Of a stretch of 64,000 bases of DNA, positions 1 to 64,000 are shown piece by piece. Made by a program: the position numbers and the translations under genes. This DNA is from an uncultured delta proteobacterium (lineage in GTDB: Bacteria; Myxococcota_A; Polyangia; Polyangiales; Polyangiaceae): contig CAWJCS010000005.1 of assembly GCA_963841435.1 (NCBI GenBank), positions 1,376,001 through 1,440,000 on the forward strand, written 5' to 3'. How positions within the stretch are numbered: position 1 is the first letter of the stretch; every line of letters begins with the position of its first letter. The notes beneath the pieces were generated by a model. That model did not search any database and was not told the DNA's origin. It saw only the letters and a program-made list of their open reading frames with translations.

Positions 1-907
1 CACCGATCGTAGCGAGCGACGCCTGACCCGTGACGCCGCCGATGAGCAGCGGCAGCTCGATCGTGTCGAGACCGAGGCGGGCGAGCCGCTCGCGGCAGTC
101 CGCCTGAACGCCTTCGCGCACGGCCCGCCGGACTCCCGCCGCGAGCGCGGCGTTCCCCGGCACGTCGTCGAACGGCAGGGACGGCGCGAGGCTCGCGAGC
201 CGCTCGCGGTCGGGCCGCGCGAACAGCTCGGCGCGCACGGCGTTCACGATCAACGCCGCAATGGGCAGCTTGAGCTCGCCTCGCACGGCGAGCACGAGCT
301 CCTCGGTCTCGTTGACGGGCAGCTCTTCCGGGAGCGTTACGACGACCACGCCCGAGCGGGATGGGTCCTGGAACATGCGCCAGGCGCGCTCGGCGTCCGC
401 GCGCAAGAGTCCCGGGGGCGATAGCTCGACGATCACCTTGGGGACGCGCAGCATGTCGAGCCCGTGGCCCGTGGCCGGCGCGTCGAGGAGCACGACGTCG
501 AAGCGCGGCGCGCCGTCGACCTCCTCGATCGAGTGGTACCAAGCCTTGCCGAGCTGGGCCCATTCCTTGAGCCCGGGGGCGCCCGCGAAGAAGCCCTGCA
601 CGTAGCGATTGTCGAACACCGCGTCGGCGAGCGCCCGGCTCCGGAGCTTCAGGTGCCCGTATTCACGGATGGCGACCTCGGGCTGCAGGCGCACGGCAGC
701 AATGCGCGGTGCGAGCTCGGTCACCTCGGGACCGAGCGGCGGTGCCCCGAAAAGCACCGAAAAGCGCTCCTTGAGTCCGGTAACCGCCACGAGCACGCGA
801 CGACCCTCGGCGGCGAGCGACAGCGCGAGCGCCGCGCACACGCTGCTCTTTCCAACACCACCCTTGCCCGTGACGAACAAGAAGCGGCGGCGATCGAGAT
901 CGAGCAT
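1..907 (-). CDS. ArsA/Get3-family ATPase (3' end runs off the window)
   Basis: Not in the ORF track. Manual translation from ATG 907 gives MLDLDRRRFLFVTGKGGVGKSSV (deviant Walker A) and later PGLKEWAQLGKAW...FDVVLLDAPATGH. Confidence 0.88.
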   Translation of the reverse strand, partial: MLDLDRRRFLFVTGKGGVGKSSVCAALALSLAAEGRRVLVAVTGLKERFSVLFGAPPLGPEVTELAPRIAAVRLQPEVAIREYGHLKLRSRALADAVFDNRYVQGFFAGAPGLKEWAQLGKAWYHSIEEVDGAPRFDVVLLDAPATGHGLDMLRVPKVIVELSPPGLLRADAERAWRMFQDPSRSGVVVVTLPEELPVNETEELVLAVRGELKLPIAALIVNAVRAELFARPDRERLASLAPSLPFDDVPGNAALAAGVRRAVREGVQADCRERLARLGLDTIELPLLIGGVTGQASLATIG

Positions 908-958
908 CGGCGAGGACGGCCCAGACCCGTGGTAAACCCCGAGCCTACCGGAGGTCAA

Positions 959-1699
959 ATGGGTCATCGAATCAGGATCGCGATCGGCCTCGGCCTGATG
1001 GCCGCGGCCTGCCACGGCACGGACGGCAAGGCGGACGAGGACGAGAACGCGGCCGCCAGCGCGAGCGAGGCTCCCCAAAAGCAGGTCCTGCCGATGCCTT
1101 CGGGCCCGAGGCTGGCCATCGAGGCCGGGGAGGGGCTCGGCGCCATCCGCTTCGGTGCCACGGTGGCCACGATCGAGCGCCTGATGCAGCGCCCTTGCGA
1201 GGTACGGACCGAGAATCTTTGCCGCTACGTGGCGCGCGGCGTGGACTTCCACCTGCTGGGGGGTGAGCTCGTCCGCGTCCACGTGCAACGCGCGGGGCGC
1301 CCCGCCGGCAACGACGTGACGGGCAAGCCCCTGGTGTTCGGATTCTTCAACGGCGGCATCCGTCCCGACCTGGCGCTCGGCATGACCCCGCAGGCGATTC
1401 AACAGTATCTCGGCAAGCCCGAGCGCATCGAGCCCATTCCCGAGCCGAACCCGCAAAACATGGTCGCGCGCGATCACTACCCGGGGCTCGTCATCGAGTA
1501 CGACCGCTTCACGAACGGCAACATCATCTTCGCGGGCGCCGAGGTGTTCAAAGACCCTCGCGTCTCGCGGCCGGACCCGCCGCCGGCCGCCCAGGCTTCG
1601 GCGGCGCCGAGCGCCGCTCTGTCCTCCGCACCCGCGCCGAGTGCAACGGCAGGCCCCGGTGCGAGCGCCGCGCCTCGGCAGCCGGAGCCGGTGCACTAG
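959..1699 (+). CDS. Hypothetical lipoprotein with Ala/Pro/Ser-rich tail
   Basis: ATG 959 follows GGAGG; MGHRIRIAIGLGLMAAAC is a lipobox-type signal; 3' part of ORF 464..1699. Confidence 0.7.
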   Translation: MGHRIRIAIGLGLMAAACHGTDGKADEDENAAASASEAPQKQVLPMPSGPRLAIEAGEGLGAIRFGATVATIERLMQRPCEVRTENLCRYVARGVDFHLLGGELVRVHVQRAGRPAGNDVTGKPLVFGFFNGGIRPDLALGMTPQAIQQYLGKPERIEPIPEPNPQNMVARDHYPGLVIEYDRFTNGNIIFAGAEVFKDPRVSRPDPPPAAQASAAPSAALSSAPAPSATAGPGASAAPRQPEPVH

Positions 1700-1708
1700 C
1701 GCCGCGCG

Positions 1709-2228
1709 TCAGAGCTGCCGGACGCGTCGCCGCTCGAGGATCGTCTGCTGCGTGATGGCACGTTGCGCCTCCACGCTCTCGATCAGCGTCCAGAACGTCG
1801 TGCTCGGGGCGCGTGCCCGTCATCTCGAGCAGGATGTCGGCGGCGCGCTCGGGCGACATCGCGCCGAAGTGACGCCCCGGCAGCTCGACGACGGCCGTGC
1901 GCGCCTTGAGCCCTTCGAGCGTGCCCAGAATGCGCTCCACGACGGCCCGGAACACGAGCTCCGAAAAGTCGCTTGCTCGTCCCAACCCGAAGACGAGCAC
2001 TTTGTCGAACACGAGCTTCGGCCGCCCCGGAACGAGCACGACCTCGCCGAGCGCACCCGTCATGAAACCCAACGTCACGAGCCTCGAGAGACGCCCACCG
2101 AGTCGGTAGTCGCAAAGGCCCGCGACACCGCGTGGGGGTCGCTCCCCGGACGCGTGCGAGCAAACCAGGATCTCGGTCCCGGCCAGGTCGAGACGCCTGA
2201 GGTCGGGCTGCGTGAAACGAAGATCCAT
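1709..2228 (-). CDS. Peptidase M17 (leucyl aminopeptidase) N-terminal-domain-like protein; apparent +1 frameshift at ~1794
   Basis: ERPPRGVAGLCDYRLGGRLSRL..G.MTGALGEVVLVPG...KVLVFGLG. Removing one base at GAACGTC (1793-1799) restores DVWTLIESVEAQRAITQQTILERRRVRQL*. Confidence 0.7.
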
Positions 2229-2290
2229 GATGCTAGACCCCTCGAGCTCCCGAAACCCGCATGGCTCGTCGCGCGGAGGGTCGCCCCCGC

Positions 2291-2729
2291 TTAGCCCGTA
2301 CCCGCCGTCGGGGGTTCCTTGGGTCGTCCGAGATCGTCCGCCACTCGATCGAGCACGCCGTTCACGAACGGACCGCTCTCCTCCGACCCGAAACGCTTGG
2401 CGAGCTCGACCGCCTCGTCGAGCACGACGGCGCGCGGCACGTCCTCGCGGTGCGCGAGCTCCCACGCGCCTAGGCGCAAAACGTTGCGATCGACGCGGGC
2501 CATGCGCTCGATCCGCCAGTTCGTGCTCGCCTTCGTGACGCGCTCGTCGAGCTCGGCAACGTGCGTGCGCACGCCGCGCACGGCCTCGTCCGCGTAGTCC
2601 TTGCCTTCGGGATCCCCCGGCAGCTCACGCCAGAAATCGGAAAATGGCCTGCTCCGGGTCCGCGCCCGAGGCTTCGATCGCGAACAGCATCTGCAGCGCG
2701 GCCTCGCGGGCGGTGGTGCGGGCTCCCAT
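2291..2729 (-). CDS. nusB: Transcription antitermination factor NusB; apparent frameshift at ~2635-2645
   Basis: N-terminus MGARTTAREAALQMLF in one frame; NWRIERMARVDRNVLRLGAWEL...VLDEAVELAKRFGSEESGPFVNGVLD in the next; indel within an A/T run. Confidence 0.92.
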
Positions 2730-2807
2730 ACGAGACCACCCGCTACCATGGCGGAAGAAGGCGAGCCATCTTGCACGAACGAAGCAAGGACCCCATGCTC
2801 GGAGCGC

Positions 2808-3647
2808 ATGACAAAGCGCCCCTTCGGACCGACCCGACGCGAAGTCGCCGTGATCGGCCAGGGCACGTGGCAAATGGAGGGAGATGATCGCGCGGGGGCC
2901 GTGCGGGCCCTCGGCGTCGGGCTCGATCTCGGCCTGACGCACGTCGATACCGCGGAGCTCTACGGGTCCGGCCGGGTCGAGAGCCTGGTGATGGACGCGA
3001 TCGCCGGCCGGCGCGACGAGGTCTTTCTCGTGAGCAAGGTGATGCCCCCGAACGCCACCAAGAAGGGAACAATCCGCGCGTGCGAGGCGAGCCTCTCGCG
3101 GCTCGGCGTCGAGCGGCTCGACTGCTACCTACTGCATTGGCCCGGATCGCACCCGCTCGAGGGAACCATCGACGCCTTCGAGGCGCTCGTTGCGAGCGGG
3201 AAGATCGCAAGCTTCGGGGTCTCGAACTTCGACGAGGCAGAGCTCGAGGAGGCGGTCGCCATCGCCGGGCCCGGCCGGATCGCAGAAAACCAGGTGCTCT
3301 ATCACCTCGGCGAACGCACCATCGAGCACGCTGTCCTTCCGTTTTGCGAGGAGCACGGCATCGCCGTGGTCGGCTACACGCCGTTCGGCGGCGGCCGCTT
3401 CCCGCCACCGGAGGGAGAGGCCGTGCTCCGCCGCATCGCAGCGTCTCACGGGGCGACGATGCGCCAAGTGGCGCTCGCGTTCCTCACGCGCCGCCCGAGC
3501 CTGTTTGCCATTCCGAAGGCCTCACGCGAGGAGCACGTGCGCGACAACGCCGGGGCCATCGGCCTTGCGCTGAGCGCCGAAGAGATCGACGCCATCGACG
3601 CGGCGTTCCCCGTGGGCAAGCGACGGCGCGGCGTTGCCACCCTGTGA
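2808..3647 (+). CDS. Aldo/keto reductase
   Basis: IGQGTW, HVDTAELYG, VFLVSK, LDCYLLHWP, GVSNF, NQVLYHL, AIPKAS motifs. Confidence 0.93.
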   Translation: MTKRPFGPTRREVAVIGQGTWQMEGDDRAGAVRALGVGLDLGLTHVDTAELYGSGRVESLVMDAIAGRRDEVFLVSKVMPPNATKKGTIRACEASLSRLGVERLDCYLLHWPGSHPLEGTIDAFEALVASGKIASFGVSNFDEAELEEAVAIAGPGRIAENQVLYHLGERTIEHAVLPFCEEHGIAVVGYTPFGGGRFPPPEGEAVLRRIAASHGATMRQVALAFLTRRPSLFAIPKASREEHVRDNAGAIGLALSAEEIDAIDAAFPVGKRRRGVATL

Positions 3648-3711
3648 CACGCCGTCTGGGCCCGAGTGCGGCTCGAACGTCTCCGGGAAATCCCAGTAGG
3701 TCTGGAGTAGG

Positions 3712-4608
3712 ATGACGATCTGGCTGGTCGGCGCACGCGGCATGCTGGGGACCGCGCTCCGTGCCCGGCTCGAGGCGGCGCGCGTCGCATTCATCACGAC
3801 CGATCTCGAGCTCGACATCGGCGAGGCCGAGCCCGTGCTCGCCTATGCCCGGCGCGAGAAGCCCACGCTGATCCTGAACGCCGCCGCCTACACGCGCGTC
3901 AACGACGCCGAAACCCACGAAGCCGAAGCGCTTCGCGCCAACGGAGCCGGCCCCGAGCATCTCGGTCGGGCAGCGACCGAGCTCGGCGCGCGAGTCGTCC
4001 ACGTCTCGACCGACTACGTCTTCGACGGCCGCGCACAGGAGCCCTATCGTGAGGACGCGCCCACGGCGCCGCAAGGCGCGTACGGTCGCACCAAGCTCGC
4101 CGGAGAGCAGCGGCTCTTCGCGGCGTGCCCCAGGGGGGCACTCGTCGTGCGCACGTCTTGGCTGTTCGGCGAGAACGGACCCAACTTCGTGCGCACCATG
4201 GCGCGCCTGCTCGCCGAGAAGGACGAGCTTCGCGTGGTGGCCGACCAGCGCGGTCGCCCGACTTACACCGGGGATCTCGCGGAGGTGCTGCTCGCGCTCG
4301 GTGGCGTGACACGGCCCGAGCCGTGCCCGCCCGGGCTCTACCACTTCGCGAACGCCGGCGAGACGACCTGGCATGGGTTCACGCTCGCGATCCGGAACGC
4401 CTGCCTCGAGGCGGGCCTGCCCGTGAAGGCCCAACGCGTCACCGCCGTCACGACGGCGGACTTTCCGCGTCCAGCACCGCGCCCAGCGTACTCGGTGCTC
4501 GACACGACCAAGATCGAGCGAGTGCTCGGGATGCTGCCCCGTCCGTTCGAGGCGCCGCTCGTGGAATATCTGGCGAGCGAGGCGGGAAGCGCGACTCATG
4601 GCCGATGA
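3712..4608 (+). CDS. rmlD: dTDP-4-dehydrorhamnose reductase
   Basis: GARGMLG, NAAAYT, HVSTDYVFDG, YGRTKLAGE, DQRGRPTY, PAPRPAYSVLD. Confidence 0.93.
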   Translation: MTIWLVGARGMLGTALRARLEAARVAFITTDLELDIGEAEPVLAYARREKPTLILNAAAYTRVNDAETHEAEALRANGAGPEHLGRAATELGARVVHVSTDYVFDGRAQEPYREDAPTAPQGAYGRTKLAGEQRLFAACPRGALVVRTSWLFGENGPNFVRTMARLLAEKDELRVVADQRGRPTYTGDLAEVLLALGGVTRPEPCPPGLYHFANAGETTWHGFTLAIRNACLEAGLPVKAQRVTAVTTADFPRPAPRPAYSVLDTTKIERVLGMLPRPFEAPLVEYLASEAGSATHGR

Positions 4609-5101
4609 CGCCCCGGAGCGCTTCCGGCGTGCGCTCGGGGCCCGCGCGGACACCGTTCACCTCGTCACGTATCGCACCGACGTAGGCCCCGTCGAAGGCA
4701 TGACGGCGACGGCCATCACCGCGCTCTCCCTCGCCCCGCCAGCGCTGCTCGCCTGCATCAACCAGTCGGCCCGGGCCCGGGACGCCATCCGAGCGCGCGG
4801 GCAGTTCGGCGTGAGCATCGTGGCCGCAACGGAGCTCGAAATCGCCCGCGCGGCCGGGCACCCGGGCGGCAACAAGGCGATCGGCGACGCGCTCGAGGAC
4901 GACGGCGACCCGTCGCGAACGCCCGTCTTGAGGAGCGCGCTCGCGTCGATGCAATGCCGCGTGGTCGAGGAGCACGATCTCTACACGCACACCGTGTTCG
5001 TCGCCGACGTGACCGAGACCTCGCTCGGACCGGCGGGCGACCCCCTCCTGCACTTCCTGGGCGGCTACGTCACGGTGGGGCCGCTTCCCAAGCCGCGCTG
5101 A
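4598..5101 (+). CDS. Flavin reductase-like protein
   Basis: FRRALG, GMTATAITALSLAPP, FGVSI, HTVFVADV, PLLHFLGGY. Confidence 0.85.
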   Translation: MADDAPERFRRALGARADTVHLVTYRTDVGPVEGMTATAITALSLAPPALLACINQSARARDAIRARGQFGVSIVAATELEIARAAGHPGGNKAIGDALEDDGDPSRTPVLRSALASMQCRVVEEHDLYTHTVFVADVTETSLGPAGDPLLHFLGGYVTVGPLPKPR

Positions 5102-5786
5102 AAATGAACCCGGCGCGTCGCTCCCAGCGCCCCTCGAACGAGTGCCCGGCAGCAAACGGACCCGCGCCCACGCCGAGCACGCCGCGAAAGCTCCCCTCGG
5201 CGAGCTCGAGGGTCACGTCCCCGAAGCCGAGGTAGGTGCCGCTCGTCGGGAACTGGCACTTGTAGACTGCCTCCTTCGCTGAAAACACGACGTGCGCGAG
5301 GATCCCCGCGTCTAGACCGACCCCGGCGGCGCGAGCGGTCTCGGCAGGCGAGCACACGCGCCGCGCGAGCGCCGGCGCCAGCGGGACGTCGGGCTCCGCG
5401 TCGACACCGAGACCCCGAAAGCGGGCACCTGGCGCGACGGCCGCCCAGCACAAACCATGCGTGTGCGTCAGGCTGCCCACCACGCCCGGGGGCCAGAGTG
5501 GCTCGCGGTGCGCGCCGGAGAGAATCGCGACGGGCGCAACGCCGAGCTCCCCGAGTGCCAGTCGCGCGCAGGCGCGGCCGCTCGCGAACTCCCGGCGCCG
5601 CTTTTCCACCGCGCGCGAGACGATGGGCTCTTCCTCGGGAAAAAGCTCGACCAGATACGTCGGATCGGCCCAGGCGCTCATGGCGCCCGGGGGCAAGATC
5701 GCGGGCGCGCCGCTCAGCGTGGGAGCCTCGGGGGTCAACCCGGCAACGCTAGCAAAAAGCGGGCGCCGGGCCGACCACGGCGCCAT
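5070..5786 (-). CDS. 4'-phosphopantetheinyl transferase (EntD/Sfp-like); start uncertain (5786 or 5681)
   Basis: KRRREFASGRACAR, PLWPPGVVGSLTHT, GLGVDAE, FSAKEAVYK. Confidence 0.9.
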   Translation of the reverse strand: MAPWSARRPLFASVAGLTPEAPTLSGAPAILPPGAMSAWADPTYLVELFPEEEPIVSRAVEKRRREFASGRACARLALGELGVAPVAILSGAHREPLWPPGVVGSLTHTHGLCWAAVAPGARFRGLGVDAEPDVPLAPALARRVCSPAETARAAGVGLDAGILAHVVFSAKEAVYKCQFPTSGTYLGFGDVTLELAEGSFRGVLGVGAGPFAAGHSFEGRWERRAGFIFSAAWEAAPP

Positions 5787-5832
5787 GCCGAGCTCACCCC
5801 GCGCGCTTCGATAACCAGGCCTTGCCGCTTCT

Positions 5833-5848
5833 TGGCATTCCGTTCGCA
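5833..5848 (+). promoter_or_regulatory. Possible sigma-54 (-24/-12) promoter
   Basis: TGGCATTCCGTTCGCA has exact GG-N10-GC spacing, about 20 nt upstream of the GH73-like ORF. Confidence 0.4.
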
Positions 5849-5867
5849 CGTCTGATGAAATGCGCAG

Positions 5868-6683
5868 GTGCTGTCGTTCACGAGGGCTCACTCCCCGGTG
5901 ATCGCGGCGCTCGCAGCGGTCTGGGTGACGGCGCGGGCGCCTGCCGCGGGCATCCGGCCGAGGCCGGAAGCCCATTCGGCCCCCAGCACGGAGACTCGCG
6001 CGCGCGAAAGCTCGCCGCCGCCCGACGGCGACCATGCCGCGGCGCCTCCCGCGAGCGCCGGCACACAAGCGCCCTCGCCGCCCGACCCCACGCCACGCTC
6101 GGCGGGAAGCGCCGCCGAGCCCGCGGCGGAGGCGGCGCGCGAGGTTAGCGCCATCGTCGAAACGAGCGCCACGCGCGGGCTCGCGGCGTACACCCCCATG
6201 AGCGAGGAAGATGCGGCCCGGCACATCGCGCGGGCGTGGCACTCCATCTTCAAAGCGGCGCCCCCCGCGAGCACGCTTTCGGTGCTCTGGGCCCACTGGG
6301 CGCACGAGACGGCACGCGGCCAGCGCATGCACGCCTACAACTTCGCCGGGCTCAAGGGGCGCGGGCCGAGCGGTGCGAGCGTCGTCGTGTGGACGCGCGA
6401 GGGCGATGCACCGAACGACCTGGTGGAGCGCTCGTTTCGAGCCTACCGGAGCCCAGCGGAAGGAGCGCGCGACTACCTGCGCCTGCTCGTGACCCGCTAC
6501 CCGTCGGCCGTGCGCGCCGCGCGCGACGGCAACGCCTACGCGTTCGCCCTGGCGCTCGACCGTGGCGGCTACTTCACGGGCGATAGCCACGTGTACACAC
6601 GTGCGCTCACGAGCCTCTCCTTCGAGTGCCGCCGGCGCGGCCTGGCCGCGGACCTCGAGGCGCCGAGCGCACCGGCCGGATGA
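5868..6683 (+). CDS. Secreted glucosaminidase/muramidase-like protein (GH73/FlgJ-like domain) after a Pro/Ala-rich linker
   Basis: AHWAHETARG...NFAGLKG...FRAYRSPAEGARDY..LL..RY...GYFTGD..Y resembles the GH73 pattern AQAALESGWG/NLFGIK/FRAY.S/GYATD. Start uncertain. Confidence 0.7.
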   Translation: MLSFTRAHSPVIAALAAVWVTARAPAAGIRPRPEAHSAPSTETRARESSPPPDGDHAAAPPASAGTQAPSPPDPTPRSAGSAAEPAAEAAREVSAIVETSATRGLAAYTPMSEEDAARHIARAWHSIFKAAPPASTLSVLWAHWAHETARGQRMHAYNFAGLKGRGPSGASVVVWTREGDAPNDLVERSFRAYRSPAEGARDYLRLLVTRYPSAVRAARDGNAYAFALALDRGGYFTGDSHVYTRALTSLSFECRRRGLAADLEAPSAPAG

Positions 6684-7519
6684 CGCTCCGCCCATTCGGG
6701 TCCACGGGGGTAAACGTTGCGCGCATTGGACAGGGCACATTCCTCATGGAGCACGCCGACCGGTCGGCCGCCGTGCGGGCAATCCGCCACGGTCTCGACC
6801 TCGGACTCAGCCACATCGACACCGCGGAGATGTACGGCGAGGGAGAGGTGGAGCGGGTGGTGAGCGAAGCGACGGCCGGGCGGCGCGACGAGGTTTTCCT
6901 CGTGAGCAAGGTGCTCCCCTCGAATGCCAGCCGCAGCGGGACCGTGCGGGCCTGCGAAGCGAGCTTGAAGCGACTCGGGACCGATCACCTGGATGCGTTC
7001 CTCCTGCACTGGCCAGGAAGCCATCCGCTCGAGGACACCATCGCCGCCTTCGAGGAGCTCGTCCAGGCAGGCAAGATCCGGTCGTACGGCGTCAGCAACT
7101 TCGACGAAGTGGAGCTCGCGAGAGCCGTCGCCCTTTCAGGGCCGGGGCGGATCGCGTGCAACCAAGTTCTCTACCATCTCGGGGAGCGGACGAACGAGCA
7201 CCGCGTCATCCCTGCTTGCGAGGCACACGGGGTGGCCGTGGTCGCCTACACGCCGTTCGGTCGCGCCACTTTTCCCCCAGCGACAGGCGCCGAAACATTG
7301 TCGCGCATTGCGCGCGAACGAGGAACCACGGCACACGCGCTGGCACTCGCGTTTCTCACGCGAAAGAACGCCGTGTTCGCCATCCCCAAAGCGTCCGCCC
7401 CTCAGCACCAGGCCGCGAACGCCGAGGCCATGCGGCTCGCGCTCACCGACGACGAGATCCTCGCCCTCGAGGCCGCGTTTCCAATCGCCCCGCGGCGCTG
7501 TGGCGTGGCGCGAATCTAA
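6680..7519 (+). CDS. Aldo/keto reductase (paralog of 2808..3647)
   Basis: IGQGTF, HIDTAEMYG, VFLVSK, LLHWP, GVSNF, NQVLYHL; ATGA overlap with the upstream stop codon. Confidence 0.93.
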   Translation: MTLRPFGSTGVNVARIGQGTFLMEHADRSAAVRAIRHGLDLGLSHIDTAEMYGEGEVERVVSEATAGRRDEVFLVSKVLPSNASRSGTVRACEASLKRLGTDHLDAFLLHWPGSHPLEDTIAAFEELVQAGKIRSYGVSNFDEVELARAVALSGPGRIACNQVLYHLGERTNEHRVIPACEAHGVAVVAYTPFGRATFPPATGAETLSRIARERGTTAHALALAFLTRKNAVFAIPKASAPQHQAANAEAMRLALTDDEILALEAAFPIAPRRCGVARI

Positions 7520-7553
7520 GTCACGAATCTCGGTGATGTAGTGCTCGCGCCAG

Positions 7554-7585
7554 CGTTTGACAGGAGGTTTGCCGGGGGTAGTCTC
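7554..7585 (+). promoter_or_regulatory. Sigma-70-like promoter upstream of the Ser/Thr kinase gene
   Basis: TTGACA (7557-7562), 16-nt spacer, TAGTCT (7579-7584), in an intergenic region. Confidence 0.55.
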
Positions 7586-7669
7586 ATGCCTCGCAGACAG
7601 TTGAGCCATGCATCACATCCCGCCGTGGTTCGAGTGGTGCTCTTCATGTCGTCCGAGGAGCCCAGCTGA

Positions 7670-10114
7670 GTGAGTCAGAGTGACGCACCCCGGACCACGC
7701 TGGGCGGGCAGCTTGCCTCGACGCCACCCGCCCAAGTGCTGAAGGTCCTCGAGGGCAAAAAGTCAACGGCGCGGGTGTCTTTCGACACCGAGATTGGGCA
7801 CGGTGAGGTCAACCTCGTCGAGGGCAAGATCGTCGACGCGATGCTCGGAGACCTGTTCGGACGCCAGGCGCTGCTGTCGCTGCTCGGCGCGGCCGAGGGT
7901 CATTTCAGCGTCGCTGATCTCGCCAAGGCCGAGCCGCGCCCACCGCTGTGTCCGAGCATCGACCTGCTCTTGTCCGAGCGCGCGAAGCGCATCGCGGATT
8001 GGCGCCGCCTATCCGAGCAGATGCCACCGCTTTCGTCCTCGCTGAAGCTCTCGCCCGAGGGTGTGGAAACGCTCCCCAAAAAGGACCTCAAGCCGGAAGA
8101 GAAGCGCCTCGTGCCTCTGCTCGACGGTCGCCGCAGCATCGCCGACCTCGTCAACGACAGCGAGCTCGACGCCGTCGACGCTTTCGGCATCCTCGTAGGC
8201 TGGCTACGGTCCGGCCTGATCCTAGAGCTTCCGGGGCCCGAGCACCGTCAACCCGAGCCGTTCCAGCCCGCGCGTCCGACGCCGCGCCCCCACCCGGCGG
8301 GCGCTGGGGCCATGTCGCAGCCCCCGTCGGCGGCCGCGCCCGTGCCCGCTGCCAAGCCCGCCGCCGGTGCGGGGCCCGCCCCCGGTGCCGCACCGACGGT
8401 ACCGATGGCCGAGCCCGTAGAGCCGATTTCCTCACGCCGGGGTCGCGGCGGCCGGCGCACCACCGTGATCGGTATGGGCATTCCCGCGCCGGAGCCCGTC
8501 CAGCCACGGCGCGCGGAGGTGCATCGCACCATCTCCGTCGGGTCCCCGAGCGCACCGCCACCCGTCGAGCCGGGGCGCATCCGCACCATCTCCGCCATGC
8601 CCGCGCCCCCTGTAGCGAGCGCCTACTCGCCAGCGGGCCCCAGGTTGTCGCCGGCGGCCGCCGCCGCCGCGGAGCGCAGCGCCGTCGAGCGAGCGCGCGC
8701 CGGCGGAAGGCGCGCCATCGGCCGCTACGAAATCCTCGCGCGCATCGGCCACGGAGGAATGGGGTCCGTCTACCTCTGCCGCATGACGTCGGAAACGGGC
8801 TTCCGGCGCCTGTTCGCGCTCAAGCTGCTCCGCCAGCACCTGCTCGACGATCCGACGGCGGCGACTCGTTTCCTCGAAGAGGCGAGGCTCGCCGGGCTCT
8901 TGCACCACCCGAACGTCGTGAGCGTCCTCGACGCGGGCATCGACGGCGCGCAGCCGTTTCTCGTGATGGACTACGTCGAGGGTGCGAGCCTCAAGCAGCT
9001 CTTGTACGCCCATCCCATCGCCCGGCCCGCGGAGCTCATCGTTCCGATCGTCCTCGATGCGCTCGCCGGCCTGCATGCAGCGCACAACTTGGTCGACGAC
9101 GATGGCGCTCCCCTGAACCTCGTGCACTGCAACGTCTCCCCGGAGAACCTGCTCGTGGGCGTCAACGGCGTGTGCCGGCTCGTCGACTTCGGCGTCGCAC
9201 GCCGCGAATCGACCGGGGGCGACCGCATCGCGCACGGCAAGCCTGCCTACCTGGCGCCGGAGCAGGTGCTGCGCCGTGGCGTCGATCGGCGCGTCAACAT
9301 CTTTGGCATGGGCATCGTCCTCTACAATACGCTCACCGGCACCAGGCTGTTCGACGCCGCGAACGTCGACGAAACCATGAACAACGTCGTCCATCAGCCG
9401 ATCCCTCCGCCGAGCACGATCGGGCTCGGCCCGCCGCCGTGCTTCGACTTCATCTGCATGAAGGCGCTCGAGCGTGACCCGGGACGCCGCTACACGTCCG
9501 CAGAAGACATGGCGAGCGAGCTTCGGCGCGTGGCGCTACGCGAAAATCTCGTCGCGCCGCCGAACGCCATTGCGGCGTGGGTGCGGACTTGCGTCGGTCG
9601 CGAGCTCGACCAGCGGCGCCTGTCCATTCTCGACGCTTCGCGAAACCGCGGAGCGCCGGACGCAGGGCCCGCCCCACGCGCCTCCGTTCCACCGCTGGCG
9701 GACGGATCGACCGTCGTCTTGCGCTCCATCCAGCCACCCCAAGTCGGCGTGCCGAGCGAGCTCCCGTCCGAGCCTCCTCCCGATGGTGAAACGACGGGCA
9801 CCATGCCCCTCGACTTGGGCGCGCGCGCCCGACGCTGGGCGTTAATCGCCGCCGCCGCCATCGCGGCAAGCGCAGTGCTCATCACGCTGCTCTGGCCCGG
9901 GCGGGTCTCGCGGTTCTTCCGGCTCAACACGAGTAGCGTGCGCTCGGACGGCATCGACATCTCGATTGACAGCGCCGCCGTCGACACGGGCAGCGAAGCC
10001 CCTTCACCGAGCGCGAGCGCGCTTCTACCGAGCGGCGACACGCCTCCCGAGCCAGCGCCGAGCGCCGGCTCGGCCACGTCGCAAGGCTCCGACACTTCGG
10101 AGGGCTCCGAGTAA
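7670..10114 (+). CDS. Hanks-type Ser/Thr protein kinase: N-terminal DUF4388/PATAN-like domain, Pro-rich linker, kinase domain, C-terminal TM helix
   Basis: IGHGGMGSVY, FALKLL, RFLEEAR, HCNVSPEN (catalytic loop; the N is probably an error for D), DFG, GKPAYLAPEQ; TM segment WALIAAAAIAASAVLITLLW. Confidence 0.92.
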   Translation: MSQSDAPRTTLGGQLASTPPAQVLKVLEGKKSTARVSFDTEIGHGEVNLVEGKIVDAMLGDLFGRQALLSLLGAAEGHFSVADLAKAEPRPPLCPSIDLLLSERAKRIADWRRLSEQMPPLSSSLKLSPEGVETLPKKDLKPEEKRLVPLLDGRRSIADLVNDSELDAVDAFGILVGWLRSGLILELPGPEHRQPEPFQPARPTPRPHPAGAGAMSQPPSAAAPVPAAKPAAGAGPAPGAAPTVPMAEPVEPISSRRGRGGRRTTVIGMGIPAPEPVQPRRAEVHRTISVGSPSAPPPVEPGRIRTISAMPAPPVASAYSPAGPRLSPAAAAAAERSAVERARAGGRRAIGRYEILARIGHGGMGSVYLCRMTSETGFRRLFALKLLRQHLLDDPTAATRFLEEARLAGLLHHPNVVSVLDAGIDGAQPFLVMDYVEGASLKQLLYAHPIARPAELIVPIVLDALAGLHAAHNLVDDDGAPLNLVHCNVSPENLLVGVNGVCRLVDFGVARRESTGGDRIAHGKPAYLAPEQVLRRGVDRRVNIFGMGIVLYNTLTGTRLFDAANVDETMNNVVHQPIPPPSTIGLGPPPCFDFICMKALERDPGRRYTSAEDMASELRRVALRENLVAPPNAIAAWVRTCVGRELDQRRLSILDASRNRGAPDAGPAPRASVPPLADGSTVVLRSIQPPQVGVPSELPSEPPPDGETTGTMPLDLGARARRWALIAAAAIAASAVLITLLWPGRVSRFFRLNTSSVRSDGIDISIDSAAVDTGSEAPSPSASALLPSGDTPPEPAPSAGSATSQGSDTSEGSE

Positions 10115-10431
10115 GGAGGCCTCCCCAATAGGAGCCGGCAAGGGGGATGACCGCCCACGAAGAGCGGTCGCCGGCACCGCGGGGCCCGAGCGCCGGCAGG
10201 CGGGCCAGGGCCCAGGCGGATAGTAAAATTTTTGCCGGTGAGACCTCACGAACCCACCTGACTGACCGGCTTCCTGAAGGTGGGGATAGTGCTGATAGAC
10301 GGTGGGATAGCCCTCCGCCCGAGCTACCCCGAATACATCGAGCAAGCGAGAGGCGTCCGAAATGCCTGCGTTTTTTGCTCCCCGCGCTCTACTGGCACAG
10401 ACCCTCGCGATCAAACCAAGACCGGGTGAAC

Positions 10432-10505
10432 AAAAGGGGAAGAAGAAGAAGAAGAAGAAGAAGAAGAAGAAAGGGGAAGGGGGAAGGGGGAAGGGAGAGA
10501 AGGAA
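10432..10505 (+). repeat. Polypurine tract: (GAA)11 followed by four G-runs
   Basis: GAA x11 at 10439-10471; GGGGAAGGGGGAAGGGGGAAGGG at 10473-10495; no pyrimidine from 10432 to 10505. Confidence 0.9.
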
Positions 10506-10670
10506 CAGAGCACCCCCGCGAAGGGCAAATGAAGGGGCACATGCAGGGCATGCAGAATGACCACCAGCCAAAATGAGAAAATGTGTTGAAAGGTGCGAAA
10601 AAAAATGGGACCCTCAAAAGTAATTTCTGTCGTCCCGTGAAAGCACCGCGGGAATAACAAGGGAACTGTG

Positions 10671-10898
10671 ATGGCTCGAAAGCTCTTGGTCGTTTCGATG
10701 CTGGCCGCCGGAATCCTCATGGCGCCTCACGCAGACGCGTTCGGCATGTTCAAGAAGGCGAAGCGGTACACGCCGGTTCCGCCCGGCGGCAACGCCGTGC
10801 CGGAGCTCAGTGTCGGTCCGTCCGCGGGCCCTGCCCTCGCGCTGCTCGCCGGCGGGCTGCTCGTCGTCGCCGGCCGTCGCCGGCGCAGAGCCTCCTGA
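10671..10898 (+). CDS. Small exosortase substrate with a VPEID/PEP-CTERM-like sorting signal (VPELS variant)
   Basis: Signal peptide ending A-D-A, short core, then VPELS, hydrophobic helix ALALLAGGLLVVAG and RRRRR; lies directly upstream of the exosortase. Confidence 0.88.
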   Translation: MARKLLVVSMLAAGILMAPHADAFGMFKKAKRYTPVPPGGNAVPELSVGPSAGPALALLAGGLLVVAGRRRRRAS

Positions 10899-10976
10899 GC
10901 TACCGATCGTGCTCGCCTCAAGGGTGAGCGCGGGGCTTCGGGGACGAGGTGGCTGGCGGGCGGCGCTCGTTGGTGA

Positions 10977-12554
10977 ATGACCGCCATTTCAGATCGAACG
11001 TCGCGGGGACGGGTGTCCTCGCTTGCGACGTGGGGCGTCGCAGGCGCGCTGTTGGTGGCGGAGTATCTGCTGATCTCCTTCCGGTTCGATGCCGCGACGG
11101 TGGTGCAGCGGGGCGGACTGTGGACGTTCGTGGGCTCGGTCGGCACGGTCGCCCCGCTCGCGGTCGTCGCGGCCACGGCGGTGCTCGTGCTCGGGGGCGC
11201 CCGCCCGGCTCCGGGTAGCGCCGCCACGGCCCCGCGCCGCAAGCTGCGCTACGGCCTACTCGCGGTCCACGCCGTTCTCTACGGCGCGTTCGTCGCCATC
11301 ACGAGCCTGGTTTTCGGCGCAGACGCGGCTCCCCCGGGCCCGCCGGCGCTTTGGCTCGGCGTGTGGGCGAGCGCGGGTGGCTCCTCGGCTATCGCGCTGC
11401 TGCTCGGCATCGTCGGCCCGGGTAAGCTGCGCTCGGTCGCATCAACGTCGCTGGTCGTCGCTCTCGGTGTCGGCTTCGCTGCGTGGCTCGCCGGCATGGC
11501 GACGACCGCTCTCTGGCAACCGCTCACGCACGCGACGCTCATGCTCGTCGTGGCGCTGCTCCGACCGTGGTTTCCGGAGGTGACGGTGGTTCCCGACGAC
11601 GCCGTGGTCGCGCTCCGCGACTTCACGGTCATCATCGAGCCCGCTTGCAGTGGACTCGAAGGAATCGGTCTCGTGCTCGTGTTGATGCTGGGGCTTCTCG
11701 TGGCGTTTCGTGCCGAGCTCCGCTTTCCGCACGCCCTGCTCTTGCCGCCGCTCGGCGTCCTCGGCGTGTGGCTCGCGAATGGCGCCCGGCTAGCGCTCCT
11801 GATCGCAATTGGAGCCTACTGGGACCCGCACGTCGCGCTCGGCGGCTTCCACTCCAAAGCCGGCTGGGTGTTCTTTTGCGCGATTGCGCTCGGCCTCGCG
11901 GTGCTCGCGCGCCGCTCGAAATACTTCGCGCGACGGCCGGAGGCCGTCGACGCGCCGACAGAGAATCCCACCGCGGCCTACCTGATGCCCGTGCTCGTCG
12001 TCATCGCCACGGGCCTCGTGACGGGCATGCTGACGAGCGGCGTCGACGAGCTCTACGGTCTCCGACTGCTCACGGCCGCCACCGCCCTTTTCGCCTATCG
12101 ACGCTACTATGCGGAGCTCGAGCGGCGCATCCACCCAGCGTCGCTCGCGGTCGGAGCCGCCGTCGGCGCGCTCTGGATCGTCACCGCGGTCCCGCCGGCA
12201 GTCGAGCCCGAGCCGGTCGGGTCGCTGTGGCTCGCCGCGCGGATCGCGGGGGCGGTATTGCTCGCTCCGGTGTGCGAAGAGCTCGCCTTTCGCGGCTACG
12301 CGTTGCGGCGCCTCGTCGCTTTGGATTTTTCGAGTGTTTCGTTTCGTGCCTGGTCGCCGCTGGCGGTCCTTGGCTCGTCGCTCGCCTTCGCGGCGCTGCA
12401 CGAGCGCTGGATGGCGGCCTTCCTGACCGGCATCGTCTACGCCGCCGTGCAGATCCGCTCCGGTCGCTTGCTGGACGCCATCGCGGCGCACGCGAGCTCG
12501 AACGCCGTCATCTGCGCTTGGGTCCTTTTTACTGGCGAGCGCTTTCACCTCTAG
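10977..12554 (+). CDS. Exosortase fused to a CAAX/CPBP intramembrane protease (exosortase E/protease type)
   Basis: Exosortase Cys/Arg/His in PACSGLEG, ANGARL and GGFHSKAGW; CPBP motifs PVCEELAFRG, FAALH and AHASSN. Confidence 0.9.
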   Translation: MTAISDRTSRGRVSSLATWGVAGALLVAEYLLISFRFDAATVVQRGGLWTFVGSVGTVAPLAVVAATAVLVLGGARPAPGSAATAPRRKLRYGLLAVHAVLYGAFVAITSLVFGADAAPPGPPALWLGVWASAGGSSAIALLLGIVGPGKLRSVASTSLVVALGVGFAAWLAGMATTALWQPLTHATLMLVVALLRPWFPEVTVVPDDAVVALRDFTVIIEPACSGLEGIGLVLVLMLGLLVAFRAELRFPHALLLPPLGVLGVWLANGARLALLIAIGAYWDPHVALGGFHSKAGWVFFCAIALGLAVLARRSKYFARRPEAVDAPTENPTAAYLMPVLVVIATGLVTGMLTSGVDELYGLRLLTAATALFAYRRYYAELERRIHPASLAVGAAVGALWIVTAVPPAVEPEPVGSLWLAARIAGAVLLAPVCEELAFRGYALRRLVALDFSSVSFRAWSPLAVLGSSLAFAALHERWMAAFLTGIVYAAVQIRSGRLLDAIAAHASSNAVICAWVLFTGERFHL

Positions 12555-12724
12555 CGAACGCGCGACGCGAGTCTCGCGTCAGCTCCGCACGCCAGAGAAA
12601 AATCCCTAGGCGTTTTGGGTACTCGGTGCTCCCGCCGCACGTGACAAGCGCCTGGCGCTTGTGCTCTGCTGAGGCGGAAGGTACCCGGGATGGCGGGCAC
12701 CCCTCGGGGATCAAAGGATCTATC

Positions 12725-13699
12725 GTGTTCTCGAAGAACGCTCTCCGCATCGACGCTCTCGCCGCCACGACCGCCATCGCAGAGACCGTTCGACGCCAGG
12801 TGATGGAAACGCTCCGCCGCCGGGGCGTCGTCGTCGGGCTCTCCGGTGGGATCGACAGCTCAGTGGTGGCAGCCCTGTGCGTGAAGGCCCTGGGGCGCGA
12901 GCGCGTGCTCGGCCTCTTCATGCCCGAGCGCGACAGCTCCGACGACGCGCTCAGTCTGGGGCGCCTGCTCGCCGAGTCCCTCGGCATCGAAACCGTGCTC
13001 GAGAACATCGGCCCCGGCCTCGCGGCCCTCGGCTGCTACGAGCGTCAGCTCGAGGCGATTCGCAGAGTGGTGCCGGAGTATGGCGACGGTTGGAAGTGCA
13101 AGCTCACGCTACCGACGGCCGCGGAAAAATCGCGATTCAGCGTCTTCCAGCTGGTCGTCGAAAGCCCGAGCGGCGAAACGCGCTCTTCGCGCATGCCGCA
13201 CGACGCATACCTCAAGCTCGTGGCGGCCACGAACTACAAGCAACGCGTGCGCAAGCTCACCGAGTACTATCACGCCGACCGCCTCGCCTACGCAGTCGCG
13301 GGCACGCCCAATCGCCTGGAGTACGATCAAGGCTTCTTCGTGAAGCAGGGTGACGGCGCGGCCGACGTGAAGCCCATCGCGCATCTTTACAAGACACAGG
13401 TCTACGCGCTCGCGGAGCATCTCGGCGTCCCCGAGGAGATCCGTCGCCGACCGCCGACCACGGACACGTTCTCCATGCCTCAGACGCAGGAGGAATTTTA
13501 CTTCTCGCTGCCCTACGACCAGATGGATCTCTGCCTCTACGCGTTGAACGAGGGGGTCCCTGCAGCCGAGGTTGCGCAGGCCATCGGGCTTGGCACGGCG
13601 CAGGTGGAGCGCGTGTTCGAGGACATCGAGCGCAAGCGCACCGCCACCCGCTACCTTCACGCGCGGCCACTCCTCGTGGAGCCCGTGTTCGAGAGCTGA
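12725..13699 (+). CDS. NH3-dependent NAD synthetase-like ATP pyrophosphatase (NadE-like, probably a pathway paralog)
   Basis: GTG after AAAGGA; GLSGGIDSS, GTPNRLEYDQGFFVKQGDG, KPIAHLYKTQVY. Confidence 0.85.
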   Translation: MFSKNALRIDALAATTAIAETVRRQVMETLRRRGVVVGLSGGIDSSVVAALCVKALGRERVLGLFMPERDSSDDALSLGRLLAESLGIETVLENIGPGLAALGCYERQLEAIRRVVPEYGDGWKCKLTLPTAAEKSRFSVFQLVVESPSGETRSSRMPHDAYLKLVAATNYKQRVRKLTEYYHADRLAYAVAGTPNRLEYDQGFFVKQGDGAADVKPIAHLYKTQVYALAEHLGVPEEIRRRPPTTDTFSMPQTQEEFYFSLPYDQMDLCLYALNEGVPAAEVAQAIGLGTAQVERVFEDIERKRTATRYLHARPLLVEPVFES

Positions 13700-13703
13700 C
13701 ACG

Positions 13704-15695
13704 ATGTGCGGCATAGCGGGCATTCTCGCGCGGGGCGGCCCGCCGCCGACCCGCGAGGCGCTCGGCAGGATGGCGCAGGCCATCACGCATCGAGGCCCCG
13801 ACGAGCTCGGGATGTACCGCGACGCCGAGATCGGGCTCGCTCACACGCGCCTGTCGATCATCGATCTCACGTCGGGGCAGCAACCGATGACGAACGAGGA
13901 TCACACCCTGTGGGTGGTCTTCAACGGCGAGATCTTCAACTACGTCGAGCTCAGGGCCGAGCTCGTGGAGCTCGGTCACACCTTCCGCACGCACAGTGAC
14001 ACGGAGGTCATCCTCCACGCCTTCGAAGCCTGGGGCGACGGCGCCTTTTCGCGCTTCAACGGGCAATTCGCAATCGCGCTCTGGAGCAGCACGACACGCA
14101 CGCTCACGCTCGCGCGCGACCGCGTCGGCGTGCGTCCGCTCTTCGTTTTGGAGCACGCCGGCCGCATCGTGTTCGCGAGCGAGGTGAAGGCCATCTTCGC
14201 GTCCGATCCGGAAATCCCTCGCGAGCTCGACCCCGTGGGCATCGACGAGACCTTCACGTTCTGGTCGGTGGTGGCGCCGCAATCCGTGTTCCGCGGTGTG
14301 ACGGAGCTGCCCCCGGGGCACCTTCGCAGCTACGCCGCATCGGGCGTCAGCGAGCGAGAGTACTACCGTCCGCGCTACCCGCGCCACGGCTCGGGCGCGT
14401 TCGCGGGCACGCTCGAGGACGCCGTGAGCGAGGTGCGCGCCGCACTCGAACGGGCGACGCGACTTCGCATGTTGCGCGCCGACGTGCCCGTGGGCTGTTA
14501 CCTGTCGGGCGGCCTCGACAGCTCGCTCGTGGCGGCGCTCGGGTTGCGCGCCAAGCCCGACGGGTTCAACACCTTTTCCCTCCGCTTCGAGGACCAAGAG
14601 TTCGACGAGACGCGCTTTCAGCGGCAAGTGAGCGAGGCGCTCGGCACTCAGCACCACGAGGTCGTGGTTTCGCAGAGGGACATCGCGAACGTGTTCCCCG
14701 CCGTCGTGGCTCATGCCGAGCGGCCGATCCTTCGCACCGGCCCCGCGCCGATGTTCCTCCTGTCGCAGCTGGTCCACGACAACGGTATCAAGGTCGTGCT
14801 CACGGGCGAAGGAGCCGACGAGATGTTCGCCGGCTACGACTTGTTTCGCGAGGCCAAGGTGCGCCGCTTCTGGGCTCGCCATCCCGAGAGCCAGCTCAGG
14901 CCTCGCCTGATCGAGCGGCTGTATCCGTACCTTTCGCGCTCGCCGGCGGCACAGAAGGCCATGGCGCGCGGCTTTTTCGGCCGAAACCTCGCGGCGCACG
15001 CCACCCCGGGCTTCTCGCACGATCCGCGCTGGCACTCGGCTTCGGCGCTCAAACGCCTGTTCTCGGCCGATCAGCGGGAGCGTGCGCGCGGCGTCAACGT
15101 GACGGCGCGCCTGCTCGCCGATCTGCCGGAGGACTACGCCGACTGGTCGTTGCTCGCGCGCGACCAGTACCTCGAAGTGCGGACGCTGCTACCGGGGTAC
15201 ATCCTGTCGTCCCAAGGCGATCGCATGCTGATGGCACATTCGATCGAGGGGCGGTTTCCCTTCCTCGACGCCGACGTGATGGAGCTCGCGAATGGCCTTC
15301 CGCCCGCGATGAAGCTCAAGGTGCTGGACGAAAAGCACGTGCTCAAGCGCGCCGGTGCCGACCTCTTGCCAGCCGAGGTTCTCGAGCGCAAAAAGCAACC
15401 ATACCGCGCGCCCGACGCAGCCTGCTTCACGCGCGCGGGCGCCCCCGAGTGGGTCGCGGAGACCCTGCGCCCCGAGCGTCTGCGAAAGGCGGGCGTGTTC
15501 GAGCCGGCCACTGTCGCGAGGCTCTACGAGAAATGTCGTGCGGCGGGCAACGCGCCCTTATCCAACGCCGACAACATGGCCCTGGTCGGCGTGCTGTCAA
15601 CCCAGCTGCTCTTCGACCTCACCGAACGCCCGCCTCCTCCGGCCCCCGACGCCGCGTGGAAAACGCTCATCGACCGGATGCAACCACCCGATTAA
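13704..15695 (+). CDS. Asparagine synthetase B-like glutamine amidotransferase
   Basis: MCGIAG, HRGPD, RLSIIDL, FNGEIFN, LSGGLDSS, LTGEGADE, EGRFPFLD. Confidence 0.93.
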   Translation: MCGIAGILARGGPPPTREALGRMAQAITHRGPDELGMYRDAEIGLAHTRLSIIDLTSGQQPMTNEDHTLWVVFNGEIFNYVELRAELVELGHTFRTHSDTEVILHAFEAWGDGAFSRFNGQFAIALWSSTTRTLTLARDRVGVRPLFVLEHAGRIVFASEVKAIFASDPEIPRELDPVGIDETFTFWSVVAPQSVFRGVTELPPGHLRSYAASGVSEREYYRPRYPRHGSGAFAGTLEDAVSEVRAALERATRLRMLRADVPVGCYLSGGLDSSLVAALGLRAKPDGFNTFSLRFEDQEFDETRFQRQVSEALGTQHHEVVVSQRDIANVFPAVVAHAERPILRTGPAPMFLLSQLVHDNGIKVVLTGEGADEMFAGYDLFREAKVRRFWARHPESQLRPRLIERLYPYLSRSPAAQKAMARGFFGRNLAAHATPGFSHDPRWHSASALKRLFSADQRERARGVNVTARLLADLPEDYADWSLLARDQYLEVRTLLPGYILSSQGDRMLMAHSIEGRFPFLDADVMELANGLPPAMKLKVLDEKHVLKRAGADLLPAEVLERKKQPYRAPDAACFTRAGAPEWVAETLRPERLRKAGVFEPATVARLYEKCRAAGNAPLSNADNMALVGVLSTQLLFDLTERPPPPAPDAAWKTLIDRMQPPD

Positions 15696-15708
15696 ACTCG
15701 TCGATCCC

Positions 15709-17259
15709 ATGCAAGCCGTCCCGCTCCTCCACGACTACCTCTCCGACGCCGCCGCGAGTCTCCCGGACAAGGTCGCGCTGGTCTGCCAGGGCCAGCGCCT
15801 GACCTACCAGGTGCTCGATGCCCGCGCGAACGCGCTCGCTCACGCGCTCGTCGCACGCGGCGTAACGCGTGGCGATCGCGTGCTCGTCTTCGCCGATAAC
15901 ACCATCGAGACGGTGATCGCGTTCTGGGCAGCGCTCAAGGCAAGCGCCGTCGCGTCGATCGTCAACCCGCTCACGAAGGAGGAAAAGCTCGCCTACCTCC
16001 TGAACGACTGCCGGGCGTCGGCGCTCGTCAGCGACGCCCACATCGCATCGGTGTTCGTGCCCGCGGCGCGCCGCAGCGAGCACCTAAAAACGGTCATCGT
16101 CTCGGGCTCGGTCAACGCCGCAGCGCTCGCCCCGCTCCCCCTCGCCGTCCACTGGGACGAGGCGATCGCGGGCAAGCCCACCACGGCGCCCGCGCGGCGC
16201 AACATCAACGTCAACCTGGCCGCCATCATCTACACCTCGGGCAGCACGGGGGACCCCAAGGGCGTGATGCTCACGCACCGAAACATGCTCACGGCCGCGA
16301 CGAGCATCTCCGCGTACCTCGAAAACCGCGAGGACGAGGTGATCCTCGGCGCTCTACCGCTGTCGTTCGACTACGGCCTTTACCAGATGATCATGGCCTT
16401 TCGCGCGGGCGCTCGCCTCGTGCTCGAAAGAAGCTTCACCTTCCCGGCAAAAGTACTGAAGCTCGTCGTCAACGAGGGTGTGACGGCATTTCCGGGTGTA
16501 CCGACGATGTTCGCCATCATGGCGAGCATGAAGACACTCAAGGACTTCGACTTCTCGAAGGTGCGCTACGTCACGAATACTGCGGCAGCGCTACCGGTCA
16601 AGCACGTGACGATGCTGCGCGACCTCTTCCCGGGAGCCCGCATCTACTCGATGTACGGCCTCACGGAGTGCAAGCGATGCACGTACCTCCCGCCAGCCGA
16701 CATCGAACGCAAGCCGACCAGCGTCGGTATCGCCATCCCGAACACGGAGCTCTGGCTCGTTGACGAGGACGACCGGAAGCTCGGCCCGAACCAGGTGGGC
16801 CAGCTCGTGATTCGCGGCGCCACGGTGATGAGAGGGTACTGGGAGAAGCCGGAAGCCACGCAAAAGAAGCTCAAGCCGGGGCCGCTGCCGGGCGAACAGG
16901 TGCTCTACACGGGGGATTTTTGTAAGCTCGACGAGGAGGGCTACCTCTATTTCGTCGGACGCATGGACGACATCATCAAGTCGCGCGGTGAAAAGGTGGC
17001 TCCCAAGGAGGTCGAGACCGCGCTCATGAACCTCCCGGGCATCAAGGAAGCCGCTGTCATCGGCGTCCCCGACGAGATTCTGGGGCAGGCGGTGAAGGCG
17101 TTCGTCGTGCTTTACGAGGGCGTCGAGATGTCCGAAAAAGACGTCGTGAGGGAGTGCCAGCGCATGCTCGAGAACTTCATGGTTCCCAAGGTCGTCGAGT
17201 TCCGCGCCGAGCTGCCGAAGACGAACACGGGCAAGATCAAGAAGACGGATCTATCGTGA
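15709..17259 (+). CDS. AMP-forming acyl-CoA/acyl-ACP ligase (ANL superfamily)
   Basis: YTSGSTGDPKGV, LPLSFDYG, MYGLTE, YTGD, GRMDDIIK, LPKTNTGKI. Confidence 0.93.
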   Translation: MQAVPLLHDYLSDAAASLPDKVALVCQGQRLTYQVLDARANALAHALVARGVTRGDRVLVFADNTIETVIAFWAALKASAVASIVNPLTKEEKLAYLLNDCRASALVSDAHIASVFVPAARRSEHLKTVIVSGSVNAAALAPLPLAVHWDEAIAGKPTTAPARRNINVNLAAIIYTSGSTGDPKGVMLTHRNMLTAATSISAYLENREDEVILGALPLSFDYGLYQMIMAFRAGARLVLERSFTFPAKVLKLVVNEGVTAFPGVPTMFAIMASMKTLKDFDFSKVRYVTNTAAALPVKHVTMLRDLFPGARIYSMYGLTECKRCTYLPPADIERKPTSVGIAIPNTELWLVDEDDRKLGPNQVGQLVIRGATVMRGYWEKPEATQKKLKPGPLPGEQVLYTGDFCKLDEEGYLYFVGRMDDIIKSRGEKVAPKEVETALMNLPGIKEAAVIGVPDEILGQAVKAFVVLYEGVEMSEKDVVRECQRMLENFMVPKVVEFRAELPKTNTGKIKKTDLS

Positions 17260-17939
17260 ACGAATCCGACACCGCACGTTCCGCGTACGCGCGCGGAACC
17301 CAGACCTTCATGGGGCTCGAGCTCCTGGTGGCGCCCGGCTCGCTCGTCCCGCGCGTTGAGACGGAGCTCGTGGCGCGCGCCGCGCTCGCCGAGCTCGCGG
17401 GCCTCGGGGTCGCCGAACCGCTCGTCGTCAACGTGTGCTGCGGCGCGGGCAATCTCGCCTGTGCGATCGCGAGCCAGGTGCCCGGGGCCCGGGTGTGGGC
17501 CACCGATCTTTCGGACGAGTGCGTCGCGCTCACGCGGCAAAATGTAGAAAAGCTGGGGCTTGCCGAGCGCGTGAGCGTCGTCGAGGGCGACCTGTTCGCG
17601 GGCCTTCCCGAGGCAGAGCTCGCAGGCGCCGTCAACCTCGTCGTGTGCAATCCCCCGTACATTTCGAGCGCACGGCTCGAGGAGCGCACGGACCTCGTCG
17701 CCGAGCCACGCCTGGCCTTCGACGGCGGCCCCTACGGCCTGTCGATCCACCAGCGCGTGAGCAAGGACGCGCTCTCGCTACTCAAGCCCGGCGGCGTGCT
17801 GGCGTTCGAGTTCGGCCTCGGACAAGATCGTCAGCTACGCATCGTGGTTGATCGCGCGCGCGGGTACGACGGCATCCGGTTCTTCGACGACAGTGCGGGT
17901 CACCCGCGAGCCCTCGTGGCCAAAAAAAAGGTGTCATGA
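17256..17939 (+). CDS. HemK/PrmC-like SAM-dependent N-methyltransferase lacking the usual N-terminal helical region
   Basis: FMGLELLV..GSLVPRVETE, VCCGAG, GDLF, NPPY, EPRLAFDGG..GL; GTGA overlap with the ligase stop codon. Confidence 0.85.
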   Translation: MNESDTARSAYARGTQTFMGLELLVAPGSLVPRVETELVARAALAELAGLGVAEPLVVNVCCGAGNLACAIASQVPGARVWATDLSDECVALTRQNVEKLGLAERVSVVEGDLFAGLPEAELAGAVNLVVCNPPYISSARLEERTDLVAEPRLAFDGGPYGLSIHQRVSKDALSLLKPGGVLAFEFGLGQDRQLRIVVDRARGYDGIRFFDDSAGHPRALVAKKKVS

Positions 17940-18187
17940 CGACTGCTGAACGCATCAGGCAATTCATCGGGACGAACTTCTACGTGCCGGACCCCGCGGC
18001 GCTCAAGGACGATTCCTCGTTCCTCGACCTCGGAGTCATCGACTCGACCGGGGTGCTCGAGGTGGTGGGCTTCCTCGAGCAGGAGTTCGAGGTGAAGGTC
18101 GACGACATGGAAATCGTGCCGGAAAACTTCGACTCGATCGCGAATCTGGTGCGCTTCGTCGAACAGAAGAAGGGCTCAGCGGGATGA
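17936..18187 (+). CDS. Acyl carrier protein
   Basis: 83 aa, acidic; LGVIDSTGVLE phosphopantetheinylation motif; PENFDSI. Confidence 0.93.
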   Translation: MTTAERIRQFIGTNFYVPDPAALKDDSSFLDLGVIDSTGVLEVVGFLEQEFEVKVDDMEIVPENFDSIANLVRFVEQKKGSAG

Positions 18188-18756
18188 AGCTCGGCGCGCT
18201 CGTGCAGCAGCTGAAGAGGGACTACTTCCGGCACGAGGCGTCGCTCAAGAACCCGGCGCTCTGGGCCGTGGCCGTGTACCGCTTCGGCAGGTACACCGAG
18301 GAGCTCGAGCCGGGCCTCGGCCGCGCACTCGCGTCGAAGGCCTACGGCATGATGTTCCTCGGGGTCGAGCTCACGAGCGGCATCGTGTTCAACCGGGAAG
18401 CATTGGTGGGCGAGGATTTCCACCTCATTCACTGGGGTAACACGAAGATCCACCCCGGCGTCGTGATCGGCGACCGCGTAGGCATCATGCACGACGTGAC
18501 GCTCGGCACGTCCATGGAGCGCCCCGGCGTGCCAACGATCGGCAACGACGTGTTCATCGGCACGGGCGCCAAGATCCTCGGACCCGTGCGCGTGGGCGAC
18601 GGAGCGATCATCGCCGCCAATTCGCTCGTCATCACCGACGTGCCTCGGGGGGCCACGGCAATCGGCGTCCCTGCGCGAATGCTCAACTACACGGGGCGCG
18701 GCGACCGGGTGCCCGGCGAGAAGCGCGCCCCGACCGCCGGCGACCGCCCCGCCTAG
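18184..18756 (+). CDS. Hexapeptide-repeat O-acetyltransferase (CysE/WcaB-like)
   Basis: VTLG, PTIGNDVFIGTGAKILGPVRVGDGAIIAANSLV, GVPAR. Confidence 0.88.
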   Translation: MKLGALVQQLKRDYFRHEASLKNPALWAVAVYRFGRYTEELEPGLGRALASKAYGMMFLGVELTSGIVFNREALVGEDFHLIHWGNTKIHPGVVIGDRVGIMHDVTLGTSMERPGVPTIGNDVFIGTGAKILGPVRVGDGAIIAANSLVITDVPRGATAIGVPARMLNYTGRGDRVPGEKRAPTAGDRPA

Positions 18757-18854
18757 CTCGCGAAGCAGAGTGCCGCGGAAGGGCCCGGGAGCGCGCCGTG
18801 ACGCTCGGAGCGGCTGGCTCGCACGCGCGCGCCGAGGTCGGCCTTTTCGCGCGC

Positions 18855-19838
18855 TCAGCGTGCCCTAGCGAGCTGTCGCGAGGCGTCGTGGGGCAGCTCG
18901 GCATGGCGTCCCAGACCGGCACGCTCGACCGCGCGGTTGAGTTGGTCGACGATCTCCGGGGCGGCGCGCTTCTGGCCATCCGACGTCGGATGGCTGTTCT
19001 TGCCGCCGTCGCTCGGGAAAGCGAGAAAGTTCGAGGCGCCGTGATCGGTGAGAAGGTCGTAGTAATCGATGACCGCGACGTTCTTCAGCGGATAACCCTC
19101 GAGCCAGCCCTGCTCCGACGCCGCCCAACTCGCAAACTCCCGCGCGAGCGGCGCGGCCTTCTCCATGCGGCGGACGGTGCTGCGCCCCGTCACGGCGCGG
19201 ACCAGCCACAGGCCGAGCCGCTCCGGATAGGTGCGGGGCGCGAGCGGCGGCGTCGTGAGGAACACGAACAAGGTTTCGGGGTGGCGCTCGAAGGTCGGCA
19301 GGATGCTGCGCATGGCGGCCTTCGCGTTCTCGAGCGTCAGCCCGGGACCCTTGGGGTTGCCCGGCGCTTCGCCGCGACCCACGAATTCGTTGTTCGGGTA
19401 GCACGACTTGAACAGGATGACGTCGTGCCTCTTGCCATCGGCCATCGGGGCGTCGCCGTCTTCGGTCGTGAGAAGCTCGGCGATGTGCGCGTTGAACTTG
19501 GCGGGCCAGTCGAACACGTCCGTCTGGTCGCCGAGCCGGCTGTGATAGGTCGCCGTGTGCACCTCGTAGCCAGCCTTTTCGAGCAGGCGCCGCATGCCGC
19601 CACCGCGTGGGCTCTGACCGCGAACCCCTTCGGGCCCCGGTTCGGCGAGCAGCTGATCGCCGATCGAGTGGTGAATGAAGAGCAGATCGAGCTTCCGCTC
19701 GGGGGCGGGCGCGCGCGGCCCGGCCGTCACCTTCGAGCGCCCCGCCGGCACGGAGTGGGCCGTGCCCTGGATTGGAATCAAGAGCGCGGCCCCGGAAAGC
19801 ACGAGGCCAACCGCACCCGCGAGAACCCACTTCCTCAT
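18855..19838 (-). CDS. Secreted hypothetical protein, possible SGNH-like hydrolase/acyltransferase
   Basis: Signal MRKWVLAGAVGLVLSGAALL; LFIHHSIG, ILFKSCYPN and C-terminal NSHPT. Confidence 0.65.
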   Translation of the reverse strand: MRKWVLAGAVGLVLSGAALLIPIQGTAHSVPAGRSKVTAGPRAPAPERKLDLLFIHHSIGDQLLAEPGPEGVRGQSPRGGGMRRLLEKAGYEVHTATYHSRLGDQTDVFDWPAKFNAHIAELLTTEDGDAPMADGKRHDVILFKSCYPNNEFVGRGEAPGNPKGPGLTLENAKAAMRSILPTFERHPETLFVFLTTPPLAPRTYPERLGLWLVRAVTGRSTVRRMEKAAPLAREFASWAASEQGWLEGYPLKNVAVIDYYDLLTDHGASNFLAFPSDGGKNSHPTSDGQKRAAPEIVDQLNRAVERAGLGRHAELPHDASRQLARAR

Positions 19839-19947
19839 GCGCGCACCGTAGCATCCGGCGGCCGCGCGAGCCAAACACTCGAGATCGCGGAAGAACGCCA
19901 CGCTCGGTCTGCGTGCATTCCCGGCAACGGCGAGCGCGACCCGCGCG

Positions 19948-21012
19948 TCAGCCGCGGCGATACACGATGAGATCGTCGCGCGGGCGACCGCGGCGCTGCA
20001 GCCGGTCGAGCAGGTAGCGCACCGAGCCCCAAAAGCTTGCGGCCTTGCAGACCAGATTGAGCGCCGCATAGGCGACCGCCGTTGGCAATCGAGCGCCGCG
20101 CCGCCGCGCCCAGCGCGTCATCGTGAAGAGCACCCGCAGGTACGAAAAGAGCACGAGCAGCGCGAGCGGCCAGTAGACGAGGCCGAGCCCGACGGCGATG
20201 AGCGGCAGCACGAGGACGTAGATCGCCGAGCTTCTCGCGCGCTTGAGGAGCAGCTTGCCGGGACCTTTTCGGTACCGGAAACCGACCTCGAGGTAACCGT
20301 AACCCGCGCGCAAACTGCGCCGAAAATACTCGCCGAAACGCGTCATGCGCGCGTCGTGTGACGTCATCTCGCTTCCGAGCCGGACGATCTTCCAACCCTT
20401 TTCCCGGATGCGGAACGAAACGTCGATGTCCTCGGCGTTGATCGTCGAAGCCGACCAACCGCCCGCGTCAACGATGGCGCGCGTGCGCACGAGCACGTCG
20501 CCTCCGAAGTTCGAAACCTCTCCCGGCGGATGGTCCCAATCAACGTCCATGAGTCGGCTGTAGAACGACTCGCGCACGCGCTCCTCGCGGCGGCGCCCGA
20601 ACACCGCCGCAACGTCCGGGTGCGCGTCGAGGTAGCGCACCGCCTCCTCCACCCAACCGGGCTGAAGCAGGCAATCGCCGTCGATGAAGTGGACCAACGG
20701 CAAGTCGGGCCTGAGCCGGACGACCGCTTCCAGGCCCTCCTGCCGGCCGCGCGAAGGCGTGAACGGCGCTTCGGTGAAATGGAGCACCGTGGCGCCGCGC
20801 GCCGCGGCCGCCTCGCGGCTGCCGTCGGTCGAGTTCGAGTCCGCGTAGACGGTGAGCGCGAACGAGCGCGTTGCGATCGCCAGGCCCCGGAGCAAGCGCT
20901 CGCCCTCGTTCTTCCCGATGACGACGCCGGCCACGCGCTCGCCACCCGGCGGCAGCGCGTTCGGCCGCGCGGGATTCGCTCCGTCAACACTGGAAGGGGT
21001 CTCGACCGTCAC
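19948..21012 (-). CDS. Glycosyltransferase family 2 with C-terminal TM helices (start uncertain)
   Basis: VVIGKNEG, DSNSTDGS, FIDGDC, AEDIDV. Confidence 0.88.
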   Translation of the reverse strand: MTVETPSSVDGANPARPNALPPGGERVAGVVIGKNEGERLLRGLAIATRSFALTVYADSNSTDGSREAAAARGATVLHFTEAPFTPSRGRQEGLEAVVRLRPDLPLVHFIDGDCLLQPGWVEEAVRYLDAHPDVAAVFGRRREERVRESFYSRLMDVDWDHPPGEVSNFGGDVLVRTRAIVDAGGWSASTINAEDIDVSFRIREKGWKIVRLGSEMTSHDARMTRFGEYFRRSLRAGYGYLEVGFRYRKGPGKLLLKRARSSAIYVLVLPLIAVGLGLVYWPLALLVLFSYLRVLFTMTRWARRRGARLPTAVAYAALNLVCKAASFWGSVRYLLDRLQRRGRPRDDLIVYRRG

Positions 21013-21087
21013 GCTCGCGCGGGCCTTTATACGCCAAGCGGGCGGGAGTGCGATATGAACGGGCTCGGAAAACCCCGCGACCCGACG

Positions 21088-22083
21088 ATGCAAGGCGAAG
21101 CCTCAAAGAACCCCGCCGAAGGCGAGCGCGCGCGCGTGCTCGTCGTGATCGTCAACTTCCGGACACCGGACCTCACCATCGACAGCTTGCGAAGTCTGGC
21201 TCCCGAAGCGAAAACGGTACCCGGCGTCCGCGTCGTGGTCGTCGAGAACGACTCGGGGGACGACTCGGCCGACGCGTTGCGCCGCGCCATCGACGAAAAC
21301 GGCTGGTCGCACGTCGAGCTCGTGCTCTCGGACAAGAATCGCGGCTTTGCCGGTGGCAACAACCTGGGCATCGCGCACGGCGAGCCCGCCGAGTTCGTGC
21401 TGCTTTTGAACAGCGACACCATCATGCACCGGGGCTGCCTCGAGCGGTGTCTCGCCGTGATGGCCGAGCACCCCGAAGCCGGGGCGATGAGCTGCCGCGT
21501 GCTCAACCGCGACGGCACCATCCAGAACGTGACGCGTCGCTTCCCGACGCCGGTGCTCTCGACGGTGGCAGCCTTCGGTCTGCCCTGGAAATTGCCCGCG
21601 TTCTTCAAGTGGGCCGACGCGGAGGATCTGGATTGGGACCGCGAGGGCGGGGCGCGCAACGTCAACTGGCTCGGCGGCGCTTTTCTTTTCGTGCGTTCGG
21701 CGGCCTTTCCCGAAGGGAAAGTGCGACTCGACGAGGACTTCTTCTTCTACGGCGAGGACGTGGTGTTCAGCCACGTGCTGATGCGCCGTGGCTACACCCG
21801 ACGCTACGACCCGGTCGCGTCAATCGTGCACCTCGGCGGCGCTTCGTCGGATCCGAGCCGCATGCCGAGCAGCGAGCGATCGATTCAGCGCTGGAAGGCG
21901 CGCTACCTCGTGCAGGAGAAGTGCTACGGGCGCGCTGCCGCCAGCTGGTTGCGTGGTGTCAACCTCGTGACGACGAGCGCGCGCATCGTGCGGGCCCTCG
22001 CGCGCCGGCCCGCCGATCGCAACAAGCTCGACCGCCTCGTCGGCCAGCTCGGGACCATCCGCGCCACGCGGGGCCCTGGATGA
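21088..22083 (+). CDS. Glycosyltransferase family 2
   Basis: VIVNF, VVENDSGD, NRGFAGGNN, LLLNSD, DEDFFFYGED. Confidence 0.9.
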   Translation: MQGEASKNPAEGERARVLVVIVNFRTPDLTIDSLRSLAPEAKTVPGVRVVVVENDSGDDSADALRRAIDENGWSHVELVLSDKNRGFAGGNNLGIAHGEPAEFVLLLNSDTIMHRGCLERCLAVMAEHPEAGAMSCRVLNRDGTIQNVTRRFPTPVLSTVAAFGLPWKLPAFFKWADAEDLDWDREGGARNVNWLGGAFLFVRSAAFPEGKVRLDEDFFFYGEDVVFSHVLMRRGYTRRYDPVASIVHLGGASSDPSRMPSSERSIQRWKARYLVQEKCYGRAAASWLRGVNLVTTSARIVRALARRPADRNKLDRLVGQLGTIRATRGPG

Positions 22084-23197
22084 GCGCCGCGGTGCGCGTC
22101 GCCTTCTGCCTGCCGGGACTCCATCGCGTCGCACGAGGCGCCGAGGTGGCCTTCGAGTCCATCGCGGCGGCGCTCGCTCGGCGCGCCGACTACGAGGTCA
22201 CGCTGTTCGGTTCCGGTGAAGCACGGGCGGGCGATCCTTACCGATTCGTGCATGCGGACTGCGTGCCGCGCGAACGCTTCGAGCGCTGGCCGAAGGGCCC
22301 CATCCTGCGCACGGACGGGCACTGGGAGGAGCTCACGTTCTTGCCCGGGTTTCTCCGACGCTTTCGGCCCAGCGACTTCAACGTCGTCGTCACCTGCAGC
22401 TATCCGCTGCAAACGTGGGCGGTGCGCGCACGTCGCGGGCGTCGGCGCCGCCCGCTGCACGTGTTCGTTACGGAGAACGGCGACTGGCCACTTTATCGGA
22501 AGAACTCCGAGTACCTGCTGTTCGACTGCGATGCACTCGTCTGCATCAACCCCGACTATTACGACGCCCACGCTGGGAGCTTTCGCACTGCGCTGATCCC
22601 GAACGGCGTGGACACGACGACGTTCTATCCAGCGGCCGGTGATCGCGCACGCTTCGGGCTCGGACCCGAGGATCGCGTGGTGTTGATGGCGAGCGCGCTC
22701 ATTCCGAGTAAGCGTGTGATGGAGGGCATTTCGGCGGTCGCCAAGCTCACGAGTGCTAGCCTGGTCGTCGCGGGTGACGGCCCGTTGCGCGGCGAGGTCG
22801 AGCGCGCGGGCAACGAGCTCATGGGTGCGAGGTTCCGCCGGCTCCGAGTGCCACGCGAGGACATGCCGGCGCTCTATCGCAGCGCTGATGCCTTCCTCCA
22901 CATGAGCTTGGATGAGCCGTTCGGCAACGTCTACGTGGAGGCGCTCGCGAGCGGTCTTCCCATCGTGACCCACGACCGCCGCGTCACGCGCTGGACGCTC
23001 GGCGCCCACGGCACGTTCGTCGATGCCCAGAACCCGGAGAGCGTCGCGGCCGCCGTCGAACGGGTGCTCGCCGAGCCGGGGTCCAAAGAAGCTCGTGCGG
23101 CCGAGGCGCGGAACCGCTTCGACTGGAAACGCATCGCGGAAAAATACGCCGACTTCTTAACGAAGTGCTCGGCACGGAAGCCTCGGGGGCTGCATAA
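22080..23197 (+). CDS. Glycosyltransferase family 4; a probable 1-nt deletion near 23158 causes read-through into the next gene
   Basis: GAE, IPNGVD, GDGPLR, EPFGNVYVEALASGLP, FDW; the shifted frame reads ..EVLGTEASGAA* with TAA at 23195-23197. Confidence 0.85.
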
Positions 23198-23310
23198 GTG
23201 CGTCCACCGGCGGGAATTGCCCGCGCCCACCACACCGTTTCCCGACGACGCCCCGTGCCCGACCCCGCCAAACCACCAAACGTCCGGGCGGGTCGCCGAG
23301 GCAGCCGAGC

Positions 23311-23342
23311 CGTTTGACAGGGCGCGGCGAAAAGCTAGCCTC
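23311..23342 (+). promoter_or_regulatory. Sigma-70-like promoter upstream of the FHA co-polymerase gene
   Basis: TTGACA (23314-23319), 16-nt spacer, TAGCCT (23336-23341), about 30 nt before ATG 23373. Confidence 0.55.
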
Positions 23343-23372
23343 GGTAGGCTCACGCGCTCGCGGAGCACAGGC

Positions 23373-25274
23373 ATGACGGGACCGCACGAAACCTTGCCGG
23401 AGCCGGAGGGCGAGCCGTCCGAGGCAATCCAAGCCGGAACGGCGGATCTCGTCGCGCGCGCCAATTTGGTGGTGGTGGGCGGCAAGCTCACGGGGCGCGT
23501 CTTCCCGCTGCTGCGCCCCGAGACCAGAGTGGGTCGCACGGCGGCCGCCCACATCCAGCTCGAGGAGCGCGCCATCTCGACCCGGCACGCCACAATCGTC
23601 CAGACGCCCGACGGTCACTCGGTCATCGACCACGGCTCGACGAACGGCACCTTCCTGAACGGTCGCAGGCTCGCACCCAACGAACCGTTCGAGCTCAGCC
23701 CCGGCGATAGCCTCCAGTTCGCGGAGACGGTGCTCACCTACCTCCCCACCAACGCGGATGGGTCGCAGGAGCAGACTCACTACCTTTCAAAGCTGCTCCC
23801 GCAGGTGGCGCAGTCCTCCGCGTTGCAGCTCCCCGACACGGGCCTCCCCGACGCGCAGCTCCTGGTGCAGCTGCTCAAGGCCACCCAGCCCGAGGAGGCG
23901 CCCAAGGAGTCGGTCTCGCTCGAGCAGCGGATTGCGCAGCTCAGGCAGCTGGTCAACATGATCCGGCGCAACTGGCTTCCGCTGTTCTTGTGCGCGGCGC
24001 TGATGGCGCTCGCGGCGGACGCGTCGGTCTTCTTGAAGCCGCCGCAGAGCGTGGCCAAGTGCCGCATTCGCATCACGCCCCCGGCTGGCGAAAAGTACGA
24101 TCCGTACGACAGGGACAACGACAGCTTCACCGTCCCGCTGATCCAGAGCTTCACGAGCCCCACGCTCATCGAGGCGACACTGAAGGCGATGGGCGTCCCT
24201 CATCCCAACAAGTACAAGGTGGATGACACGCTCACCTTCCTCACCTTCAAGCCGACGCAGTACGCGACGTACGAGGGGACCTACACCAACACCGATCCGA
24301 GGTACGCCGTCGAGTTCCTGACCAAGCACGTGGAGGGTTTTCTCAAGACGGAAATCTCGCACGCGCTGCACGTCGCGAAGACCGAGGTGGAGTTTCTCGA
24401 GTCGCGAGTCAAGGAGCGCGAGGCGGAGCTTCGCAAGACCGAGGCGGAGCTCGAGAAGTTCAAGCAGGCGAACATGGTCGGGCTGCCGGAGTTCGCGATC
24501 CAGCACGTGAACTCGCGCGAGGCGCTCTACAAGCAGCGATCCGACCTCGGCGCCCAAATGGCACGCGCCAACCTCGAGCTTGGCGCGGCACGCAAGCGCA
24601 TGTCCGAGCAATCGCCACTGCTCACCAAACGCGCCGAAGGGGCCGCGCCCTACGAGACGGCATTGGTCAACACGAGGCGAAAGCTCGGCGAGGCCCGCGC
24701 GAAAGGCTTCGGCGACCAACACCCCGAGGTGATCGCCCTGATGAAGCAGGAGAAGGAGCTGCAGGATCTGGCCGACAAGGCCCGCAACACGCAGTTCTCC
24801 TCCCTGGATAAAAGCGCCAACCCCGGACTCATCGACGAGAGGCACCGTGTCGCCGATCTCGAGGTCGCCCAGCGCGCCATCGGCGCTCAGCTCGGCGAGG
24901 TGAACGAGCAGCTCAAGCGGCTCGACGGCATCGTCGACAAGCTGCCGGAGGTCGAGGCTCGCTTCGCGGAGCTGACGCGCGCCTACAACGTGAACACCGA
25001 CCTTCACGCGCAGCTGTTCTCCCAGCTGCGCCAGAAGCAGCTGGCGCTGGATCTCGAGCGTAGCTCCGTGATGGCCCGCTACGAGGTTCTCGTGCCGCCC
25101 GAAACGTCGGGCGTGCAGCTGCGCCGCGTGCTCCTGCTTCGTACGCTCATTGGCATCGCCGGCGGGCTCGTGCTCGGCGCCTTCGTCGTGGCCATTCTCG
25201 AGCTTCGCCGCTATCTCGCCACGCGGCGCTCGACGAGCCAGGCCATCGTGCTCAGCACCGTGCGCCCGGACTGA
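23373..25274 (+). CDS. Polysaccharide co-polymerase (Wzz/GumC/Wzc-like) with an N-terminal FHA domain and no kinase domain
   Basis: FHA: VGR..ISTRHA..GSTNGTFLNG..LSPGD; TM1 WLPLFLCAALMALAA; long coiled coil with GDQHPEVIAL and LPEVEARFAELTRAY; TM2 LLLRTLIGIAGGLVLGAFVVAILE. Confidence 0.85.
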   Translation: MTGPHETLPEPEGEPSEAIQAGTADLVARANLVVVGGKLTGRVFPLLRPETRVGRTAAAHIQLEERAISTRHATIVQTPDGHSVIDHGSTNGTFLNGRRLAPNEPFELSPGDSLQFAETVLTYLPTNADGSQEQTHYLSKLLPQVAQSSALQLPDTGLPDAQLLVQLLKATQPEEAPKESVSLEQRIAQLRQLVNMIRRNWLPLFLCAALMALAADASVFLKPPQSVAKCRIRITPPAGEKYDPYDRDNDSFTVPLIQSFTSPTLIEATLKAMGVPHPNKYKVDDTLTFLTFKPTQYATYEGTYTNTDPRYAVEFLTKHVEGFLKTEISHALHVAKTEVEFLESRVKEREAELRKTEAELEKFKQANMVGLPEFAIQHVNSREALYKQRSDLGAQMARANLELGAARKRMSEQSPLLTKRAEGAAPYETALVNTRRKLGEARAKGFGDQHPEVIALMKQEKELQDLADKARNTQFSSLDKSANPGLIDERHRVADLEVAQRAIGAQLGEVNEQLKRLDGIVDKLPEVEARFAELTRAYNVNTDLHAQLFSQLRQKQLALDLERSSVMARYEVLVPPETSGVQLRRVLLLRTLIGIAGGLVLGAFVVAILELRRYLATRRSTSQAIVLSTVRPD

Positions 25275-25280
25275 CCGAGC

Positions 25281-26738
25281 TCAGCGCGAGGTCACGTTGC
25301 CCTGCAAGGCGGCCGCCTGGGAGAGGCGCCGTCGGACCCAGAGCACGACCGCCAGGCGTGCAACCTCGGCGCGTGTCAGGCGCGCGCCCTTCTCGCCGGC
25401 GAGCCCTTGCGAAAGACCGGCGAGCGTGCCCGCGAGGAAAATGGGCAGGTCGTTGAAGCCGCCGTTCGGCAGCAGATCCAGCGTGTAGACGATGGAGATC
25501 ATGCCGACGCCGGCGAGCAGGCGCTGATGCTCCCGGGGCACGCGAGGCAGGCTCCGGAGCGCCATGCCGAGCGGCAAGACGAGCAGACCGAAGTACGTGA
25601 TGTACTCGGCGAACCCACCGCGTCCGAGGATGGCGATCCAAGCGCCGTCGATCACGGAGATGTTTTTGCCCTCGGAGGTCCAAATGTGACCCCGCGCGAA
25701 GTAGCTCCAGCCAAAGAGCGGTCGCTCCCAAAACTTGTCGAGCAGCATGTCCTCGTTCGTGAAGCGGAAGCCGAGCGACGCACCGCGCTCCGGGCTCAGG
25801 CCGTAGAAGAAGTCGCAAATGTCTTGCGCGGGGAAGATCCCGGTCAGGCGCAGGACGGGATAGAGAAAGACGATGATCCCCAACCCCGCGGCAAGCCGCA
25901 GCTGCGCGCGCGGCGTCAATACCCACATCAGGGGCACGAGCACTATCCCGTAAACCAGGGCTCCGAGGCTGTTCAAGAGCGCCAAGATCACCGTCACGTA
26001 GATCGCTAGCGCGGTCGGGTGGAGCCAGCGCACCGCGCGGACACGCGCCCTGACGAGTGCCCAGGAGGCAAGCGCTGACGCGCAGACGAACAGGGCCAGC
26101 GCGAGCCCGTGATGCATGAAGACTTGCGGCCGCCACCCGTCCGCTCGCTTCACCTGTCCCCAGGCGTGCTGGCGGTACCCGTAAATCCAGGAGTGGAGCT
26201 GCGGGCTCATCTTCAGCTCGAACAGAATGAGCGGGGAGTAGATGAGAAACGCGATGACGAGCGCCTTGAGCAGATCGCGAGCGTCGCTGGAGGTTCGAAA
26301 CATGGTCCGCCCGACGAGGAACGGGACGAACGTGTGGAGCGCCATGCTCAGACTGAACGACACGAGATCGTAAGGGCCCTGACCCTGGATGGTCTTCGGA
26401 CCGTAGTGCAGCGTGTCCTGATTCGTGAAGATGGTCCCGGCGAGCGCCACCAGCGAGAGCAGCATCAGTCGATCGATCCCGTGGCCGGGTTTCGCGCTTC
26501 GGAACTTCGGTCGTGCCCCGAGATACACGCCGCAAAAGATGCAGAGCGCGGGTAGCGTGAGCTTGTCGAGGGTCGGAATCAGCGGCGCATCGAATTGCAG
26601 AAGCTCGGGCAGGAACAGCACCGTGCCCAGGAGGACGGCGAGCACCGCGCGGGGGGCCGGCAGTTGCGAAAACGCGAGCATGGTCGCCGGGACCACCAGC
26701 CACATCATCACGTACGCGAGGATTGTGGGGTGCTGCAC
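25281..26738 (-). CDS. Wzy/O-antigen ligase-like polytopic membrane protein (probable polymerase)
   Basis: Many TM helices; WRPQVFMHHGL, SLGFRF..E, ERPLFGW, DGAWIAILGRGG; located next to the co-polymerase. Confidence 0.78.
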   Translation of the reverse strand: MQHPTILAYVMMWLVVPATMLAFSQLPAPRAVLAVLLGTVLFLPELLQFDAPLIPTLDKLTLPALCIFCGVYLGARPKFRSAKPGHGIDRLMLLSLVALAGTIFTNQDTLHYGPKTIQGQGPYDLVSFSLSMALHTFVPFLVGRTMFRTSSDARDLLKALVIAFLIYSPLILFELKMSPQLHSWIYGYRQHAWGQVKRADGWRPQVFMHHGLALALFVCASALASWALVRARVRAVRWLHPTALAIYVTVILALLNSLGALVYGIVLVPLMWVLTPRAQLRLAAGLGIIVFLYPVLRLTGIFPAQDICDFFYGLSPERGASLGFRFTNEDMLLDKFWERPLFGWSYFARGHIWTSEGKNISVIDGAWIAILGRGGFAEYITYFGLLVLPLGMALRSLPRVPREHQRLLAGVGMISIVYTLDLLPNGGFNDLPIFLAGTLAGLSQGLAGEKGARLTRAEVARLAVVLWVRRRLSQAAALQGNVTSR

Positions 26739-26920
26739 GAGTTCATGGTGCCTCGACGACGCGCAGGTTGCCAGCTACGAAGCGTGGCGCGACGCGACAG
26801 CGGGTCGCGATTGAGCCGGCCAGGCTCCGCCACGTCCAGAAACGGAGCACGGTTGCCCGGCGAAGACCCCAATGGTACGAGCCCACTCGCCGTGTTCGTC
26901 CGATGCTCCGCGGGAGTCGC

Positions 26921-28345
26921 ATGAGCCCCGAGGACTACACCGTCATCGTCGTAGGTACGGGGTTCGCGTCGTCCTTCTTCTTGCTGGAATACCTGAAGCA
27001 CGCGGAGCCCAGCGCTCGAGTGCTCGTCCTGGAGCGCGGCAGGCGTCTCGAGCCGACCACGAGGCTCAAGCAGCGCATCACCAGCGACGTCCGCTTCGAC
27101 GACGTGAGCATCAACCGAACGCCACGAAAGCCGTGGATCCAGAACATCGCCTTCGGGGGTGGCTCGTGCTGGACGGGGAACACGCCTCGGCTACACCCGA
27201 ACGACTTCAAGACGAAGTCCACCTACGGGGTCGGGCAGGACTGGCCCATCGGCTACGACGAGCTCGAGCCGTACTACACACGCGTCGAGGACGTGATGTG
27301 CATCGCGGGTGCGAGCGAAGGGCCCTACCCGCGATCGAAGCCGTACCCATCGCCGCCGCACCGCTTCAACGCCCTCGACGAGCTGCTCGCGGCCCGCTAT
27401 CCGGGCATGCACATCCATCTGCCGAGCGCTCGGGCGAGCAGCGAGCGCGCAGGCCGGCCGCTTTGCTGCGCCAGCGGGATTTGCAGCACCTGTCCGATCA
27501 TGGCGAAGTTCCAGGTCGACCAGCACATGACTCTGCCCTACGAGGATCCGCGGGTCACGCTGCGCCTCGACGCGAACGTGGAGCACGTCAACCTGCAGGG
27601 TGGGCAAGCCACCGGCGTCAGCTATTCGACGGCGGGGCGCACCTATTCGGTCAGGTCGGATCTCGTCGCGGTCGGAGCGCACGCGATCATGACGCCGTTC
27701 ATCCTGCTCAAGTCGGGCTTTCGCGACAAGGCGCTCGGTCACTACCTGAACGAGCAGATTTCTCGCGACGTGCGCGTCGATTTGCAGGGCGTTGACAACT
27801 ACGACGGCGGGCAGGCGGTCACGGGCCTCGGCCTCATGTTCCTGGACGGGGCGTTCCGCAAGACACGACCGGGCTGCTTGGTGGAGAACTGGAACGTGCC
27901 GTGGTTGCGCGCCGAGCCTGGTCGCTGGCGCCAGCGCGGCCTGCTCAAGTTCGTGTTCGAGGACGTGCCCGAGTACGACAACCACGTCGCGGTGAGCCGA
28001 GAGGATCCCTCGAAACCCGAGCTCTACTATCCCCGCCATTCGGCCTACATGAAGGCTGGGCTTTCCTCGGTGAAGCAGCGCATGGAGGAGCTCGCCGCAA
28101 AATTGCCGATCGAGGGGTACGACGTACGGCCGATCGAGGGGCTGGGTGGGTCGGCGCACATTCAGGGCACGACGCGCATGGGCACCGACCCGGCCGAAAG
28201 CGTCGTCAACCGGACGCTGCGACACCACACGGCCCGCAACCTGCTGGTCCTGGGCAGCGGCACCTTCCCCACCTGCCCTGCTGCCAACCCCACGTTGACC
28301 TTGTCGGCGCTCTCGATGTGGGCGGCGGAGCGTCTGTTCTCGTGA
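26921..28345 (+). CDS. GMC-family FAD oxidoreductase
   Basis: VIVVGTG, VLVLERG, WPIGYDELEPYY, C...G.C..CP, HIQGTTRMG, ANPTLT. Confidence 0.9.
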   Translation: MSPEDYTVIVVGTGFASSFFLLEYLKHAEPSARVLVLERGRRLEPTTRLKQRITSDVRFDDVSINRTPRKPWIQNIAFGGGSCWTGNTPRLHPNDFKTKSTYGVGQDWPIGYDELEPYYTRVEDVMCIAGASEGPYPRSKPYPSPPHRFNALDELLAARYPGMHIHLPSARASSERAGRPLCCASGICSTCPIMAKFQVDQHMTLPYEDPRVTLRLDANVEHVNLQGGQATGVSYSTAGRTYSVRSDLVAVGAHAIMTPFILLKSGFRDKALGHYLNEQISRDVRVDLQGVDNYDGGQAVTGLGLMFLDGAFRKTRPGCLVENWNVPWLRAEPGRWRQRGLLKFVFEDVPEYDNHVAVSREDPSKPELYYPRHSAYMKAGLSSVKQRMEELAAKLPIEGYDVRPIEGLGGSAHIQGTTRMGTDPAESVVNRTLRHHTARNLLVLGSGTFPTCPAANPTLTLSALSMWAAERLFS

Positions 28346-28788
28346 GCGCCTTGAAGATCACCCGCCGCAAGCTGTTGGCCCTGGGCGCCACGTCGGGCCT
28401 CGCCGGCATCTATGGTCTGTACAAGTGGCACTTCGGCGACGCGACGGAGGTGATCGTCACGATCCTACACCGTCGCGTCGGGTACCTCCGCGTGGACACG
28501 AGCACCTTCCACACTTTCGCCAAGGACTACGTCGTGTTTCGCAAGCAATACGAGAGAGAGCTCGCGAAACTGTCGGCGCTGGCGTTGCCGCTGCGCTTCA
28601 TGAGCCCCTACGCGTGGCTGGAACGCGGCCACCCCTACCGTCGCCTCGAAGACAACGTCGTCTCCCGCTACCTCTTGTCAACGGATTTTTTCCAGAATGG
28701 CGCCAACGAGCGGACGCTCGTCAAGTACCTCTCGTTCTACGACCCGTTGCTCACCATCTGCCGCAACCCGCTCGCCCGGCGCAGCTGA
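28342..28788 (+). CDS. Tat-signal protein, probable small partner subunit of the GMC oxidoreductase
   Basis: ITRRKLL followed by a hydrophobic stretch; YLLSTDFF; GTGA-coupled to the GMC gene. Confidence 0.65.
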   Translation: MSALKITRRKLLALGATSGLAGIYGLYKWHFGDATEVIVTILHRRVGYLRVDTSTFHTFAKDYVVFRKQYERELAKLSALALPLRFMSPYAWLERGHPYRRLEDNVVSRYLLSTDFFQNGANERTLVKYLSFYDPLLTICRNPLARRS

Positions 28789-30462
28789 CTAGCGCGAGAG
28801 CCGCAGGACCTGGTAGGGAGCGCTGTCCGGCAGCGGGAGCGGCCTGTAGTCGACGCCGAGATGGTCGAGCTCGCTTTCGAGCGGCATGGGCTTTACGAGG
28901 AACACCGGACGCCGCCAGTCTAGCTGGGCCGTGACGTCCGGCACGGGAGCGAGCGGCTCGGCGCAGGTCCCACAGCGGAATCGTCCGTGCACCTCGATGG
29001 CGGGATCGAGCAGGTGCCCGATGACGAAGAAGTCGAACGTCGTGTCGTCGAAAACGATTTGCGCGGCGTGCGCTCGGGGGATCGCCTTCGTGCTGGCGAG
29101 GATCGCCTCCCCACCCGAGCGGTGCCACCAAGTACGCGCGTTCAGCAGCGCGGCGTCGCTCAGCAGCGTCAGGGCGCAGAGCAAGCCGAATGCCACCCGC
29201 AGCCCCCGCGTGCCGCTCGCAGCGACCGACCCACGACCATCGCCGAAGACGGCACCCGCCACGACGAGCGTCACGACGACGCACGACGGCAGGAGGTAGC
29301 GCGCGTACGAAGTGCGCGCGGCCGCAAGGTCGCCCACCAAAACCAAGAGCCAGGGCACGGCCACCAACGTGGCGAGAAAGCTGACCGCGGCGCTGCGCGC
29401 ATGGCGGACGACCCGATACGCCGACAGCAGCACCACGGCCAACACGAACACGACGATCGAGTAGAGGCCGATGCGCTCCGAGAGCCGCGGGTGCGTGTCG
29501 ATCAGCGGGAGATCGAAGAACACCCGCACGAGCGTCATGGTCCAGTATCGGATCGTGTCCGCGGCGCCGTGTTGGACGACCTGACCCGCATTCGTCTGCA
29601 CCGACCCACGGTTCTCGACGACGACCCAGAGCCAGGGGCTGAACAGAGCGAGCGCACCCGCCACGGTCGCCGCGTAGGCCGCCAGCACTCTTGGCCGGCG
29701 AAAGCTCGTGATGGCCACGTGCGCCGCGTGCGCCAACAGCACGGGAACCGTGAGCAGCGAGCTGTAGAACGACAAGGCGAGCAACGTGGCGTAGAGAAGC
29801 CACGAGCCGCGCGTCAACCGCCGCATGGCTCGAAGCAACGCCACGCCCGCAAAGAGCGCCGCTGCGAGCCACATGGAGTATTCCCGCGCCTCCTTTGCGT
29901 AGAGCAATTGCAGCGGCGAGATGGCGCTGAGCGCGACGGCAGCGATGGCGGCGGCGCGGCCCTCGAAGAGCTCTCGCGCGAGCAGGTAGACCGCGACGAG
30001 CGCGAGGACGCCGAACACCGCGGACAGGCTGCGAACGTCCATCAAGCCTCCCCCGAAAAGCGGTGCCCACAGGCGCGCGCACGCGTAAAAGAGCGGGGCG
30101 TGCTCCCCCTCCTCGATCGCAAGGCTACGCAGCGTGTCGCCGACGGAATGGCCTTCGACCACCGCCTGATAGCGCATCAGGCGCTCGACCGAGAGCGGCT
30201 GATGCGCGAGAAACTCGCGGACAACGTCCGATTCGAGGTACCCCGAGAGCCGCAATCCCGTGAAGGTTTCGTCCAGCCAGAGCGGCTGGTGATCGAGCCG
30301 CCAGAAGCGCGGCAGGGCGCCGAGGCCCAACACGAGGAGCAGCCCATGGCGACGGAAGAGCGATCGGATGCGAGCAGCGGGCCCTTCTGGCGGCGACGGC
30401 TCGTCGCCGTGGAACCGAGCGGTTCCGCTGGACTGGCCTTTCGACACCGTGGAGCGCGTCAT
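28789..30462 (-). CDS. GT-C fold glycosyltransferase (ArnT/PMT-like)
   Basis: LWLDE, HAPLFY, RSLSAVFG, YAKEAREYS; multiple TM helices. Confidence 0.85.
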   Translation of the reverse strand: MTRSTVSKGQSSGTARFHGDEPSPPEGPAARIRSLFRRHGLLLVLGLGALPRFWRLDHQPLWLDETFTGLRLSGYLESDVVREFLAHQPLSVERLMRYQAVVEGHSVGDTLRSLAIEEGEHAPLFYACARLWAPLFGGGLMDVRSLSAVFGVLALVAVYLLARELFEGRAAAIAAVALSAISPLQLLYAKEAREYSMWLAAALFAGVALLRAMRRLTRGSWLLYATLLALSFYSSLLTVPVLLAHAAHVAITSFRRPRVLAAYAATVAGALALFSPWLWVVVENRGSVQTNAGQVVQHGAADTIRYWTMTLVRVFFDLPLIDTHPRLSERIGLYSIVVFVLAVVLLSAYRVVRHARSAAVSFLATLVAVPWLLVLVGDLAAARTSYARYLLPSCVVVTLVVAGAVFGDGRGSVAASGTRGLRVAFGLLCALTLLSDAALLNARTWWHRSGGEAILASTKAIPRAHAAQIVFDDTTFDFFVIGHLLDPAIEVHGRFRCGTCAEPLAPVPDVTAQLDWRRPVFLVKPMPLESELDHLGVDYRPLPLPDSAPYQVLRLSR

Positions 30463-30611
30463 GTCCGAAGATCTCGCGGCGCGAGCGCCGCTCGGGGCCT
30501 CGCGCGAGGCTATCGTCGATCACAGGCTCCGCCAAGCGAGAGCTATGGCGGCTCTCGCCCGAGCTCTTCACCCGATTTCCCCGCTGAGTGGTAGTTTACC
30601 TGAACCGAGGC

Positions 30612-31568
30612 ATGGGTTTCGTCGAATCGAGCCGAGCGTTCTTCCAATCTCGCTGGGGCGCCGCGCTGAAGCTGCTTCTGGGCCTTGGCGTCCTCGTGAT
30701 CGTGGTGCGGTCGGTCGAATGGAGCGTGCTTTCGAGCCTCGCATCCCGCACGAGCCCGATTGGGGTGCTCCTCGTTGCTCTGAGCGCCATCGGCGCCCAC
30801 GTCGTGGGGGCCGCCCGCTTCAAGCTGCTCTGCGATCCCGTGGTCCGGCTCCCCCTTCTCACCCACGCTCGCTTGTACTTCGTCTCGACCTGCTTCGGAC
30901 TCTTCTTGCCGAGCCTCGTGGGGGGTGACAGCGCGCGCGTCGTGATGCTGGTCCAGAGCGGAGCCAAGGCCTCCCAAGCAACGACCCTGGTTCTCTCGGA
31001 ACGCATCATCGGGGTCGCCTCGTTGCTGCTCGTCTCTGCGTCGGCCGCGCTGTTCTCGCCGTTGCCCGCGTGGGCCAAGGGAGGTCTGGGTGCGGCGGCG
31101 CTCCTCGCGCTCTTGGCGCTCGAGATCATGCGCAGGGTAGGCGCGACGCTCAAGCCCGGGCAGGCCTGGGCGCAATCCGCGCTCGACGCGGTCGCCCGCG
31201 CGCTCAGCGTCGAGCGCGTGGGTTCCGTTCTGCTCGTGTCGCTCTTCTATCAGACGGCTGCCGTGGCGACGACGGCGTTCGTCGGGTGGGGCCTGGCGCT
31301 CGACGTACCGAAGATTCTCGTCTTCACGCTCACGCCGCTCGTCTGGTTTGCGACCATGCTGCCCATCTCCGTCGGGGGGCTCGGCGTGCGGGAAGCGGGC
31401 TTCTTGATCGTGTTTTCCTGGGCGGGCGTCGAACGGGAGCCCGCCCTCTTGTTGTCGCTCGGAACCTACGCGGGCGTGGTGATCGTCGGGCTATGCGGAG
31501 CGATCTGGTTTGCTCTGGCTCGCTTCGGTGGGCGGCCCGCGCCGCTTTCGTCATCCCACACACCGTAG
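30612..31568 (+). CDS. LPG-synthase-TM/UPF0104 flippase-like membrane protein
   Basis: FLPSLVGGD, SERIIG, LPISVGGLGVRE. Confidence 0.85.
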   Translation: MGFVESSRAFFQSRWGAALKLLLGLGVLVIVVRSVEWSVLSSLASRTSPIGVLLVALSAIGAHVVGAARFKLLCDPVVRLPLLTHARLYFVSTCFGLFLPSLVGGDSARVVMLVQSGAKASQATTLVLSERIIGVASLLLVSASAALFSPLPAWAKGGLGAAALLALLALEIMRRVGATLKPGQAWAQSALDAVARALSVERVGSVLLVSLFYQTAAVATTAFVGWGLALDVPKILVFTLTPLVWFATMLPISVGGLGVREAGFLIVFSWAGVEREPALLLSLGTYAGVVIVGLCGAIWFALARFGGRPAPLSSSHTP

Positions 31569-31630
31569 TGAACGGCGACGATTGGCACGCGAAAGTGGCT
31601 TTGCGAGCAAAGGCGCTCGGCTGTCCGGCG

Positions 31631-32686
31631 TCAGGCCGCGCGGCGTCGAGCCATCGCGCGCCCGAGCGTGAGCAGCGCGTACGCAAAAAGGGGGGACAGC
31701 GTGGAGATCCCGCGATCGACGGCGACCGCTGCCGTGCCGGTCGCGAGGTTGACACCTGCGAGGCGGTTCAAGAGCGCGATGGCCGCGACGCCCACGACCC
31801 CCTCGGAGAACGGCAGGAGCGACAGGATGCCGGCAATCAGCGAAATCGGGTAGACGAACAACACCGCGAGGAGCTCGACCTGGCTGCCCGCCGCGCGGAG
31901 CAGCACCCAGAGTTTGACGAAATCGGCGAGCCACGCGACGAGCGTAACGAGTAGGTAGCGCGCGAGCACCCGTGGCGAAGCAAAGACCTCGTCCCATACG
32001 TCGAACAGACGGTGGGCGATGTCCTCGACGCGCTCACGCCTCACGGCCTTGACGAGGCGGGATCCGAACCTGGCGATCAGCCGAATGCCGGCGCTCCTGA
32101 GGCGCCGGATCGTCACACTCGCGACGCCCGCGATGAGCACGCCCAGGAGCACCGCCGCACCCACCTGCAGGCTCGACTGCTGTGTCTGCCGGGCCAGGAG
32201 CGCCCCCGTGACGACGATCATCGCGCAAACGACGATGAGGTCCAGGATGCGTTCGATCGCGACCAGACCCAGCCCCACGGCGCGGCGAACGCCAAAAGCC
32301 TTGAGCAGCTCCGCCTTCACGACGTCGCCCGCGCGGGCCGGCGTCGCCAGGGAGGCGCTCAGTCCGAGTAGAAAGATGCGGAAGCCGTCAGCGACCCCGT
32401 AGCCCTTGGCCCCGGCTCGCACGGCGAGAGCGTGGTAGCGGAGACCACGCGACACCAGGTGCGCTCCGATCAGAGTGAAAACGGCGCCGAGATCCGTGGC
32501 GTCGAGCCGCGACAGCACGGAGACGAAGCGCTCGCGGTCGATCGTGCGAGCCGCCAGCACGACGATCGCGAGGTAGCCCGCGACGGCCACGAGCAAGCGG
32601 ACGTACCGGCGGCTGGATCTCGCTCCAGCGGTCCGGGTTGCCGCCGCCTCGTTGCCGGCCGGTGGGTCTTCGGACGGAGTCACCAC
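31631..32686 (-). CDS. LPG-synthase-TM/UPF0104 flippase-like membrane protein (start uncertain)
   Basis: TPARAGDVVK, IERILDL, LPFSEGVVG, VDR. Confidence 0.8.
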   Translation of the reverse strand: MVTPSEDPPAGNEAAATRTAGARSSRRYVRLLVAVAGYLAIVVLAARTIDRERFVSVLSRLDATDLGAVFTLIGAHLVSRGLRYHALAVRAGAKGYGVADGFRIFLLGLSASLATPARAGDVVKAELLKAFGVRRAVGLGLVAIERILDLIVVCAMIVVTGALLARQTQQSSLQVGAAVLLGVLIAGVASVTIRRLRSAGIRLIARFGSRLVKAVRRERVEDIAHRLFDVWDEVFASPRVLARYLLVTLVAWLADFVKLWVLLRAAGSQVELLAVLFVYPISLIAGILSLLPFSEGVVGVAAIALLNRLAGVNLATGTAAVAVDRGISTLSPLFAYALLTLGRAMARRRAA

Positions 32687-32799
32687 GTCGCCATGCCGAC
32701 GCGTACCAGATGCGTCGCCGAAAATGAACGAGCATCGGGGTTTTTCGCCCGGCAGGAACGCGAGCCCGGCGGGGGCGTCGAAAGCCCCCGCCGGCCAGG

Positions 32800-34185
32800 T
32801 CAATGCGAGCAGTCGTTCAGCTCGGGGACCGGAACGGCGCGGAACCAGAACAGCTTGGCGAGAATCGGGTTCGGGGGTTGACCGAGCAAGGGGTCGTCGC
32901 CTACGCGGGGCGCGACGTGCCGTACCCCGCGATATTCGTAGACGAGCTCGAGGTCGGGGCTGAAGGCCGCGAGCTGCTGCATCGCGAAGAAAGTGTACCG
33001 GGTCCCCTGGCGGCCCGACTCACTGAGGTCGTGGTCGCTCGACGAAACGATGCTCACGAGATCGTCCTGAAAATGGAACACGCGCATGGCGCGCGGCATG
33101 ACGAAGTGGTTCCAGAGCTCGCCCTCGGTCTGCACGTTGCTGAACATGGTGAAGCTCGATTCGGTCTTGAGTCCGAGGAAGGGGCAAAGGGCGTTGAGCG
33201 TCACCAAGATGGGCGTGATCCAGAGCCACCCGTTCATCGGCCTGAAACGCACGGGGGGCGCCACGAGCCGAGGCATCTTCAGCCACGCGAGCGCGACCAG
33301 CGTCACGAGACCGAGCGTGAAGGCGGCCCAGATGGCCTTGAAGAGAAGCAGGGTGAAGCGGCGGCGGAATGCGTCGTCCGGCACGACGAAGGGGAACACG
33401 CCGACCACGACGACGACCGCGGCGAGCACGATCGCCGCGCTGGCACGCCCCCGCGCGAGCCTCTGCACGAGGGCTACCACCCGACGGGACGCGCGCGAGC
33501 GAACGAGGACGTCACGCGCGCGCTCGACCAGCTCCGGCGGCGCGAACAGCGCATAGAGGGGGAGCAGCGACGCCGAGAAGTTGAAGAAGCCGTTGATGCC
33601 GAGAATCATATGGAAGAGCGTGCCCAAAATCAGCGTGATCGGGCGGGTCTTGCGCCAGAGCAGGGCGACCGGCAAGAGGCCCTCGACGACGAGCACCTGG
33701 TAGATCGAAAGCTCCCCTGCCCACGCTCCCTTCGGCAAAAACGGCAGCTTGTGCGCGAGCCAGTCGTACATCGTCCTCGAGCAGCTCACGTCGGGGTTGA
33801 AAAACCCTGCGTTGAGCTTCGCGAGCGTGACGCACACGTAGAGAATCACGAGATGCACGCGCAGCGTGGGTGCGAAGGTCTCGAACCAGTGCTCGCCGTC
33901 CAACTTCGCGCCACCCCGGCCGACGAGGCAGAGCGCCGCGATCAGGATCGTCAGGTCGCCGAAGCTGAGCAGCCACCAATGGTTCGTCTCGAACGGCAGG
34001 TGATACGCGAACGTCGCCAGCTGCACGCCGGCGAGCAGCACCGCGCTGCTCGGCAGCGGTCGAAGCAGCATCCAGAGCGCGGCGAGGTCGAGCGCGATGT
34101 CAACCGAAATGCCCGCGAAGTGCCCCGCCCGACCCTGGTGGATCAGGATCGCGAACGCCCAGAGAAACGTGAAGAGACGAAACAT
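32800..34185 (-). CDS. HTTM-like polytopic membrane protein
   Basis: NHWW, AKLNAGFFNPDVSC, VVEG, FHMILG...FNFS, FTMFSN pattern; many TM helices. Confidence 0.6.
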   Translation of the reverse strand: MFRLFTFLWAFAILIHQGRAGHFAGISVDIALDLAALWMLLRPLPSSAVLLAGVQLATFAYHLPFETNHWWLLSFGDLTILIAALCLVGRGGAKLDGEHWFETFAPTLRVHLVILYVCVTLAKLNAGFFNPDVSCSRTMYDWLAHKLPFLPKGAWAGELSIYQVLVVEGLLPVALLWRKTRPITLILGTLFHMILGINGFFNFSASLLPLYALFAPPELVERARDVLVRSRASRRVVALVQRLARGRASAAIVLAAVVVVVGVFPFVVPDDAFRRRFTLLLFKAIWAAFTLGLVTLVALAWLKMPRLVAPPVRFRPMNGWLWITPILVTLNALCPFLGLKTESSFTMFSNVQTEGELWNHFVMPRAMRVFHFQDDLVSIVSSSDHDLSESGRQGTRYTFFAMQQLAAFSPDLELVYEYRGVRHVAPRVGDDPLLGQPPNPILAKLFWFRAVPVPELNDCSH

Positions 34186-34318
34186 CCGTGTGGCGAGAAG
34201 CAGCGCTCGTACCGCAGACCGTCCCGCGCCTCAAGTGCGGACGACGGCGATCGCGGCGCAAAATCCGTCTCGCGTGCGCGGCACCGCGCATGAAGTGCGC
34301 GGCCGTTGGCTTTGCCCT

Positions 34319-35869
34319 ATGCTCGGCCGCCCCGTGCTCGGACAAACGACTTCGACAGCGCCGCCAGCCAGCGACAGGACGAGCAAGCACAAGCTGACCA
34401 GGGATCTCAAGCGCGGATCCTTCTGGGTGCTCGCCGGCTACGGGGGCGGGCAGGCCCTTCGCCTCGGCAGCAACCTGGTGTTGTGGCGACTGCTCTACCC
34501 CGAAGCGTTCGGTCTGATGGCGCTCGTGAACACGTTCCTACAGGGGCTGCACATGTTCTCGGACGTCGGAATCGGCCCGAGCATCGTCCAGAGCCCACGA
34601 GGTGACGAGCCCGAGTACCTGAACACGGCCTGGACCATTCAGGTGGCACGAAGTCTCGTGCTTTTCACGATCGCCTGCGTCGCAGCCCGCGCCGTGGCGC
34701 ATTTCTACGACGCTCCCCCGCTCGCCACGCTCATCCCGCTGGTCGCGCTGGTGACCATCATCTCCGGGTTCAATTCCACACGCCTCGTGACGGCGAAGCG
34801 CCACGTGGCGCTGGGCCGCGCAACGGCCATCGATCTGATCTCGCAGGCATCGGGCATCGCCATCGTGATCCCATGGGCGTACGTCACCCGCGACGTGATG
34901 GCGTTCGCCGTCGGCGCCGTCGCGTCGGCGATCGTCAAGCTCGCTCTGAGCCACACCTTCCTACCGGGCGTGCAGAATCGCTTCACCTGGGATCGACCGA
35001 GCGCACACGCCCTGCTCCGCTTCGGGCGCTGGGTCTTTCTGAGCACGCTCTTGACGTTCGCGGTGCTGCAGTCGGACCGACTGATCTTCGGCAAGCTCGT
35101 CTCGCTCCAGACGCTCGGGGTCTACAGCATCGCCACGGTGTGGGCGACGATCCCCGTCACGGTCGTCTCGCAGGTCGCAAGCTCCGTGATCTTTCCCTTG
35201 CTCAGCCGCGTGCACAACGCCAGAGGCGACTTCGCCGGCGCGCTCAAGCAGACGCGCACGACCTGGCTCGTACTGGCGGGCTGGATGGTGGCGTGCCTCG
35301 GAGCAACCGGGCCGACGCTCATCAGGTTCCTCTACGACCAGCGGGCCAAGGACGCCGGATGGATTCTCCAGTTTCTCTCCGTCGGGACCTGGTTCGCGAG
35401 CCTCGAGATGCCCAACCGAATGGCGCTCCTGGCGCGCGGCCGTCCACTGTGGATGTCCGTGGACAGCAGTGCCAAGCTCGTGGCCATGGTGGCCCTGATT
35501 CCGACCGGCTACCTCCAATTCGGGTTTCCGGGCGCGGTCGCGGGGTTCGCGGGCGCAGAGCTGTTTTCCTATCTCGCCTCGCTCGTCGGGCTCGCGCGTG
35601 CAGGCGTCTCTGGGCTGCTGGTCAACGCGTCGCTTTCCGCCCTGGTGCTCGCAACGACCGTCGCGGGCGATTTCTTGCGCTGGCCGGTGCGACAGCTGGT
35701 CCAGCGCGTGGGCCTGCCCTACCGGGCGACCGCCTTCGTCGAGGGGATGCTGCTCGTGCTCGCCATCTCGAGCGTCTGGGCTGCCGCCTACTTCGGCTAC
35801 CGGCGCTTCTCACGCACACCGACCTCGAGCCCGACGACGGCGTCCTTCCCCCCTTCGGTGAGCCCCTGA
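34319..35869 (+). CDS. wzx: Wzx oligosaccharide flippase
   Basis: RLLYPEAFGLMA, FSDVGIG, NTAWTIQ, SDRLIFGKL...LGVYSIA, FPLLSR. Confidence 0.88.
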   Translation: MLGRPVLGQTTSTAPPASDRTSKHKLTRDLKRGSFWVLAGYGGGQALRLGSNLVLWRLLYPEAFGLMALVNTFLQGLHMFSDVGIGPSIVQSPRGDEPEYLNTAWTIQVARSLVLFTIACVAARAVAHFYDAPPLATLIPLVALVTIISGFNSTRLVTAKRHVALGRATAIDLISQASGIAIVIPWAYVTRDVMAFAVGAVASAIVKLALSHTFLPGVQNRFTWDRPSAHALLRFGRWVFLSTLLTFAVLQSDRLIFGKLVSLQTLGVYSIATVWATIPVTVVSQVASSVIFPLLSRVHNARGDFAGALKQTRTTWLVLAGWMVACLGATGPTLIRFLYDQRAKDAGWILQFLSVGTWFASLEMPNRMALLARGRPLWMSVDSSAKLVAMVALIPTGYLQFGFPGAVAGFAGAELFSYLASLVGLARAGVSGLLVNASLSALVLATTVAGDFLRWPVRQLVQRVGLPYRATAFVEGMLLVLAISSVWAAAYFGYRRFSRTPTSSPTTASFPPSVSP

Positions 35870-35912
35870 GCCTCCTGGCCAGCGAAGACCCGCCGGGCTA
35901 GGGACCTCTGGC

Positions 35913-36862
35913 ATGGGTCGCCGCTACCTGCTCGTCTCACCCTGCCGCGACGAAGCGGCGTACCTGGAGACCACCCTCGAGACGGTCTGCGCGCAAAGCG
36001 TCAAGCCGACCACCTGGCTCATCGTCGACGACGGGTCGACGGACCAGACACCCGAGATCCTCGCGCGCGCCGCCGCGAAGTATCCCTTCATTCAGGTCGT
36101 GCGCCGCGACGATCGCGGACACCGCTCCGTCGGCCCCGGCGTCATCGACGCGTTTTACCACGGGCTCGGCCACGTGCGGCTCGAGGACTACGACTACCTC
36201 TGCAAGCTCGATTGCGATCTCGAGCTGCCCCCCGGTATTTCGAGCGGCTCATGGAGCACTTCGAGGGTGATCCGTGGCTCGGCACGCTTTCGGGCAAGCT
36301 CCACGTCCGCTTCGGCGATCGCCTGGTGCGGGAGCGAACCGGCGACGAAAACTCGGTGGGGCCCGCGAAATTCTATCGCGTCGGATGTTTTCGAAGCATC
36401 GGCGGCTTCGTGCGCGAAGTGTGCTGGGACGGCATCGACGGACACATGTGCCGCATGAAGGGCTGGGTCGCTCGTTCGATCGACGAGCGCGAGCTCGCCA
36501 TCGTTCATCTTCGACAAATGGGCTCTAGCCACGTCAACATTTGGACCGGCCGCACGCGGTGGGGTCGCGGGAAGTACTTCATGGGCTCCACGCCGTATTA
36601 CATGGCCGCGGTCTGCCTCTACCGAATGGTCGAGCGACCCTACGTGCTCGGCGGGCTCGGCATCCTGTGGGGTTATGCCAAGGCGGCACTGGACGGCAAC
36701 AAGCGCATCACGGACGAGGAGTACCTGGCGTTCGTGCGTCAGTTCGAGCGCGACTCGCTGATCTTCGGCAAGAGGGGCGCGGTCGATCGCTACGACGAGA
36801 AGCTCCGCGAGCGCCCACCGCCTGCGTCCATCGCGGTGAGCGAGCGCGATCGGAGCGGCTAG
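35913..36862 (+). CDS. Glycosyltransferase family 2; apparent frameshift in the C-run at ~36228-36233
   Basis: SPCRDE, VDDGSTD, KLDCDL in the first frame; continues as RYFERL...CWDGID in ORF 36212..36862. Confidence 0.88.
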
Positions 36863-36863
36863 G

Positions 36864-39148
36864 GTGCGCGCCCGTGCCGCAGCGCCCTGGGCACTCTTGC
36901 TGGTGGCCCTCGGTGTCGGCGCCGCCGTGTTCCGAGGTTTCGAAACGAGCGCGACTCCCGGCGCGAGCCCACCGGTCCCCGCACCGCACGTCGAGGCCGT
37001 CTCGACGCGCGCGGCGCTCGAGGGCTCGTGGGGTCCGGACGCCGTGGCGAGGGACAACGGCGATGCCTGGCTCGACTTCGAGCCCCCGCCCGACGACTTC
37101 GAACCGGCCGAGCTCGACCTCCGCCCGTGGAACGAGAAGCGCGCCGGGGATTTCGGCACCGTCGGGACCGCGGCGGGGGCCCTGACGACCGGTCCCCTCG
37201 GCCTTCCCTGGCGTTTCTGGGGAGTCAATGCGGGACAGCGCGTGCTCGACCTCGACGACGAACAGATGCACGTGTTCGCCGGCACGCTCGCCAAGCGCGG
37301 CGTGAATCTCGTGCGTCTCCACGTGCAGTACTGGCTCGACAAGGACATCACCCGAGTCGAACGCGAAGCTGGTCGAGCGGACGCATCGTCTGGTTCACGA
37401 GCTCGACGACGCGGGTATCCGTACGGCGCTCTCGATCTTCTTTCCGTACTGGATGCGGGTGCGCGCCAAGGACTTTCCCGGCTACGACGGAGAGGAGCGG
37501 GCGTTCGGCCTCATCTACACGGACGAGCGGTTCAGAACCATCTATCGCGGTTGGTGGCGTCAGCTGCTCACCCCCCCGAGCCCCTGGACCGGGCAACCGC
37601 TCGTCGCCGATCGGGGCCTTGCCTTCGTCGAGCTCGTCAACGAGGACTCGACGCTGTTCTGGACCTTCGACCCATACGATCGCCTGCCGGCAACGCAGAC
37701 GCACGCGCTCGAGCGCGCCTTCGGGCGGTTCGTCGCCAGCCGCTATGGCAGCGTGGAAGCGGCCTTGGCTCGCTGGGGCGGAGGCCGCGTGCGGGGCGAC
37801 GACCCAAAGGACGGCCGTGCGGGAGTGCTGAGTCTGCGCACCATCGCCCGTGTCACCACGGCGCGCACACGCGATACGGCTGAGTTTCTCGCGCGACACA
37901 TGCGCGACGTGTACGAGGGGCTGAGGACTTACCTACGCGACGAGCTCGGCTTGCGGGTCCCGGTCGTGTGCTCGAATTGGGTCACCGCGAGCGCCGTGCG
38001 CCTCGGTCCGCTCGACAAGTGGGCGAACACCGCCTGCGACGTGATGGACCAGCACGGATATTTCTCCGGGCCCCACGAGGGAACGCATGCCTCGTACCGG
38101 ATCGTCGCGGGTCAGCAGTACGACGACCGAAGCGCGCTCGTCCTCGATCCAGCAACGGGGGCGAGCGCCGTCGCGGATCTGCCCACGAACGCCATGCGCT
38201 TCCAGGGCAAGCCGAGCATCGTCTCCGAGGTCAACTGGCCGGAGCCCAATCGCTTCCGCGCGGAGGCCCCCTTTCTGGCCCTCGCTTATGGATCGCTGCA
38301 CGGGACGGACGGCTTTGCATTTTTTGCCACGCAGACCCCTGGATTCGCCGAGACGCTCAGCAAGTTCGTCATCGCCGATCCCACCGTGCTCGGAATGTTT
38401 CCGGGCGCAGCGCTCGCGTTTCGCCTCGGGTACCTGGCCGAAGCGAAGCCCGCCGCGAGCGTCAACCTCTCCACGGGTTCTCTCTTCGAGCTCCGCGGCA
38501 GCTCGTTGTTCGAGACACGCTCGGGGGACCCGCTGCGTCGGCGCGAGCTCGGGGGCGACGCCTCGCGCGGCGCGGCGCTCGATCCGCTCACCTTCCTCGT
38601 CGGTCCCGTCAACGTGAGCTTCGACCGCTCGAACCCGACAGAGGTTTCACCGCCAACCGGGCTCTACGGCGCGGACGCAGTCCGTTCGTCGAACGGGGGA
38701 GCTCGAGATGGACTTGCGACGCGGAGTGCTCACGCTGAACGCACCGCGGGCAGAGGGGGCCGTGGGGTTCCTCTCGCGACGGAGCCCGATCGAGCTCGGC
38801 GTGCTGCGCATCGAGACAGGGCTCGAGTACGGTGCGCTGCTCGCGGTACCCCTCGACGGAGAGCCGCTCGCGCGCTCGAAACGCGTGCTCGTCGAGGTGG
38901 TATCCGAGCTTCAGAACACGGGCTTTCTTGCGCGCGGCGCGGGGAAGCGAACGATCTTGAACGTCGGCCACGCGCCGATCCAACTGCGGCGACTGGACGG
39001 AAGGGTCACGCTGCGGCGCCCCAACGTCGCCCGCCTGCAGGCCATCGCCCTCGACGCCAACGGGCGCCGTCTGCGGGAAGCTCGCGACCTGACGAACGGC
39101 CTCGTGCTCCTGCCGGACGCGCTCTATTACCTGCTCGTGGCGGAATGA
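36864..39148 (+). CDS. Secreted clan GH-A (GH5-like) glycoside hydrolase; apparent frameshifts at ~37360 and ~38697
   Basis: N-terminal hydrophobic signal; RFWGVN, GVNLVRLH, ELVNEDS (candidate acid/base), DQHGY, VSEVNW (candidate nucleophile). Three ORF pieces join after two single-base corrections. Confidence 0.75.
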
Positions 39149-39151
39149 ACG

Positions 39152-39811
39152 CTACTCGACGACGATCGCATCGCCGTCACGCAGCCGGAACCGCACGCTC
39201 GCGGCCTCGGCAGCGACCAGGTCCGAGTAGCGAAAGCGCACGCGAGGGCTGGACCTGTCGTGTCGAATCACGAAAATCGAGTCCTCGTCGGCAAATGTGC
39301 TGAGCCCGCCCGCCCTCGCGAGCACGTCGAGCACGCCCTCGTCACCGGTCAACGCGTACCTGCCGGCCGTCTTCACCTCCCCGAGCACGCTCACGGTCGG
39401 AGGGGGGCGCACGGCGATGAGGATCGTGACACGGGGGTCGGCGAGCACGCCCCGCAGCCGGTTCGTGACTTCGGCCGCCAGCGCGTCCGCGGTCCTGCCG
39501 GCGGTATTGAAACGTCCAGCGGTCGGCAAGACGACTTCGCCGCCCGGTCGCACGTCGAACTCGCCCGACATCTCCAACTGATTCGCGACCACCACCTGCA
39601 GCTTGTCACCGGGGAGGATCACCTTGTCTTCGTTGGGATCCGGGGGCGGCAGCTGACTGGCCCAGACGTAGGTGCGTGACGTGCCGCAAGCGAGCGCGAG
39701 ACCCGCCGCGAGAACGAGCGATGAGCGCCGCGTCACGCGCGATGGGGCGGCATGCGCGGCGCCACGGACGGCGACTCCACGCGGCACGTTGCGGGAGCGA
39801 TGCGTTGTCAT
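39152..39811 (-). CDS. Short OPX (Wza-like) polysaccharide export lipoprotein
   Basis: Lipobox LALAC; ILPGDKLQV, VRPGGEVVLP, VSVLGEV..AG.Y, AGGLS.FAD; ends LRDGDAIVVE. Confidence 0.9.
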   Translation of the reverse strand: MTTHRSRNVPRGVAVRGAAHAAPSRVTRRSSLVLAAGLALACGTSRTYVWASQLPPPDPNEDKVILPGDKLQVVVANQLEMSGEFDVRPGGEVVLPTAGRFNTAGRTADALAAEVTNRLRGVLADPRVTILIAVRPPPTVSVLGEVKTAGRYALTGDEGVLDVLARAGGLSTFADEDSIFVIRHDRSSPRVRFRYSDLVAAEAASVRFRLRDGDAIVVE

Positions 39812-39945
39812 TCGGAGACCACAGTGCTACCGGGAAAATCGCCGCGCCGCATCCCGCAACGCGAGCCCGACGCGGCTCGCACGATACCATACGAGCGCGC
39901 TCGGCAATCCCGAACCACCGCCGCCCCGCCGAGTCCGCACGGCCC

Positions 39946-41166
39946 GTGAGCCAGCCCCGTCCCCAACCCGACCGATCGGTGCTCGTGCGAGCGCTTTCAC
40001 GGCCGCTCGCCGTGGGGCTCCTGCTGCGCCTCGCGTGGATTCTCGTTTGCCCGAACGAGCCGACCTCCGACCAGGTCGTCTATCACGATTCTGCCCGCTG
40101 GCTCGTCGAGCGCTTGTCGTACGTCAACGCGACCGGCAACCCGGCGGGGTACTGGCCGGTCGGTTACTCGGCGCTGCTCGCTCCGTTCTACGCTCTCTTC
40201 GGCCCCCATCCTGCGGTTGCCTTCGTCGTCAATGCGTTGCTCGGGGGCCTCACGATTGTGACGACCGGGGGACTTGCCGCGACGCTTTTCGGAATCAGGG
40301 CGGGTCGCGCCGCCGCCTGGGTGGTGGCGCTCTTGCCGACCGGCGTCCTCTACACGACCTGCATCGCCTCCGAGAACGCCGTGCTTCCCGGTCTCATGGG
40401 AGCGATGTGGCTGATGGCGACGCCAGGCGAGGGCAAGCGGCGGATCGGGCTCGACATCATGGCCGGGGTCGTCCTCGCCGCGACGACGTACGTGCGGGGA
40501 ACCGCGCTCCCCTTCGCGGCAATTCCGCTGGCACTGTCGTTCCGGACTCCGTGGCTCGCGGTGCGCCGTGCCGCGACGGTCGGCGCGTGCCTACTCGCGC
40601 TCACCCTGCCCTGGGCTTTCCGCAATCACGCCGATTTCGGCACCTACTCACTCACGTCCATCAACGCCGGAGCGAATCTGTGGATGGGCAACCGCGAGGG
40701 CACCGACGGAATGGCCGCGTCGCTGCCACCGGACCTGCCAGACGACCTTGCGGTGCGTGACGCCGAGCTCAGGCAGAGGGCGATCGGAATCATCCTCGCA
40801 GACCCGGTCCGGTCCGCGCGCCTCGCGTTCCTTCGGAGCTGGGTCACGCTGCGCTCGGACACGATCGCGGCGAGCTGGAACGTGGTGGGACTCGAAGCGC
40901 GCTTCGGTAAGCGGGCCGTCACTGTCGCCAAGGTGGCGTGCACGCTCGGGTATTTTGCGCTGCTCGGCGCCGCGGCCCTCGGCCTTTTCGCGCGTTTCCG
41001 AGCCAGATTGCTCGATCGGGGTGACGCCGTCCTGGCGCTCGGCTGCGCACTGATTGCGCTGCCCTTCGTCGTCATCGTGGGCGGCAACCGCTACGGCCTA
41101 CCCTTGCAGCCACTGCTTTCGTGCTGGGCCGGGTTCAAGCTCGCCCAGTCGCGAAATTCTTACTAA
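39946..41166 (+). CDS. GT-C-like membrane glycosyltransferase (ArnT-like; start uncertain)
   Basis: SDQVVY, WPVGYS, IASEN, PWAFRN, NLWMGN, NRY; many TM helices. Confidence 0.75.
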   Translation: MSQPRPQPDRSVLVRALSRPLAVGLLLRLAWILVCPNEPTSDQVVYHDSARWLVERLSYVNATGNPAGYWPVGYSALLAPFYALFGPHPAVAFVVNALLGGLTIVTTGGLAATLFGIRAGRAAAWVVALLPTGVLYTTCIASENAVLPGLMGAMWLMATPGEGKRRIGLDIMAGVVLAATTYVRGTALPFAAIPLALSFRTPWLAVRRAATVGACLLALTLPWAFRNHADFGTYSLTSINAGANLWMGNREGTDGMAASLPPDLPDDLAVRDAELRQRAIGIILADPVRSARLAFLRSWVTLRSDTIAASWNVVGLEARFGKRAVTVAKVACTLGYFALLGAAALGLFARFRARLLDRGDAVLALGCALIALPFVVIVGGNRYGLPLQPLLSCWAGFKLAQSRNSY

Positions 41167-41334
41167 CCAGTTGCTGCGCTCGGAGCGTGTCGCAGTGATA
41201 CAACTGTCGGGGCTTCGGCAAGAGCGCCGGAGTTGTCACCTGGTGCCGAGCGGCGCTAAGCCTCGAAGCGAGAGCCGCGCCATCACGCCCCGCCCTGACC
41301 GAACGGGCATTTCGCGCAACACTCTATGGAGCGC

Positions 41335-43114
41335 ATGACCGACACGCCGTCCGACCAGAAAAAACAAGTCCTCACGGTCAACGTCGAAGACTACTTCCAC
41401 GTCTGGGCGATCAGGAATTCGGATGCGGTGCGCCGCAAGCATTGGGATCGACTCGACCCACGCATCGAAAGCAGCGTGAACGCAACGCTGGAGCTCTTGC
41501 GAGAACACGACGCCAAGGGAACCTTCTTCGTATTCGGTTGCATCGCCGATGCCTTTCCCGCGCTCGTTGCGAGCATCGTCGCCGACGGTCACGAGGTCGC
41601 CAGCCGCGGCTACCTTCCTCGCAGCCTGATCGGGCTCGGAAGGGCGGAATTCGTCGAACGACCTCGGCCAGGCAAAGCTCGCGCTCGAGCGGGCCGGCGC
41701 CAACCGGGTCATCGGCTACCGCTCACCCGTGTGGATTGGGCAGAGCCATCTCTGGATGCTCGATGCGCTTGCGGAAGCGGGCTACGTGTACGACTCGAGC
41801 GTCAACCCCGTGCTGCGGCGCTTCGCCGAACGACCCGAGTTCTTCGGCGTCCGCGAACACGATACGTTGGGCGGCAAGCTCTGGGAGTACCCGATCACGA
41901 CGGCCGGAGCCCTCGGCGTGCGGCTGACGATTTCCGGGGGCAACTACATCCGCCAGCTGCCTCACAGCGTGCTTTCGCGCGCCTTGGCCCGGCGCATCGA
42001 GTCCGAAGCGGAGCCCGTCGTCTTCTATTTCATGCCGTGGGAGCTCGACGTGGGTCAGCCGCACATCTCCGGTCTCTCCGTGATGAGCAGCATGCGGCAG
42101 TACCGCAATCTTGCGAAAACGCGCTGGGTTCTCAAGCAATACCTGTCTCGCTACTCGTTCCATTCCATTGCCGACGACCTCGGCCTGGCCCACCCCGCCA
42201 TGAGCGACGCGGAGCGTCCGCCGCGGCTGGTCGACGAGATCATCGAGCCGATGCCGGAGAGCGGGCCCAAGCGCGAAGCCACGCTGGTGATCCCGATCTT
42301 CAATGAAGAGCAAAACGTCCGCTACCTCTACCGGACCTTGTCCGGCTTCAGGGCTCGCCTCGCGCGGCGCTATCGCCTGCACCTCGTGCTCGTCGACGAT
42401 GCGAGCACCGATCAAACCTGGGAGCTTTTGAACGAGCACTTCGGGCCCGCCACCGACACGATACTCGTCCGCCACGACCACAATCGCGGGGTGGCCGCCG
42501 CGATCCTCACGGGCATCCATTCCGCGCCGACGGAGGTGGTCTGTTCGATCGACTGTGACTGCTCGTACGATCCGGACGACTTGGGCGGCATGCTGCCTCT
42601 CATCGATCAGGGAGATCTCGTGACGGCCTCGCCGTACCACCCCGACGGCAAGGTGATGAACGTACCCAGCTGGCGGCTGTTCCTCTCGAAAACCCTGTCG
42701 AAGATGTACTCGGCCATGCTGGGCGAGCGCTTTTACACGTACACGAGCTGCTGCCGCGTCTACCGCAAGGACTCGCTCGACAACGTCGAGATCACGAACG
42801 GCGGCTTCCTGGGCGTCGCCGAAACGCTCATCGAGCTGAAACGCCACGGCGGGAAGGTCATCGAGTACCCCGCCACCCTGGAGTCGCGCCTGTTCGGGGA
42901 GTCGAAGATGAAGGTCGCCCGCACGATCGGTCGGCACCTCGGCATGTTGAGCAAGCTTGCGCGCATTCGCCTGAGCGGTCACGGCCTCGCGTACGCGCCG
43001 AGCACGCGTGCCCCGCGCGAGCACAGCTCGGCTCACTGGTGGCGCAGCGCCCCCCCGGCCGCCACGAGTGACCCCCCCAAGCCACCGCCCTCGACCACGA
43101 GGGTCGCTTCGTGA
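41335..43114 (+). CDS. Polysaccharide deacetylase (PEP-CTERM-locus/DUF3473 type) fused to a GT2 domain; apparent frameshift at ~41657
   Basis: T(V)NVEDYFH, GTFF, GHEVAS.G, GYRSP, YDSS, GGNYIR, PWELD; then IPIFNEE, VDDASTD, IDCDCSY. Confidence 0.85.
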
Positions 43115-44091
43115 GCGGCGCGCGACCACTCGCCAGCCTTTCGCTCGACCTCGACAACGTGTGGTCGTACATGAAGACCCACGGCGACGAAGGCTGGCAG
43201 GACTTTCCGACCTATCTCGACCCGCTCGCCAACGTGCTGCTCCCGCGCCTGGCGCGCCACGGCTTGCAAATCACGGTGTTCGTCGTCGGACAGGACGCCG
43301 CCTTGGCGAAGAACGAAGGCGCGCTGCGACGCATCGCGGAGGCGGGGCACTCGCTCGGCAATCACTCGTTTTCTCACGAGCCATGGTTTCACGTGTACGC
43401 GCCCGAGAAGGTGGAGCAGGAGATCCGCCTCGCGGAGGAACACATCGAGCGTGTCACGGGCAAGCGGCCGCGCGGCTATCGCGGCCCCGGCTTCTCGCTG
43501 ACACCGGAGACCCTGCGCGTGCTGCTCGGGCGGGGCTACCTCTTCGACGCCTCCACGTTCCCGACCTTTCTCGGGCCCGTCGCGCGCGCTTACTATTTCT
43601 TCAAGAGCAAGAACCTCAGCAAGGCGGACCAGGAGCAGAGAAACCAACTTTTCGGCTCGGCCAAGGAGGGGCTGCGCGGCATCCACCCCTACCTATGGCA
43701 GGTCGGCGGCAGCCCCGCGGGCGACCGTCTGCTGGAGATCCCGGTGACGACGATGCCGGTCATGCGGGTGCCGATTCACATGAGCTACCTGCTCTATCTC
43801 GGCATCCGCTCCAAGGCCCTCGCGCTCTCGTACTTGAAGACGGCGATCGGCTTGTGCAAGCTCCGTGGTGTGGGCCCCTCCTTCCTCCTGCACCCCCTGG
43901 ATTTCCTGGGCAAAGACCTGGAGGAGCGCGTCGGCTTCTTCCCGGGCATGAACCTCGACACCGAGGTGAAGCTCGAGCTATTCGACAGCGTGATTGCCGA
44001 GCTCGGACGAAACTTCGAGCTCGTCGATATGTACACGCACGCACGCGCGCTGCTGGCGGGCGGGGACCTGTCGATCAAGGACGCAGCGTGA
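43111..44091 (+). CDS. Polysaccharide deacetylase
   Basis: SLDLDN, ITVFVVG, GNHSFSH, GYRGPGF, LLHPLDF. Confidence 0.88.
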   Translation: MSGARPLASLSLDLDNVWSYMKTHGDEGWQDFPTYLDPLANVLLPRLARHGLQITVFVVGQDAALAKNEGALRRIAEAGHSLGNHSFSHEPWFHVYAPEKVEQEIRLAEEHIERVTGKRPRGYRGPGFSLTPETLRVLLGRGYLFDASTFPTFLGPVARAYYFFKSKNLSKADQEQRNQLFGSAKEGLRGIHPYLWQVGGSPAGDRLLEIPVTTMPVMRVPIHMSYLLYLGIRSKALALSYLKTAIGLCKLRGVGPSFLLHPLDFLGKDLEERVGFFPGMNLDTEVKLELFDSVIAELGRNFELVDMYTHARALLAGGDLSIKDAA

Positions 44092-44140
44092 ACCGAGCGG
44101 TGGGCGACGCGCGCACCGGCGCGCTTCGCGGGAGCAGCAC

Positions 44141-45487
44141 ATGAAGGTCGCCATCGTCGGCGGCGGCGTGCTTGGTCTCACGCTGTCTCATCGGCTCGCG
44201 CGACAGGGACACCGGGTCGAGCTGTTCGAGGCCCAACCCGAGCTCGGGGGCTTGGCCGCCTCGCAACGCTTCGGTCCATTCGTCTGGGATCGCTTCTACC
44301 ACTGCATCCTGCCCCACGACTCGAACCTGCTCGGCGTGCTCGGCGAGCTCGGCCTCGGCGACGAGCTTCGCTGGGCGAAGACGGGCACGGGCTACTACGC
44401 CGGGGGCAAGTTCTATTCGATGAGCGGCAACGCGGACTACCTCAAATTTCCGCTGCTTTCGCTGCTCGACAAGGTGCGTCTCGGGGCCACCGTCCTTCAC
44501 GCCACGCGGACGGCGCGGCCGCATGATCTCTACCGCATCACCGCAGAGGCGTGGCTCACGCGCTGGTGCGGTAAGCGCGTCTACGAGACCTTCTGGCGAC
44601 CGCTCTTGAAGGCCAAGTTCGGCCCCTACCATGATCAAGTCGCCGCCGTGTTCATCTGGGCCACGCTCACGCGCCTCCAGGGCGCGCGGAAGGGCGCTAC
44701 CGCGCGCGAGCACCTCGGCTACGTCCATGGCGGCTACGCGCGCATCCTGGGCGCGTTCCAGAGCGCGCTCGAGAAGGCGGGCGCCATCTTGCACACGGGC
44801 GCGCCGGTGCGGTCCATCGAGTCGCTCGCGGAACGAAAGGGCGTACGCCTCGCCTGGGAGGGCGCCGACCCCGGCACCGCCGAGTTCGATCAAGTCTTCT
44901 TCACGGGGCCCACGCGGCTCGCGCGACGCGCCGTGGCAGCGGACCTCTTGCCCGTGGTCGAGGCGGCCGAACGCCGCTACCCGACGGCGGGCTCCTACCT
45001 CGGAGTCGTCTGCCTGACGCTGGTGCTCAAGCGCCCACTTACCCCCTACTACGTGCTCAACATCGCCGATCCCGCGGTCGAGCTGACGGGCCTCATCGAG
45101 ATGACGAACCTCGTGGATCGCGCGGCGGAGACGGAGGGGTTGAGCCTCGTGTACCTGCCACGTTACCTCGACAGCGGCGATCCTGCTTTCGGCAGCAGCG
45201 ACGAGGAGCTCGTCGAGAGTTTACTCGGGCGCGGCGTGCGGAGGCTGTTCCCGGACCTCGCGGACGACGACATCGTCGATCGGCAGATCCACCGCGCCCG
45301 CTTCGTGCAACCGCTGCCGCTCGTGCGGCACGGCGCCGTCGGCGCCGAGCCGCCCGAGCACACGCCGCCGTTCACGATCCTGAACACCTCGATGCTCGAA
45401 TGCGCGACGCTGAACAACAACGAGGTAGTGGGGCTCGTCGATCGAGCCGTCACGCGCTTCGCGCCCGTGCTCGGGCGCGCGAGCTAG
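44141..45487 (+). CDS. FAD-dependent oxidoreductase (amine oxidase/HemY-like fold)
   Basis: IVGGGVLGL, LGGLA, WDRFYH, LGYVHGG. Confidence 0.85.
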   Translation: MKVAIVGGGVLGLTLSHRLARQGHRVELFEAQPELGGLAASQRFGPFVWDRFYHCILPHDSNLLGVLGELGLGDELRWAKTGTGYYAGGKFYSMSGNADYLKFPLLSLLDKVRLGATVLHATRTARPHDLYRITAEAWLTRWCGKRVYETFWRPLLKAKFGPYHDQVAAVFIWATLTRLQGARKGATAREHLGYVHGGYARILGAFQSALEKAGAILHTGAPVRSIESLAERKGVRLAWEGADPGTAEFDQVFFTGPTRLARRAVAADLLPVVEAAERRYPTAGSYLGVVCLTLVLKRPLTPYYVLNIADPAVELTGLIEMTNLVDRAAETEGLSLVYLPRYLDSGDPAFGSSDEELVESLLGRGVRRLFPDLADDDIVDRQIHRARFVQPLPLVRHGAVGAEPPEHTPPFTILNTSMLECATLNNNEVVGLVDRAVTRFAPVLGRAS

Positions 45488-45501
45488 GGCAGGGAGCGAC
45501 C

Positions 45502-46086
45502 TCACGCGCTCTCGGCGCGTGCTTTCATGTATTGCGTGAGGACGTGGATGAGACTCTGGTGGGCGTCCTCCACGATTCCGTAGTTCTCGACGGGGATCCA
45601 CACGACGTGGCGCGCGAGCTCGGCGAGCTTCCCACCCTTGAATCCGACGAAAGCGATGGTCGGCACACCCCGCTCGTTCGCGTAGCGGCACGCCTCGAGG
45701 ACATTGGGCGAGTTGCCGCTCGAGCTCACGAGGAGCACGGCGTCGTTCGGGCCGAGGTAGTACTTGAGCTGCTCGGAGAACACGCGCTCGTAGGCGATGT
45801 CGTTGGCGAGCGCCGTGATCATCGGGCCGTTCGCGGCGAGCGACACGGAGCGGACGGGCGGCTTGCCGTGAACGTGCGTCCCCTTGGACACGTCGCACAC
45901 GGTGTGGTCGGCGATCGCCGCGCTGCCGCCGTTTCCGGCCACCCAAAGGGTTCCGCCCGCGGCCGTCACGCCGTCGAGGACACCGAGCACTCCCGGGAGC
46001 GGCCCCTTGTCGAAATCGAGGAGCGCTGCGGCGAACCTCTCGTAGTACGCCTTGACGAATCCGGGGAAGTCACCAGGTGATGCCAT
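45502..46086 (-). CDS. gmhA: SIS-domain phosphoheptose isomerase
   Basis: GNGGSAA, ITALAND..Y..VF, SSSGNSPNV, GFKGG, VEDAH. Confidence 0.85.
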   Translation of the reverse strand: MASPGDFPGFVKAYYERFAAALLDFDKGPLPGVLGVLDGVTAAGGTLWVAGNGGSAAIADHTVCDVSKGTHVHGKPPVRSVSLAANGPMITALANDIAYERVFSEQLKYYLGPNDAVLLVSSSGNSPNVLEACRYANERGVPTIAFVGFKGGKLAELARHVVWIPVENYGIVEDAHQSLIHVLTQYMKARAESA

Positions 46087-46285
46087 GGGCTCGGTTCGCG
46101 GCCAGCCGGGGACGCGAACACGGAGCTTGTCTCGGGGAGGCGGCCCGTCAAGCAATCGGAGCGTCCGGCACGCAGGCGTCCTCGGCATGGCGCTCGCTAC
46201 GGCGTCTTGCCCGGGGCGCCCGGATGCGCTTAGGTCGCTTGCCGCGCCGAGGCGCGCGCTTATACTGCGCGGCCGCGCACGATCG

Positions 46286-47509
46286 ATGGCGATGATTCAC
46301 TACGTGACGACGAATGGGGTGGGCAACGCCTGGGTGGCGCAGGAGCTCCGCGGCCTCGAGCGCGACGGCATTCCGTTCGTGCTGCACTCGCTGCGTAGTC
46401 CCGGGGTGAGCTTCTTCGGCGCGGAGGACGTCGGCAAGATCGACCGCGAGACACGCCTGCTCTATCCGATGCCCGTGGTGGGCGGTCTGCTGTCGGGGCT
46501 CACCGCGCCTTTCCGCTATCGGTCGCGCTTCGTCGGCGCGTTGTGGAACGCCCTGACGAGCGAGCGTGAATCGGCGCGCGTGCGCGCCGCCGGGATCTGG
46601 CATTTGTTCGTGGCCTGCCACCTCGCCGATACGCTGCGGAAAGAGAGCGTGACGCAAATTCATTCGCAGTGGATCCACTCCGGCGGCACGGTCGCGATGT
46701 ACGGAGCCTGGCTGCTCGGTGTGCCGTTCAGCTTCACCGGCCACGCCGCGGACCTGTTCCGCGAACGCGCCGCCCTGCGTGACAAGATCCGACGCGCTGA
46801 CTTCATCGTGTGCATCTCGAGCTTTCACCGAGCTTTCTTTCTGGAAAACGGCGCGCGCCCCGAGCAGCTCGTCACCGTCCACTGCGGTATCGACACGTCG
46901 CTCTTTTCTCCGGGCACGCGGCAGCGAGCAGCGGGCGAACGTTTTCGCATCAGCTCGGCCGGCCGCCTCGTCGACAAGAAGGGCTTCGACGTGCTGATCC
47001 GCGCCTGCGCGCTCCTTCGCGAGCGCGGACGCGATTTCGAGTGCGTGATCGGGGGCAGCGGCCCGCTCGAGGCGGCGCTGCGGCGCCAGATTGCGGAGGC
47101 CAATCTGCAAGGTCACGTCACGCTGACGGGCGAGGCCTTGAAGCAGGAGGACATCCCCGAGTTCATGCACGCGGGTGACGTCTATTGCTTGCCCTGCGTG
47201 TGGGCCGCGGACAACGACGTCGACGGCCTGCCGCAGATGTTGATGGAAGCGATGGCGTGCGGCGTGCCCGCCATCTCCACGCGTCTGGTCGGCATTCCGG
47301 ACCTGGTCGAGGACGAAAAGACGGGACTGCTCGTCGAGCCGAACCAGGTCGAGCCGCTCGCCGACGCGCTCGAGCGCCTGATGGATGATCCCGTGCTTTC
47401 ACGGCGCCTGGCCGAGGCAGGTCGCCTCCAGGTGCTCGAGAAGTTCAACATCGAAACTTGCCTGACACCGCTCCTCGAGCGGTACCGGGCCCAGCTGGAG
47501 GCCCCGTGA
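46286..47509 (+). CDS. Glycosyltransferase family 4 (WcaL-like)
   Basis: SFTGHAADLF, GRLVDKKG, DGLPQMLMEAMACG. Confidence 0.9.
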   Translation: MAMIHYVTTNGVGNAWVAQELRGLERDGIPFVLHSLRSPGVSFFGAEDVGKIDRETRLLYPMPVVGGLLSGLTAPFRYRSRFVGALWNALTSERESARVRAAGIWHLFVACHLADTLRKESVTQIHSQWIHSGGTVAMYGAWLLGVPFSFTGHAADLFRERAALRDKIRRADFIVCISSFHRAFFLENGARPEQLVTVHCGIDTSLFSPGTRQRAAGERFRISSAGRLVDKKGFDVLIRACALLRERGRDFECVIGGSGPLEAALRRQIAEANLQGHVTLTGEALKQEDIPEFMHAGDVYCLPCVWAADNDVDGLPQMLMEAMACGVPAISTRLVGIPDLVEDEKTGLLVEPNQVEPLADALERLMDDPVLSRRLAEAGRLQVLEKFNIETCLTPLLERYRAQLEAP

Positions 47510-48492
47510 TCATCACCCAGACCCCGTACCGCGTCAGCTTCGCGGGCGGAGGGACCGACCTTCCCGCGTTCTACGAGCGCGAAGCAGGCGCTGTTCTGTC
47601 CGTGGCGGTCAACCACCACATGTACGTGACCGTCAGCCCTCGATTCGAGCGCACGACGCGCGTCGCCTACACGCGTGTCGAAATCAGCGAGACGCTCGAC
47701 GAGATCGAGCACACGCTGGTGCGTGAGGCGCTGCGCATGACCGAGCTCGGCCCCTACACCGAGATCACGACGGTCGGCGACGTGCCGGCCGGCACCGGCA
47801 TGGGCTCGAGCAGCAGCCTCACCGTCGGGCTATTGAACGCGCTCTACGCCTACAAGGGTCAGGTCACGAGCGCGCGCAAGCTCGCCGAGGAAGCCTGCCG
47901 GATCGAGATCGACATCCTGAAGAAGCCGATCGGGCGCCAGGATCAATACGCGGCTGCCTTCGGCGGCGTGAACTACATCCGCTTCAACTCGAACCACAGC
48001 GTCAACGTGGAGCCGGTACCTTGCCGCCCGGTGAACCTGCGCGGGCTCGAAGATCGGGTTTTACTGCTCTACACGGGCAAGCGCCGCGACGCCGACACCA
48101 TCCTCAAGGCGCAGAGCGAAGGCACGGCCTCGCGCTTTTCCACGCTCTCTCAGATGCGCGACCTCGCCGCCGCGATGCGCGACGCATTGACCGGGGAGGG
48201 GAACCTGGACGAATTCGCCCGGCTCCTGCACGAGGGCTGGGAGCTCAAGCGCTCGCTCGGCTTCGGCATCACGATGCAGGAGGTCGACGAGTGGTATCAG
48301 GCCGCGCGCCACGCCGGTGCGCAGGGCGGCAAACTGCTCGGCGCGGGCGGCGGCGGCTTCCTGCTCGTGATGGCTCCACCGGAATGCCACGAGCAGATCC
48401 GCGCGGCGCTCGGGCGACCGCGCGAGCTGCCCTTCGAAATCGATCGACGGGGGAGCCGAGTCATCTTCATCAGTGATCGCTACGCGTTTTAG
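47506..48492 (+). CDS. hddA: D-glycero-alpha-D-manno-heptose-7-phosphate kinase (GHMP family)
   Basis: TPYRVSFAGGGTD, PAGTGMGSSS, GRQDQYAAAFGG, GGKLLGAGGGGF. Confidence 0.88.
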   Translation: MIITQTPYRVSFAGGGTDLPAFYEREAGAVLSVAVNHHMYVTVSPRFERTTRVAYTRVEISETLDEIEHTLVREALRMTELGPYTEITTVGDVPAGTGMGSSSSLTVGLLNALYAYKGQVTSARKLAEEACRIEIDILKKPIGRQDQYAAAFGGVNYIRFNSNHSVNVEPVPCRPVNLRGLEDRVLLLYTGKRRDADTILKAQSEGTASRFSTLSQMRDLAAAMRDALTGEGNLDEFARLLHEGWELKRSLGFGITMQEVDEWYQAARHAGAQGGKLLGAGGGGFLLVMAPPECHEQIRAALGRPRELPFEIDRRGSRVIFISDRYAF

Positions 48493-48520
48493 CGCAGCGT
48501 CGGAGCAAGCGCTTACCTCC

Positions 48521-49642
48521 ATGAACGTTCTCATCACCGGGGGCGCGGGCTTCATCGGCTCCCACACGGCAGACGCACTCCTTTCCCAGGGCCACGCCGT
48601 ACGCGTGCTCGACAGCCTCGAAGAACCAGTTCACCCGGGTCGTCGCATCCCGGGCTACCTCGACCCGCGCATCGAATTCGTGAAGGGCGACGTCCGCGAC
48701 GAGACGACCTTGCTCGGTTGCCTGCGTGGCTCGGACGCCGTCTTTCATCTGGCCGCGTTCCAGGACTATCTCCCGACGTTCAGTCGCTTCTTCGACGTGA
48801 ACGTCACCTCGACGGCGCTCATCTACGAGCTCGCCGTGCGCGAACGACTGCCCCTGAAGAAGGTGATCGTCGCGAGCAGCCAGGCCACGCTGGGCGAAGG
48901 CCGCTACCTCGACGCGGCGGGGCGTGAGGTCCTGCCCGGCCTGCGCCCGGACGCTCAGCTCGCGCGCGGCATCTGGGAGATCCAGCCCGGCCCCGGCGAA
49001 AAGGGGCCCCTTGCGTACCAGCCCACCGACGAGAGCATCGCGAATCCGCAGAACACCTACGGCATGTCGAAGATTGCCGAGGAGCGCGTGGCGCTGAACC
49101 TGGGCAGACAGTACGGCATTCCGAGCGTGGCGATGCGCTACTCGATCGTCCAGGGCCCGCGGCAAAGCTTCTTCAATGCGTACAGCGGCGCCTGTCGCGT
49201 GTTCTGTCTGAGCTTTTATCTCGCCCGCGACCCCGTCATCTACGAGGATGGACGGCAGGTGCGTGACTTCGTCAACATCATGGACGTCGTCGACGCCAAC
49301 GTGCTCGTGCTCTCCGATTCGCGCGCCGACAACCAAATGTTCAACGTGGGCGGTGACCAGGCCATCACCGTTGCCGAGTTCGCGAAGGCGGCCGCCGAGG
49401 TCTTCGGGCGCGAAGGCTACGAGCCCAAGCCGAGCGGCCAGTATCGGTACGCCGACACGCGCCACATCGTCAGCGACGTGAGAAAGCTCAAGGCACTGGG
49501 CTGGCAGCCACGGCGCGGTATCCGCGACAGCCTGCTCGCGTACAAGGCGTGGCTGGAAAGCGAGGGCGCCGCCGCCGACATCCTGGACTACTCGAACCGG
49601 ATGATGAAAAGCTTGGGTGTGGTTCGTGACGTGACCGGATAG
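48521..49642 (+). CDS. NAD-dependent nucleotide-sugar epimerase/dehydratase
   Basis: TGGAGFIGS, YGMSK, EDGRQVRDFV. Confidence 0.9.
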   Translation: MNVLITGGAGFIGSHTADALLSQGHAVRVLDSLEEPVHPGRRIPGYLDPRIEFVKGDVRDETTLLGCLRGSDAVFHLAAFQDYLPTFSRFFDVNVTSTALIYELAVRERLPLKKVIVASSQATLGEGRYLDAAGREVLPGLRPDAQLARGIWEIQPGPGEKGPLAYQPTDESIANPQNTYGMSKIAEERVALNLGRQYGIPSVAMRYSIVQGPRQSFFNAYSGACRVFCLSFYLARDPVIYEDGRQVRDFVNIMDVVDANVLVLSDSRADNQMFNVGGDQAITVAEFAKAAAEVFGREGYEPKPSGQYRYADTRHIVSDVRKLKALGWQPRRGIRDSLLAYKAWLESEGAAADILDYSNRMMKSLGVVRDVTG

Positions 49643-49648
49643 CGCGCG

Positions 49649-50374
49649 ATGACGGCTCGCTCGAAGGCGCTCCTGCTCGCCGGTGGGCTCGGTACCCGGT
49701 TGCGGCCCATCACGCTCACGCTGCCGAAGTGCCTAGTGCCCGTCGCGGGCCGCCCGATGGTCGACTATTGGTTCGATCGGCTCGAGCTCGCCGGCGTGAG
49801 GGATGTCCTCATCAACACCCACCACCACGCGCCGCTGGTGCGCGCTCATCTCGCCGAGGTGATGAAGACTCGCCCCCTCCGGCTCTCGGAAACCTACGAG
49901 CCGGAGCTGCTCGGTTCGGCAGGCACCGTGCACAACAACCGCGCCTTCGCCGACGACGCCGACGAGGTCCTGATCATCTATGCCGACAATCTATCGAACG
50001 TCGATCTGGCACGGGTGCTGGCCTTCCACCGCTCGCACGCCGATCCGATGACGATGATGCTGTTCCACACGCCCTACCCCGAGCAGTGCGGCATCGCCGC
50101 GCTCGACGCGAGCGGCCGCATCGTCGAGTTCGTCGAGAAACCCAAAGAACCGAAAAGCGACCTCGCGAACTCGGGGCTGTACGTCGTCAACGCCGATGCC
50201 TACCGCGAAATCGCCGACCGGAACGTCTTCGACTTCGGCTTCGACATCCTGCCGAGCTTCGTGGGGCGGATGAGCGGCTTCGTGTTCGAGGGCTACCATC
50301 GTGACATCGGCAATCTCGAAGCGCTCGAGCAAGCGAACCGCGACGCGGTGCGCATTTTCGGGAGCACGATGTGA
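49649..50374 (+). CDS. Sugar-1-phosphate nucleotidyltransferase (HddC-like by context)
   Basis: LAGGLGTRLRP....PKCL, GSAG, FVEKP, DIG. Confidence 0.88.
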   Translation: MTARSKALLLAGGLGTRLRPITLTLPKCLVPVAGRPMVDYWFDRLELAGVRDVLINTHHHAPLVRAHLAEVMKTRPLRLSETYEPELLGSAGTVHNNRAFADDADEVLIIYADNLSNVDLARVLAFHRSHADPMTMMLFHTPYPEQCGIAALDASGRIVEFVEKPKEPKSDLANSGLYVVNADAYREIADRNVFDFGFDILPSFVGRMSGFVFEGYHRDIGNLEALEQANRDAVRIFGSTM

Positions 50375-50955
50375 AGCGGGCGGTGTTTTTGGATCGCGAC
50401 GGCACGCTGATCGAGCTCGTTCACCACCTGGCCGATCCGAAGGCCGTGCGCCTCTTGCCCGGGGCCGGGGCCGCGGTCCGGGCATTGCGCGAGCAGGGCT
50501 ACGCCTGCGTGCTGGTCACGAACCAGTCGGCGATTGGGCGCGGGCTCTTGAGCGTCGAGGGGCTCGGCGAGGTCCACGCCGAGCTCATGCGGCAGCTCGC
50601 GTTCGAAGGCACGACGCTCGACGGCTTCTATTTCTGCCCTCTGGTGCCGAAACAGAGGGACCCGACCGTCATCGAGCATCCCGACCGGAAGCCGGGTCCT
50701 GGGATGCTGCTCCGAGCGGCGAAAGAACTCAGTCTCAACGTCGCCGAGTCCTGGATGGTAGGGGATACGATGAGCGACCTCATGGCAGGTCGCAATGCCG
50801 GCTGTCACAGCACGATCCTGGTACGCACTGGCTACGGCCGCGACCTCGCGGAGCCCGGGCCCGCGGCGGACCACGTCGTCGAGGACGTTCGCGAGGCAGG
50901 TCGGTTGATCCTGAATCACGTGGGGAACGAGCGAGAGGAAGCGAGGAAAACATGA
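50371..50955 (+). CDS. gmhB: Heptose-1,7-bisphosphate phosphatase (HAD family)
   Basis: FLDRDGTL, VTNQS.IGRG, RKPGPGML, SWMVGD..SD. Confidence 0.9.
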   Translation: MKRAVFLDRDGTLIELVHHLADPKAVRLLPGAGAAVRALREQGYACVLVTNQSAIGRGLLSVEGLGEVHAELMRQLAFEGTTLDGFYFCPLVPKQRDPTVIEHPDRKPGPGMLLRAAKELSLNVAESWMVGDTMSDLMAGRNAGCHSTILVRTGYGRDLAEPGPAADHVVEDVREAGRLILNHVGNEREEARKT

Positions 50956-51938
50956 GGATCCTGGTGACTGGCGGGGCCGGCTACGTGGGCGGTGCGTGCC
51001 TCAGGTACATCGGGCGGCAAGGTCACGAGGTGCTCGCCTACGACAATCTCTGTGAAGGCCACCCGACGGCGGTCGCCAACCACGAGCTCGTCGTGGGCGA
51101 CATCGCCGACACGCCGAAGCTGACCGCCGTGTTGCGCGAGTTCCGTGCCGACGCGGTGATGCACTTCGCGGCCGCCACCTGCGTCGGCGAGTCGGTGGAG
51201 GACCCGGAGTATCACTATCGCAACAACATCGGCGGCACGCTCAGCCTGCTCAATGCGATGCGCGAGGCCGGTGTGAAGCGCATGCTATTTTCCAGCACCT
51301 GCGCGACGTACGGCATGTCGCAGAAGGTGCCGATGGGGGAAGACACGCCGCTCGATCCGTTCAGCCCCTACGCTCGGACCAAGCTCGCCGTAGAGTGGAT
51401 GATCCGCGACTTTTCGCACGCCTATGGGCTCGGCTTCACGCTGCTCCGCTACTTCAACGCGGCGGGCGCCGAGCCCGACGGCAGCTACGGCGAATGCCAC
51501 ACGCCCGAGACCCACCTCATCCCGCTCGTGCTCGCGGTGGCGCTCGGGCAGCGCCAAAGTCTCAAGGTGTTCGGGACCGACTACCCGACGCCCGACGGCA
51601 CGTGCCTCAGAGACTACATCCACGTTCACGATCTGGCGTCCGCGCACCTGCTTGCCATCGAGAAGACGGCGCTCGACACCAGGCAGGTGTTCAACGTCGG
51701 TACGGGCAACGGCAACTCCGTGCTCGAGATCGTGGCCGCTTGCGAGCGCGTCACCAAGAAGGCCGTCCCGCTCGAACACGTCGCTCGCCGACCGGGTGAT
51801 CCGCCGGCGCTCGTTGCCGATCCATCGAAGCTGATGCGGGAGCTCGGCTGGAAACCGACTTACACCTCGATCGAGAAGATCGTGGAGACGGCCTGGAGCT
51901 TCCACCAGCGCCACCCGAACGGCTACGCGGAGCGCTGA
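50952..51938 (+). CDS. galE: UDP-glucose 4-epimerase
   Basis: TGGAGYVG, HFAA...VGES, FSSTCATYG, LRYFNAAGA, ETHLIP, TPDGTCLRDYIH, RRPGDP. Confidence 0.93.
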   Translation: MRILVTGGAGYVGGACLRYIGRQGHEVLAYDNLCEGHPTAVANHELVVGDIADTPKLTAVLREFRADAVMHFAAATCVGESVEDPEYHYRNNIGGTLSLLNAMREAGVKRMLFSSTCATYGMSQKVPMGEDTPLDPFSPYARTKLAVEWMIRDFSHAYGLGFTLLRYFNAAGAEPDGSYGECHTPETHLIPLVLAVALGQRQSLKVFGTDYPTPDGTCLRDYIHVHDLASAHLLAIEKTALDTRQVFNVGTGNGNSVLEIVAACERVTKKAVPLEHVARRPGDPPALVADPSKLMRELGWKPTYTSIEKIVETAWSFHQRHPNGYAER

Positions 51939-51939
51939 T

Positions 51940-52764
51940 TCAGCCGCCGCCGTTCGAGCTGCGCCCGCGCCACTCGCGCAAGACGAGCCGAGGGAAGTGC
52001 AGCGCGTCGGCGGCGTAACGCGGTCCGAGACGCTTGGGCTCGGTGAGCACGCGGTGCACCCACTCGACGCCGGCGCGGCGCATCCAGAGCGGAGCGCGCG
52101 CCTTGTTGCCCGCGAGAAAATCGATGGTCGCTCCAGCACACAGAACCACGGGCACGCCGAGAACCTCGCGGAAGCGATGCACCCACAGCTCCTGCTTGGG
52201 CGCCCCCAAACCGACGACCAAAAGGTCTGGTGCGGCCTCGGCGATCTGCCCGAGGATGCGGTCATTGAGGGCGGTGTCGCGCTCGAACCCGAGCGGAGGG
52301 CTCAGCGTCCCGACCACGCGCACGCCGGGGAAACGCTCTTCCGCGACTCTGGCGGCCTGCTCGGCGACGCCGGGGGCGGCGCCCAGGAGGAAGACGCTGA
52401 GACCTTCGGCGAGCCGCTGGGCCGAGCCGAGCAGCGCCGGAATGAGGTCGCTGCCGGCGACGCGCGCAGGCACGCCGACACCGAGCAGCCACGACGACCA
52501 CACGAGCGGCGCGCCGTCGACGAGCACCATCGAGGCATGCTCGTAGGCGGAGCGAAACTCGGAGCTACGCTGAAAGAGCAGCGCGTGCTGGACGTTCGGC
52601 GTGACGACATAGTGCAGCGTGCCGTCGGGCGTCTTGATCCAGCGCAGAATGCGGTCGACGGCCTCGTGCTCGCGGACCGCGTCCACCTCCATCCCGAATA
52701 GGCGAACGCGTTGCATCAGTGGCCAGTCGGCAGCAAAGGGGGGCGGCAGGTAGGGCTGGGACAT
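51940..52764 (-). CDS. WecG/TagA/CpsF family glycosyltransferase (GT26)
   Basis: VTPN, DG, RVAGSDL, VGLGAPKQE, RAPLWM...G.EW..R...EPKRL..RY. Confidence 0.92.
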   Translation of the reverse strand: MSQPYLPPPFAADWPLMQRVRLFGMEVDAVREHEAVDRILRWIKTPDGTLHYVVTPNVQHALLFQRSSEFRSAYEHASMVLVDGAPLVWSSWLLGVGVPARVAGSDLIPALLGSAQRLAEGLSVFLLGAAPGVAEQAARVAEERFPGVRVVGTLSPPLGFERDTALNDRILGQIAEAAPDLLVVGLGAPKQELWVHRFREVLGVPVVLCAGATIDFLAGNKARAPLWMRRAGVEWVHRVLTEPKRLGPRYAADALHFPRLVLREWRGRSSNGGG

Positions 52765-52945
52765 GTTTCTCCCAAGGTAAGCTTGTCACTTAACCGTCCC
52801 GAAAGGCCTCTGTCAAACGGATGCGACATGCAACGCGCGGCCCCACGCTCACGCGACCCCGTACGCCAAATGATCCTGACCGAGTCTATCAAGACGGTCG
52901 GGTCCAGCGACTTTTGCAAGCAACCTTTGGATTGTAGAACGATTG

Positions 52946-54589
52946 TCAGCTATTGGCGACGGAGAGCACCACGCCGAGGCGCTCCCCGGAAAAGGGCGCC
53001 AACGTTCGCGCCGACTCAGGCACGTTTTGTGGGTACGCGGCCACGACGCCATCCACCACGTCGCTCACGGCTCGGCACGCGACGTCTTCGGACAACGGGG
53101 GAGCGTTGACGATGATCACGTCGTAGTAAGGGCGCAGGGCAGCAACGCAATCTTCGAAGTGTGTCGAGAGGATCAGCTCGGGCGCCGTACGCGCCGACGG
53201 CAAGACGTGCAATGCCGGCGAGCACTTGAGAACGTACCAGTGCCCGTCGGCCGAACCGTCCACGCGGGCGGATAGCTGGGTTGCGAAGTCCGTTGCGGGC
53301 AGCACCACCAAGCCCAGCGCCGTCCCGAGACTGGGCTTGGCGAGATCCGCCTCGACGAGGAGCACTCTCGATGAATCGTCCTCGGCGAACGCGGCCGCGA
53401 GGCCCGCGCTGATTTCAGCCTTGGCCGCCGCGACAGCCGGCGTTGCCGTGACCCCGACCACGAAGCAATCCCCTTGAGCTAGGGCGCGCAGCTGCTCGCG
53501 GAGGGCATAGTACCGCTGCCGCCCGGGCACCGCCTCGGGACGCCAGGGCGTCGGGTAGGCCATCACGGGCGATTCGCCGGGAGGCGGCCCGCTCCCCGGT
53601 GCCCCGCTCGAGGGTCGAGCTTCGGCGCGTGGCGGCGGCGGCCCCGAGTCGAGCTCCGGGGAAGGCGGCACGGCGGGCTCGCCACCGGCCAGTCCGTCCA
53701 CGCTCAGCACCTGCGGCGCCTCCGCGACAGAAGACGGCGACAACGAGGGACTCGGCGGGGGCCGCGAGACCGCCGTGCCGGCACGTCGTGGCTCGAGCGA
53801 CGCTCGCCTGCGCGAAGCCGAGCGCTCGGCCCGCGGCGAACCCGCTGGCAAGAGCGCCACGATGAGCGAAAGCGCCAGCCCGATGCCGTAGAGCAGGGAG
53901 CGCTGCGGCTCGGACGGCGGCTGCTGCAGGCGGGCCTCGATGACCGGAGGCGTCGTCGGCTTGGTCGCGGATGGGGCCGCGGACGGCGGCGGCAACGCTT
54001 CGATGAGCTTCTGCAACTCGGGGAGCCCCGTCGTCGTCACCCCCTGGCGCGCGCGAGCCACCGATGCGAGGGAGCTGTCGATCTCGGCCAGCCGCCGCTT
54101 GAGCACGAGCGCCCGCGAGGGACGTGCCCGCTCGGAGTCGGCGAACGGATTGTCCGAGCCGGACGCGTCGCCACCACCTGGCCTCAGCCCATCGAGCTCG
54201 GCCTGGACGCGTTGGCGTTCCTGCTCGAGCACGACGCGATCGGTCGACGCGCTCTTCTGCGCGGGCTCGGCGGAGCGCGCGAGGTCCGGATGGCTCACGA
54301 GGTAGCTCACGAGCTGATCCTCGGCCTCCGCGGCGGGCGCGGGCTCGGCAGCCCGCGGGGCCGCGAGCGCCTCTGCACGCACGAAAGTGCGCTGGGCCGC
54401 GGCTCTGCACAGCTCCTCGGCGCGCGCCGCCGTGCGGTCCCGTCCGACGATGGGCACGCCATCGCCGCCCACGAGTGGAACGACCGCGCGCGCTGCGAAG
54501 ATTTGCGGCGACGTTTGGGCGAACGCGGCGAAAGCGCCGAAGGCGACCACCGCCCTGAGCACCCGCACGGCGACCCCCGCAGCCGTCAC
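52946..54589 (-). CDS. Wzc-like membrane protein with a degenerate BY-kinase-like C-terminal domain
   Basis: Two hydrophobic segments flank a coiled region, then a Pro/Ser linker, then FVVGVTATPAVAAAKAE, VLLVEADL..P, LHVLP, YDVIIV(N)APP. Confidence 0.75.
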   Translation of the reverse strand: MTAAGVAVRVLRAVVAFGAFAAFAQTSPQIFAARAVVPLVGGDGVPIVGRDRTAARAEELCRAAAQRTFVRAEALAAPRAAEPAPAAEAEDQLVSYLVSHPDLARSAEPAQKSASTDRVVLEQERQRVQAELDGLRPGGGDASGSDNPFADSERARPSRALVLKRRLAEIDSSLASVARARQGVTTTGLPELQKLIEALPPPSAAPSATKPTTPPVIEARLQQPPSEPQRSLLYGIGLALSLIVALLPAGSPRAERSASRRRASLEPRRAGTAVSRPPPSPSLSPSSVAEAPQVLSVDGLAGGEPAVPPSPELDSGPPPPRAEARPSSGAPGSGPPPGESPVMAYPTPWRPEAVPGRQRYYALREQLRALAQGDCFVVGVTATPAVAAAKAEISAGLAAAFAEDDSSRVLLVEADLAKPSLGTALGLVVLPATDFATQLSARVDGSADGHWYVLKCSPALHVLPSARTAPELILSTHFEDCVAALRPYYDVIIVNAPPLSEDVACRAVSDVVDGVVAAYPQNVPESARTLAPFSGERLGVVLSVANS

Positions 54590-56436
54590 GTTCCTGTCCC
54601 GCCCAGCACCACGGGCACCGTGCGCGCGAGGACGTAGAGGTCGAGCCAGGGCGACCAGTTGCGCACGTACTCAACGTCCATCTGCAGGCGCTGCTCGAAG
54701 GTGGATTCGTTGCGCCACGTCACCTGCCAGATGCCGGTGATGCCCGGCTTGACGCGCAAGATGATGGCTTCCTTCTGCTCCATGTCCGGGATCTCACGCT
54801 CGAGATACGGGCGCGGTCCGACGAGGCTCATCTCCCCGACCAGCACGTTCCAAAGCTGGGGCAGCTCGTCGAGGCTGTATTTGCGGAGAAAACGGCCGAT
54901 GCGCGTGACGCGAGGATCGTTGTTCAGCTTGTGAAACTGCTCGTATTCGACGGCGAGCATGGGATCGCGCTCGAGGATGCCGGCGAGGCGCTGCTCCGCA
55001 TCCTCGAACATGGTGCGGAATTTGAGCGCCGCGAAGCGGATCCCGTCCTGTCCGAGCCGCTTCTGCCGGTGAAACACCGGGCCCTTGGAGTCCAGCCGGA
55101 TCACGAACGCGAGGAGCATGAGGAGCGGCCACGTGATCAACAGCCCGATACTGGTAAGCGCCAGATCCATGGCGCGCTTGGCCGCCCGCGGACCGCGCAA
55201 CAAGAGCTGGCGCTGCACTTCGATGCCAAGCGCACCGCCGAGATAGCGCGTCGGCGCGCCGAAGTGCGTCAGGTTGAACAGGTCCGGAATGACCAGCACG
55301 TTGTGGTAGCTGTCCGCGAAACGCTCGATCACGCCGAGCATCGTGGACGCGTCCATTTCGGGCATGGCGAGCACGGCCGTCCGCACCTTGAGCCGCTGCG
55401 ACAGCGCGGGGGCAAGCTCCAGCCCGCCCACGATCGGAACGCCCTCGACCTCCGAGAACTGCTCGAGCGCGGATCGCTCGGACGGTGATTCCGCGTCCTC
55501 GGCATCGAACTCGCGGACGGGCTCGATCACGATGTCGTTTTCGCCCCAGGTGGCGCGCACCGTGCCCTGGCGCGCCGGATTGTCGTCGAGGATCGCGACG
55601 GGCTTCAGACCAAGCTGCGGACGCGCCTGCAGCATGGTGACGACCGCGCGCCCCACCTTGCCGGCGCCCATCACCACCACGGGCTGACCCCACCAGGGAG
55701 TGCGCGCCAGCGACGAGCGCAGAATGCCGCGCAACGTCGGCACGAGCACGATGGCGATCAACCACCCAATCGCCCAAGCCTCGTGGGAGACCGCGTAGAA
55801 CGAGACGACGCGCGTCAGCACGACGGCCATCCAGCAGCCGGCGTAGACGAGCGTGATCGAAGCCACCGAGCTGCGGATCTCGTCCGGCGGGCTCGGTGGC
55901 GTGACCGCGTACAGGCGAGACGCCGAGAACGCGGCCAGGCACAGGGGAACCACGGCGGCCAGGACGTAGATGGCGGCGTTCGACAGTCGATCGTGTGCGA
56001 CCAAGAACCAGAGCACGGCGGTGCCGAGCCCGAGCGACACGAGGTCGGACAGGACGAGCACGAGGCTGACGAGCCTTGGGCGGCAGCTCACCTGCAGCCA
56101 GCCAATCGACGGGTTCTCGCGAGCGCGCCGCGCGATGCTGCGGGCCTTGCCGCGAACGCGCGCGGTGTGCACTTGCTCGATCAGCGCTTCGGCGACGGCT
56201 CTCGCGTCGCACGCGCCGAGCCGACGCAGGATGGCGCCGATGTGCCCGCCGTTCTCGGCCTGGACGTGCAGCGCGTGACGGAGCTGTTCGGGCGTGATGA
56301 CACCCTTCCGGAGCAGCACCTGCCCGAGCTCGTTGTCTCGCCTCCGCCGACGGCGGTAAAAGGCGGGACTACTGTCCCTCGACTCCCGGGGCGCGTCGGG
56401 GGGCTGCACGAGCGCCGATGCCCGCCGCTTGCTCAC
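54586..56436 (-). CDS. Initiating polyprenyl-phosphate phosphoglycosyltransferase (WbaP/WcaJ-like) with an N-terminal MshEN-like extension
   Basis: [57 protein letters not shown]. Confidence 0.93.
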
Positions 56437-56672
56437 GCAACGTCGAGACGGCCAACCCAGCTCGTCTTGGCCCCCTGGATGGCCGCGCGCGCGATAGCGA
56501 GCATGAGCCCCTCGTCGATACCCTGAACCTCGACAGAAACGGGGGGGACGCTGCGAAAGGTTCCAACCTTCACGTCGTCGAGTAGCCGGACCACCTCGTA
56601 GTGCCCCTCCGCAAGGCGCACCACGCGGTACGTCGTGCCGGCAACTTGAACCATACCCTTAACGACGCGCAT
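56433..56672 (-). CDS. Small hypothetical protein (79 aa), first gene of the PGT operon
   Basis: Ordinary globular composition unlike the shadow ORFs; its stop overlaps the PGT start (GTGA). Confidence 0.65.
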   Translation of the reverse strand: MRVVKGMVQVAGTTYRVVRLAEGHYEVVRLLDDVKVGTFRSVPPVSVEVQGIDEGLMLAIARAAIQGAKTSWVGRLDVA

Positions 56673-56911
56673 GTGATTACTCTGCCTCGCCGAGCCATGG
56701 TCGTAGCTCGCATCATCTGCTTTGGGAAGGGGTACTTTTCGCTTTCTCCGAAACAGAACAGCCGAAACCGGAAACGCCCCAGTGCCGCTACCGGGTTGCG
56801 ACGCGCGAGAAATGAGCGCGCCACTCGGGACGGGCCGCGACGCTTTTCACCAAGCCTGCGGGTTGACACTGCCAGCGTATTCTCGCCGCCGGCCTATAGG
56901 CCGATCCGCCC

Positions 56912-58967
56912 ATGAGCCCCGCCCCGCCCCCACCGAGCTTCATGAAGTCGCTGCTCCGGGCAGTCGCCGCGGGTGCGGTCGTGTTCGCGGGCTTTCTTGG
57001 CTACGGCTACAGGGATCCTCCCGTTTTCGAGACGGGGGGCGAGCTCCGCGTCAGCGGTGCCCTGCCGAGCGAGGGGATGAATGCCGTCGTTGACCGGCTC
57101 GAGCGGACCATTTTCGATTCCGCGTTGCTTTCCCGCCTAGCGGCGGAAGCAGGCCCGCAGAGCGGGCAGGTCGCGGGGCTCAGGGTCGCGAGCGGCATCC
57201 GCTTCGAGCCTCGTCCGCCGGACCGAGTTCGCATCGTCTGCCGCAACCCCGACCCCGAGCGCCTCAAGTTCCTGTGCGACGCCGTCCTCACGGCCGTCAC
57301 CAAACGGGGCGCTGTGGCCGTCGCCGGAACCCAGTCGTCCTCCACGGCGCTCACCTCGAGCGTCGCCGATTCTGGCCGCCTACGCGCGCGCGCACCCGGA
57401 GCTCTTCCTGAGCGCCCGAAAGCCCCCGCCAAAGCCGGAATCCCTGGAGGAGCTGCGCCAAAAGACGGATGCCGTGCGCTCGGCGCGAGCGTCCAGCGTC
57501 CCGACGATCCCGACGCTGTCGTTCGAGGTGGCGATCCCAGTGGGCGGCGCCAAACCGCTCGGGGTGCCGCGCTCTGCCGTGCTGTTTGCGGGATTGTTCG
57601 GGGCGCTCGCGACGGCCTTCATCACCCTCATGGGCGAGTTCTTCCTGCTCCGGCGAGCTCAGGCGGCCGCGGCTCGCGAGAGCTTCTTGCTCGACGACGA
57701 GGACGACGAGCTCTCGAAGCCTTTTGCGCTCGCCCCCGCCCCGGAAACACAGCCGCCCCTCGCACTGCCACCCCGTTCAGTCCCGCCGCCGGCGGCGGCT
57801 GCCACTCCGGCCTCCGCGCCTCCTCCCGACACGTCAGACCCGCAGGTCGAATTCTCGGTCCCCCCGCCTGGCGTGACGGAGCCGACTTCTTCGGCGCCGC
57901 CGGGCGCCCCGCCCCGACCCGGCTCCTCGGCGCCGCCCGGCGCGCTCGCATCACCGATTCTACGCCGCGCACCAACCACGCCCGTCGTCGCCGTGCCGCC
58001 CGGCGGCGGGTCGTTCGTGCCACCATCCGCGCCGCCGGTCCCGGCCGTTGCCCCCACGGCAAGTGGCGAAAGTCCGGCTGAGGGACCCTCGACGATGCTT
58101 CCGCCGGCCAAGTCGAGCGACTCGGGTTTCCACGCCACGGTGACGTACGACGCGACCAACCTCGATGCGCGCCACCGAGAGCGCGGGGTACCCGTCACGC
58201 GCACCACGCAAATGCTCGGCTCACCGCTCTCGCCCGAGGCTCAACCCGTTTCGCGACCCTCCGGGCGAGTCCGCCAGGGCTCCGCCACGACTCGCTACAG
58301 CTTCGTGAGCACGCCACCACCAGCCGGGGGCGAGCCGGTGCGACCGCACGACGTGGGTCCGGATTGGAGCCCCGATCCGAGCATCGATCCCGCACCTTGC
58401 AGGCCGCTTTGTCGCGAGCTCTTCGCCTTCGGTGTCGAGCACTGTTTTGTGGTGGGCGTGACGGCGGTGCCCGGCCTCGATCGAGACAAGGCCGAGTTTT
58501 CCGCCGCGCTCGCGCTCGCGCTGTCCGCGACCGGTCACGCGCGCGTGTTGCTCGTCGAGGGTGACCTCGATGCCCCGCAACAACACACGTTCATGCGCGC
58601 CGAGATGCCCGAGGGGGAGAGCTTCTCGCGCCAGCTACAGGCGCACATGACGCGTCAGGCGGGCGAGCATTGGAGCGTGCTGCGCTGCACGAAGTCGCTG
58701 CACGTGCTCGTGGACGGCGAGGAGCACACGCCGGGGCTCATCCTCTCCCGCACGTTCGAGGAGTGCGTGCGGGCGCTCCGCGCGTACTACGACTTCATCG
58801 TGCTCGACGGTCCGACGGGCGCACGGGAATCGGAGTGCCGCGCGCTCGACGGCGTCATCGACGGGCTCATCGTGGTGTGCACCGAGGAAACACGAGCCAC
58901 CATCCCCGAAACGTCGCGCTACTTCACCACGAAGCGATTTTCCAAGGCGATCCGCGCAACGCGCTGA
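56912..58967 (+). CDS. Second Wzc-like membrane protein with a degenerate BY-kinase-like domain; apparent frameshift at ~57370
   Basis: TM1 in ORF 56912; removing one T at GATTC restores LAAYARAHPEL (paralog has LVSYLVSHPDL) and joins ORF 57474 with TM2, Pro-rich linker, FVVGVTAVPGLDRDKAE, VLLVEGDL, YDFIVLDGP. Confidence 0.75.
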
Positions 58968-59058
58968 GCGGGCCCCGCGCCGTGAGGGCGGGTCCGAACG
59001 GCGCGCACGGACGCCTGGCCTGACGCCCCCGGGCGCCAGAGAGCGCGCGGTGCGTGCG

Positions 59059-60126
59059 TCACGTCGCGCGTTCGAGCGCCTCGACGATGCGCGAGGAAAC
59101 GCCAGGCGCCCCGTAGAGCTCCGGATGGTCCGTCGGGGGCGAGAGTGCGGCGCGCACGCCCGCTGCCAGACCTTCGGGGTCGACCAGGCGGTTCCAGCCC
59201 GCGTCGACGGTCTCGACCCACTCGGTCGTGTCCCGGACCGTGACGCATGGGCGCGCGAGCATGTACGCCTCCTTTTGCAGGCCGCCGCTGTCGGTGACGA
59301 CGACGCTCGCGGCGTCGAGCAGGGCGAGTAGGTCCAAAAAGCCCAGCGGCTCGAGTGCGCGCACGTTGGGACCGAACGAAACCCCGACCTGAGCGAGCAT
59401 CTTGCCGAGCCGCGGATGCACGGGAAGCACGACCGGGACGTCGAGCCGGCTGAAGGCGCGGGCAATCGCGCTCAGACGCGCGGGGTCGTCGGTGTTCGAG
59501 GCGCGGTGGATCGTAGCGAGAGCGAAGGGCACGCCGGGCGTGAGCCCCGTCTTCGCGAGCAGGGCGGGGGCCCGCTCCCTCGCCTTCGGAACGAACGTCC
59601 GGAGCACGTCGACGCGTACGTCGCCGACGTTGACGACGCCTTCGCTGATTCCTTCGCGCTCGAGATTTCCAAGCGCAGCCGTGGTCGGGGCCAAAAGCAG
59701 CGTCGAGAGATGGTCGGTGAGGACGCGATTGATCTCCTCGGGCATCTCGCGGTCGAAGCTGCGAAGCCCCGCCTCGATGTGCGCCACGCGGAAATGCAGC
59801 TTGGCGGCCGTGAGAGCGGCTGCGATCGTACTGTTCGTGTCGCCGAAGACGATCACCCAGTCCGGTCGCTCGCGAAGGAGCAGTGGTTCGAGCTTCACCA
59901 TCACCGCCGCCGTCTGCTCGGCGTGGCCGGCGCCAGCCGCCCCCACCTCGAGGTCGGCGTCGGGCTTCGGAATCTCGAGCTCCCGAAAGAAGACACGCGA
60001 CATTGCGTCGTCGTAGTGCTGGCCCGTATTGACGAAAATCTCGCGGTGCCGCTCGCGAATGACGTGACTGACGCGCGAGGTCTGGATGAACTCGGGTCGC
60101 GTGCCCGCGATCGTCACGCACTTCAT
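59059..60126 (-). CDS. Non-hydrolysing UDP-N-acetylhexosamine 2-epimerase (WecB/WbpI family)
   Basis: GTRPE, TGQHYD, GDTNS, HIEAGLRS, PEEINR, TDSGGLQKEA, TEW.E. Confidence 0.93.
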   Translation of the reverse strand: MKCVTIAGTRPEFIQTSRVSHVIRERHREIFVNTGQHYDDAMSRVFFRELEIPKPDADLEVGAAGAGHAEQTAAVMVKLEPLLLRERPDWVIVFGDTNSTIAAALTAAKLHFRVAHIEAGLRSFDREMPEEINRVLTDHLSTLLLAPTTAALGNLEREGISEGVVNVGDVRVDVLRTFVPKARERAPALLAKTGLTPGVPFALATIHRASNTDDPARLSAIARAFSRLDVPVVLPVHPRLGKMLAQVGVSFGPNVRALEPLGFLDLLALLDAASVVVTDSGGLQKEAYMLARPCVTVRDTTEWVETVDAGWNRLVDPEGLAAGVRAALSPPTDHPELYGAPGVSSRIVEALERAT

Positions 60127-61142
60127 GCGACGACCGACGACCGCGCGCCACCGAACGTAGCCGGCATCCCGTCGGCTCCGGATTTGACGAACGCGAGCGC
60201 GATGCGCAGTGTCTCGAGCCCGTCGGCGCCCGTCACCGTGGGCGGCCGCCGGTCCCGGACCGCCGCCACGAAGTCCGCGATCTCGGCGACGAGCGGCTCG
60301 TGGCGCTGGATGCGAATCCCGAGCACGTTCCCTTCGGTAACGCCGCGAAGCACGCTCAACGTGTCCCACTGGCTCGGTGCGCTCTCGTTCTCGTAAAAGA
60401 AGAGCTCCTGCGAGAGCAGGTTGCACTCGAACAGGCCGCGCGCCCCCGTGACGGTCAGGCGGCGCACCTTGGTCGGCGTCATCCAGTTCACGTCGAGCAC
60501 GCCGAGCGCGCCACCCTGGAAGCGCAAAAGGCCGTCGAACATGTCCTCGCGGTCGGAATTGATGCCCTGCAGCGTCTCGCCGTACAAGCGCACGATGGGC
60601 TCGGGCACGAGGTAGCGCATCAGGTCGATGTCGTGCGACGCGAGGTCGATCACGACTCCGGCGTCGCGAATGCGCGGCGGGTAGGGGCTGAGGCGCTGCG
60701 CCAGCACCTTGTAGATGCGCCCCGCCATGCCCTCGCGGAGGCGCCGCCTGAGCTCCATCACCGCGGGGTTGAAGCGCTCGATATGGCCCACGGCGAGCAC
60801 GACGCCCTTTTCCTCGGCGCGCGCTACGAGCTCTTCCGCTTGCGCCACCGTGCTGGCGATGGGCTTCTCCATGAGGACGTGCACGCCCTTGTCGATGAGG
60901 TGCATGCCGATCTCGTGATGCAGGCCGGTGGGCACCGCGACGCACACCAGATCGGGCGACGTGCTGTCGAGCAGCGCGTCGAGCGAGGGGAAAGAGGGCA
61001 CGTTGTGCAGGCCCGCCACGCGCGCCGCGGCCGCGGCATTCGTGTCGGCAACACCGACGAAGCTGACGCCATCCATGCCGTGCAACACGCGCGCGTGGTT
61101 CTGGCCGATTGCCCCAACCCCAATGACGGCTGCTTTCAACAT
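60123..61142 (-). CDS. Gfo/Idh/MocA oxidoreductase (WbpB/WlbA-like by context)
   Basis: IGVGAIG..H, HVLMEKP, VGHIERFNP, DLASHDID. Confidence 0.88.
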   Translation of the reverse strand: MLKAAVIGVGAIGQNHARVLHGMDGVSFVGVADTNAAAAARVAGLHNVPSFPSLDALLDSTSPDLVCVAVPTGLHHEIGMHLIDKGVHVLMEKPIASTVAQAEELVARAEEKGVVLAVGHIERFNPAVMELRRRLREGMAGRIYKVLAQRLSPYPPRIRDAGVVIDLASHDIDLMRYLVPEPIVRLYGETLQGINSDREDMFDGLLRFQGGALGVLDVNWMTPTKVRRLTVTGARGLFECNLLSQELFFYENESAPSQWDTLSVLRGVTEGNVLGIRIQRHEPLVAEIADFVAAVRDRRPPTVTGADGLETLRIALAFVKSGADGMPATFGGARSSVVA

Positions 61143-62218
61143 GCGGCATTCACCTCCGCCACGACGTACGCCCGCTCCTCGTCCGTGAGGCTCGGATGCA
61201 CGGGTAGGCTCATGACCTCCCGCGTGGCGCGTTCGGTCTCCGGTAAATCGAGACCCTGGTACGCGGGGCGGCGCGCGAAGACCGGCTGGCGATGGATCGG
61301 CAGCGGGTAGTAGACGCGTGCCCCCACGCCGCGCTCGTTGAGCCGCTCGAGAACGGCGTCCCGGTCGACGCCCTCGGGAACGCGAACCGTGTACTGGTGA
61401 TACACGTGGCCGTAGCCTGCCGGCACGCTCGGCACGCGAACGCGCTCGAGGTGGGCGTCGAAGTAGCGCGCGTTCTCGCGCCGCTTCTCCTGCCACGCCG
61501 GCAGTCGACCGAGCTGCACGAGACCGATCGCCGCGGCAGGATCGGTCATGCGGAAATTGTAGCCGACCACTTCGTGCAGGTACTGCGTGCTCATGCCCTG
61601 GTGGCGGATCATGCGAAGGAGCTCGGCAATGGCGTCGTCGTTGGTGAGCACCATGCCGCCCTCCGTCGTCGTCATGTTCTTCGTTGGGTAGAAGCTGAAC
61701 GACGCCGTACCGAAGGTGCCCACCGAGCGCCCGTCGAGCGTCGCCCCGTGAGCCTGCGCTGCATCCTCGAGCAGCACGAGCTTTCGCTCGCGACACAGCG
61801 CTTCGAAGCGTGGCATGTCGGCCGGCAGCCCATAGAGATGGACGGGCATGATGGCGCGGGTGTGCGGCGTGATCGCCGCTTCGGCAGCCGCGGGGCTCAG
61901 ACAGAACGTCGTCGCGTCGATATCGGCGAAAACCGGGGTGGCGCCGACGCTCAAGACGCACGACGCCGTCGCGAAGAAGCTGAAGGACGGAACGATGACC
62001 TCGTCACCGGGGCCGATTTCGTGCGCCATGAGGGCCGTGGTGAGCGCCGTCGTGCCGTTGCTCGTGGCGACGCCGTGTTTCGCCCCGTGATAGGCGGCGA
62101 ACGCGCGCTCGAACTCGGCGACACGTGGCCCCTGCGAGAGCTGGCCACTCGAGAGCGCGGCGAGCGCGGCCGCCTTTTCCTCTTCCCCCAAGAACGGACG
62201 TGCGATCGGAACTTGCAT
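61136..62218 (-). CDS. DegT/DnrJ/EryC1/StrS sugar aminotransferase (WbpE/WlbC-like)
   Basis: NGT.AL, VHLYG, EDAAQAHG, SFYPTKN..T.EGG, GYNFRM, SLPVHP. Confidence 0.93.
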   Translation of the reverse strand: MQVPIARPFLGEEEKAAALAALSSGQLSQGPRVAEFERAFAAYHGAKHGVATSNGTTALTTALMAHEIGPGDEVIVPSFSFFATASCVLSVGATPVFADIDATTFCLSPAAAEAAITPHTRAIMPVHLYGLPADMPRFEALCRERKLVLLEDAAQAHGATLDGRSVGTFGTASFSFYPTKNMTTTEGGMVLTNDDAIAELLRMIRHQGMSTQYLHEVVGYNFRMTDPAAAIGLVQLGRLPAWQEKRRENARYFDAHLERVRVPSVPAGYGHVYHQYTVRVPEGVDRDAVLERLNERGVGARVYYPLPIHRQPVFARRPAYQGLDLPETERATREVMSLPVHPSLTDEERAYVVAEVNAAC

Positions 62219-62253
62219 GCGACGCCCCTCAGTACGGTGTGGGGCGGAGGGTG

Positions 62254-62790
62254 TCAACGAGCGTCATCGAGCGCTTCCTCCAGGGTGCGCACCGGTTCTC
62301 CGGAGCGCGTCACGAAGCCCACCTGGCGTGCGGGGTTGCCGATGACGAGCGCGTGATCGGCGACGTGGCGCGTGACGACGCTTCCCGCCCCCACCATCGC
62401 CCAGAGCCCGATCGTGACGCCGCACACGATGGTGCTGTTCGCACCGAGCGAAGCCCCGCGGCGCACGACGGTCTCCTTGAGCACCCAGTCGTCCGCCGCC
62501 TTGAGGCTATGATCGGGGTTGATGGCACGCGGCCTGAGGTCGTTCGTGAAACACACGTGCGGGCCGACGAAAACACCGTCCTCGAGCGTCACGCCGTGGA
62601 ACACGGAAACGTAGTTCTGGATCTTGACGCGGTCGCCGACGCGAACCCCGGCGTCAACGAACACGCCGCGGCCGAGCACGCAATCTTGCCCGATGCGAGC
62701 CCCGCGCCGCACGTGGCAAAGGTGCCAAATCTTCGTGCCTTCGCCGACCTGGGCCCCTTCCTCCACCTCGGCGCTCGGATGAACGAACAT
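62254..62790 (-). CDS. Hexapeptide N-acetyltransferase (WbpD/WlbB-like)
   Basis: VHPSA.V, KIWH, VKIQN, FTNDLRPRA, GANSTIVCG, GNPAR. Confidence 0.9.
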   Translation of the reverse strand: MFVHPSAEVEEGAQVGEGTKIWHLCHVRRGARIGQDCVLGRGVFVDAGVRVGDRVKIQNYVSVFHGVTLEDGVFVGPHVCFTNDLRPRAINPDHSLKAADDWVLKETVVRRGASLGANSTIVCGVTIGLWAMVGAGSVVTRHVADHALVIGNPARQVGFVTRSGEPVRTLEEALDDAR

Positions 62791-62891
62791 GGTCTTCTCG
62801 ACTAGCACGCCGGAACGGTCGCCGTCATGGGTACCAATTCCGGCCCCCGAGGTCCGGCTCCCATCCGGCGACCTGAGTCAGCGTGACCCAT

Positions 62892-64000
62892 TCAGCCGCC
62901 GAGCAGCGGAGGATCAACCCGTCCGATGCGCTGCACGAGGTACGCGACGCCGGCCAGAATCCACAGGAACTGGGCCACCTGGTCAACACGCGGTCGCGCT
63001 CCACGGATGCTGCGAGCCACCAGCATCACGAGCAGCGGAACCTCGTAGTATTTTTGGTAGCACATGCGCACGCTCGCAAACGAGAGCCCGAACAGCACGA
63101 CGTACGCCACGTAGACAACGTCGCGCTCGACGACGCCCTCCCAGAACGTCGGAAAGCCCCACGGCGAGCAACCCCACGAGCAGCGTGCTCGCGCCGAATA
63201 GCTCGGGGAACCGGTCGCTGATGAACCAGATGAACCCGCCGTCGGTGAACAGCGACTCGTGGCGCAAGCCGCTCACGATGCCCACGAAAAGCGCGACGGG
63301 AGCCACCACGGCGAGCCGCCGCGGCGCGCAGAGCCGTGGCAATCGCGAAGGGCCCACCACCAGCAGGTACAGGCCGAGCAGCGCGAAAGAGAACGCGATG
63401 GCCTTCGCGTTGAGGCCACGCGCTTGGTTCACGTCGTGCCAGTTTTGCGGCACGAAGCCACCCCATACGACGAAGAACGGCAGGCACGCCGCGATCGGCA
63501 AGAGGAAGGGCAGCGCCGTTCGGACGGGAAAGCCCGAAAGCCCACCGGCCAGGCGCCCGCCGCTCGCGAGGCGCGGCGCCCAGAAGTCGCGCGTCGCGGC
63601 GAGGGCCAAGAACGGACAGGCCCAAAGCCAGCTTTGCCGGGTCAATGCCGCGAGCGAGAGCAAGACCGCCGCGACGAGCGGCGACCGGGGGCCACGCGAC
63701 CCGGGCAGGAGCCAAGGACGCGCGGCCAGCCAGAACCAGAGGTACGAGTAGTTCTCCGTCAAGAGCACGAAGCCACGCGCCGCCATGTACGGCGACGCGA
63801 CCACGGTCCCCGTGCCGAGCCATGCCACGACGCGTCCGCCCGCGCGCCTGAGATCCGCGAAGACGATCGCCGAGAAGACGAGCACGATCGAAAGGTTCGC
63901 GAGGCGCAGCACCCAGCGGCTCGCGCCGAGCGCATCGAGCGGCGCGAGCGTCAGGTGGAAAAACGGCGTCGTCGCGGACGAGTAAGCCTTGCCGTCGACC
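62892..64000 (-). CDS. Polytopic membrane protein, GT-C-like (5' end outside the window); apparent frameshift at ~63145
   Basis: Frame is open to the window end (..YSSATTPFFH..RLAN..LLTEN..TRQSWLW..). Removing one base at GAACGTC (63144-63150) joins it to ORF 62892..63110 (YQKYYE). Confidence 0.65.

Follow-up and report, generated by a model that had tools for sequence, protein, structure and literature searches.

PCP-2 proteins are master regulators of the Wzx/Wzy-dependent export of capsules and exopolysaccharides, and their accepted mode of control is a tyrosine-kinase cycle. Wzc of E. coli (PDB 7nhr, 9r62, 9r68), a PCP-2a co-polymerase and tyrosine autokinase, consists of TM1, an alpha/beta base with a helical hairpin, TM2 and a C-terminal BY-kinase domain with a Tyr cluster, and it has no N-terminal FHA domain. 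In the XrtA/PEP-CTERM system, the chain length determinant (TIGR03007) works with a separate tyrosine autokinase (TIGR03018). In GarA/OdhI and DgcB (PDB 6i2p, 4qcj, 6hc1), the FHA domain recognises a phospho-Thr motif, which is either on the same chain or on a partner chain, and in the SctD/YscD/PrgH proteins of the T3SS inner ring an FHA-like domain is followed by one membrane helix and a periplasmic domain that builds the ring. Kinase-less PCP-2 proteins that go together with a BY pseudokinase are described as EpsV/EcpK in Myxococcus xanthus and HfsA/HfsB in Caulobacter (PMC12004946); this 2025 work proposes a phosphorylation-independent BY-pseudokinase scaffold for EcpK/EpsV and binding/unbinding cycles of EcpK whose trigger is unknown, and the terms FHA, threonine and Hanks kinase have 0 occurrences in it. 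In Mycobacterium tuberculosis, PknF and Rv1747 form an operon in which the kinase positively regulates the FHA-bearing exporter, and the FHA domains of Rv1747 adjoin an unstructured linker with phospho-Thr sites, according to PMC3138270 and PMC8339232.

Here, we report a protein, FHA-PCP, encoded in a 64,000-nucleotide stretch of genomic DNA (the window) from an uncultured delta proteobacterium that appears to be a myxobacterium, like the host of EpsV/EcpK. FHA-PCP is probably a PCP-2-type co-polymerase of a Wzx/Wzy exopolysaccharide pathway, in which an FHA domain takes the place of the BY kinase and control would be exerted by phosphothreonine (pThr) via a partner Hanks kinase. It would thus be an uncharacterised variant of PCP-2 regulation, and the mechanism we infer for it is given below. 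The earlier note on this DNA knew of no characterised FHA-co-polymerase fusion, and our search of a literature library also found no paper that describes an FHA-PCP; in PMC12419801, FHA and Wzz appear only in unrelated contexts. The coordinates of all features are collected in Table 1.

Table 1. Features of the FHA-PCP locus (positions in the window).
Feature	Position	Strand	Remarks
Cognate membrane Hanks kinase	7670..10114	+	DUF4388, kinase domain, juxtamembrane T689-M-P-L, TM
GT4 glycosyltransferase	22080..23165	+	same frame as FHA-PCP, without its own stop codon; Glycos_transf_1 74.9 bits
GT4-to-ATG stretch	23166..23372	+	69 stop-free codons; GGAG at 23362-23365
FHA-PCP gene	23373..25274	+	633 aa + stop
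FHA domain	23454..23753	+	residues about 28-127; Pfam, family HMM, alignment, fold
T135-H-Y-L138 (EQTHYL)	23775..23786	+	T-x-x-L island in linker; candidate phospho-acceptor and FHA ligand
TM1	23973..24038	+	residues 201-222; hydropathy and helix in AF2 model
Periplasmic Wzc-like domain	24039..25124	+	residues 223-584; alpha/beta base plus long helical hairpins
TM2 and 20-aa cytoplasmic tail	25125..25271	+	TM2 = residues 585-613; no kinase domain
Wzy-like polytopic membrane protein	25281..26738	-	adjoins and is convergent with FHA-PCP gene
Wzx-type flippase	34319..35869	+	Polysacc_synt_3, 174 bits
Short OPX protein	39152..39736	-	Poly_export + SLBB; EpsY-like
BY-pseudokinase-like membrane protein	52946..54589	-	degenerate BY-kinase-like C-terminal domain; TIGR03018 35.9 bits
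WbaP-type priming phosphoglycosyl transferase (PGT)	54586..56436	-	TIGR03022 444.5 bits
Second BY-pseudokinase-like membrane protein	57474..58967	+	paralogue of the 52946..54589 protein

From the N terminus, FHA-PCP consists of the FHA domain, a disordered linker, TM1, the periplasmic Wzc-like domain, TM2 and the short tail, with about 360 residues between the two membrane helices by hydropathy. Curated sequence models (Pfam Wzz; NCBIfam TIGR03007 and EpsV) do not place the protein among the PCPs: TIGR03007, the best-scoring curated family, reached 91.8 bits over residues 301-624, yet far below its cut-off of 278.85, Pfam Wzz reached 16.5 bits (cut-off 25.5), and the EpsV model gave an E value of 0.0038 only. 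Sequence similarity to Wzc is likewise marginal. The best Foldseek match of the AF2 model is nevertheless Wzc (9r68_I, E 4.4e-10), and residues 188-613 of the model superimpose on residues 17-452 of Wzc 7nhr_C (VIA) with Z 16.1 and an rmsd of 2.9 Å over 212 residues, a Z value to be read against the about 13 that chance matches between helical folds can reach. A profile search of the PDB also matched PslE (E 7e-4). By hydropathy and the AF2 model, the periplasmic fold with its two flanking helices is that of a PCP-2 protein, and TM1, the alpha/beta base with its helical hairpin and TM2 are common to FHA-PCP and Wzc. What FHA-PCP lacks, unlike Wzc, is the C-terminal BY kinase of PCP-2a proteins with its Walker A, A' and B motifs and Tyr cluster: the protein stops 20 aa past TM2, and Pfam and NCBIfam found no BY-kinase domain anywhere in it. 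An FHA domain ahead of a TM1-periplasmic-TM2 co-polymerase that ends without a BY kinase had already been proposed in the earlier note, and HMM (PF00498) and predicted structure (the Wzc fold) now confirm this observation.

The start of the protein deserves some attention. No in-frame stop separates the GT4 start from ATG 23373; the open frame runs from 21048 to 25274, and in the annotation of the genome itself the gene is called as a 1064-aa GT4-FHA-PCP protein. Such a real fusion, instead of the 633-aa product, is in our opinion unlikely; it would be compatible with any function proposed for FHA-PCP. It is topologically possible, given that GT4 and FHA are both cytoplasmic, and GT4 homologues appear to be on the same contigs as FHA-PCP genes, judged by matching sizes (21168, 55856, 39722 and 28127). 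On the other hand, all 120 listed homologues of GT4 are separate proteins of 350-414 aa (median 371 aa), and 20 aligned ones end 6-29 residues past the YADF motif. ATG 23373 fits the family because all 25 non-self full-length relatives are 626-658 aa long; the same 25 share the FHA-PCP build and begin at the equivalent Met. A GGAG is placed 7 nt ahead of this ATG, and third-position GC is weaker in the 69 linking codons (0.78-0.80) than in the flanks (0.83-0.93). A promoter/terminator scan of 22900-25600 gave nothing above shuffled background. The lost GT4 stop could also be an assembly error. A homopolymer frameshift at AAAAA 23140-23144 was considered as its cause and rejected, since the assembled frame keeps the GT4-family C-terminal motif ...RIAEKYADFL. 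None of the soil-metagenome contigs from three runs of one study spans 23130-23350, and no RNA run with this stretch is listed. A search of 46 genomes of the same genus (E 1e-40) returned no GT4 orthologue with which the stop codon could have been compared.

The FHA domain is assigned by Pfam PF00498 with 61.2 bits (cut-off 20.7) over residues 51-116. Its pocket residues read VGR (G54, R55), STRH (S69, H72) and TNGT (N91, G92, T93), all of them intact, as the earlier note had seen for the G-R, S-x-x-H and N-G-T residues; in the alignment of 27 sequences, G54, R55, S69, H72, N91 and G92 are invariant. In the AF2 model, this region is a beta-sandwich with pLDDT of about 80-85, and residues ~24-128 superimpose on the FHA domains of DgcB, GarA and OdhI with Z 18-19 and rmsd 0.9-2.2 Å over 94-101 residues. 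The closest structural matches, DgcB, GarA, OdhI, EmbR and FhaA, are all true pThr readers. A first profile scan of genome contigs returned mostly FHA-only matches and one full-length relative from a Nannocystaceae MAG; since FHA-only matches dominated there, the PCP part alone was used as the query in the metagenome scan. The complete build was found in 108 of the best 150 cluster representatives (50% identity), all of them unnamed or annotated as "hypothetical". Among the 108 members, R55 is kept in 97, S69 in 96, H72 in 106 and N91 in 94.

Shortly after the FHA domain, the earlier note had pointed to the T-x-x-L motif EQTHYL, and conservation does single it out as an island: 27 close relatives all have T135 and L138, and of the 108 diverse members 76 have T135 and 51 have L138, while the adjoining columns peak at 14-32. 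Of the 32 members without T135, 5 carry Ser. The linker around T135 has pLDDT <50 in the AF2 model and is predicted to be disordered. FHA-PCP resembles GarA/OdhI and DgcB in that, judging from the sequence, a conserved candidate acceptor Thr motif is located on the same chain but outside the FHA fold. The differences are that those proteins are soluble regulators or a diguanylate cyclase with an N-terminal motif, whereas the motif of FHA-PCP is C-terminal to the FHA domain and precedes a membrane helix.

A candidate kinase was found by synteny. In a set of 18 distinct FHA-PCP loci (26-50% identity, window included), a Hanks kinase of one clade is directly upstream of FHA-PCP on the same strand in 10 loci, and one gene separates the two in 2 further loci; in the window the kinase is 13.9 kb upstream. 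No kinase was seen in the available flanks of 5 of the 18 loci, four of which have at most 2.1 kb of upstream DNA; in locus L098, 9.5 kb upstream and 10 kb downstream contain no Hanks kinase of the partner clade. From a background of about 127 Pkinase matches in 7.8 Mb, we estimate the chance of kinase adjacency at roughly 2%. PP2C phosphatases were looked for in four annotated loci and none was seen. The pairing is similar to that of PknF/Rv1747, where a kinase gene is also paired with the gene of an FHA-bearing envelope exporter; Rv1747, however, is no PCP but an ABC transporter that carries two FHA domains, and it shares no homology with FHA-PCP beyond FHA.

The partner clade is non-RD, with the catalytic loop HCDVSPEN instead of HRDLKPEN. 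The window kinase (residue numbers count from GTG 7736) is a full-length orthologue of the kinase adjacent to FHA-PCP in the relative G005 (46% identity), and it keeps the Gly-loop, the Lys of the VAIK-type motif, DFG and APE. Its catalytic loop, however, reads HCNVSPEN, with N466 (codon 9131-9133) in place of the catalytic Asp of Hanks-type Ser/Thr kinases; Asp is present at this position in 100 of 101 database homologues and in 13 of 14 locus kinases. We regard the arrangement in the window as derived: its kinase gene lies 13.9 kb away from FHA-PCP, and Asn replaces the catalytic Asp. The kinases have a motif of their own: in 70 of 99 homologues, vs 3.4 in shuffles, the last 27 residues ahead of the TM contain T[IVM]x[LIVF], and T689 (codon 9800-9802) is the sole invariant residue in 628-706 among 26 kinases. 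Within pairs, the kinase motif and the PCP T-x-x-L motif resemble each other. Complex prediction of FHA 20-130 with kinase 650-700 gave scores of 0.00 in both runs, in which no controls were folded, a result that weighs on neither side of the question of binding. The earlier note had proposed Ser/Thr control from the FHA domain; the kinase pairing and the T-x-x-L motifs conserved in both proteins lend support to this proposal at the sequence level.

In the mechanism that we propose, the partner kinase would phosphorylate the Thr of near-membrane T-x-x-L motifs, i.e., juxtamembrane T689 of the kinase and T135 in the PCP linker, and the FHA domain would read one or both of them. This reading would either couple the PCP to its kinase or join adjacent PCP protomers, and the FHA-pThr contact may thereby decide whether the co-polymerase is in its oligomeric, active state, a role that in Wzc falls to the Tyr-phosphorylation cycle. 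The motif may alternatively be bound by the FHA domain of its own chain, as in GarA and as the earlier note had suggested. In the genome of the window, phosphorylation, if any, would come from another of the about 120 kinases, or the switch may be locked. A more specific version is a pThr-FHA "daisy chain", in which the FHA domain binds the motif of a neighbouring protomer or of the kinase and thereby clocks ring assembly and disassembly, polymerisation and export; we put this forward only tentatively.

The genes around FHA-PCP are those of a Wzx/Wzy locus with an OPX gene, as for Wzc. A PGT, a flippase, a Wzy-like polymerase, an OPX protein and glycosyltransferases are all present in the window, and 17 loci were scanned. 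The Wzy-like protein, which the earlier note had also placed beside FHA-PCP, is polytopic, matches Wzy_C weakly (E 0.0044, 17.3 bits, below cut-off) and is orthologous to the Wzy-like protein of G005 (46.5% identity). The PGT has an N-terminal MshEN-like c-di-GMP motif (NF053729, 49.7 bits). In most loci, OPX and a beta-barrel gene flank FHA-PCP, and in three of them (L096, L103 and L121) no other PCP or BY-kinase was seen. The window also contains an exosortase-type gene (TIGR04162, 201.7 bits) and PEP-CTERM-associated enzymes; this exosortase block is absent from the FHA-PCP loci of relatives.

With respect to kinases of the BY type, the window has two degenerate BYK-like domains only. There is no separate intact BY kinase nearby, as PCP-2b proteins would have, and no intact TIGR03018 kinase, unlike the XrtA/PEP-CTERM system; the single canonical BYK that the genome encodes maps to a different contig. 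In the protein at 52946..54589 the Walker motifs are degenerate and there is no Tyr cluster, and its profile match is CapB (4jmp_A, E 5e-8); an AF2 model of the BY-pseudokinase-like protein, built from an alignment of 4 sequences, had an average pLDDT of 43 and could not be used in a fold search. A PCP-2 protein without BYK domain, a short EpsY-like OPX and BY-pseudokinase-like genes in the locus are all shared with the EpsV/EcpK type, but EpsV has no FHA domain, and the pseudokinase-like proteins of the window differ in being membrane-anchored. A point against the proposed pThr control is that such genes, present in the close clade, may provide a scaffold that needs no phosphorylation, as put forward for EcpK/EpsV. 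It is conceivable, although rather improbable, that the FHA domain reads another phosphoprotein; candidate ligands would be the PGT, Wzx and, in the two BY-pseudokinase-like proteins, linkers rich in S, T and P. On this view, a BY pseudokinase would be the PCP scaffold, as in EcpK/EpsV, and Ser/Thr phosphorylation would time its binding and release, which would fit the binding/unbinding cycles proposed for EcpK. This would be in line with the two genes in the window, their orthologues in G005 and L093, and a motif that is conserved only in the clade carrying such genes and is located in the C-terminal tail of the PCP, the part to which a BY pseudokinase binds in the EpsV/EcpK type. However, no BY-pseudokinase-like gene was detected at the more distant loci L095, L096, L103, L107, L121-L123, L098 and L012, which do have the Hanks kinase (except in the flanks of L098) and T-x-x-L motifs.

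We consider it similarly improbable that the window copy belongs to a rearranged system in partial decay, no longer able to do what the ancestral module did. Such decay would account for the displaced kinase with its N466, unique among 101 homologues, and for the missing GT4 stop codon; moreover, the beta-barrel export partner, conserved beside FHA-PCP elsewhere, was not found in the 95%-complete genome of the window with a single G005 query, although one empty query does not prove that the gene is absent. FHA-PCP, Wzy-like, Wzx, OPX and PGT are nevertheless all intact open frames, and FHA-PCP keeps the residues that are invariant in its family.

Also improbable is a phosphorylation-independent FHA domain, i.e., a structural, ring-building module as in SctD/YscD next to a kinase that serves another purpose: the order of cytoplasmic FHA-like domain, membrane helix and periplasmic oligomerising domain is the same as in SctD/YscD/PrgH, Pfam Yop-YscD_cpl (PF16697) also matches (36 bits vs a cut-off of 33.2) and FHA-PCP is intact beside a kinase that looks catalytically impaired, yet phospho-independent FHA-like domains usually lose the phosphate-binding residues that 94-106 of 108 FHA-PCP members keep, the top structural matches read pThr, T-x-x-L is conserved on both partners, and, unlike in SctD, the periplasmic fold is Wzc-like and there is no T3SS context.

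We return to FHA-PCP as a probable pThr-controlled co-polymerase of a conserved family, which numbers at least 108 clusters at 50% identity. If pThr control holds, it would be a third control logic for PCP-2 proteins, beside the tyrosine-kinase cycle and the pseudokinase subfamily, and it would link the large Ser/Thr kinase repertoires of Myxococcota to surface-polymer output. The daisy chain, if true, would suggest how kinase-less PCP-2 proteins may cycle without tyrosine phosphorylation.

FHA-PCP, a 633-aa protein in which an FHA domain is joined to a polysaccharide co-polymerase (PCP), shares a single open frame with a GT4 glycosyltransferase gene in this window of ~68% G+C. The GT4 domains precede FHA in the same frame (Pfam), a stop codon is missing between the GT4 gene and ATG 23373 (window 22080-23372 is open, with 69 extra codons past the GT4 family end), and gene calling in the genome record gives a 1064-aa fusion (P0002). 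Judged from sequence, the 633-aa protein is nevertheless best read as the normal gene of its family, as the earlier note had delimited it, because GT4 homologues stand alone in 120 of 120 cases among the matches listed (350-414 aa, median 371, identity up to 74%), all 25 non-self full-length relatives of FHA-PCP (626-658 aa) start at the equivalent Met, and GGAG lies 7 nt 5' of the ATG. Aligned GT4 homologues (n = 20) stop 6-29 residues past a conserved YADF[LF], and no GT4 orthologue was found at E 1e-40 among 46 genomes of the genus. The missing GT4 stop may be an assembly error; the GT4-FHA-PCP fusion may also be made in the window organism.

The FHA family PF00498 is matched at 61.2 bits versus a cut-off of 20.7 (Pfam), and translation from ATG 23373 gives the intact phosphothreonine pocket that the earlier note had described, i.e., G54-R55, S69-x-x-H72, and N91-G92-T93. 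The two-TM build of the 633-aa protein is likewise recovered by hydropathy (membrane helices 201-222 and 585-613, with a tail of 20 residues), and the BY kinase (the bacterial tyrosine kinase usual in Wzc-type PCPs) is absent from it as proposed, with zero model matches in Pfam and NCBIfam. The Wzz match is sub-threshold (16.5 versus 25.5, Pfam); the best NCBIfam model for the C-terminal half is TIGR03007 (XrtA-system chain length determinant; 91.8 bits, residues 301-624), far under its cut-off of 278.85, and the PCP-part profile matches PslE (9v75_A) at the sequence level (E 7e-4). Briefly, an AF2 model was built from an alignment of 27 family members (mean pLDDT 76.9; FHA ~80-85, PCP part 80-94, linker 128-180 below 50). 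A Foldseek search of the PDB with this model supports the co-polymerase fold, the top match being Wzc (9r68_I, E 4.4e-10) and the next ones true pThr-reading FHA domains. In VIA-align, the FHA domain aligns with DgcB, GarA, and OdhI (Z 18-19, rmsd 0.9-2.2 Å, 94-101 residues), and Wzc 7nhr_C 17-452 (TM1 to TM2) aligns with model residues 188-613 (Z 16.1, rmsd 2.9 Å, 212 residues); please note that a chance Z of ~13 is possible for helical proteins, and the matched range and topology weigh more than the Wzc Z score.

The family profile, run exhaustively in HMMER, gave 746 representatives at E <1e-30. Among the best 150 of these, FHA is followed by PCP in 108, PCP stands alone in 33 (part of these being fragments), and nine are multi-FHA proteins; the pocket residues are kept in most of the 108 (R55 in 97, S69 in 96, H72 in 106, N91 in 94). 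[quoted passage not shown] The earlier note's view of the architecture as uncharacterised agrees with full-text searches of a library with few subscription journals, which gave no paper on FHA-PCP. The gene is patchily distributed: full-length matches were obtained in three of 24 further genomes from the same genus, in none of 16 genomes from the order's other families, and in three of 400 genomes drawn from across the phylum, this last sample being limited to three scored candidates per genome. A Nannocystaceae MAG is among the relatives.

A large polysaccharide locus occupies the window, with a WbaP-type phosphoglycosyl transferase (PGT), a Wzx flippase, a short EpsY-like OPX, several glycosyltransferases, deacetylases, and sugar-nucleotide genes; the Wzy-like membrane protein reported as a neighbor lies directly downstream of FHA-PCP. 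Two LPG_synthase_TM-family genes and a PMT_2-type glycosyltransferase are also found inside the locus. The priming PGT carries an N-terminal MshEN-like c-di-GMP-binding motif, a sequence feature that hints at c-di-GMP control of initiation. A 616-aa ORF without family match has coding-like composition in its first ~1.1 kb; its 3' part overlaps a 140-aa ORF in another frame and the OPX gene, and therefore a frameshift or miscalled end is possible.

Coordinates of the genes and features discussed
Feature	Location	Remark
Partner Hanks kinase	window 7670-10114 (+)	residue 466, codon 9131-9133; T689 motif, 9800-9811
Exosortase/acyl block	window 11013-18756	exosortase E/CAAX-protease fusion, TIGR04162 201.7 bits
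Open frame, GT4 gene + FHA-PCP	window 21048-25274	real coding from near 22080-22230 through 25274 (third-position GC)
FHA-PCP	window 23373-25274 (+)	
PMT_2-type glycosyltransferase	window 28789-30333 (-)	
LPG_synthase_TM-family gene	window 30612-31568 (+)	
LPG_synthase_TM-family gene	window 31631-32596 (-)	
616-aa ORF	window 37453-39303 (+)	
BY-pseudokinase-like membrane protein	window 52946-54589 (-)	TIGR03018 35.9 bits, weak, C-terminal domain
WbaP-type priming PGT	window 54586-56436 (-)	MshEN-like motif, NF053729 49.7 bits vs cut-off 38
BY-pseudokinase-like membrane protein	window 57474-58967 (+)	TIGR03018 28.5 bits, weak, C-terminal domain; paralogous to 52946-54589
Beta-barrel candidate gene	L011 11895-13109 (-); L003 3231-4466 (-)	equivalents in 11 more loci
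Tandem kinase paralogues	L094 472-3642; L099 294-6841	two in L094, three in L099
Small PilZ-domain gene	L012 7157-7492 (+); L121 3698-4036 (-)	

We compared 18 distinct FHA-PCP loci (window, same-genus genomes, phylum relatives, metagenome contigs, and one MAG), scanned with HMMs made from sequences of this analysis. The recurring core consists of a Hanks kinase, FHA-PCP, a beta-barrel gene, and a short OPX, with Wzy, Wzx, PGT, and WecG close by. FHA-PCP appears to be the sole co-polymerase of such pathways because no second PCP was seen in three distant loci by Pfam annotation, which also gave no BY kinase or PP2C phosphatase there. In 13 of 17 loci scanned, the beta-barrel candidate (~400-440 aa, without Pfam family, weak OMP_b-brl match) separates FHA-PCP from the short OPX gene; it probably supplies the beta-barrel half of a composite OPX/beta-barrel translocon.

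Ten of the 18 loci (L011, identical to L092; L003, L093, L094, L095, L096, L099, L103, L107, and L123) encode a Hanks kinase from a single clade directly upstream of FHA-PCP and in the same orientation, in L094 and L099 as tandem paralogues. With ~127 Pkinase matches in the 7.8-Mb window genome, chance adjacency would be ~2%. A PGT is the single gene between kinase and FHA-PCP in L121 and L122, and no kinase was found in the available DNA of five loci, where the upstream DNA exceeds 3 kb only for L098 and is at most 2.1 kb for L012, L101, L106, and L100. Loci of a Nannocystaceae-type clade carry a small PilZ-domain gene and have no kinase directly upstream of FHA-PCP. The kinase clade is non-RD (catalytic loop H-C-D-[VI]-S-P-E-N) with Gly-loop, Lys, DFG, and APE motifs intact; DUF4388 is N-terminal in most members among the matches listed, and a membrane helix lies C-terminal to the kinase domain in 99 of the homologues examined.

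T-x-x-L motifs are present on both partners, and classical FHA ligands follow the pattern pT-x-x-[LI]. The linker motif pointed out in the earlier note holds up, T135 and L138 being invariant in 27 sequences; among 108 diverse FHA-PCPs, 76 retain T135, with adjacent columns variable. On the kinase side, T[IVM]x[LIVF] occurs within the last 27 residues ahead of the membrane helix, 10-20 residues before it, in 70 of 99 homologues (from P0246-P0365) versus 3.4 in shuffled segments, and T689 of the window kinase is the sole invariant residue of positions 628-706 in a 26-kinase alignment. The motifs resemble each other inside gene pairs (ATIRLP/RTVIIP in L107; EQTQYL/SQTVFL in the relative genome G005).

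The window genome itself is odd in several respects: a displaced HCN kinase, a stop-less GT4 for which no orthologue was found in the genus at E 1e-40, and a beta-barrel partner not found in the genome (single G005 query). Its kinase, orthologous to that of G005 (46% identity, full length), lies 13.9 kb upstream of FHA-PCP, beyond two GT2 genes and the exosortase/acyl block, which also encodes an NAD synthase, an asparagine-synthase-type amidotransferase, an acyl-CoA ligase (TIGR03098-like), a methyltransferase, an ACP, and an acetyltransferase and stands between kinase and FHA-PCP only here. Residue 466 is Asn (HCNVSPEN), where the catalytic-loop Asp is present in 13 of 14 locus kinases and in 100 of 101 database homologues, 74-79% identical relatives included (120 among the matches listed minus 19 without a match to the search pattern). 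The proposed phosphorylation switch may be served by another kinase in this organism, and part of the oddities may be assembly errors; the switch may also be locked or decaying, but the window FHA-PCP still has every family-invariant residue.

As a rival or add-on outside the core model, FHA-PCP could work with a pseudokinase scaffold, since two BY-pseudokinase-like genes share its locus and have orthologues in G005 and L093; however, none was detected in distant FHA-PCP loci by HMM scan. The profile of these proteins finds CapB (E 5e-8); they carry degenerate Walker A, A', and B motifs and lack a Tyr cluster, and the one canonical Wzc-like protein of the genome, on another contig, has all four. 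They resemble the BY pseudokinases EcpK and HfsB (PMC12004946), but unlike those two they are membrane-anchored.

For kinase and FHA-PCP as a proposed working pair, the closest analogue is PknF and Rv1747, an operon that joins a kinase to an FHA-bearing exporter whose phospho-Thr sites lie in an unstructured linker (PMC3138270, PMC8339232). Wzc's oligomeric state depends on a Tyr-phosphorylation cycle (PMC8285477, PMC12004946). The build, predicted folds, conservation, and gene pairing are shown by the analysis; beyond these, we infer that the kinase would phosphorylate its own T689 and T135 of the PCP, and that the FHA domain would bind pT135, pT689, or both. Such binding would bring the PCP to the kinase or tie PCP protomers together, and either way may set the oligomeric state of the co-polymerase.

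Follow-up and report, generated by a model that had tools for sequence, protein, structure and literature searches.

Gene neighbourhood and domain layout of the host enzyme

The window analysed here, the whole 64,000-nucleotide stretch of a contig from an uncultured member of the Polyangiaceae, contains at 54586..56436 on the minus strand a gene that begins with the GTG at 56436 (the coordinates take in its stop codon) and encodes a 616-residue phosphoglycosyl transferase (PGT). In agreement with the first-pass annotation, which had called the product an initiating enzyme of WbaP/WcaJ type, the protein scores 444.5 bits against the TIGR03022 WbaP model (cut-off 403), identifying it as a WbaP-type large monotopic PGT, and 362 bits against TIGR03025 (cut-off 295.55). 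An initiating PGT loads undecaprenyl phosphate with the first sugar-1-phosphate; the best HMM, that of the WbaP subfamily, suggests transfer of Gal-1-P or another sugar-1-P, the sugar being read from that model alone. The Bac_transf catalytic domain (PF02397, residues 420-611, E = 6.2e-66, profile positions 1-178 of 179) is encoded, together with a putative re-entrant helix at about residues 422-450, at 54604..55179 (minus strand) and carries a DELPQ motif at residue 523, which we take to be the site of the catalytic Asp-Glu dyad, and a PRP motif at residue 541. It is preceded by a cytoplasmic DUF (about residues 245-420; 55177..55704, minus strand), assigned from the Pfam match of CoA_binding_3 / PF13727 to residues 199-384 (27 bits against a cut-off of 25). 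Weak Rossmann-type Pfam matches also occur at residues 253-302.

A Kyte-Doolittle scan of the protein yielded four hydrophobic segments within residues 120-244 (approximately 120-147, 150-178, 189-212 and 220-244; 55705..56079, minus strand) and one at residues 422-450; from their hydropathy, the four can be read as the four-helix membrane bundle of Lg-PGTs, such as is described for WbaP (PMC10942596). Residues 1-120 include 25 Lys and Arg residues against 11 Asp and Glu, and because this N-terminus is strongly basic it is predicted to be cytoplasmic. Its last part, a basic linker of residues 89-119 (56080..56172, minus strand), carries a conserved ARENPS..GL.V.CRP stretch that leads into the first predicted membrane helix; at the junction, R119 is present in at least 90% of the aligned sequences and P120 is invariant. 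The AF2 model draws a helix at residues 101-107 of this linker with moderate confidence, as it does the preceding helix at 78-99.

Directly upstream lies a conserved gene for a 79-residue protein (56433..56672, minus strand), the stop codon of which overlaps the PGT start in the tetranucleotide GTGA. This protein has 289 homologues and its gene directly precedes that of the PGT in all five close loci examined, with no homologue present in the 1.5-kb flanks of five distant loci. It belongs to no Pfam or NCBIfam family, and its AF2 model (pLDDT 84) has no clear fold match in the PDB (best Foldseek E = 0.19). The predicted complex of the 79-residue protein with the PGT scored 0.34, against 0.00 for the best control, which lends weak support to a possible binding of the two proteins.

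The PGT sits in an exosortase-associated, Wzx-containing exopolysaccharide locus, with an exosortase-like gene within the window. The genome has 17 GGDEF matches, and in six related genomes a divergently oriented REC-GGDEF gene (GGEEF site, RSMD I-site) is located 4.2-14.3 kb upstream of the PGT gene on the same contig. This synteny is confined to the subclade of the window, the genomes of which are kin and not independent. As a general rule, linkage of a cyclase to the PGT was ruled out by the five other genomes of the same genus, none of which has a GGDEF gene within 20 kb of the PGT, the nearest one lying 22, 33, 46 or 305 kb away or off the contig.

The N-terminal tandem motif

Residues 36-88 of the PGT (56173..56331, minus strand; counted from the GTG at 56436, the codon of E36 begins at 56331 and that of Q88 ends at 56173) make up the 53-residue core of the MshEN_N domain described here, with a 24 + 5 + 24 layout: unit I (E36-Q59, residues 36-59; 56260..56331, minus strand), the spacer AENGG (residues 60-64; 56245..56259, minus strand), whose G63 and G64 do not vary among 50 sequences, and unit II (H65-Q88, residues 65-88; 56173..56244, minus strand). 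An arginine run, R28-R33 (56338..56355, minus strand), immediately precedes D34-N35-E36. The first-pass annotation had placed an MshEN-type motif at exactly these coordinates, with two 24-residue units, a five-residue spacer, an RRRRRR run just upstream and the leading Arg replaced by Glu and His; all of these features can be read directly from the translation, and the family keeps both replacements, E36 and H65.

In the annotation deposited with the genome, the protein starts at the GTG codon of V40 (56317..56319, minus strand), giving a 577-residue product from which the ELGQ of unit I is lost. Were translation to begin at V40 or later, as had been feared, the motif would lie outside the protein and amount to a chance reading of the 5' leader, for which speak the deposited call itself (P0008, 577 aa) and one homologue, P0061, these being the two of 61 sequences with a start at the V40 position. 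Against it, 58 of the 61 homologues are called through the motif, and the differences from five related loci are rich in synonymous changes, with 15-23 synonymous and 9-15 non-synonymous differences over the 53 motif codons and 5-8 and 0-4, respectively, over the 12 codons upstream of the motif. In addition, the upstream 79-residue gene ends exactly at the GTG, through the GTGA overlap, and its end lies no more than a few bases from the PGT start in all five related loci, and the HMM match given below has an E value of 2.3e-13. We consider a leader reading exceedingly improbable; the extension of the homologues and the synonymous-rich differences upstream rule out V40 as the true start, and the motif segment is, on the evidence of these coding comparisons, translated from a start upstream of it.

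Residues 37-88 aligned with positions 2-53 of the 53-position NCBIfam model NF053729 ('c-di-GMP_motif, MshE-related') at the above E value, the whole PGT scoring 49.7 bits and the isolated N-terminus 52.9 bits, both above the curated cut-off of 38. When the whole genome was scanned in six frames, the PGT motif ranked third of 13 matches to this model, six of which were over the cut-off. Among solved structures, sequence matches were obtained to PilF (E = 3.7e-14), PilF GSPII-B (9e-4), Myxococcus xanthus PilB (0.005) and MshE (0.019). Judged by these profile and sequence searches, the similarity of the segment to MshEN-type motifs is far beyond chance.

The Pfam model PF05157 (MshEN/T2SSE_N), proposed in the first-pass annotation as the check, produced no match to the whole PGT or to its first 121 residues at E values up to 10. 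In PilB and in a 410-residue MshEN protein of the same genome, the PF05157 match begins only after the motif, and the supplement of Wang et al. (2016) likewise has the Pfam MshEN model represent just what follows the motif. The PGT goes unmatched because the model starts after the motif, and therefore the missing match is a false negative and no evidence against the domain; the check, if taken at face value, would have led to a false rejection. The only Pfam match to the PGT N-terminus is a weak one to DUF4388 (E = 0.0037).

In the AF2 model, the module has pLDDT values of 89-95 over residues 41-90 and helices at 25-44, 49-62, 66-73 and 78-99, the beginning of helix 1, drawn from residue 25, being of low confidence (pLDDT 54-76). 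The structural resemblance to MshEN domains that was to be looked for was found with this model by both methods used. The first 13 rows of the Foldseek search are all MshEN-type N-domains (12 of MshE or PilF, the 13th XpsE-N), with rmsd values of 0.5-0.7 Å over 52-54 columns and 28-44% identity in most crystal-structure rows. The VIA superposition on the c-di-GMP-bound MshE and PilF GSPII-B structures gave a Z score of 8.7 and rmsd values of 2.1-2.4 Å over 57-59 residues, and the first 11 VIA rows all have the MshEN-type fold (Z 6.8-8.7), followed by an unrelated row at Z 4.5. The structures matched by Foldseek and VIA include 5HTL, 8PDK, 8PFA and 9GL5. The module is thus a predicted four-helix bundle that can be superposed on ligand-bound MshE or GSPII-B. 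The T2SSE_N1 subdomain is absent after this bundle, which is followed by the 31-residue basic linker and then the predicted membrane helices; the PGT therefore belongs to the MshEN_N-only class, as do EpsG and Bd2402 (Wang et al. 2016, supplement). Identification of the domain as MshEN_N is supported by the curated HMM, the predicted fold and the conservation of the guanine- and phosphate-contacting positions.

Family conservation and possible ligand binding

Of 383 genomes in the family to which the window belongs, 102 carry the MshEN-PGT fusion, the close relatives being Polyangiaceae MAGs. With a 125-residue N-terminal query, it was detected in 6 of 401 phylum-sampled genomes, all from one family, and in no other family of that sample. 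A scan of genome contigs recovered five Polyangiaceae relatives with the fusion; the other 32 loci, for which the reading frame was taken where open (L031, L038 and L043-L045 being left out), encode proteins of about 300 or 566-724 residues that, judged by length and motif context, are not PGTs. A profile built from 11 N-terminal fragments gave 9797 matches at E values up to 0.001 among 1.84 billion representatives. Among the 49 of the best 150 matches that were scanned with Pfam, all five single-stretch matches of at least 600 residues were Bac_transf proteins, and none of the 20 multi-stretch matches was, these carrying T2SSE, GT2, REC and other domains instead. No independent MshEN-PGT fusion from outside the family was among these 49, a design hardly able to show one. 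We found no description of MshEN on a PGT in the literature; the fusion may be listed in the InterPro architecture tables or in the 2021 work of O'Toole et al., reportedly a monoPGT similarity network listing fused 'Bi-PGTs'. The PNAS 2024 monoPGT survey nowhere mentions c-di-GMP, fusion or a regulatory domain; a search for literature joining MshEN and Wzx returned NfrB only, and one for MshEN with phosphotransferase returned, by title, nothing on a PGT.

Wang et al. (2016) used a relaxed motif for searching, [RKPN]hGxxhhxx[GAS]hhxxxxhxxxhxx[QNKRYWST], with 11 constrained positions, 10 of which agree in unit I, with position 1 (E) as the sole failure, and eight in unit II, where positions 1 (H), 7 (R) and 12 (C) deviate. 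To call unit II degenerate, as had been done, is fair with respect to this count, but its deviations are conserved in the family and not drifting. The ligand-contact set (positions 2, 3, 17, 21 and 24) reads L, G, L, L, Q in unit I and I, G, V, L, Q in unit II and is conserved across the PGT family in alignments of 44 and 50 sequences. In the alignment of 50 (A1), unit I has E at position 1 in 45/50, G at position 3 in 46/50 and Q at position 24 in 50/50; in unit II, G3, C12 and Q24 are each found in 50/50 and L21 in 49/50, and position 1 is occupied by H (40), Q (8) or L (2). Positions 17 and 21 are hydrophobic in all 50. E36, G38, Q39, L52, L56, Q59, G67, L85 and Q88 are invariant in the close family (44 sequences). 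All 50 aligned members match NF053729, and the WbaP models match 49/49 full-length rows. The 50%-identity representatives of the wider family (26 with the region) have Cys (14) or Gly (12) at unit I position 3, so that half of the wider family departs where the G11V change of XpsE is a loss change.

PMC5013675 describes the Gln side chains in the solved complexes as serving ribose-phosphate binding only, traces the guanine specificity of MshEN to contacts that the backbone NH groups of positions 3 and 4 make in each unit, and reports that changes of Arg9 shifted affinity less than five-fold. PilF GSPII-B, with K and L at position 1, is reported to bind c-di-GMP at 6 nM (PMC11731258). Position 1 is the least constrained among proven binders, and Arg there is dispensable; E36 and H65 differ from Arg and lie outside both the tested, extended R/K/L set and the relaxed [RKPN] set, and the carboxylate of E36 beside the ligand phosphates could be unfavourable. 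The arginine run may plausibly make up for the replaced leading Arg; R29, R30 and R33 are invariant in the 44 close-family sequences, and the run is absent from the distant clade L015-L019. Of the eight loss-of-binding changes of XpsE given in PMC5013675, the PGT module has one only, the non-Arg residue at unit II position 1.

These data bear on an alternative that we regard as unlikely, though well short of negligible, namely that the MshEN_N fold was kept and c-di-GMP binding lost, as in XpsE-N and PilF GSPII-A, the module having a docking or structural role in the PGT. Possible partners would be the 79-residue protein, the two flanking BY-kinase-like proteins (which themselves gave no NF053729 match at E values up to 1) and the DUF dimer of the PGT itself. 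The Glu and His that occupy position 1 would fit such a loss, as would R and C in unit II (positions 7 and 12) and the Cys that replaces the guanine-contacting Gly in 14 of the 26 wider-family representatives. Moreover, a consensus alone gives no binding: PilF GSPII-A did not bind even with the consensus restored, its site being blocked by helix 1, which is extended at the N-terminal end and stabilised there (PMC12002112), an example showing that motif presence alone is insufficient for binding. Helix 1 of the PGT module, which the AF2 model begins at residue 25, would be a GSPII-A-like extension, at low confidence. A docking role would also agree with the co-transcribed 79-residue gene in 5/5 close loci and the complex score above its controls. 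If binding had been lost, however, positions that serve only the ligand should have relaxed, yet both terminal Gln residues and G3 of unit II are unchanged throughout the 50 sequences; XpsE and GSPII-A have lost exactly those residues, and the NF053729 score of the PGT module is well over the cut-off.

Another possibility, which we judge quite improbable, is that the module binds a related nucleotide such as 3',3'-cGAMP, with the conserved Glu and His tuning specificity. Myxobacteria also make 3',3'-cGAMP, which, going by the title of one paper, is reportedly found in Myxococcus xanthus, and the conserved E36 and H65 have no counterpart in any binder tested. VcMshEN, for its part, is reported to bind cGAMP, more weakly (PMC5013675). 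Against this, guanine specificity is set by the backbone NH groups at positions 3 and 4, Gly3 is kept in both units, and the GGEEF site of the syntenic cyclase is of the ordinary kind.

Possible gating by c-di-GMP and relation to known systems

Our preferred reading, to which we give somewhat better than even weight, is that the module binds c-di-GMP and gates the PGT. The cytoplasmic N-terminus of the enzyme has acquired a stand-alone 53-residue MshEN_N module lacking T2SSE_N1, and this module would bind one c-di-GMP as MshE and PilF GSPII-B do. The Hoogsteen edges of the guanines would be met by the backbone NH groups of G38/Q39 and G67/A68, the clusters L37 with V81/L85 and I66 with L52/L56 would stack on the bases, and ribose-phosphate would be held by Q59 and Q88. 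In place of the capping arginines there would be the conserved E36 and H65, possibly aided by the arginine run. Binding might then change the shape of the basic linker and of the beginning of helix 1, next to membrane bundle and DUF dimer, and this could raise PGT activity, so that polysaccharide synthesis would be committed only at high c-di-GMP; that the effect is activation is assumed by analogy with NfrB. The module stands before the first predicted membrane helix, on the cytoplasmic side, and the genome encodes c-di-GMP cyclases. That this is the first PGT gated directly by c-di-GMP, its Glu/His-capped MshEN_N domain reading the messenger made by a REC-GGDEF cyclase of the locus and switching the first committed step together with a translationally coupled 79-residue partner, we propose only tentatively, as somewhat less likely than not.

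The messenger is known to act post-translationally on synthase-dependent systems such as cellulose, alginate, Pel, PNAG and NfrB. The post-translational control of Wzx/Wzy-dependent pathways is incompletely understood, as stated in the 2025 EpsZ/EpsW study of M. xanthus (PMC12802240), and gating of the PGT, if true, would place a local second-messenger circuit where such control is least understood. In this soil myxobacterium, c-di-GMP may switch slime synthesis at its very first step; a receptor on the initiating PGT would, if real, let the messenger act where scarce undecaprenyl phosphate is committed. The recognition rules of MshEN, which so far comprise R, K and L, would be widened by Glu and His if these conserved residues do function as caps. 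The V40 gene calls (2/61) and the Pfam MshEN model both hide the motif. With its 53 residues, the module can be produced as an isolated domain and would thus offer a compact, testable system.

Comparison with known systems begins with two solved domains, MshEN from Vibrio cholerae MshE (5HTL) and GSPII-B from Thermus thermophilus PilF (8PDK), which have the same 53-residue tandem motif and four-helix bundle and share with the PGT module Gly3, the Leu clusters and the terminal Gln of both units. Those domains are carried by type IV pilus or T2SS ATPases together with T2SSE_N1, whereas the PGT has MshEN_N only, on a membrane enzyme; position 1 is Arg/Arg or Lys/Leu in them and Glu and His in the PGT module, for which binding is a prediction. 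In its class and in the succession of a predicted membrane bundle, the PF13727 DUF and the catalytic domain, the PGT resembles Salmonella enterica WbaP and Myxococcus xanthus EpsZ, which have no N-terminal sensor, in contrast to the second-messenger receptor module found here in cis. EpsZ is a myxobacterial Lg-PGT reported to be switched post-translationally by a signalling protein, the activator EpsW~P (PMC12802240); a phosphorylated receiver protein thus regulates EpsZ in trans, and UMP regulates WbaP via its DUF. A precedent for direct action of c-di-GMP on an early enzyme of a lipid-carrier-based polysaccharide pathway is the c-di-GMP-binding holdfast glycosyltransferase HfsJ of Caulobacter crescentus (PMC11481889), which acts after the PGT and has no reported MshEN motif.

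EpsG of Methylobacillus (TIGR03029) is an AAA_31/BY-kinase-like ATPase with an MshEN_N-only domain from an exosortase/PEP-CTERM exopolysaccharide locus (Wang et al. 2016, supplement), and the exosortase-like gene of the window adds to the likeness. The N-terminal part of TIGR03029 weakly matches PGT residues 34-92, and the module resides on the chain-length/kinase component in EpsG and on the initiating PGT here. Likewise an inner-membrane polysaccharide enzyme fused to MshEN is NfrB of Escherichia coli, a GT2 exopolysaccharide synthase that is activated when its MshEN domain binds c-di-GMP supplied by DgcJ (PMC10118264); NfrB models gave weak matches to PGT residues 31-94. In the subclade of the window, the PGT resembles NfrB also in having a cyclase gene in the same locus. 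NfrB, however, is a processive GT2 synthase with a C-terminal sensor, whereas the enzyme described here is a PGT priming a Wzx-type pathway, with its sensor at the N-terminus.

The MshEN_N domain of a WbaP-type phosphoglycosyl transferase

The gene for the large monotopic (Lg) phosphoglycosyl transferase (PGT; window 54586-56436, minus strand, 616 codons with a GTG start) encodes a protein in which residues 36-88 (56173-56331, minus strand, mapped exactly from the translation) comprise two 24-residue units separated by the spacer AENGG and immediately preceded by RRRRRR-DN. The first-pass annotation had described this segment as an MshEN-type tandem of two 24-residue units with a 5-residue spacer; its coordinates proved exact, and the observation of such a motif on a PGT is confirmed by the 53-position NCBIfam model NF053729 ('cyclic di-GMP-binding domain-containing protein, MshE-related'; cut-off 38 bits). 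This model spans residues 37-88 end to end, scoring 49.7 bits (E 2.3e-13) when the complete sequence is searched and 52.9 bits for the N-terminus by itself. In a six-frame scan of the 7.78-Mb genome, the PGT motif ranks third among 13 matches to the model, 6 of them above the cut-off. The proposed search against MshEN/T2SSE_N profiles was positive with NCBIfam but not with Pfam, which gave no such match in the whole PGT or in its first 121 residues, only a weak one to DUF4388. The Pfam miss is a blind spot of the PF05157 model because, in PilB and a 410-aa MshEN protein of the same genome, this model begins only downstream of the tandem motif, and because it omits the first three helices and the binding site (Wang et al. 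2016, supplement file 1, PMC5013675). A phmmer search of PDB sequences recovered PilF (E 3.7e-14 over several repeats), the PilF domain GSPII-B (9e-4), Myxococcus xanthus PilB (0.005) and MshE (0.019).

The AlphaFold2 model of residues 1-125, built from an alignment of the window fragment, 44 of 61 homologs and 5 genome loci, consists of four helices with pLDDT of 89-95 across residues 41-90. The first 13 Foldseek rows are all MshEN-type N-domains (12 MshE or PilF, the 13th XpsE-N), most crystal structures superimposing with rmsd of 0.5-0.7 A over 52-54 columns at 28-44% identity; the E-values are only 0.03-1.9 because the domain is short. The first 11 VIA-align rows likewise all have the MshEN fold (Z 6.8-8.7, with rmsd of 2.1-2.4 A over 57-59 residues at Z 8.7), and the next row is unrelated (Z 4.5). 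Since VIA-align Z below about 13 can be common among helical bundles, we based the fold assignment on the HMM match and the clean row separation rather than on Z alone. The identity of residues 36-88 as an MshEN_N domain is nearly certain.

The remainder of the protein matches Bac_transf (residues 420-611, E 6.2e-66), CoA_binding_3 (27 bits, cut-off 25) and the WbaP model TIGR03022 (444.5 bits, cut-off 403). A hydropathy scan placed four hydrophobic segments between residues 120 and 244 and one more at 422-450, ahead of the catalytic domain, and residues 1-120 contain 25 Lys and Arg against 11 Asp and Glu. This order agrees with the Lg-PGT plan of WbaP, in which a four-helix membrane bundle is followed by the PF13727 DUF and the catalytic domain (PMC10942596). 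Given four membrane helices, and the catalytic and DUF domains in the cytoplasm, the N-terminus would be cytoplasmic as well.

The annotation had allowed that the true start might lie downstream of the motif, and the deposited call (P0008, 577 aa) indeed begins at the GTG of V40 (56317-56319, minus strand), dropping ELGQ of unit I, as does the call of the homolog P0061. This start is ruled out by two lines of evidence: 58 of 61 homologs are called through the motif, and codon differences from five related loci are rich in synonymous changes, both in the 53 codons of the motif (15-23 synonymous, 9-15 non-synonymous) and in the 12 codons before it (5-8 and 0-4, respectively). The frame is open upstream to 56658, with no ATG, GTG or TTG above the GTG at 56436, which overlaps the stop of a 79-codon gene (GTGA); a second GTG is found at V10. 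Calls of the V40 type conceal the first unit of the motif.

Distribution of the fusion

A word-indexed search with residues 1-130 returned 61 clusters, all of 523-651 aa and all with PF02397, one of them named as a Polyangiaceae MAG; a scan of genome contigs added five Polyangiaceae MAG loci (61-75% identity). The N-terminus occurs at E <=1e-10 in 102 of 383 genomes of the window's family (17 of 89 genera; 36 of 46 genomes of its own genus) and in 6 of 401 genomes sampled across the phylum, all 6 from that family. NF053729 matches 50 of 50 aligned family rows, and the five distant members (34-42% identity) likewise have Bac_transf. When 1.84 billion representatives were searched with a profile built from 11 N-terminal fragments, 9797 matches came out at E <=0.001. 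Among the 49 proteins scanned with Pfam out of the best 150 of these, all five single-stretch matches of at least 600 aa are Bac_transf proteins, and the 20 multi-repeat matches are T2SSE ATPases, GT2 enzymes, receivers and others.

Candidate longer variants are also seen (homologs P0223, 1081 aa, and P0204, 969 aa; loci L017-L019). In one representative, a Ser/Thr protein kinase domain follows the MshEN_N-PGT at the C-terminus in a putative fusion; others carry about 220-290 extra residues, or an open frame, ahead of MshEN_N, either as a real fusion or as a gene-call artifact.

The polysaccharide locus and a nearby diguanylate cyclase

Genes of the window form a polysaccharide locus. A gene at 10977-12554 (plus strand), in which an exosortase-like EpsH domain is fused with one like Rce1/CAAX proteases, is followed by asparagine synthase and AMP-dependent ligase genes (13548-17259, plus strand), a set typical of exosortase/PEP-CTERM polysaccharide loci. 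The window also encodes GT2, GT4 and WecG glycosyltransferases, a deacetylase, DegT, a hexapeptide acyltransferase, heptose-pathway-like SIS, GHMP-kinase and nucleotidyl-transferase proteins, a Polysacc_synt_3 flippase-like protein (34004-35869) and a Wza-like protein (39152-39826). A Ser/Thr protein kinase (7670-10114, plus strand) carries DUF4388 (PATAN-type) at its N-terminus; proteins with DUF4388 at other loci of the genome (L004, L005 and L006) bear NF053729 matches above the cut-off.

The PGT is flanked by paralogous BY-kinase-like proteins of 547 and 497 aa (52946-54589, minus strand; 57474-58967, plus strand), whose C-terminal parts give sub-threshold BY-kinase/MinD-type matches (TIGR03018: 35.9 bits, E 4.5e-9, and 28.5 bits, E 8.8e-7; cut-off 230.65). 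Their P-loop region reads VTATPAVAAAKAE in place of the Walker A motif, and both are candidate pseudo-kinases of the polysaccharide co-polymerase type.

The 79-aa gene overlapping the PGT start (56433-56672, minus strand) immediately precedes the PGT in 5 of 5 close loci; L022 and L023 each contain an additional copy. Its product matches no Pfam or NCBIfam family and belongs to a conserved family of 289 clusters, all called hypothetical; the AlphaFold2 model (pLDDT 84; five strands and one helix) does not clearly resemble any PDB fold (best Foldseek E 0.19). An interaction with the full PGT is weakly supported by complex prediction, which scored 0.34 (runs 0.29, 0.34 and 0.35, sharing at least 60% of contacts; partner pLDDT at least 67) against 0.00 for the best of three controls; 116 of 157 solved complexes reach the pass mark, as do 2 of 215 mismatched pairs, and passing scores of <=0.60 comprise only 18 of the 157 and both mismatches.

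The genome has 17 GGDEF matches. One is a 316-aa REC-GGDEF diguanylate cyclase with GGEEF and an RSMD I-site (G000:C5:1446727-1447665, plus strand; L057:6727-7674), encoded 6.7 kb beyond the end of the window; its gene is divergent from that of the PGT and 14.3 kb upstream of it. Among the 383 family genomes, 8 (this one included) have orthologs at 77-100% identity, and in 6 of the 8 the gene is on the PGT contig, 4.2-14.3 kb apart; these six genomes, being closely related, amount to hardly more than a single event. In five other genomes of the genus the nearest GGDEF gene is 22, 33, 46 or 305 kb off or not on the contig. The cyclase shows 81-93% identity across five genomes, a stronger conservation than that of the PGT, and adjoins a sigma-54 activator with an FHA-type domain (L057:2817-4649, minus strand) and RmlA/RmlB-like genes.

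Ligand competence and comparison with known MshEN systems

MshE binds guanine O6/N7 through the backbone NH groups at positions 3 and 4; in addition, Leu2 of one unit clusters on a base with Leu17 and Leu21 of the other, Gln24 binds ribose-phosphate, and Arg1 merely stacks on the base (PMC5013675, section 6). At positions 2, 3, 17, 21 and 24, the PGT has L, G, L, L and Q in unit I and I, G, V, L and Q in unit II. Gln24 is present in 50 of 50 sequences in both units, Gly3 in 50 of 50 (unit II) and 46 of 50 (unit I), and positions 17 and 21 are hydrophobic throughout; the 44 sequences of the close family show no variation at E36, G38, Q39, L52, L56, Q59, G67, L85 and Q88. Known non-binders have lost just the contact residues kept here: XpsE carries, among others, G11V, L29R, G40L, L54H, L58C and Q61V (PMC5013675, section 12), and PilF GSPII-A carries H33, A41, I55, I59 and R62 (PMC12002112, section 6). 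The sole feature that the PGT has in common with them is a residue other than Arg at the first position of unit II.

Several features count against competence. As the first-pass annotation had pointed out, the leading Arg is replaced by Glu in unit I and His in unit II, and unit II is degenerate. Besides the His, unit II departs at position 7, which is R, and at position 12, where C is invariant. The replacements are conserved (E in 45 of 50; H in 40, Q in 8 and L in 2 of 50) and lie outside even the relaxed [RKPN] set. Arg is dispensable at position 1, because GSPII-B, with Lys and Leu there, binds at 6 nM, its authors having widened the consensus to R/K/L (PMC11731258), and because changes of MshEN Arg9 shifted affinity less than five-fold (PMC5013675). 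A further point against competence is that helix 1 of the AlphaFold2 model starts at residue 25 and takes in the Arg run, with pLDDT of only 54-76; GSPII-A with the full consensus restored still does not bind, its site being blocked by a capped, extended helix 1 and inter-subdomain contacts (PMC12002112, sections 6 and 8). Of the 26 representatives at 50% identity that have the region (P0185-P0319), 14 carry Cys at position 3 of unit I and 12 carry Gly, as the window PGT does. Cys is also found there in 4 of 5 distant loci (L015, L017-L019). Position 3 of unit II remains Gly throughout. In the distant clade the Arg run is missing as well, and position 1 is Leu, Tyr or Met. On balance, we consider ligand binding and gating of the PGT by c-di-GMP plausible, with the odds leaning slightly in its favor.

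Under such a mechanism, c-di-GMP would bind the cytoplasmic MshEN_N head, and the first turn of helix 1 would re-form around the ligand, as in GSPII-B. This change could move the Arg run and the basic linker that runs into the membrane bundle, altering the active, dimeric state of the PGT, so that undecaprenyl phosphate would be committed to the polysaccharide of the window only when c-di-GMP is high.

The architecture table of Wang et al. 2016 (PMC5013675, supplement file 1, part 4) includes T2SSE, GT2, REC, HD-GYP, Pkinase, AAA_31 (EpsG), CheX, Peptidase_M23, cyclase, CheA and TrxB, and no Bac_transf enzyme. An MshEN domain on a PGT was not found in the literature searched, and O'Toole et al. 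2021 may list such a fusion; it very probably appears in domain databases, given that MshEN_N is picked up automatically by NF053729. A 2025 paper on EpsZ describes post-translational control of Wzx/Wzy pathways as incompletely understood and c-di-GMP control as known for synthase-dependent ones (PMC12802240). The direction of gating, which we assume to be activation, is drawn by analogy with two systems: in the Escherichia coli GT2 synthase NfrB, c-di-GMP on the MshEN domain activates the GT domain (PMC10118264), and in M. xanthus the activator EpsW~P acts on the PGT EpsZ (PMC12802240).
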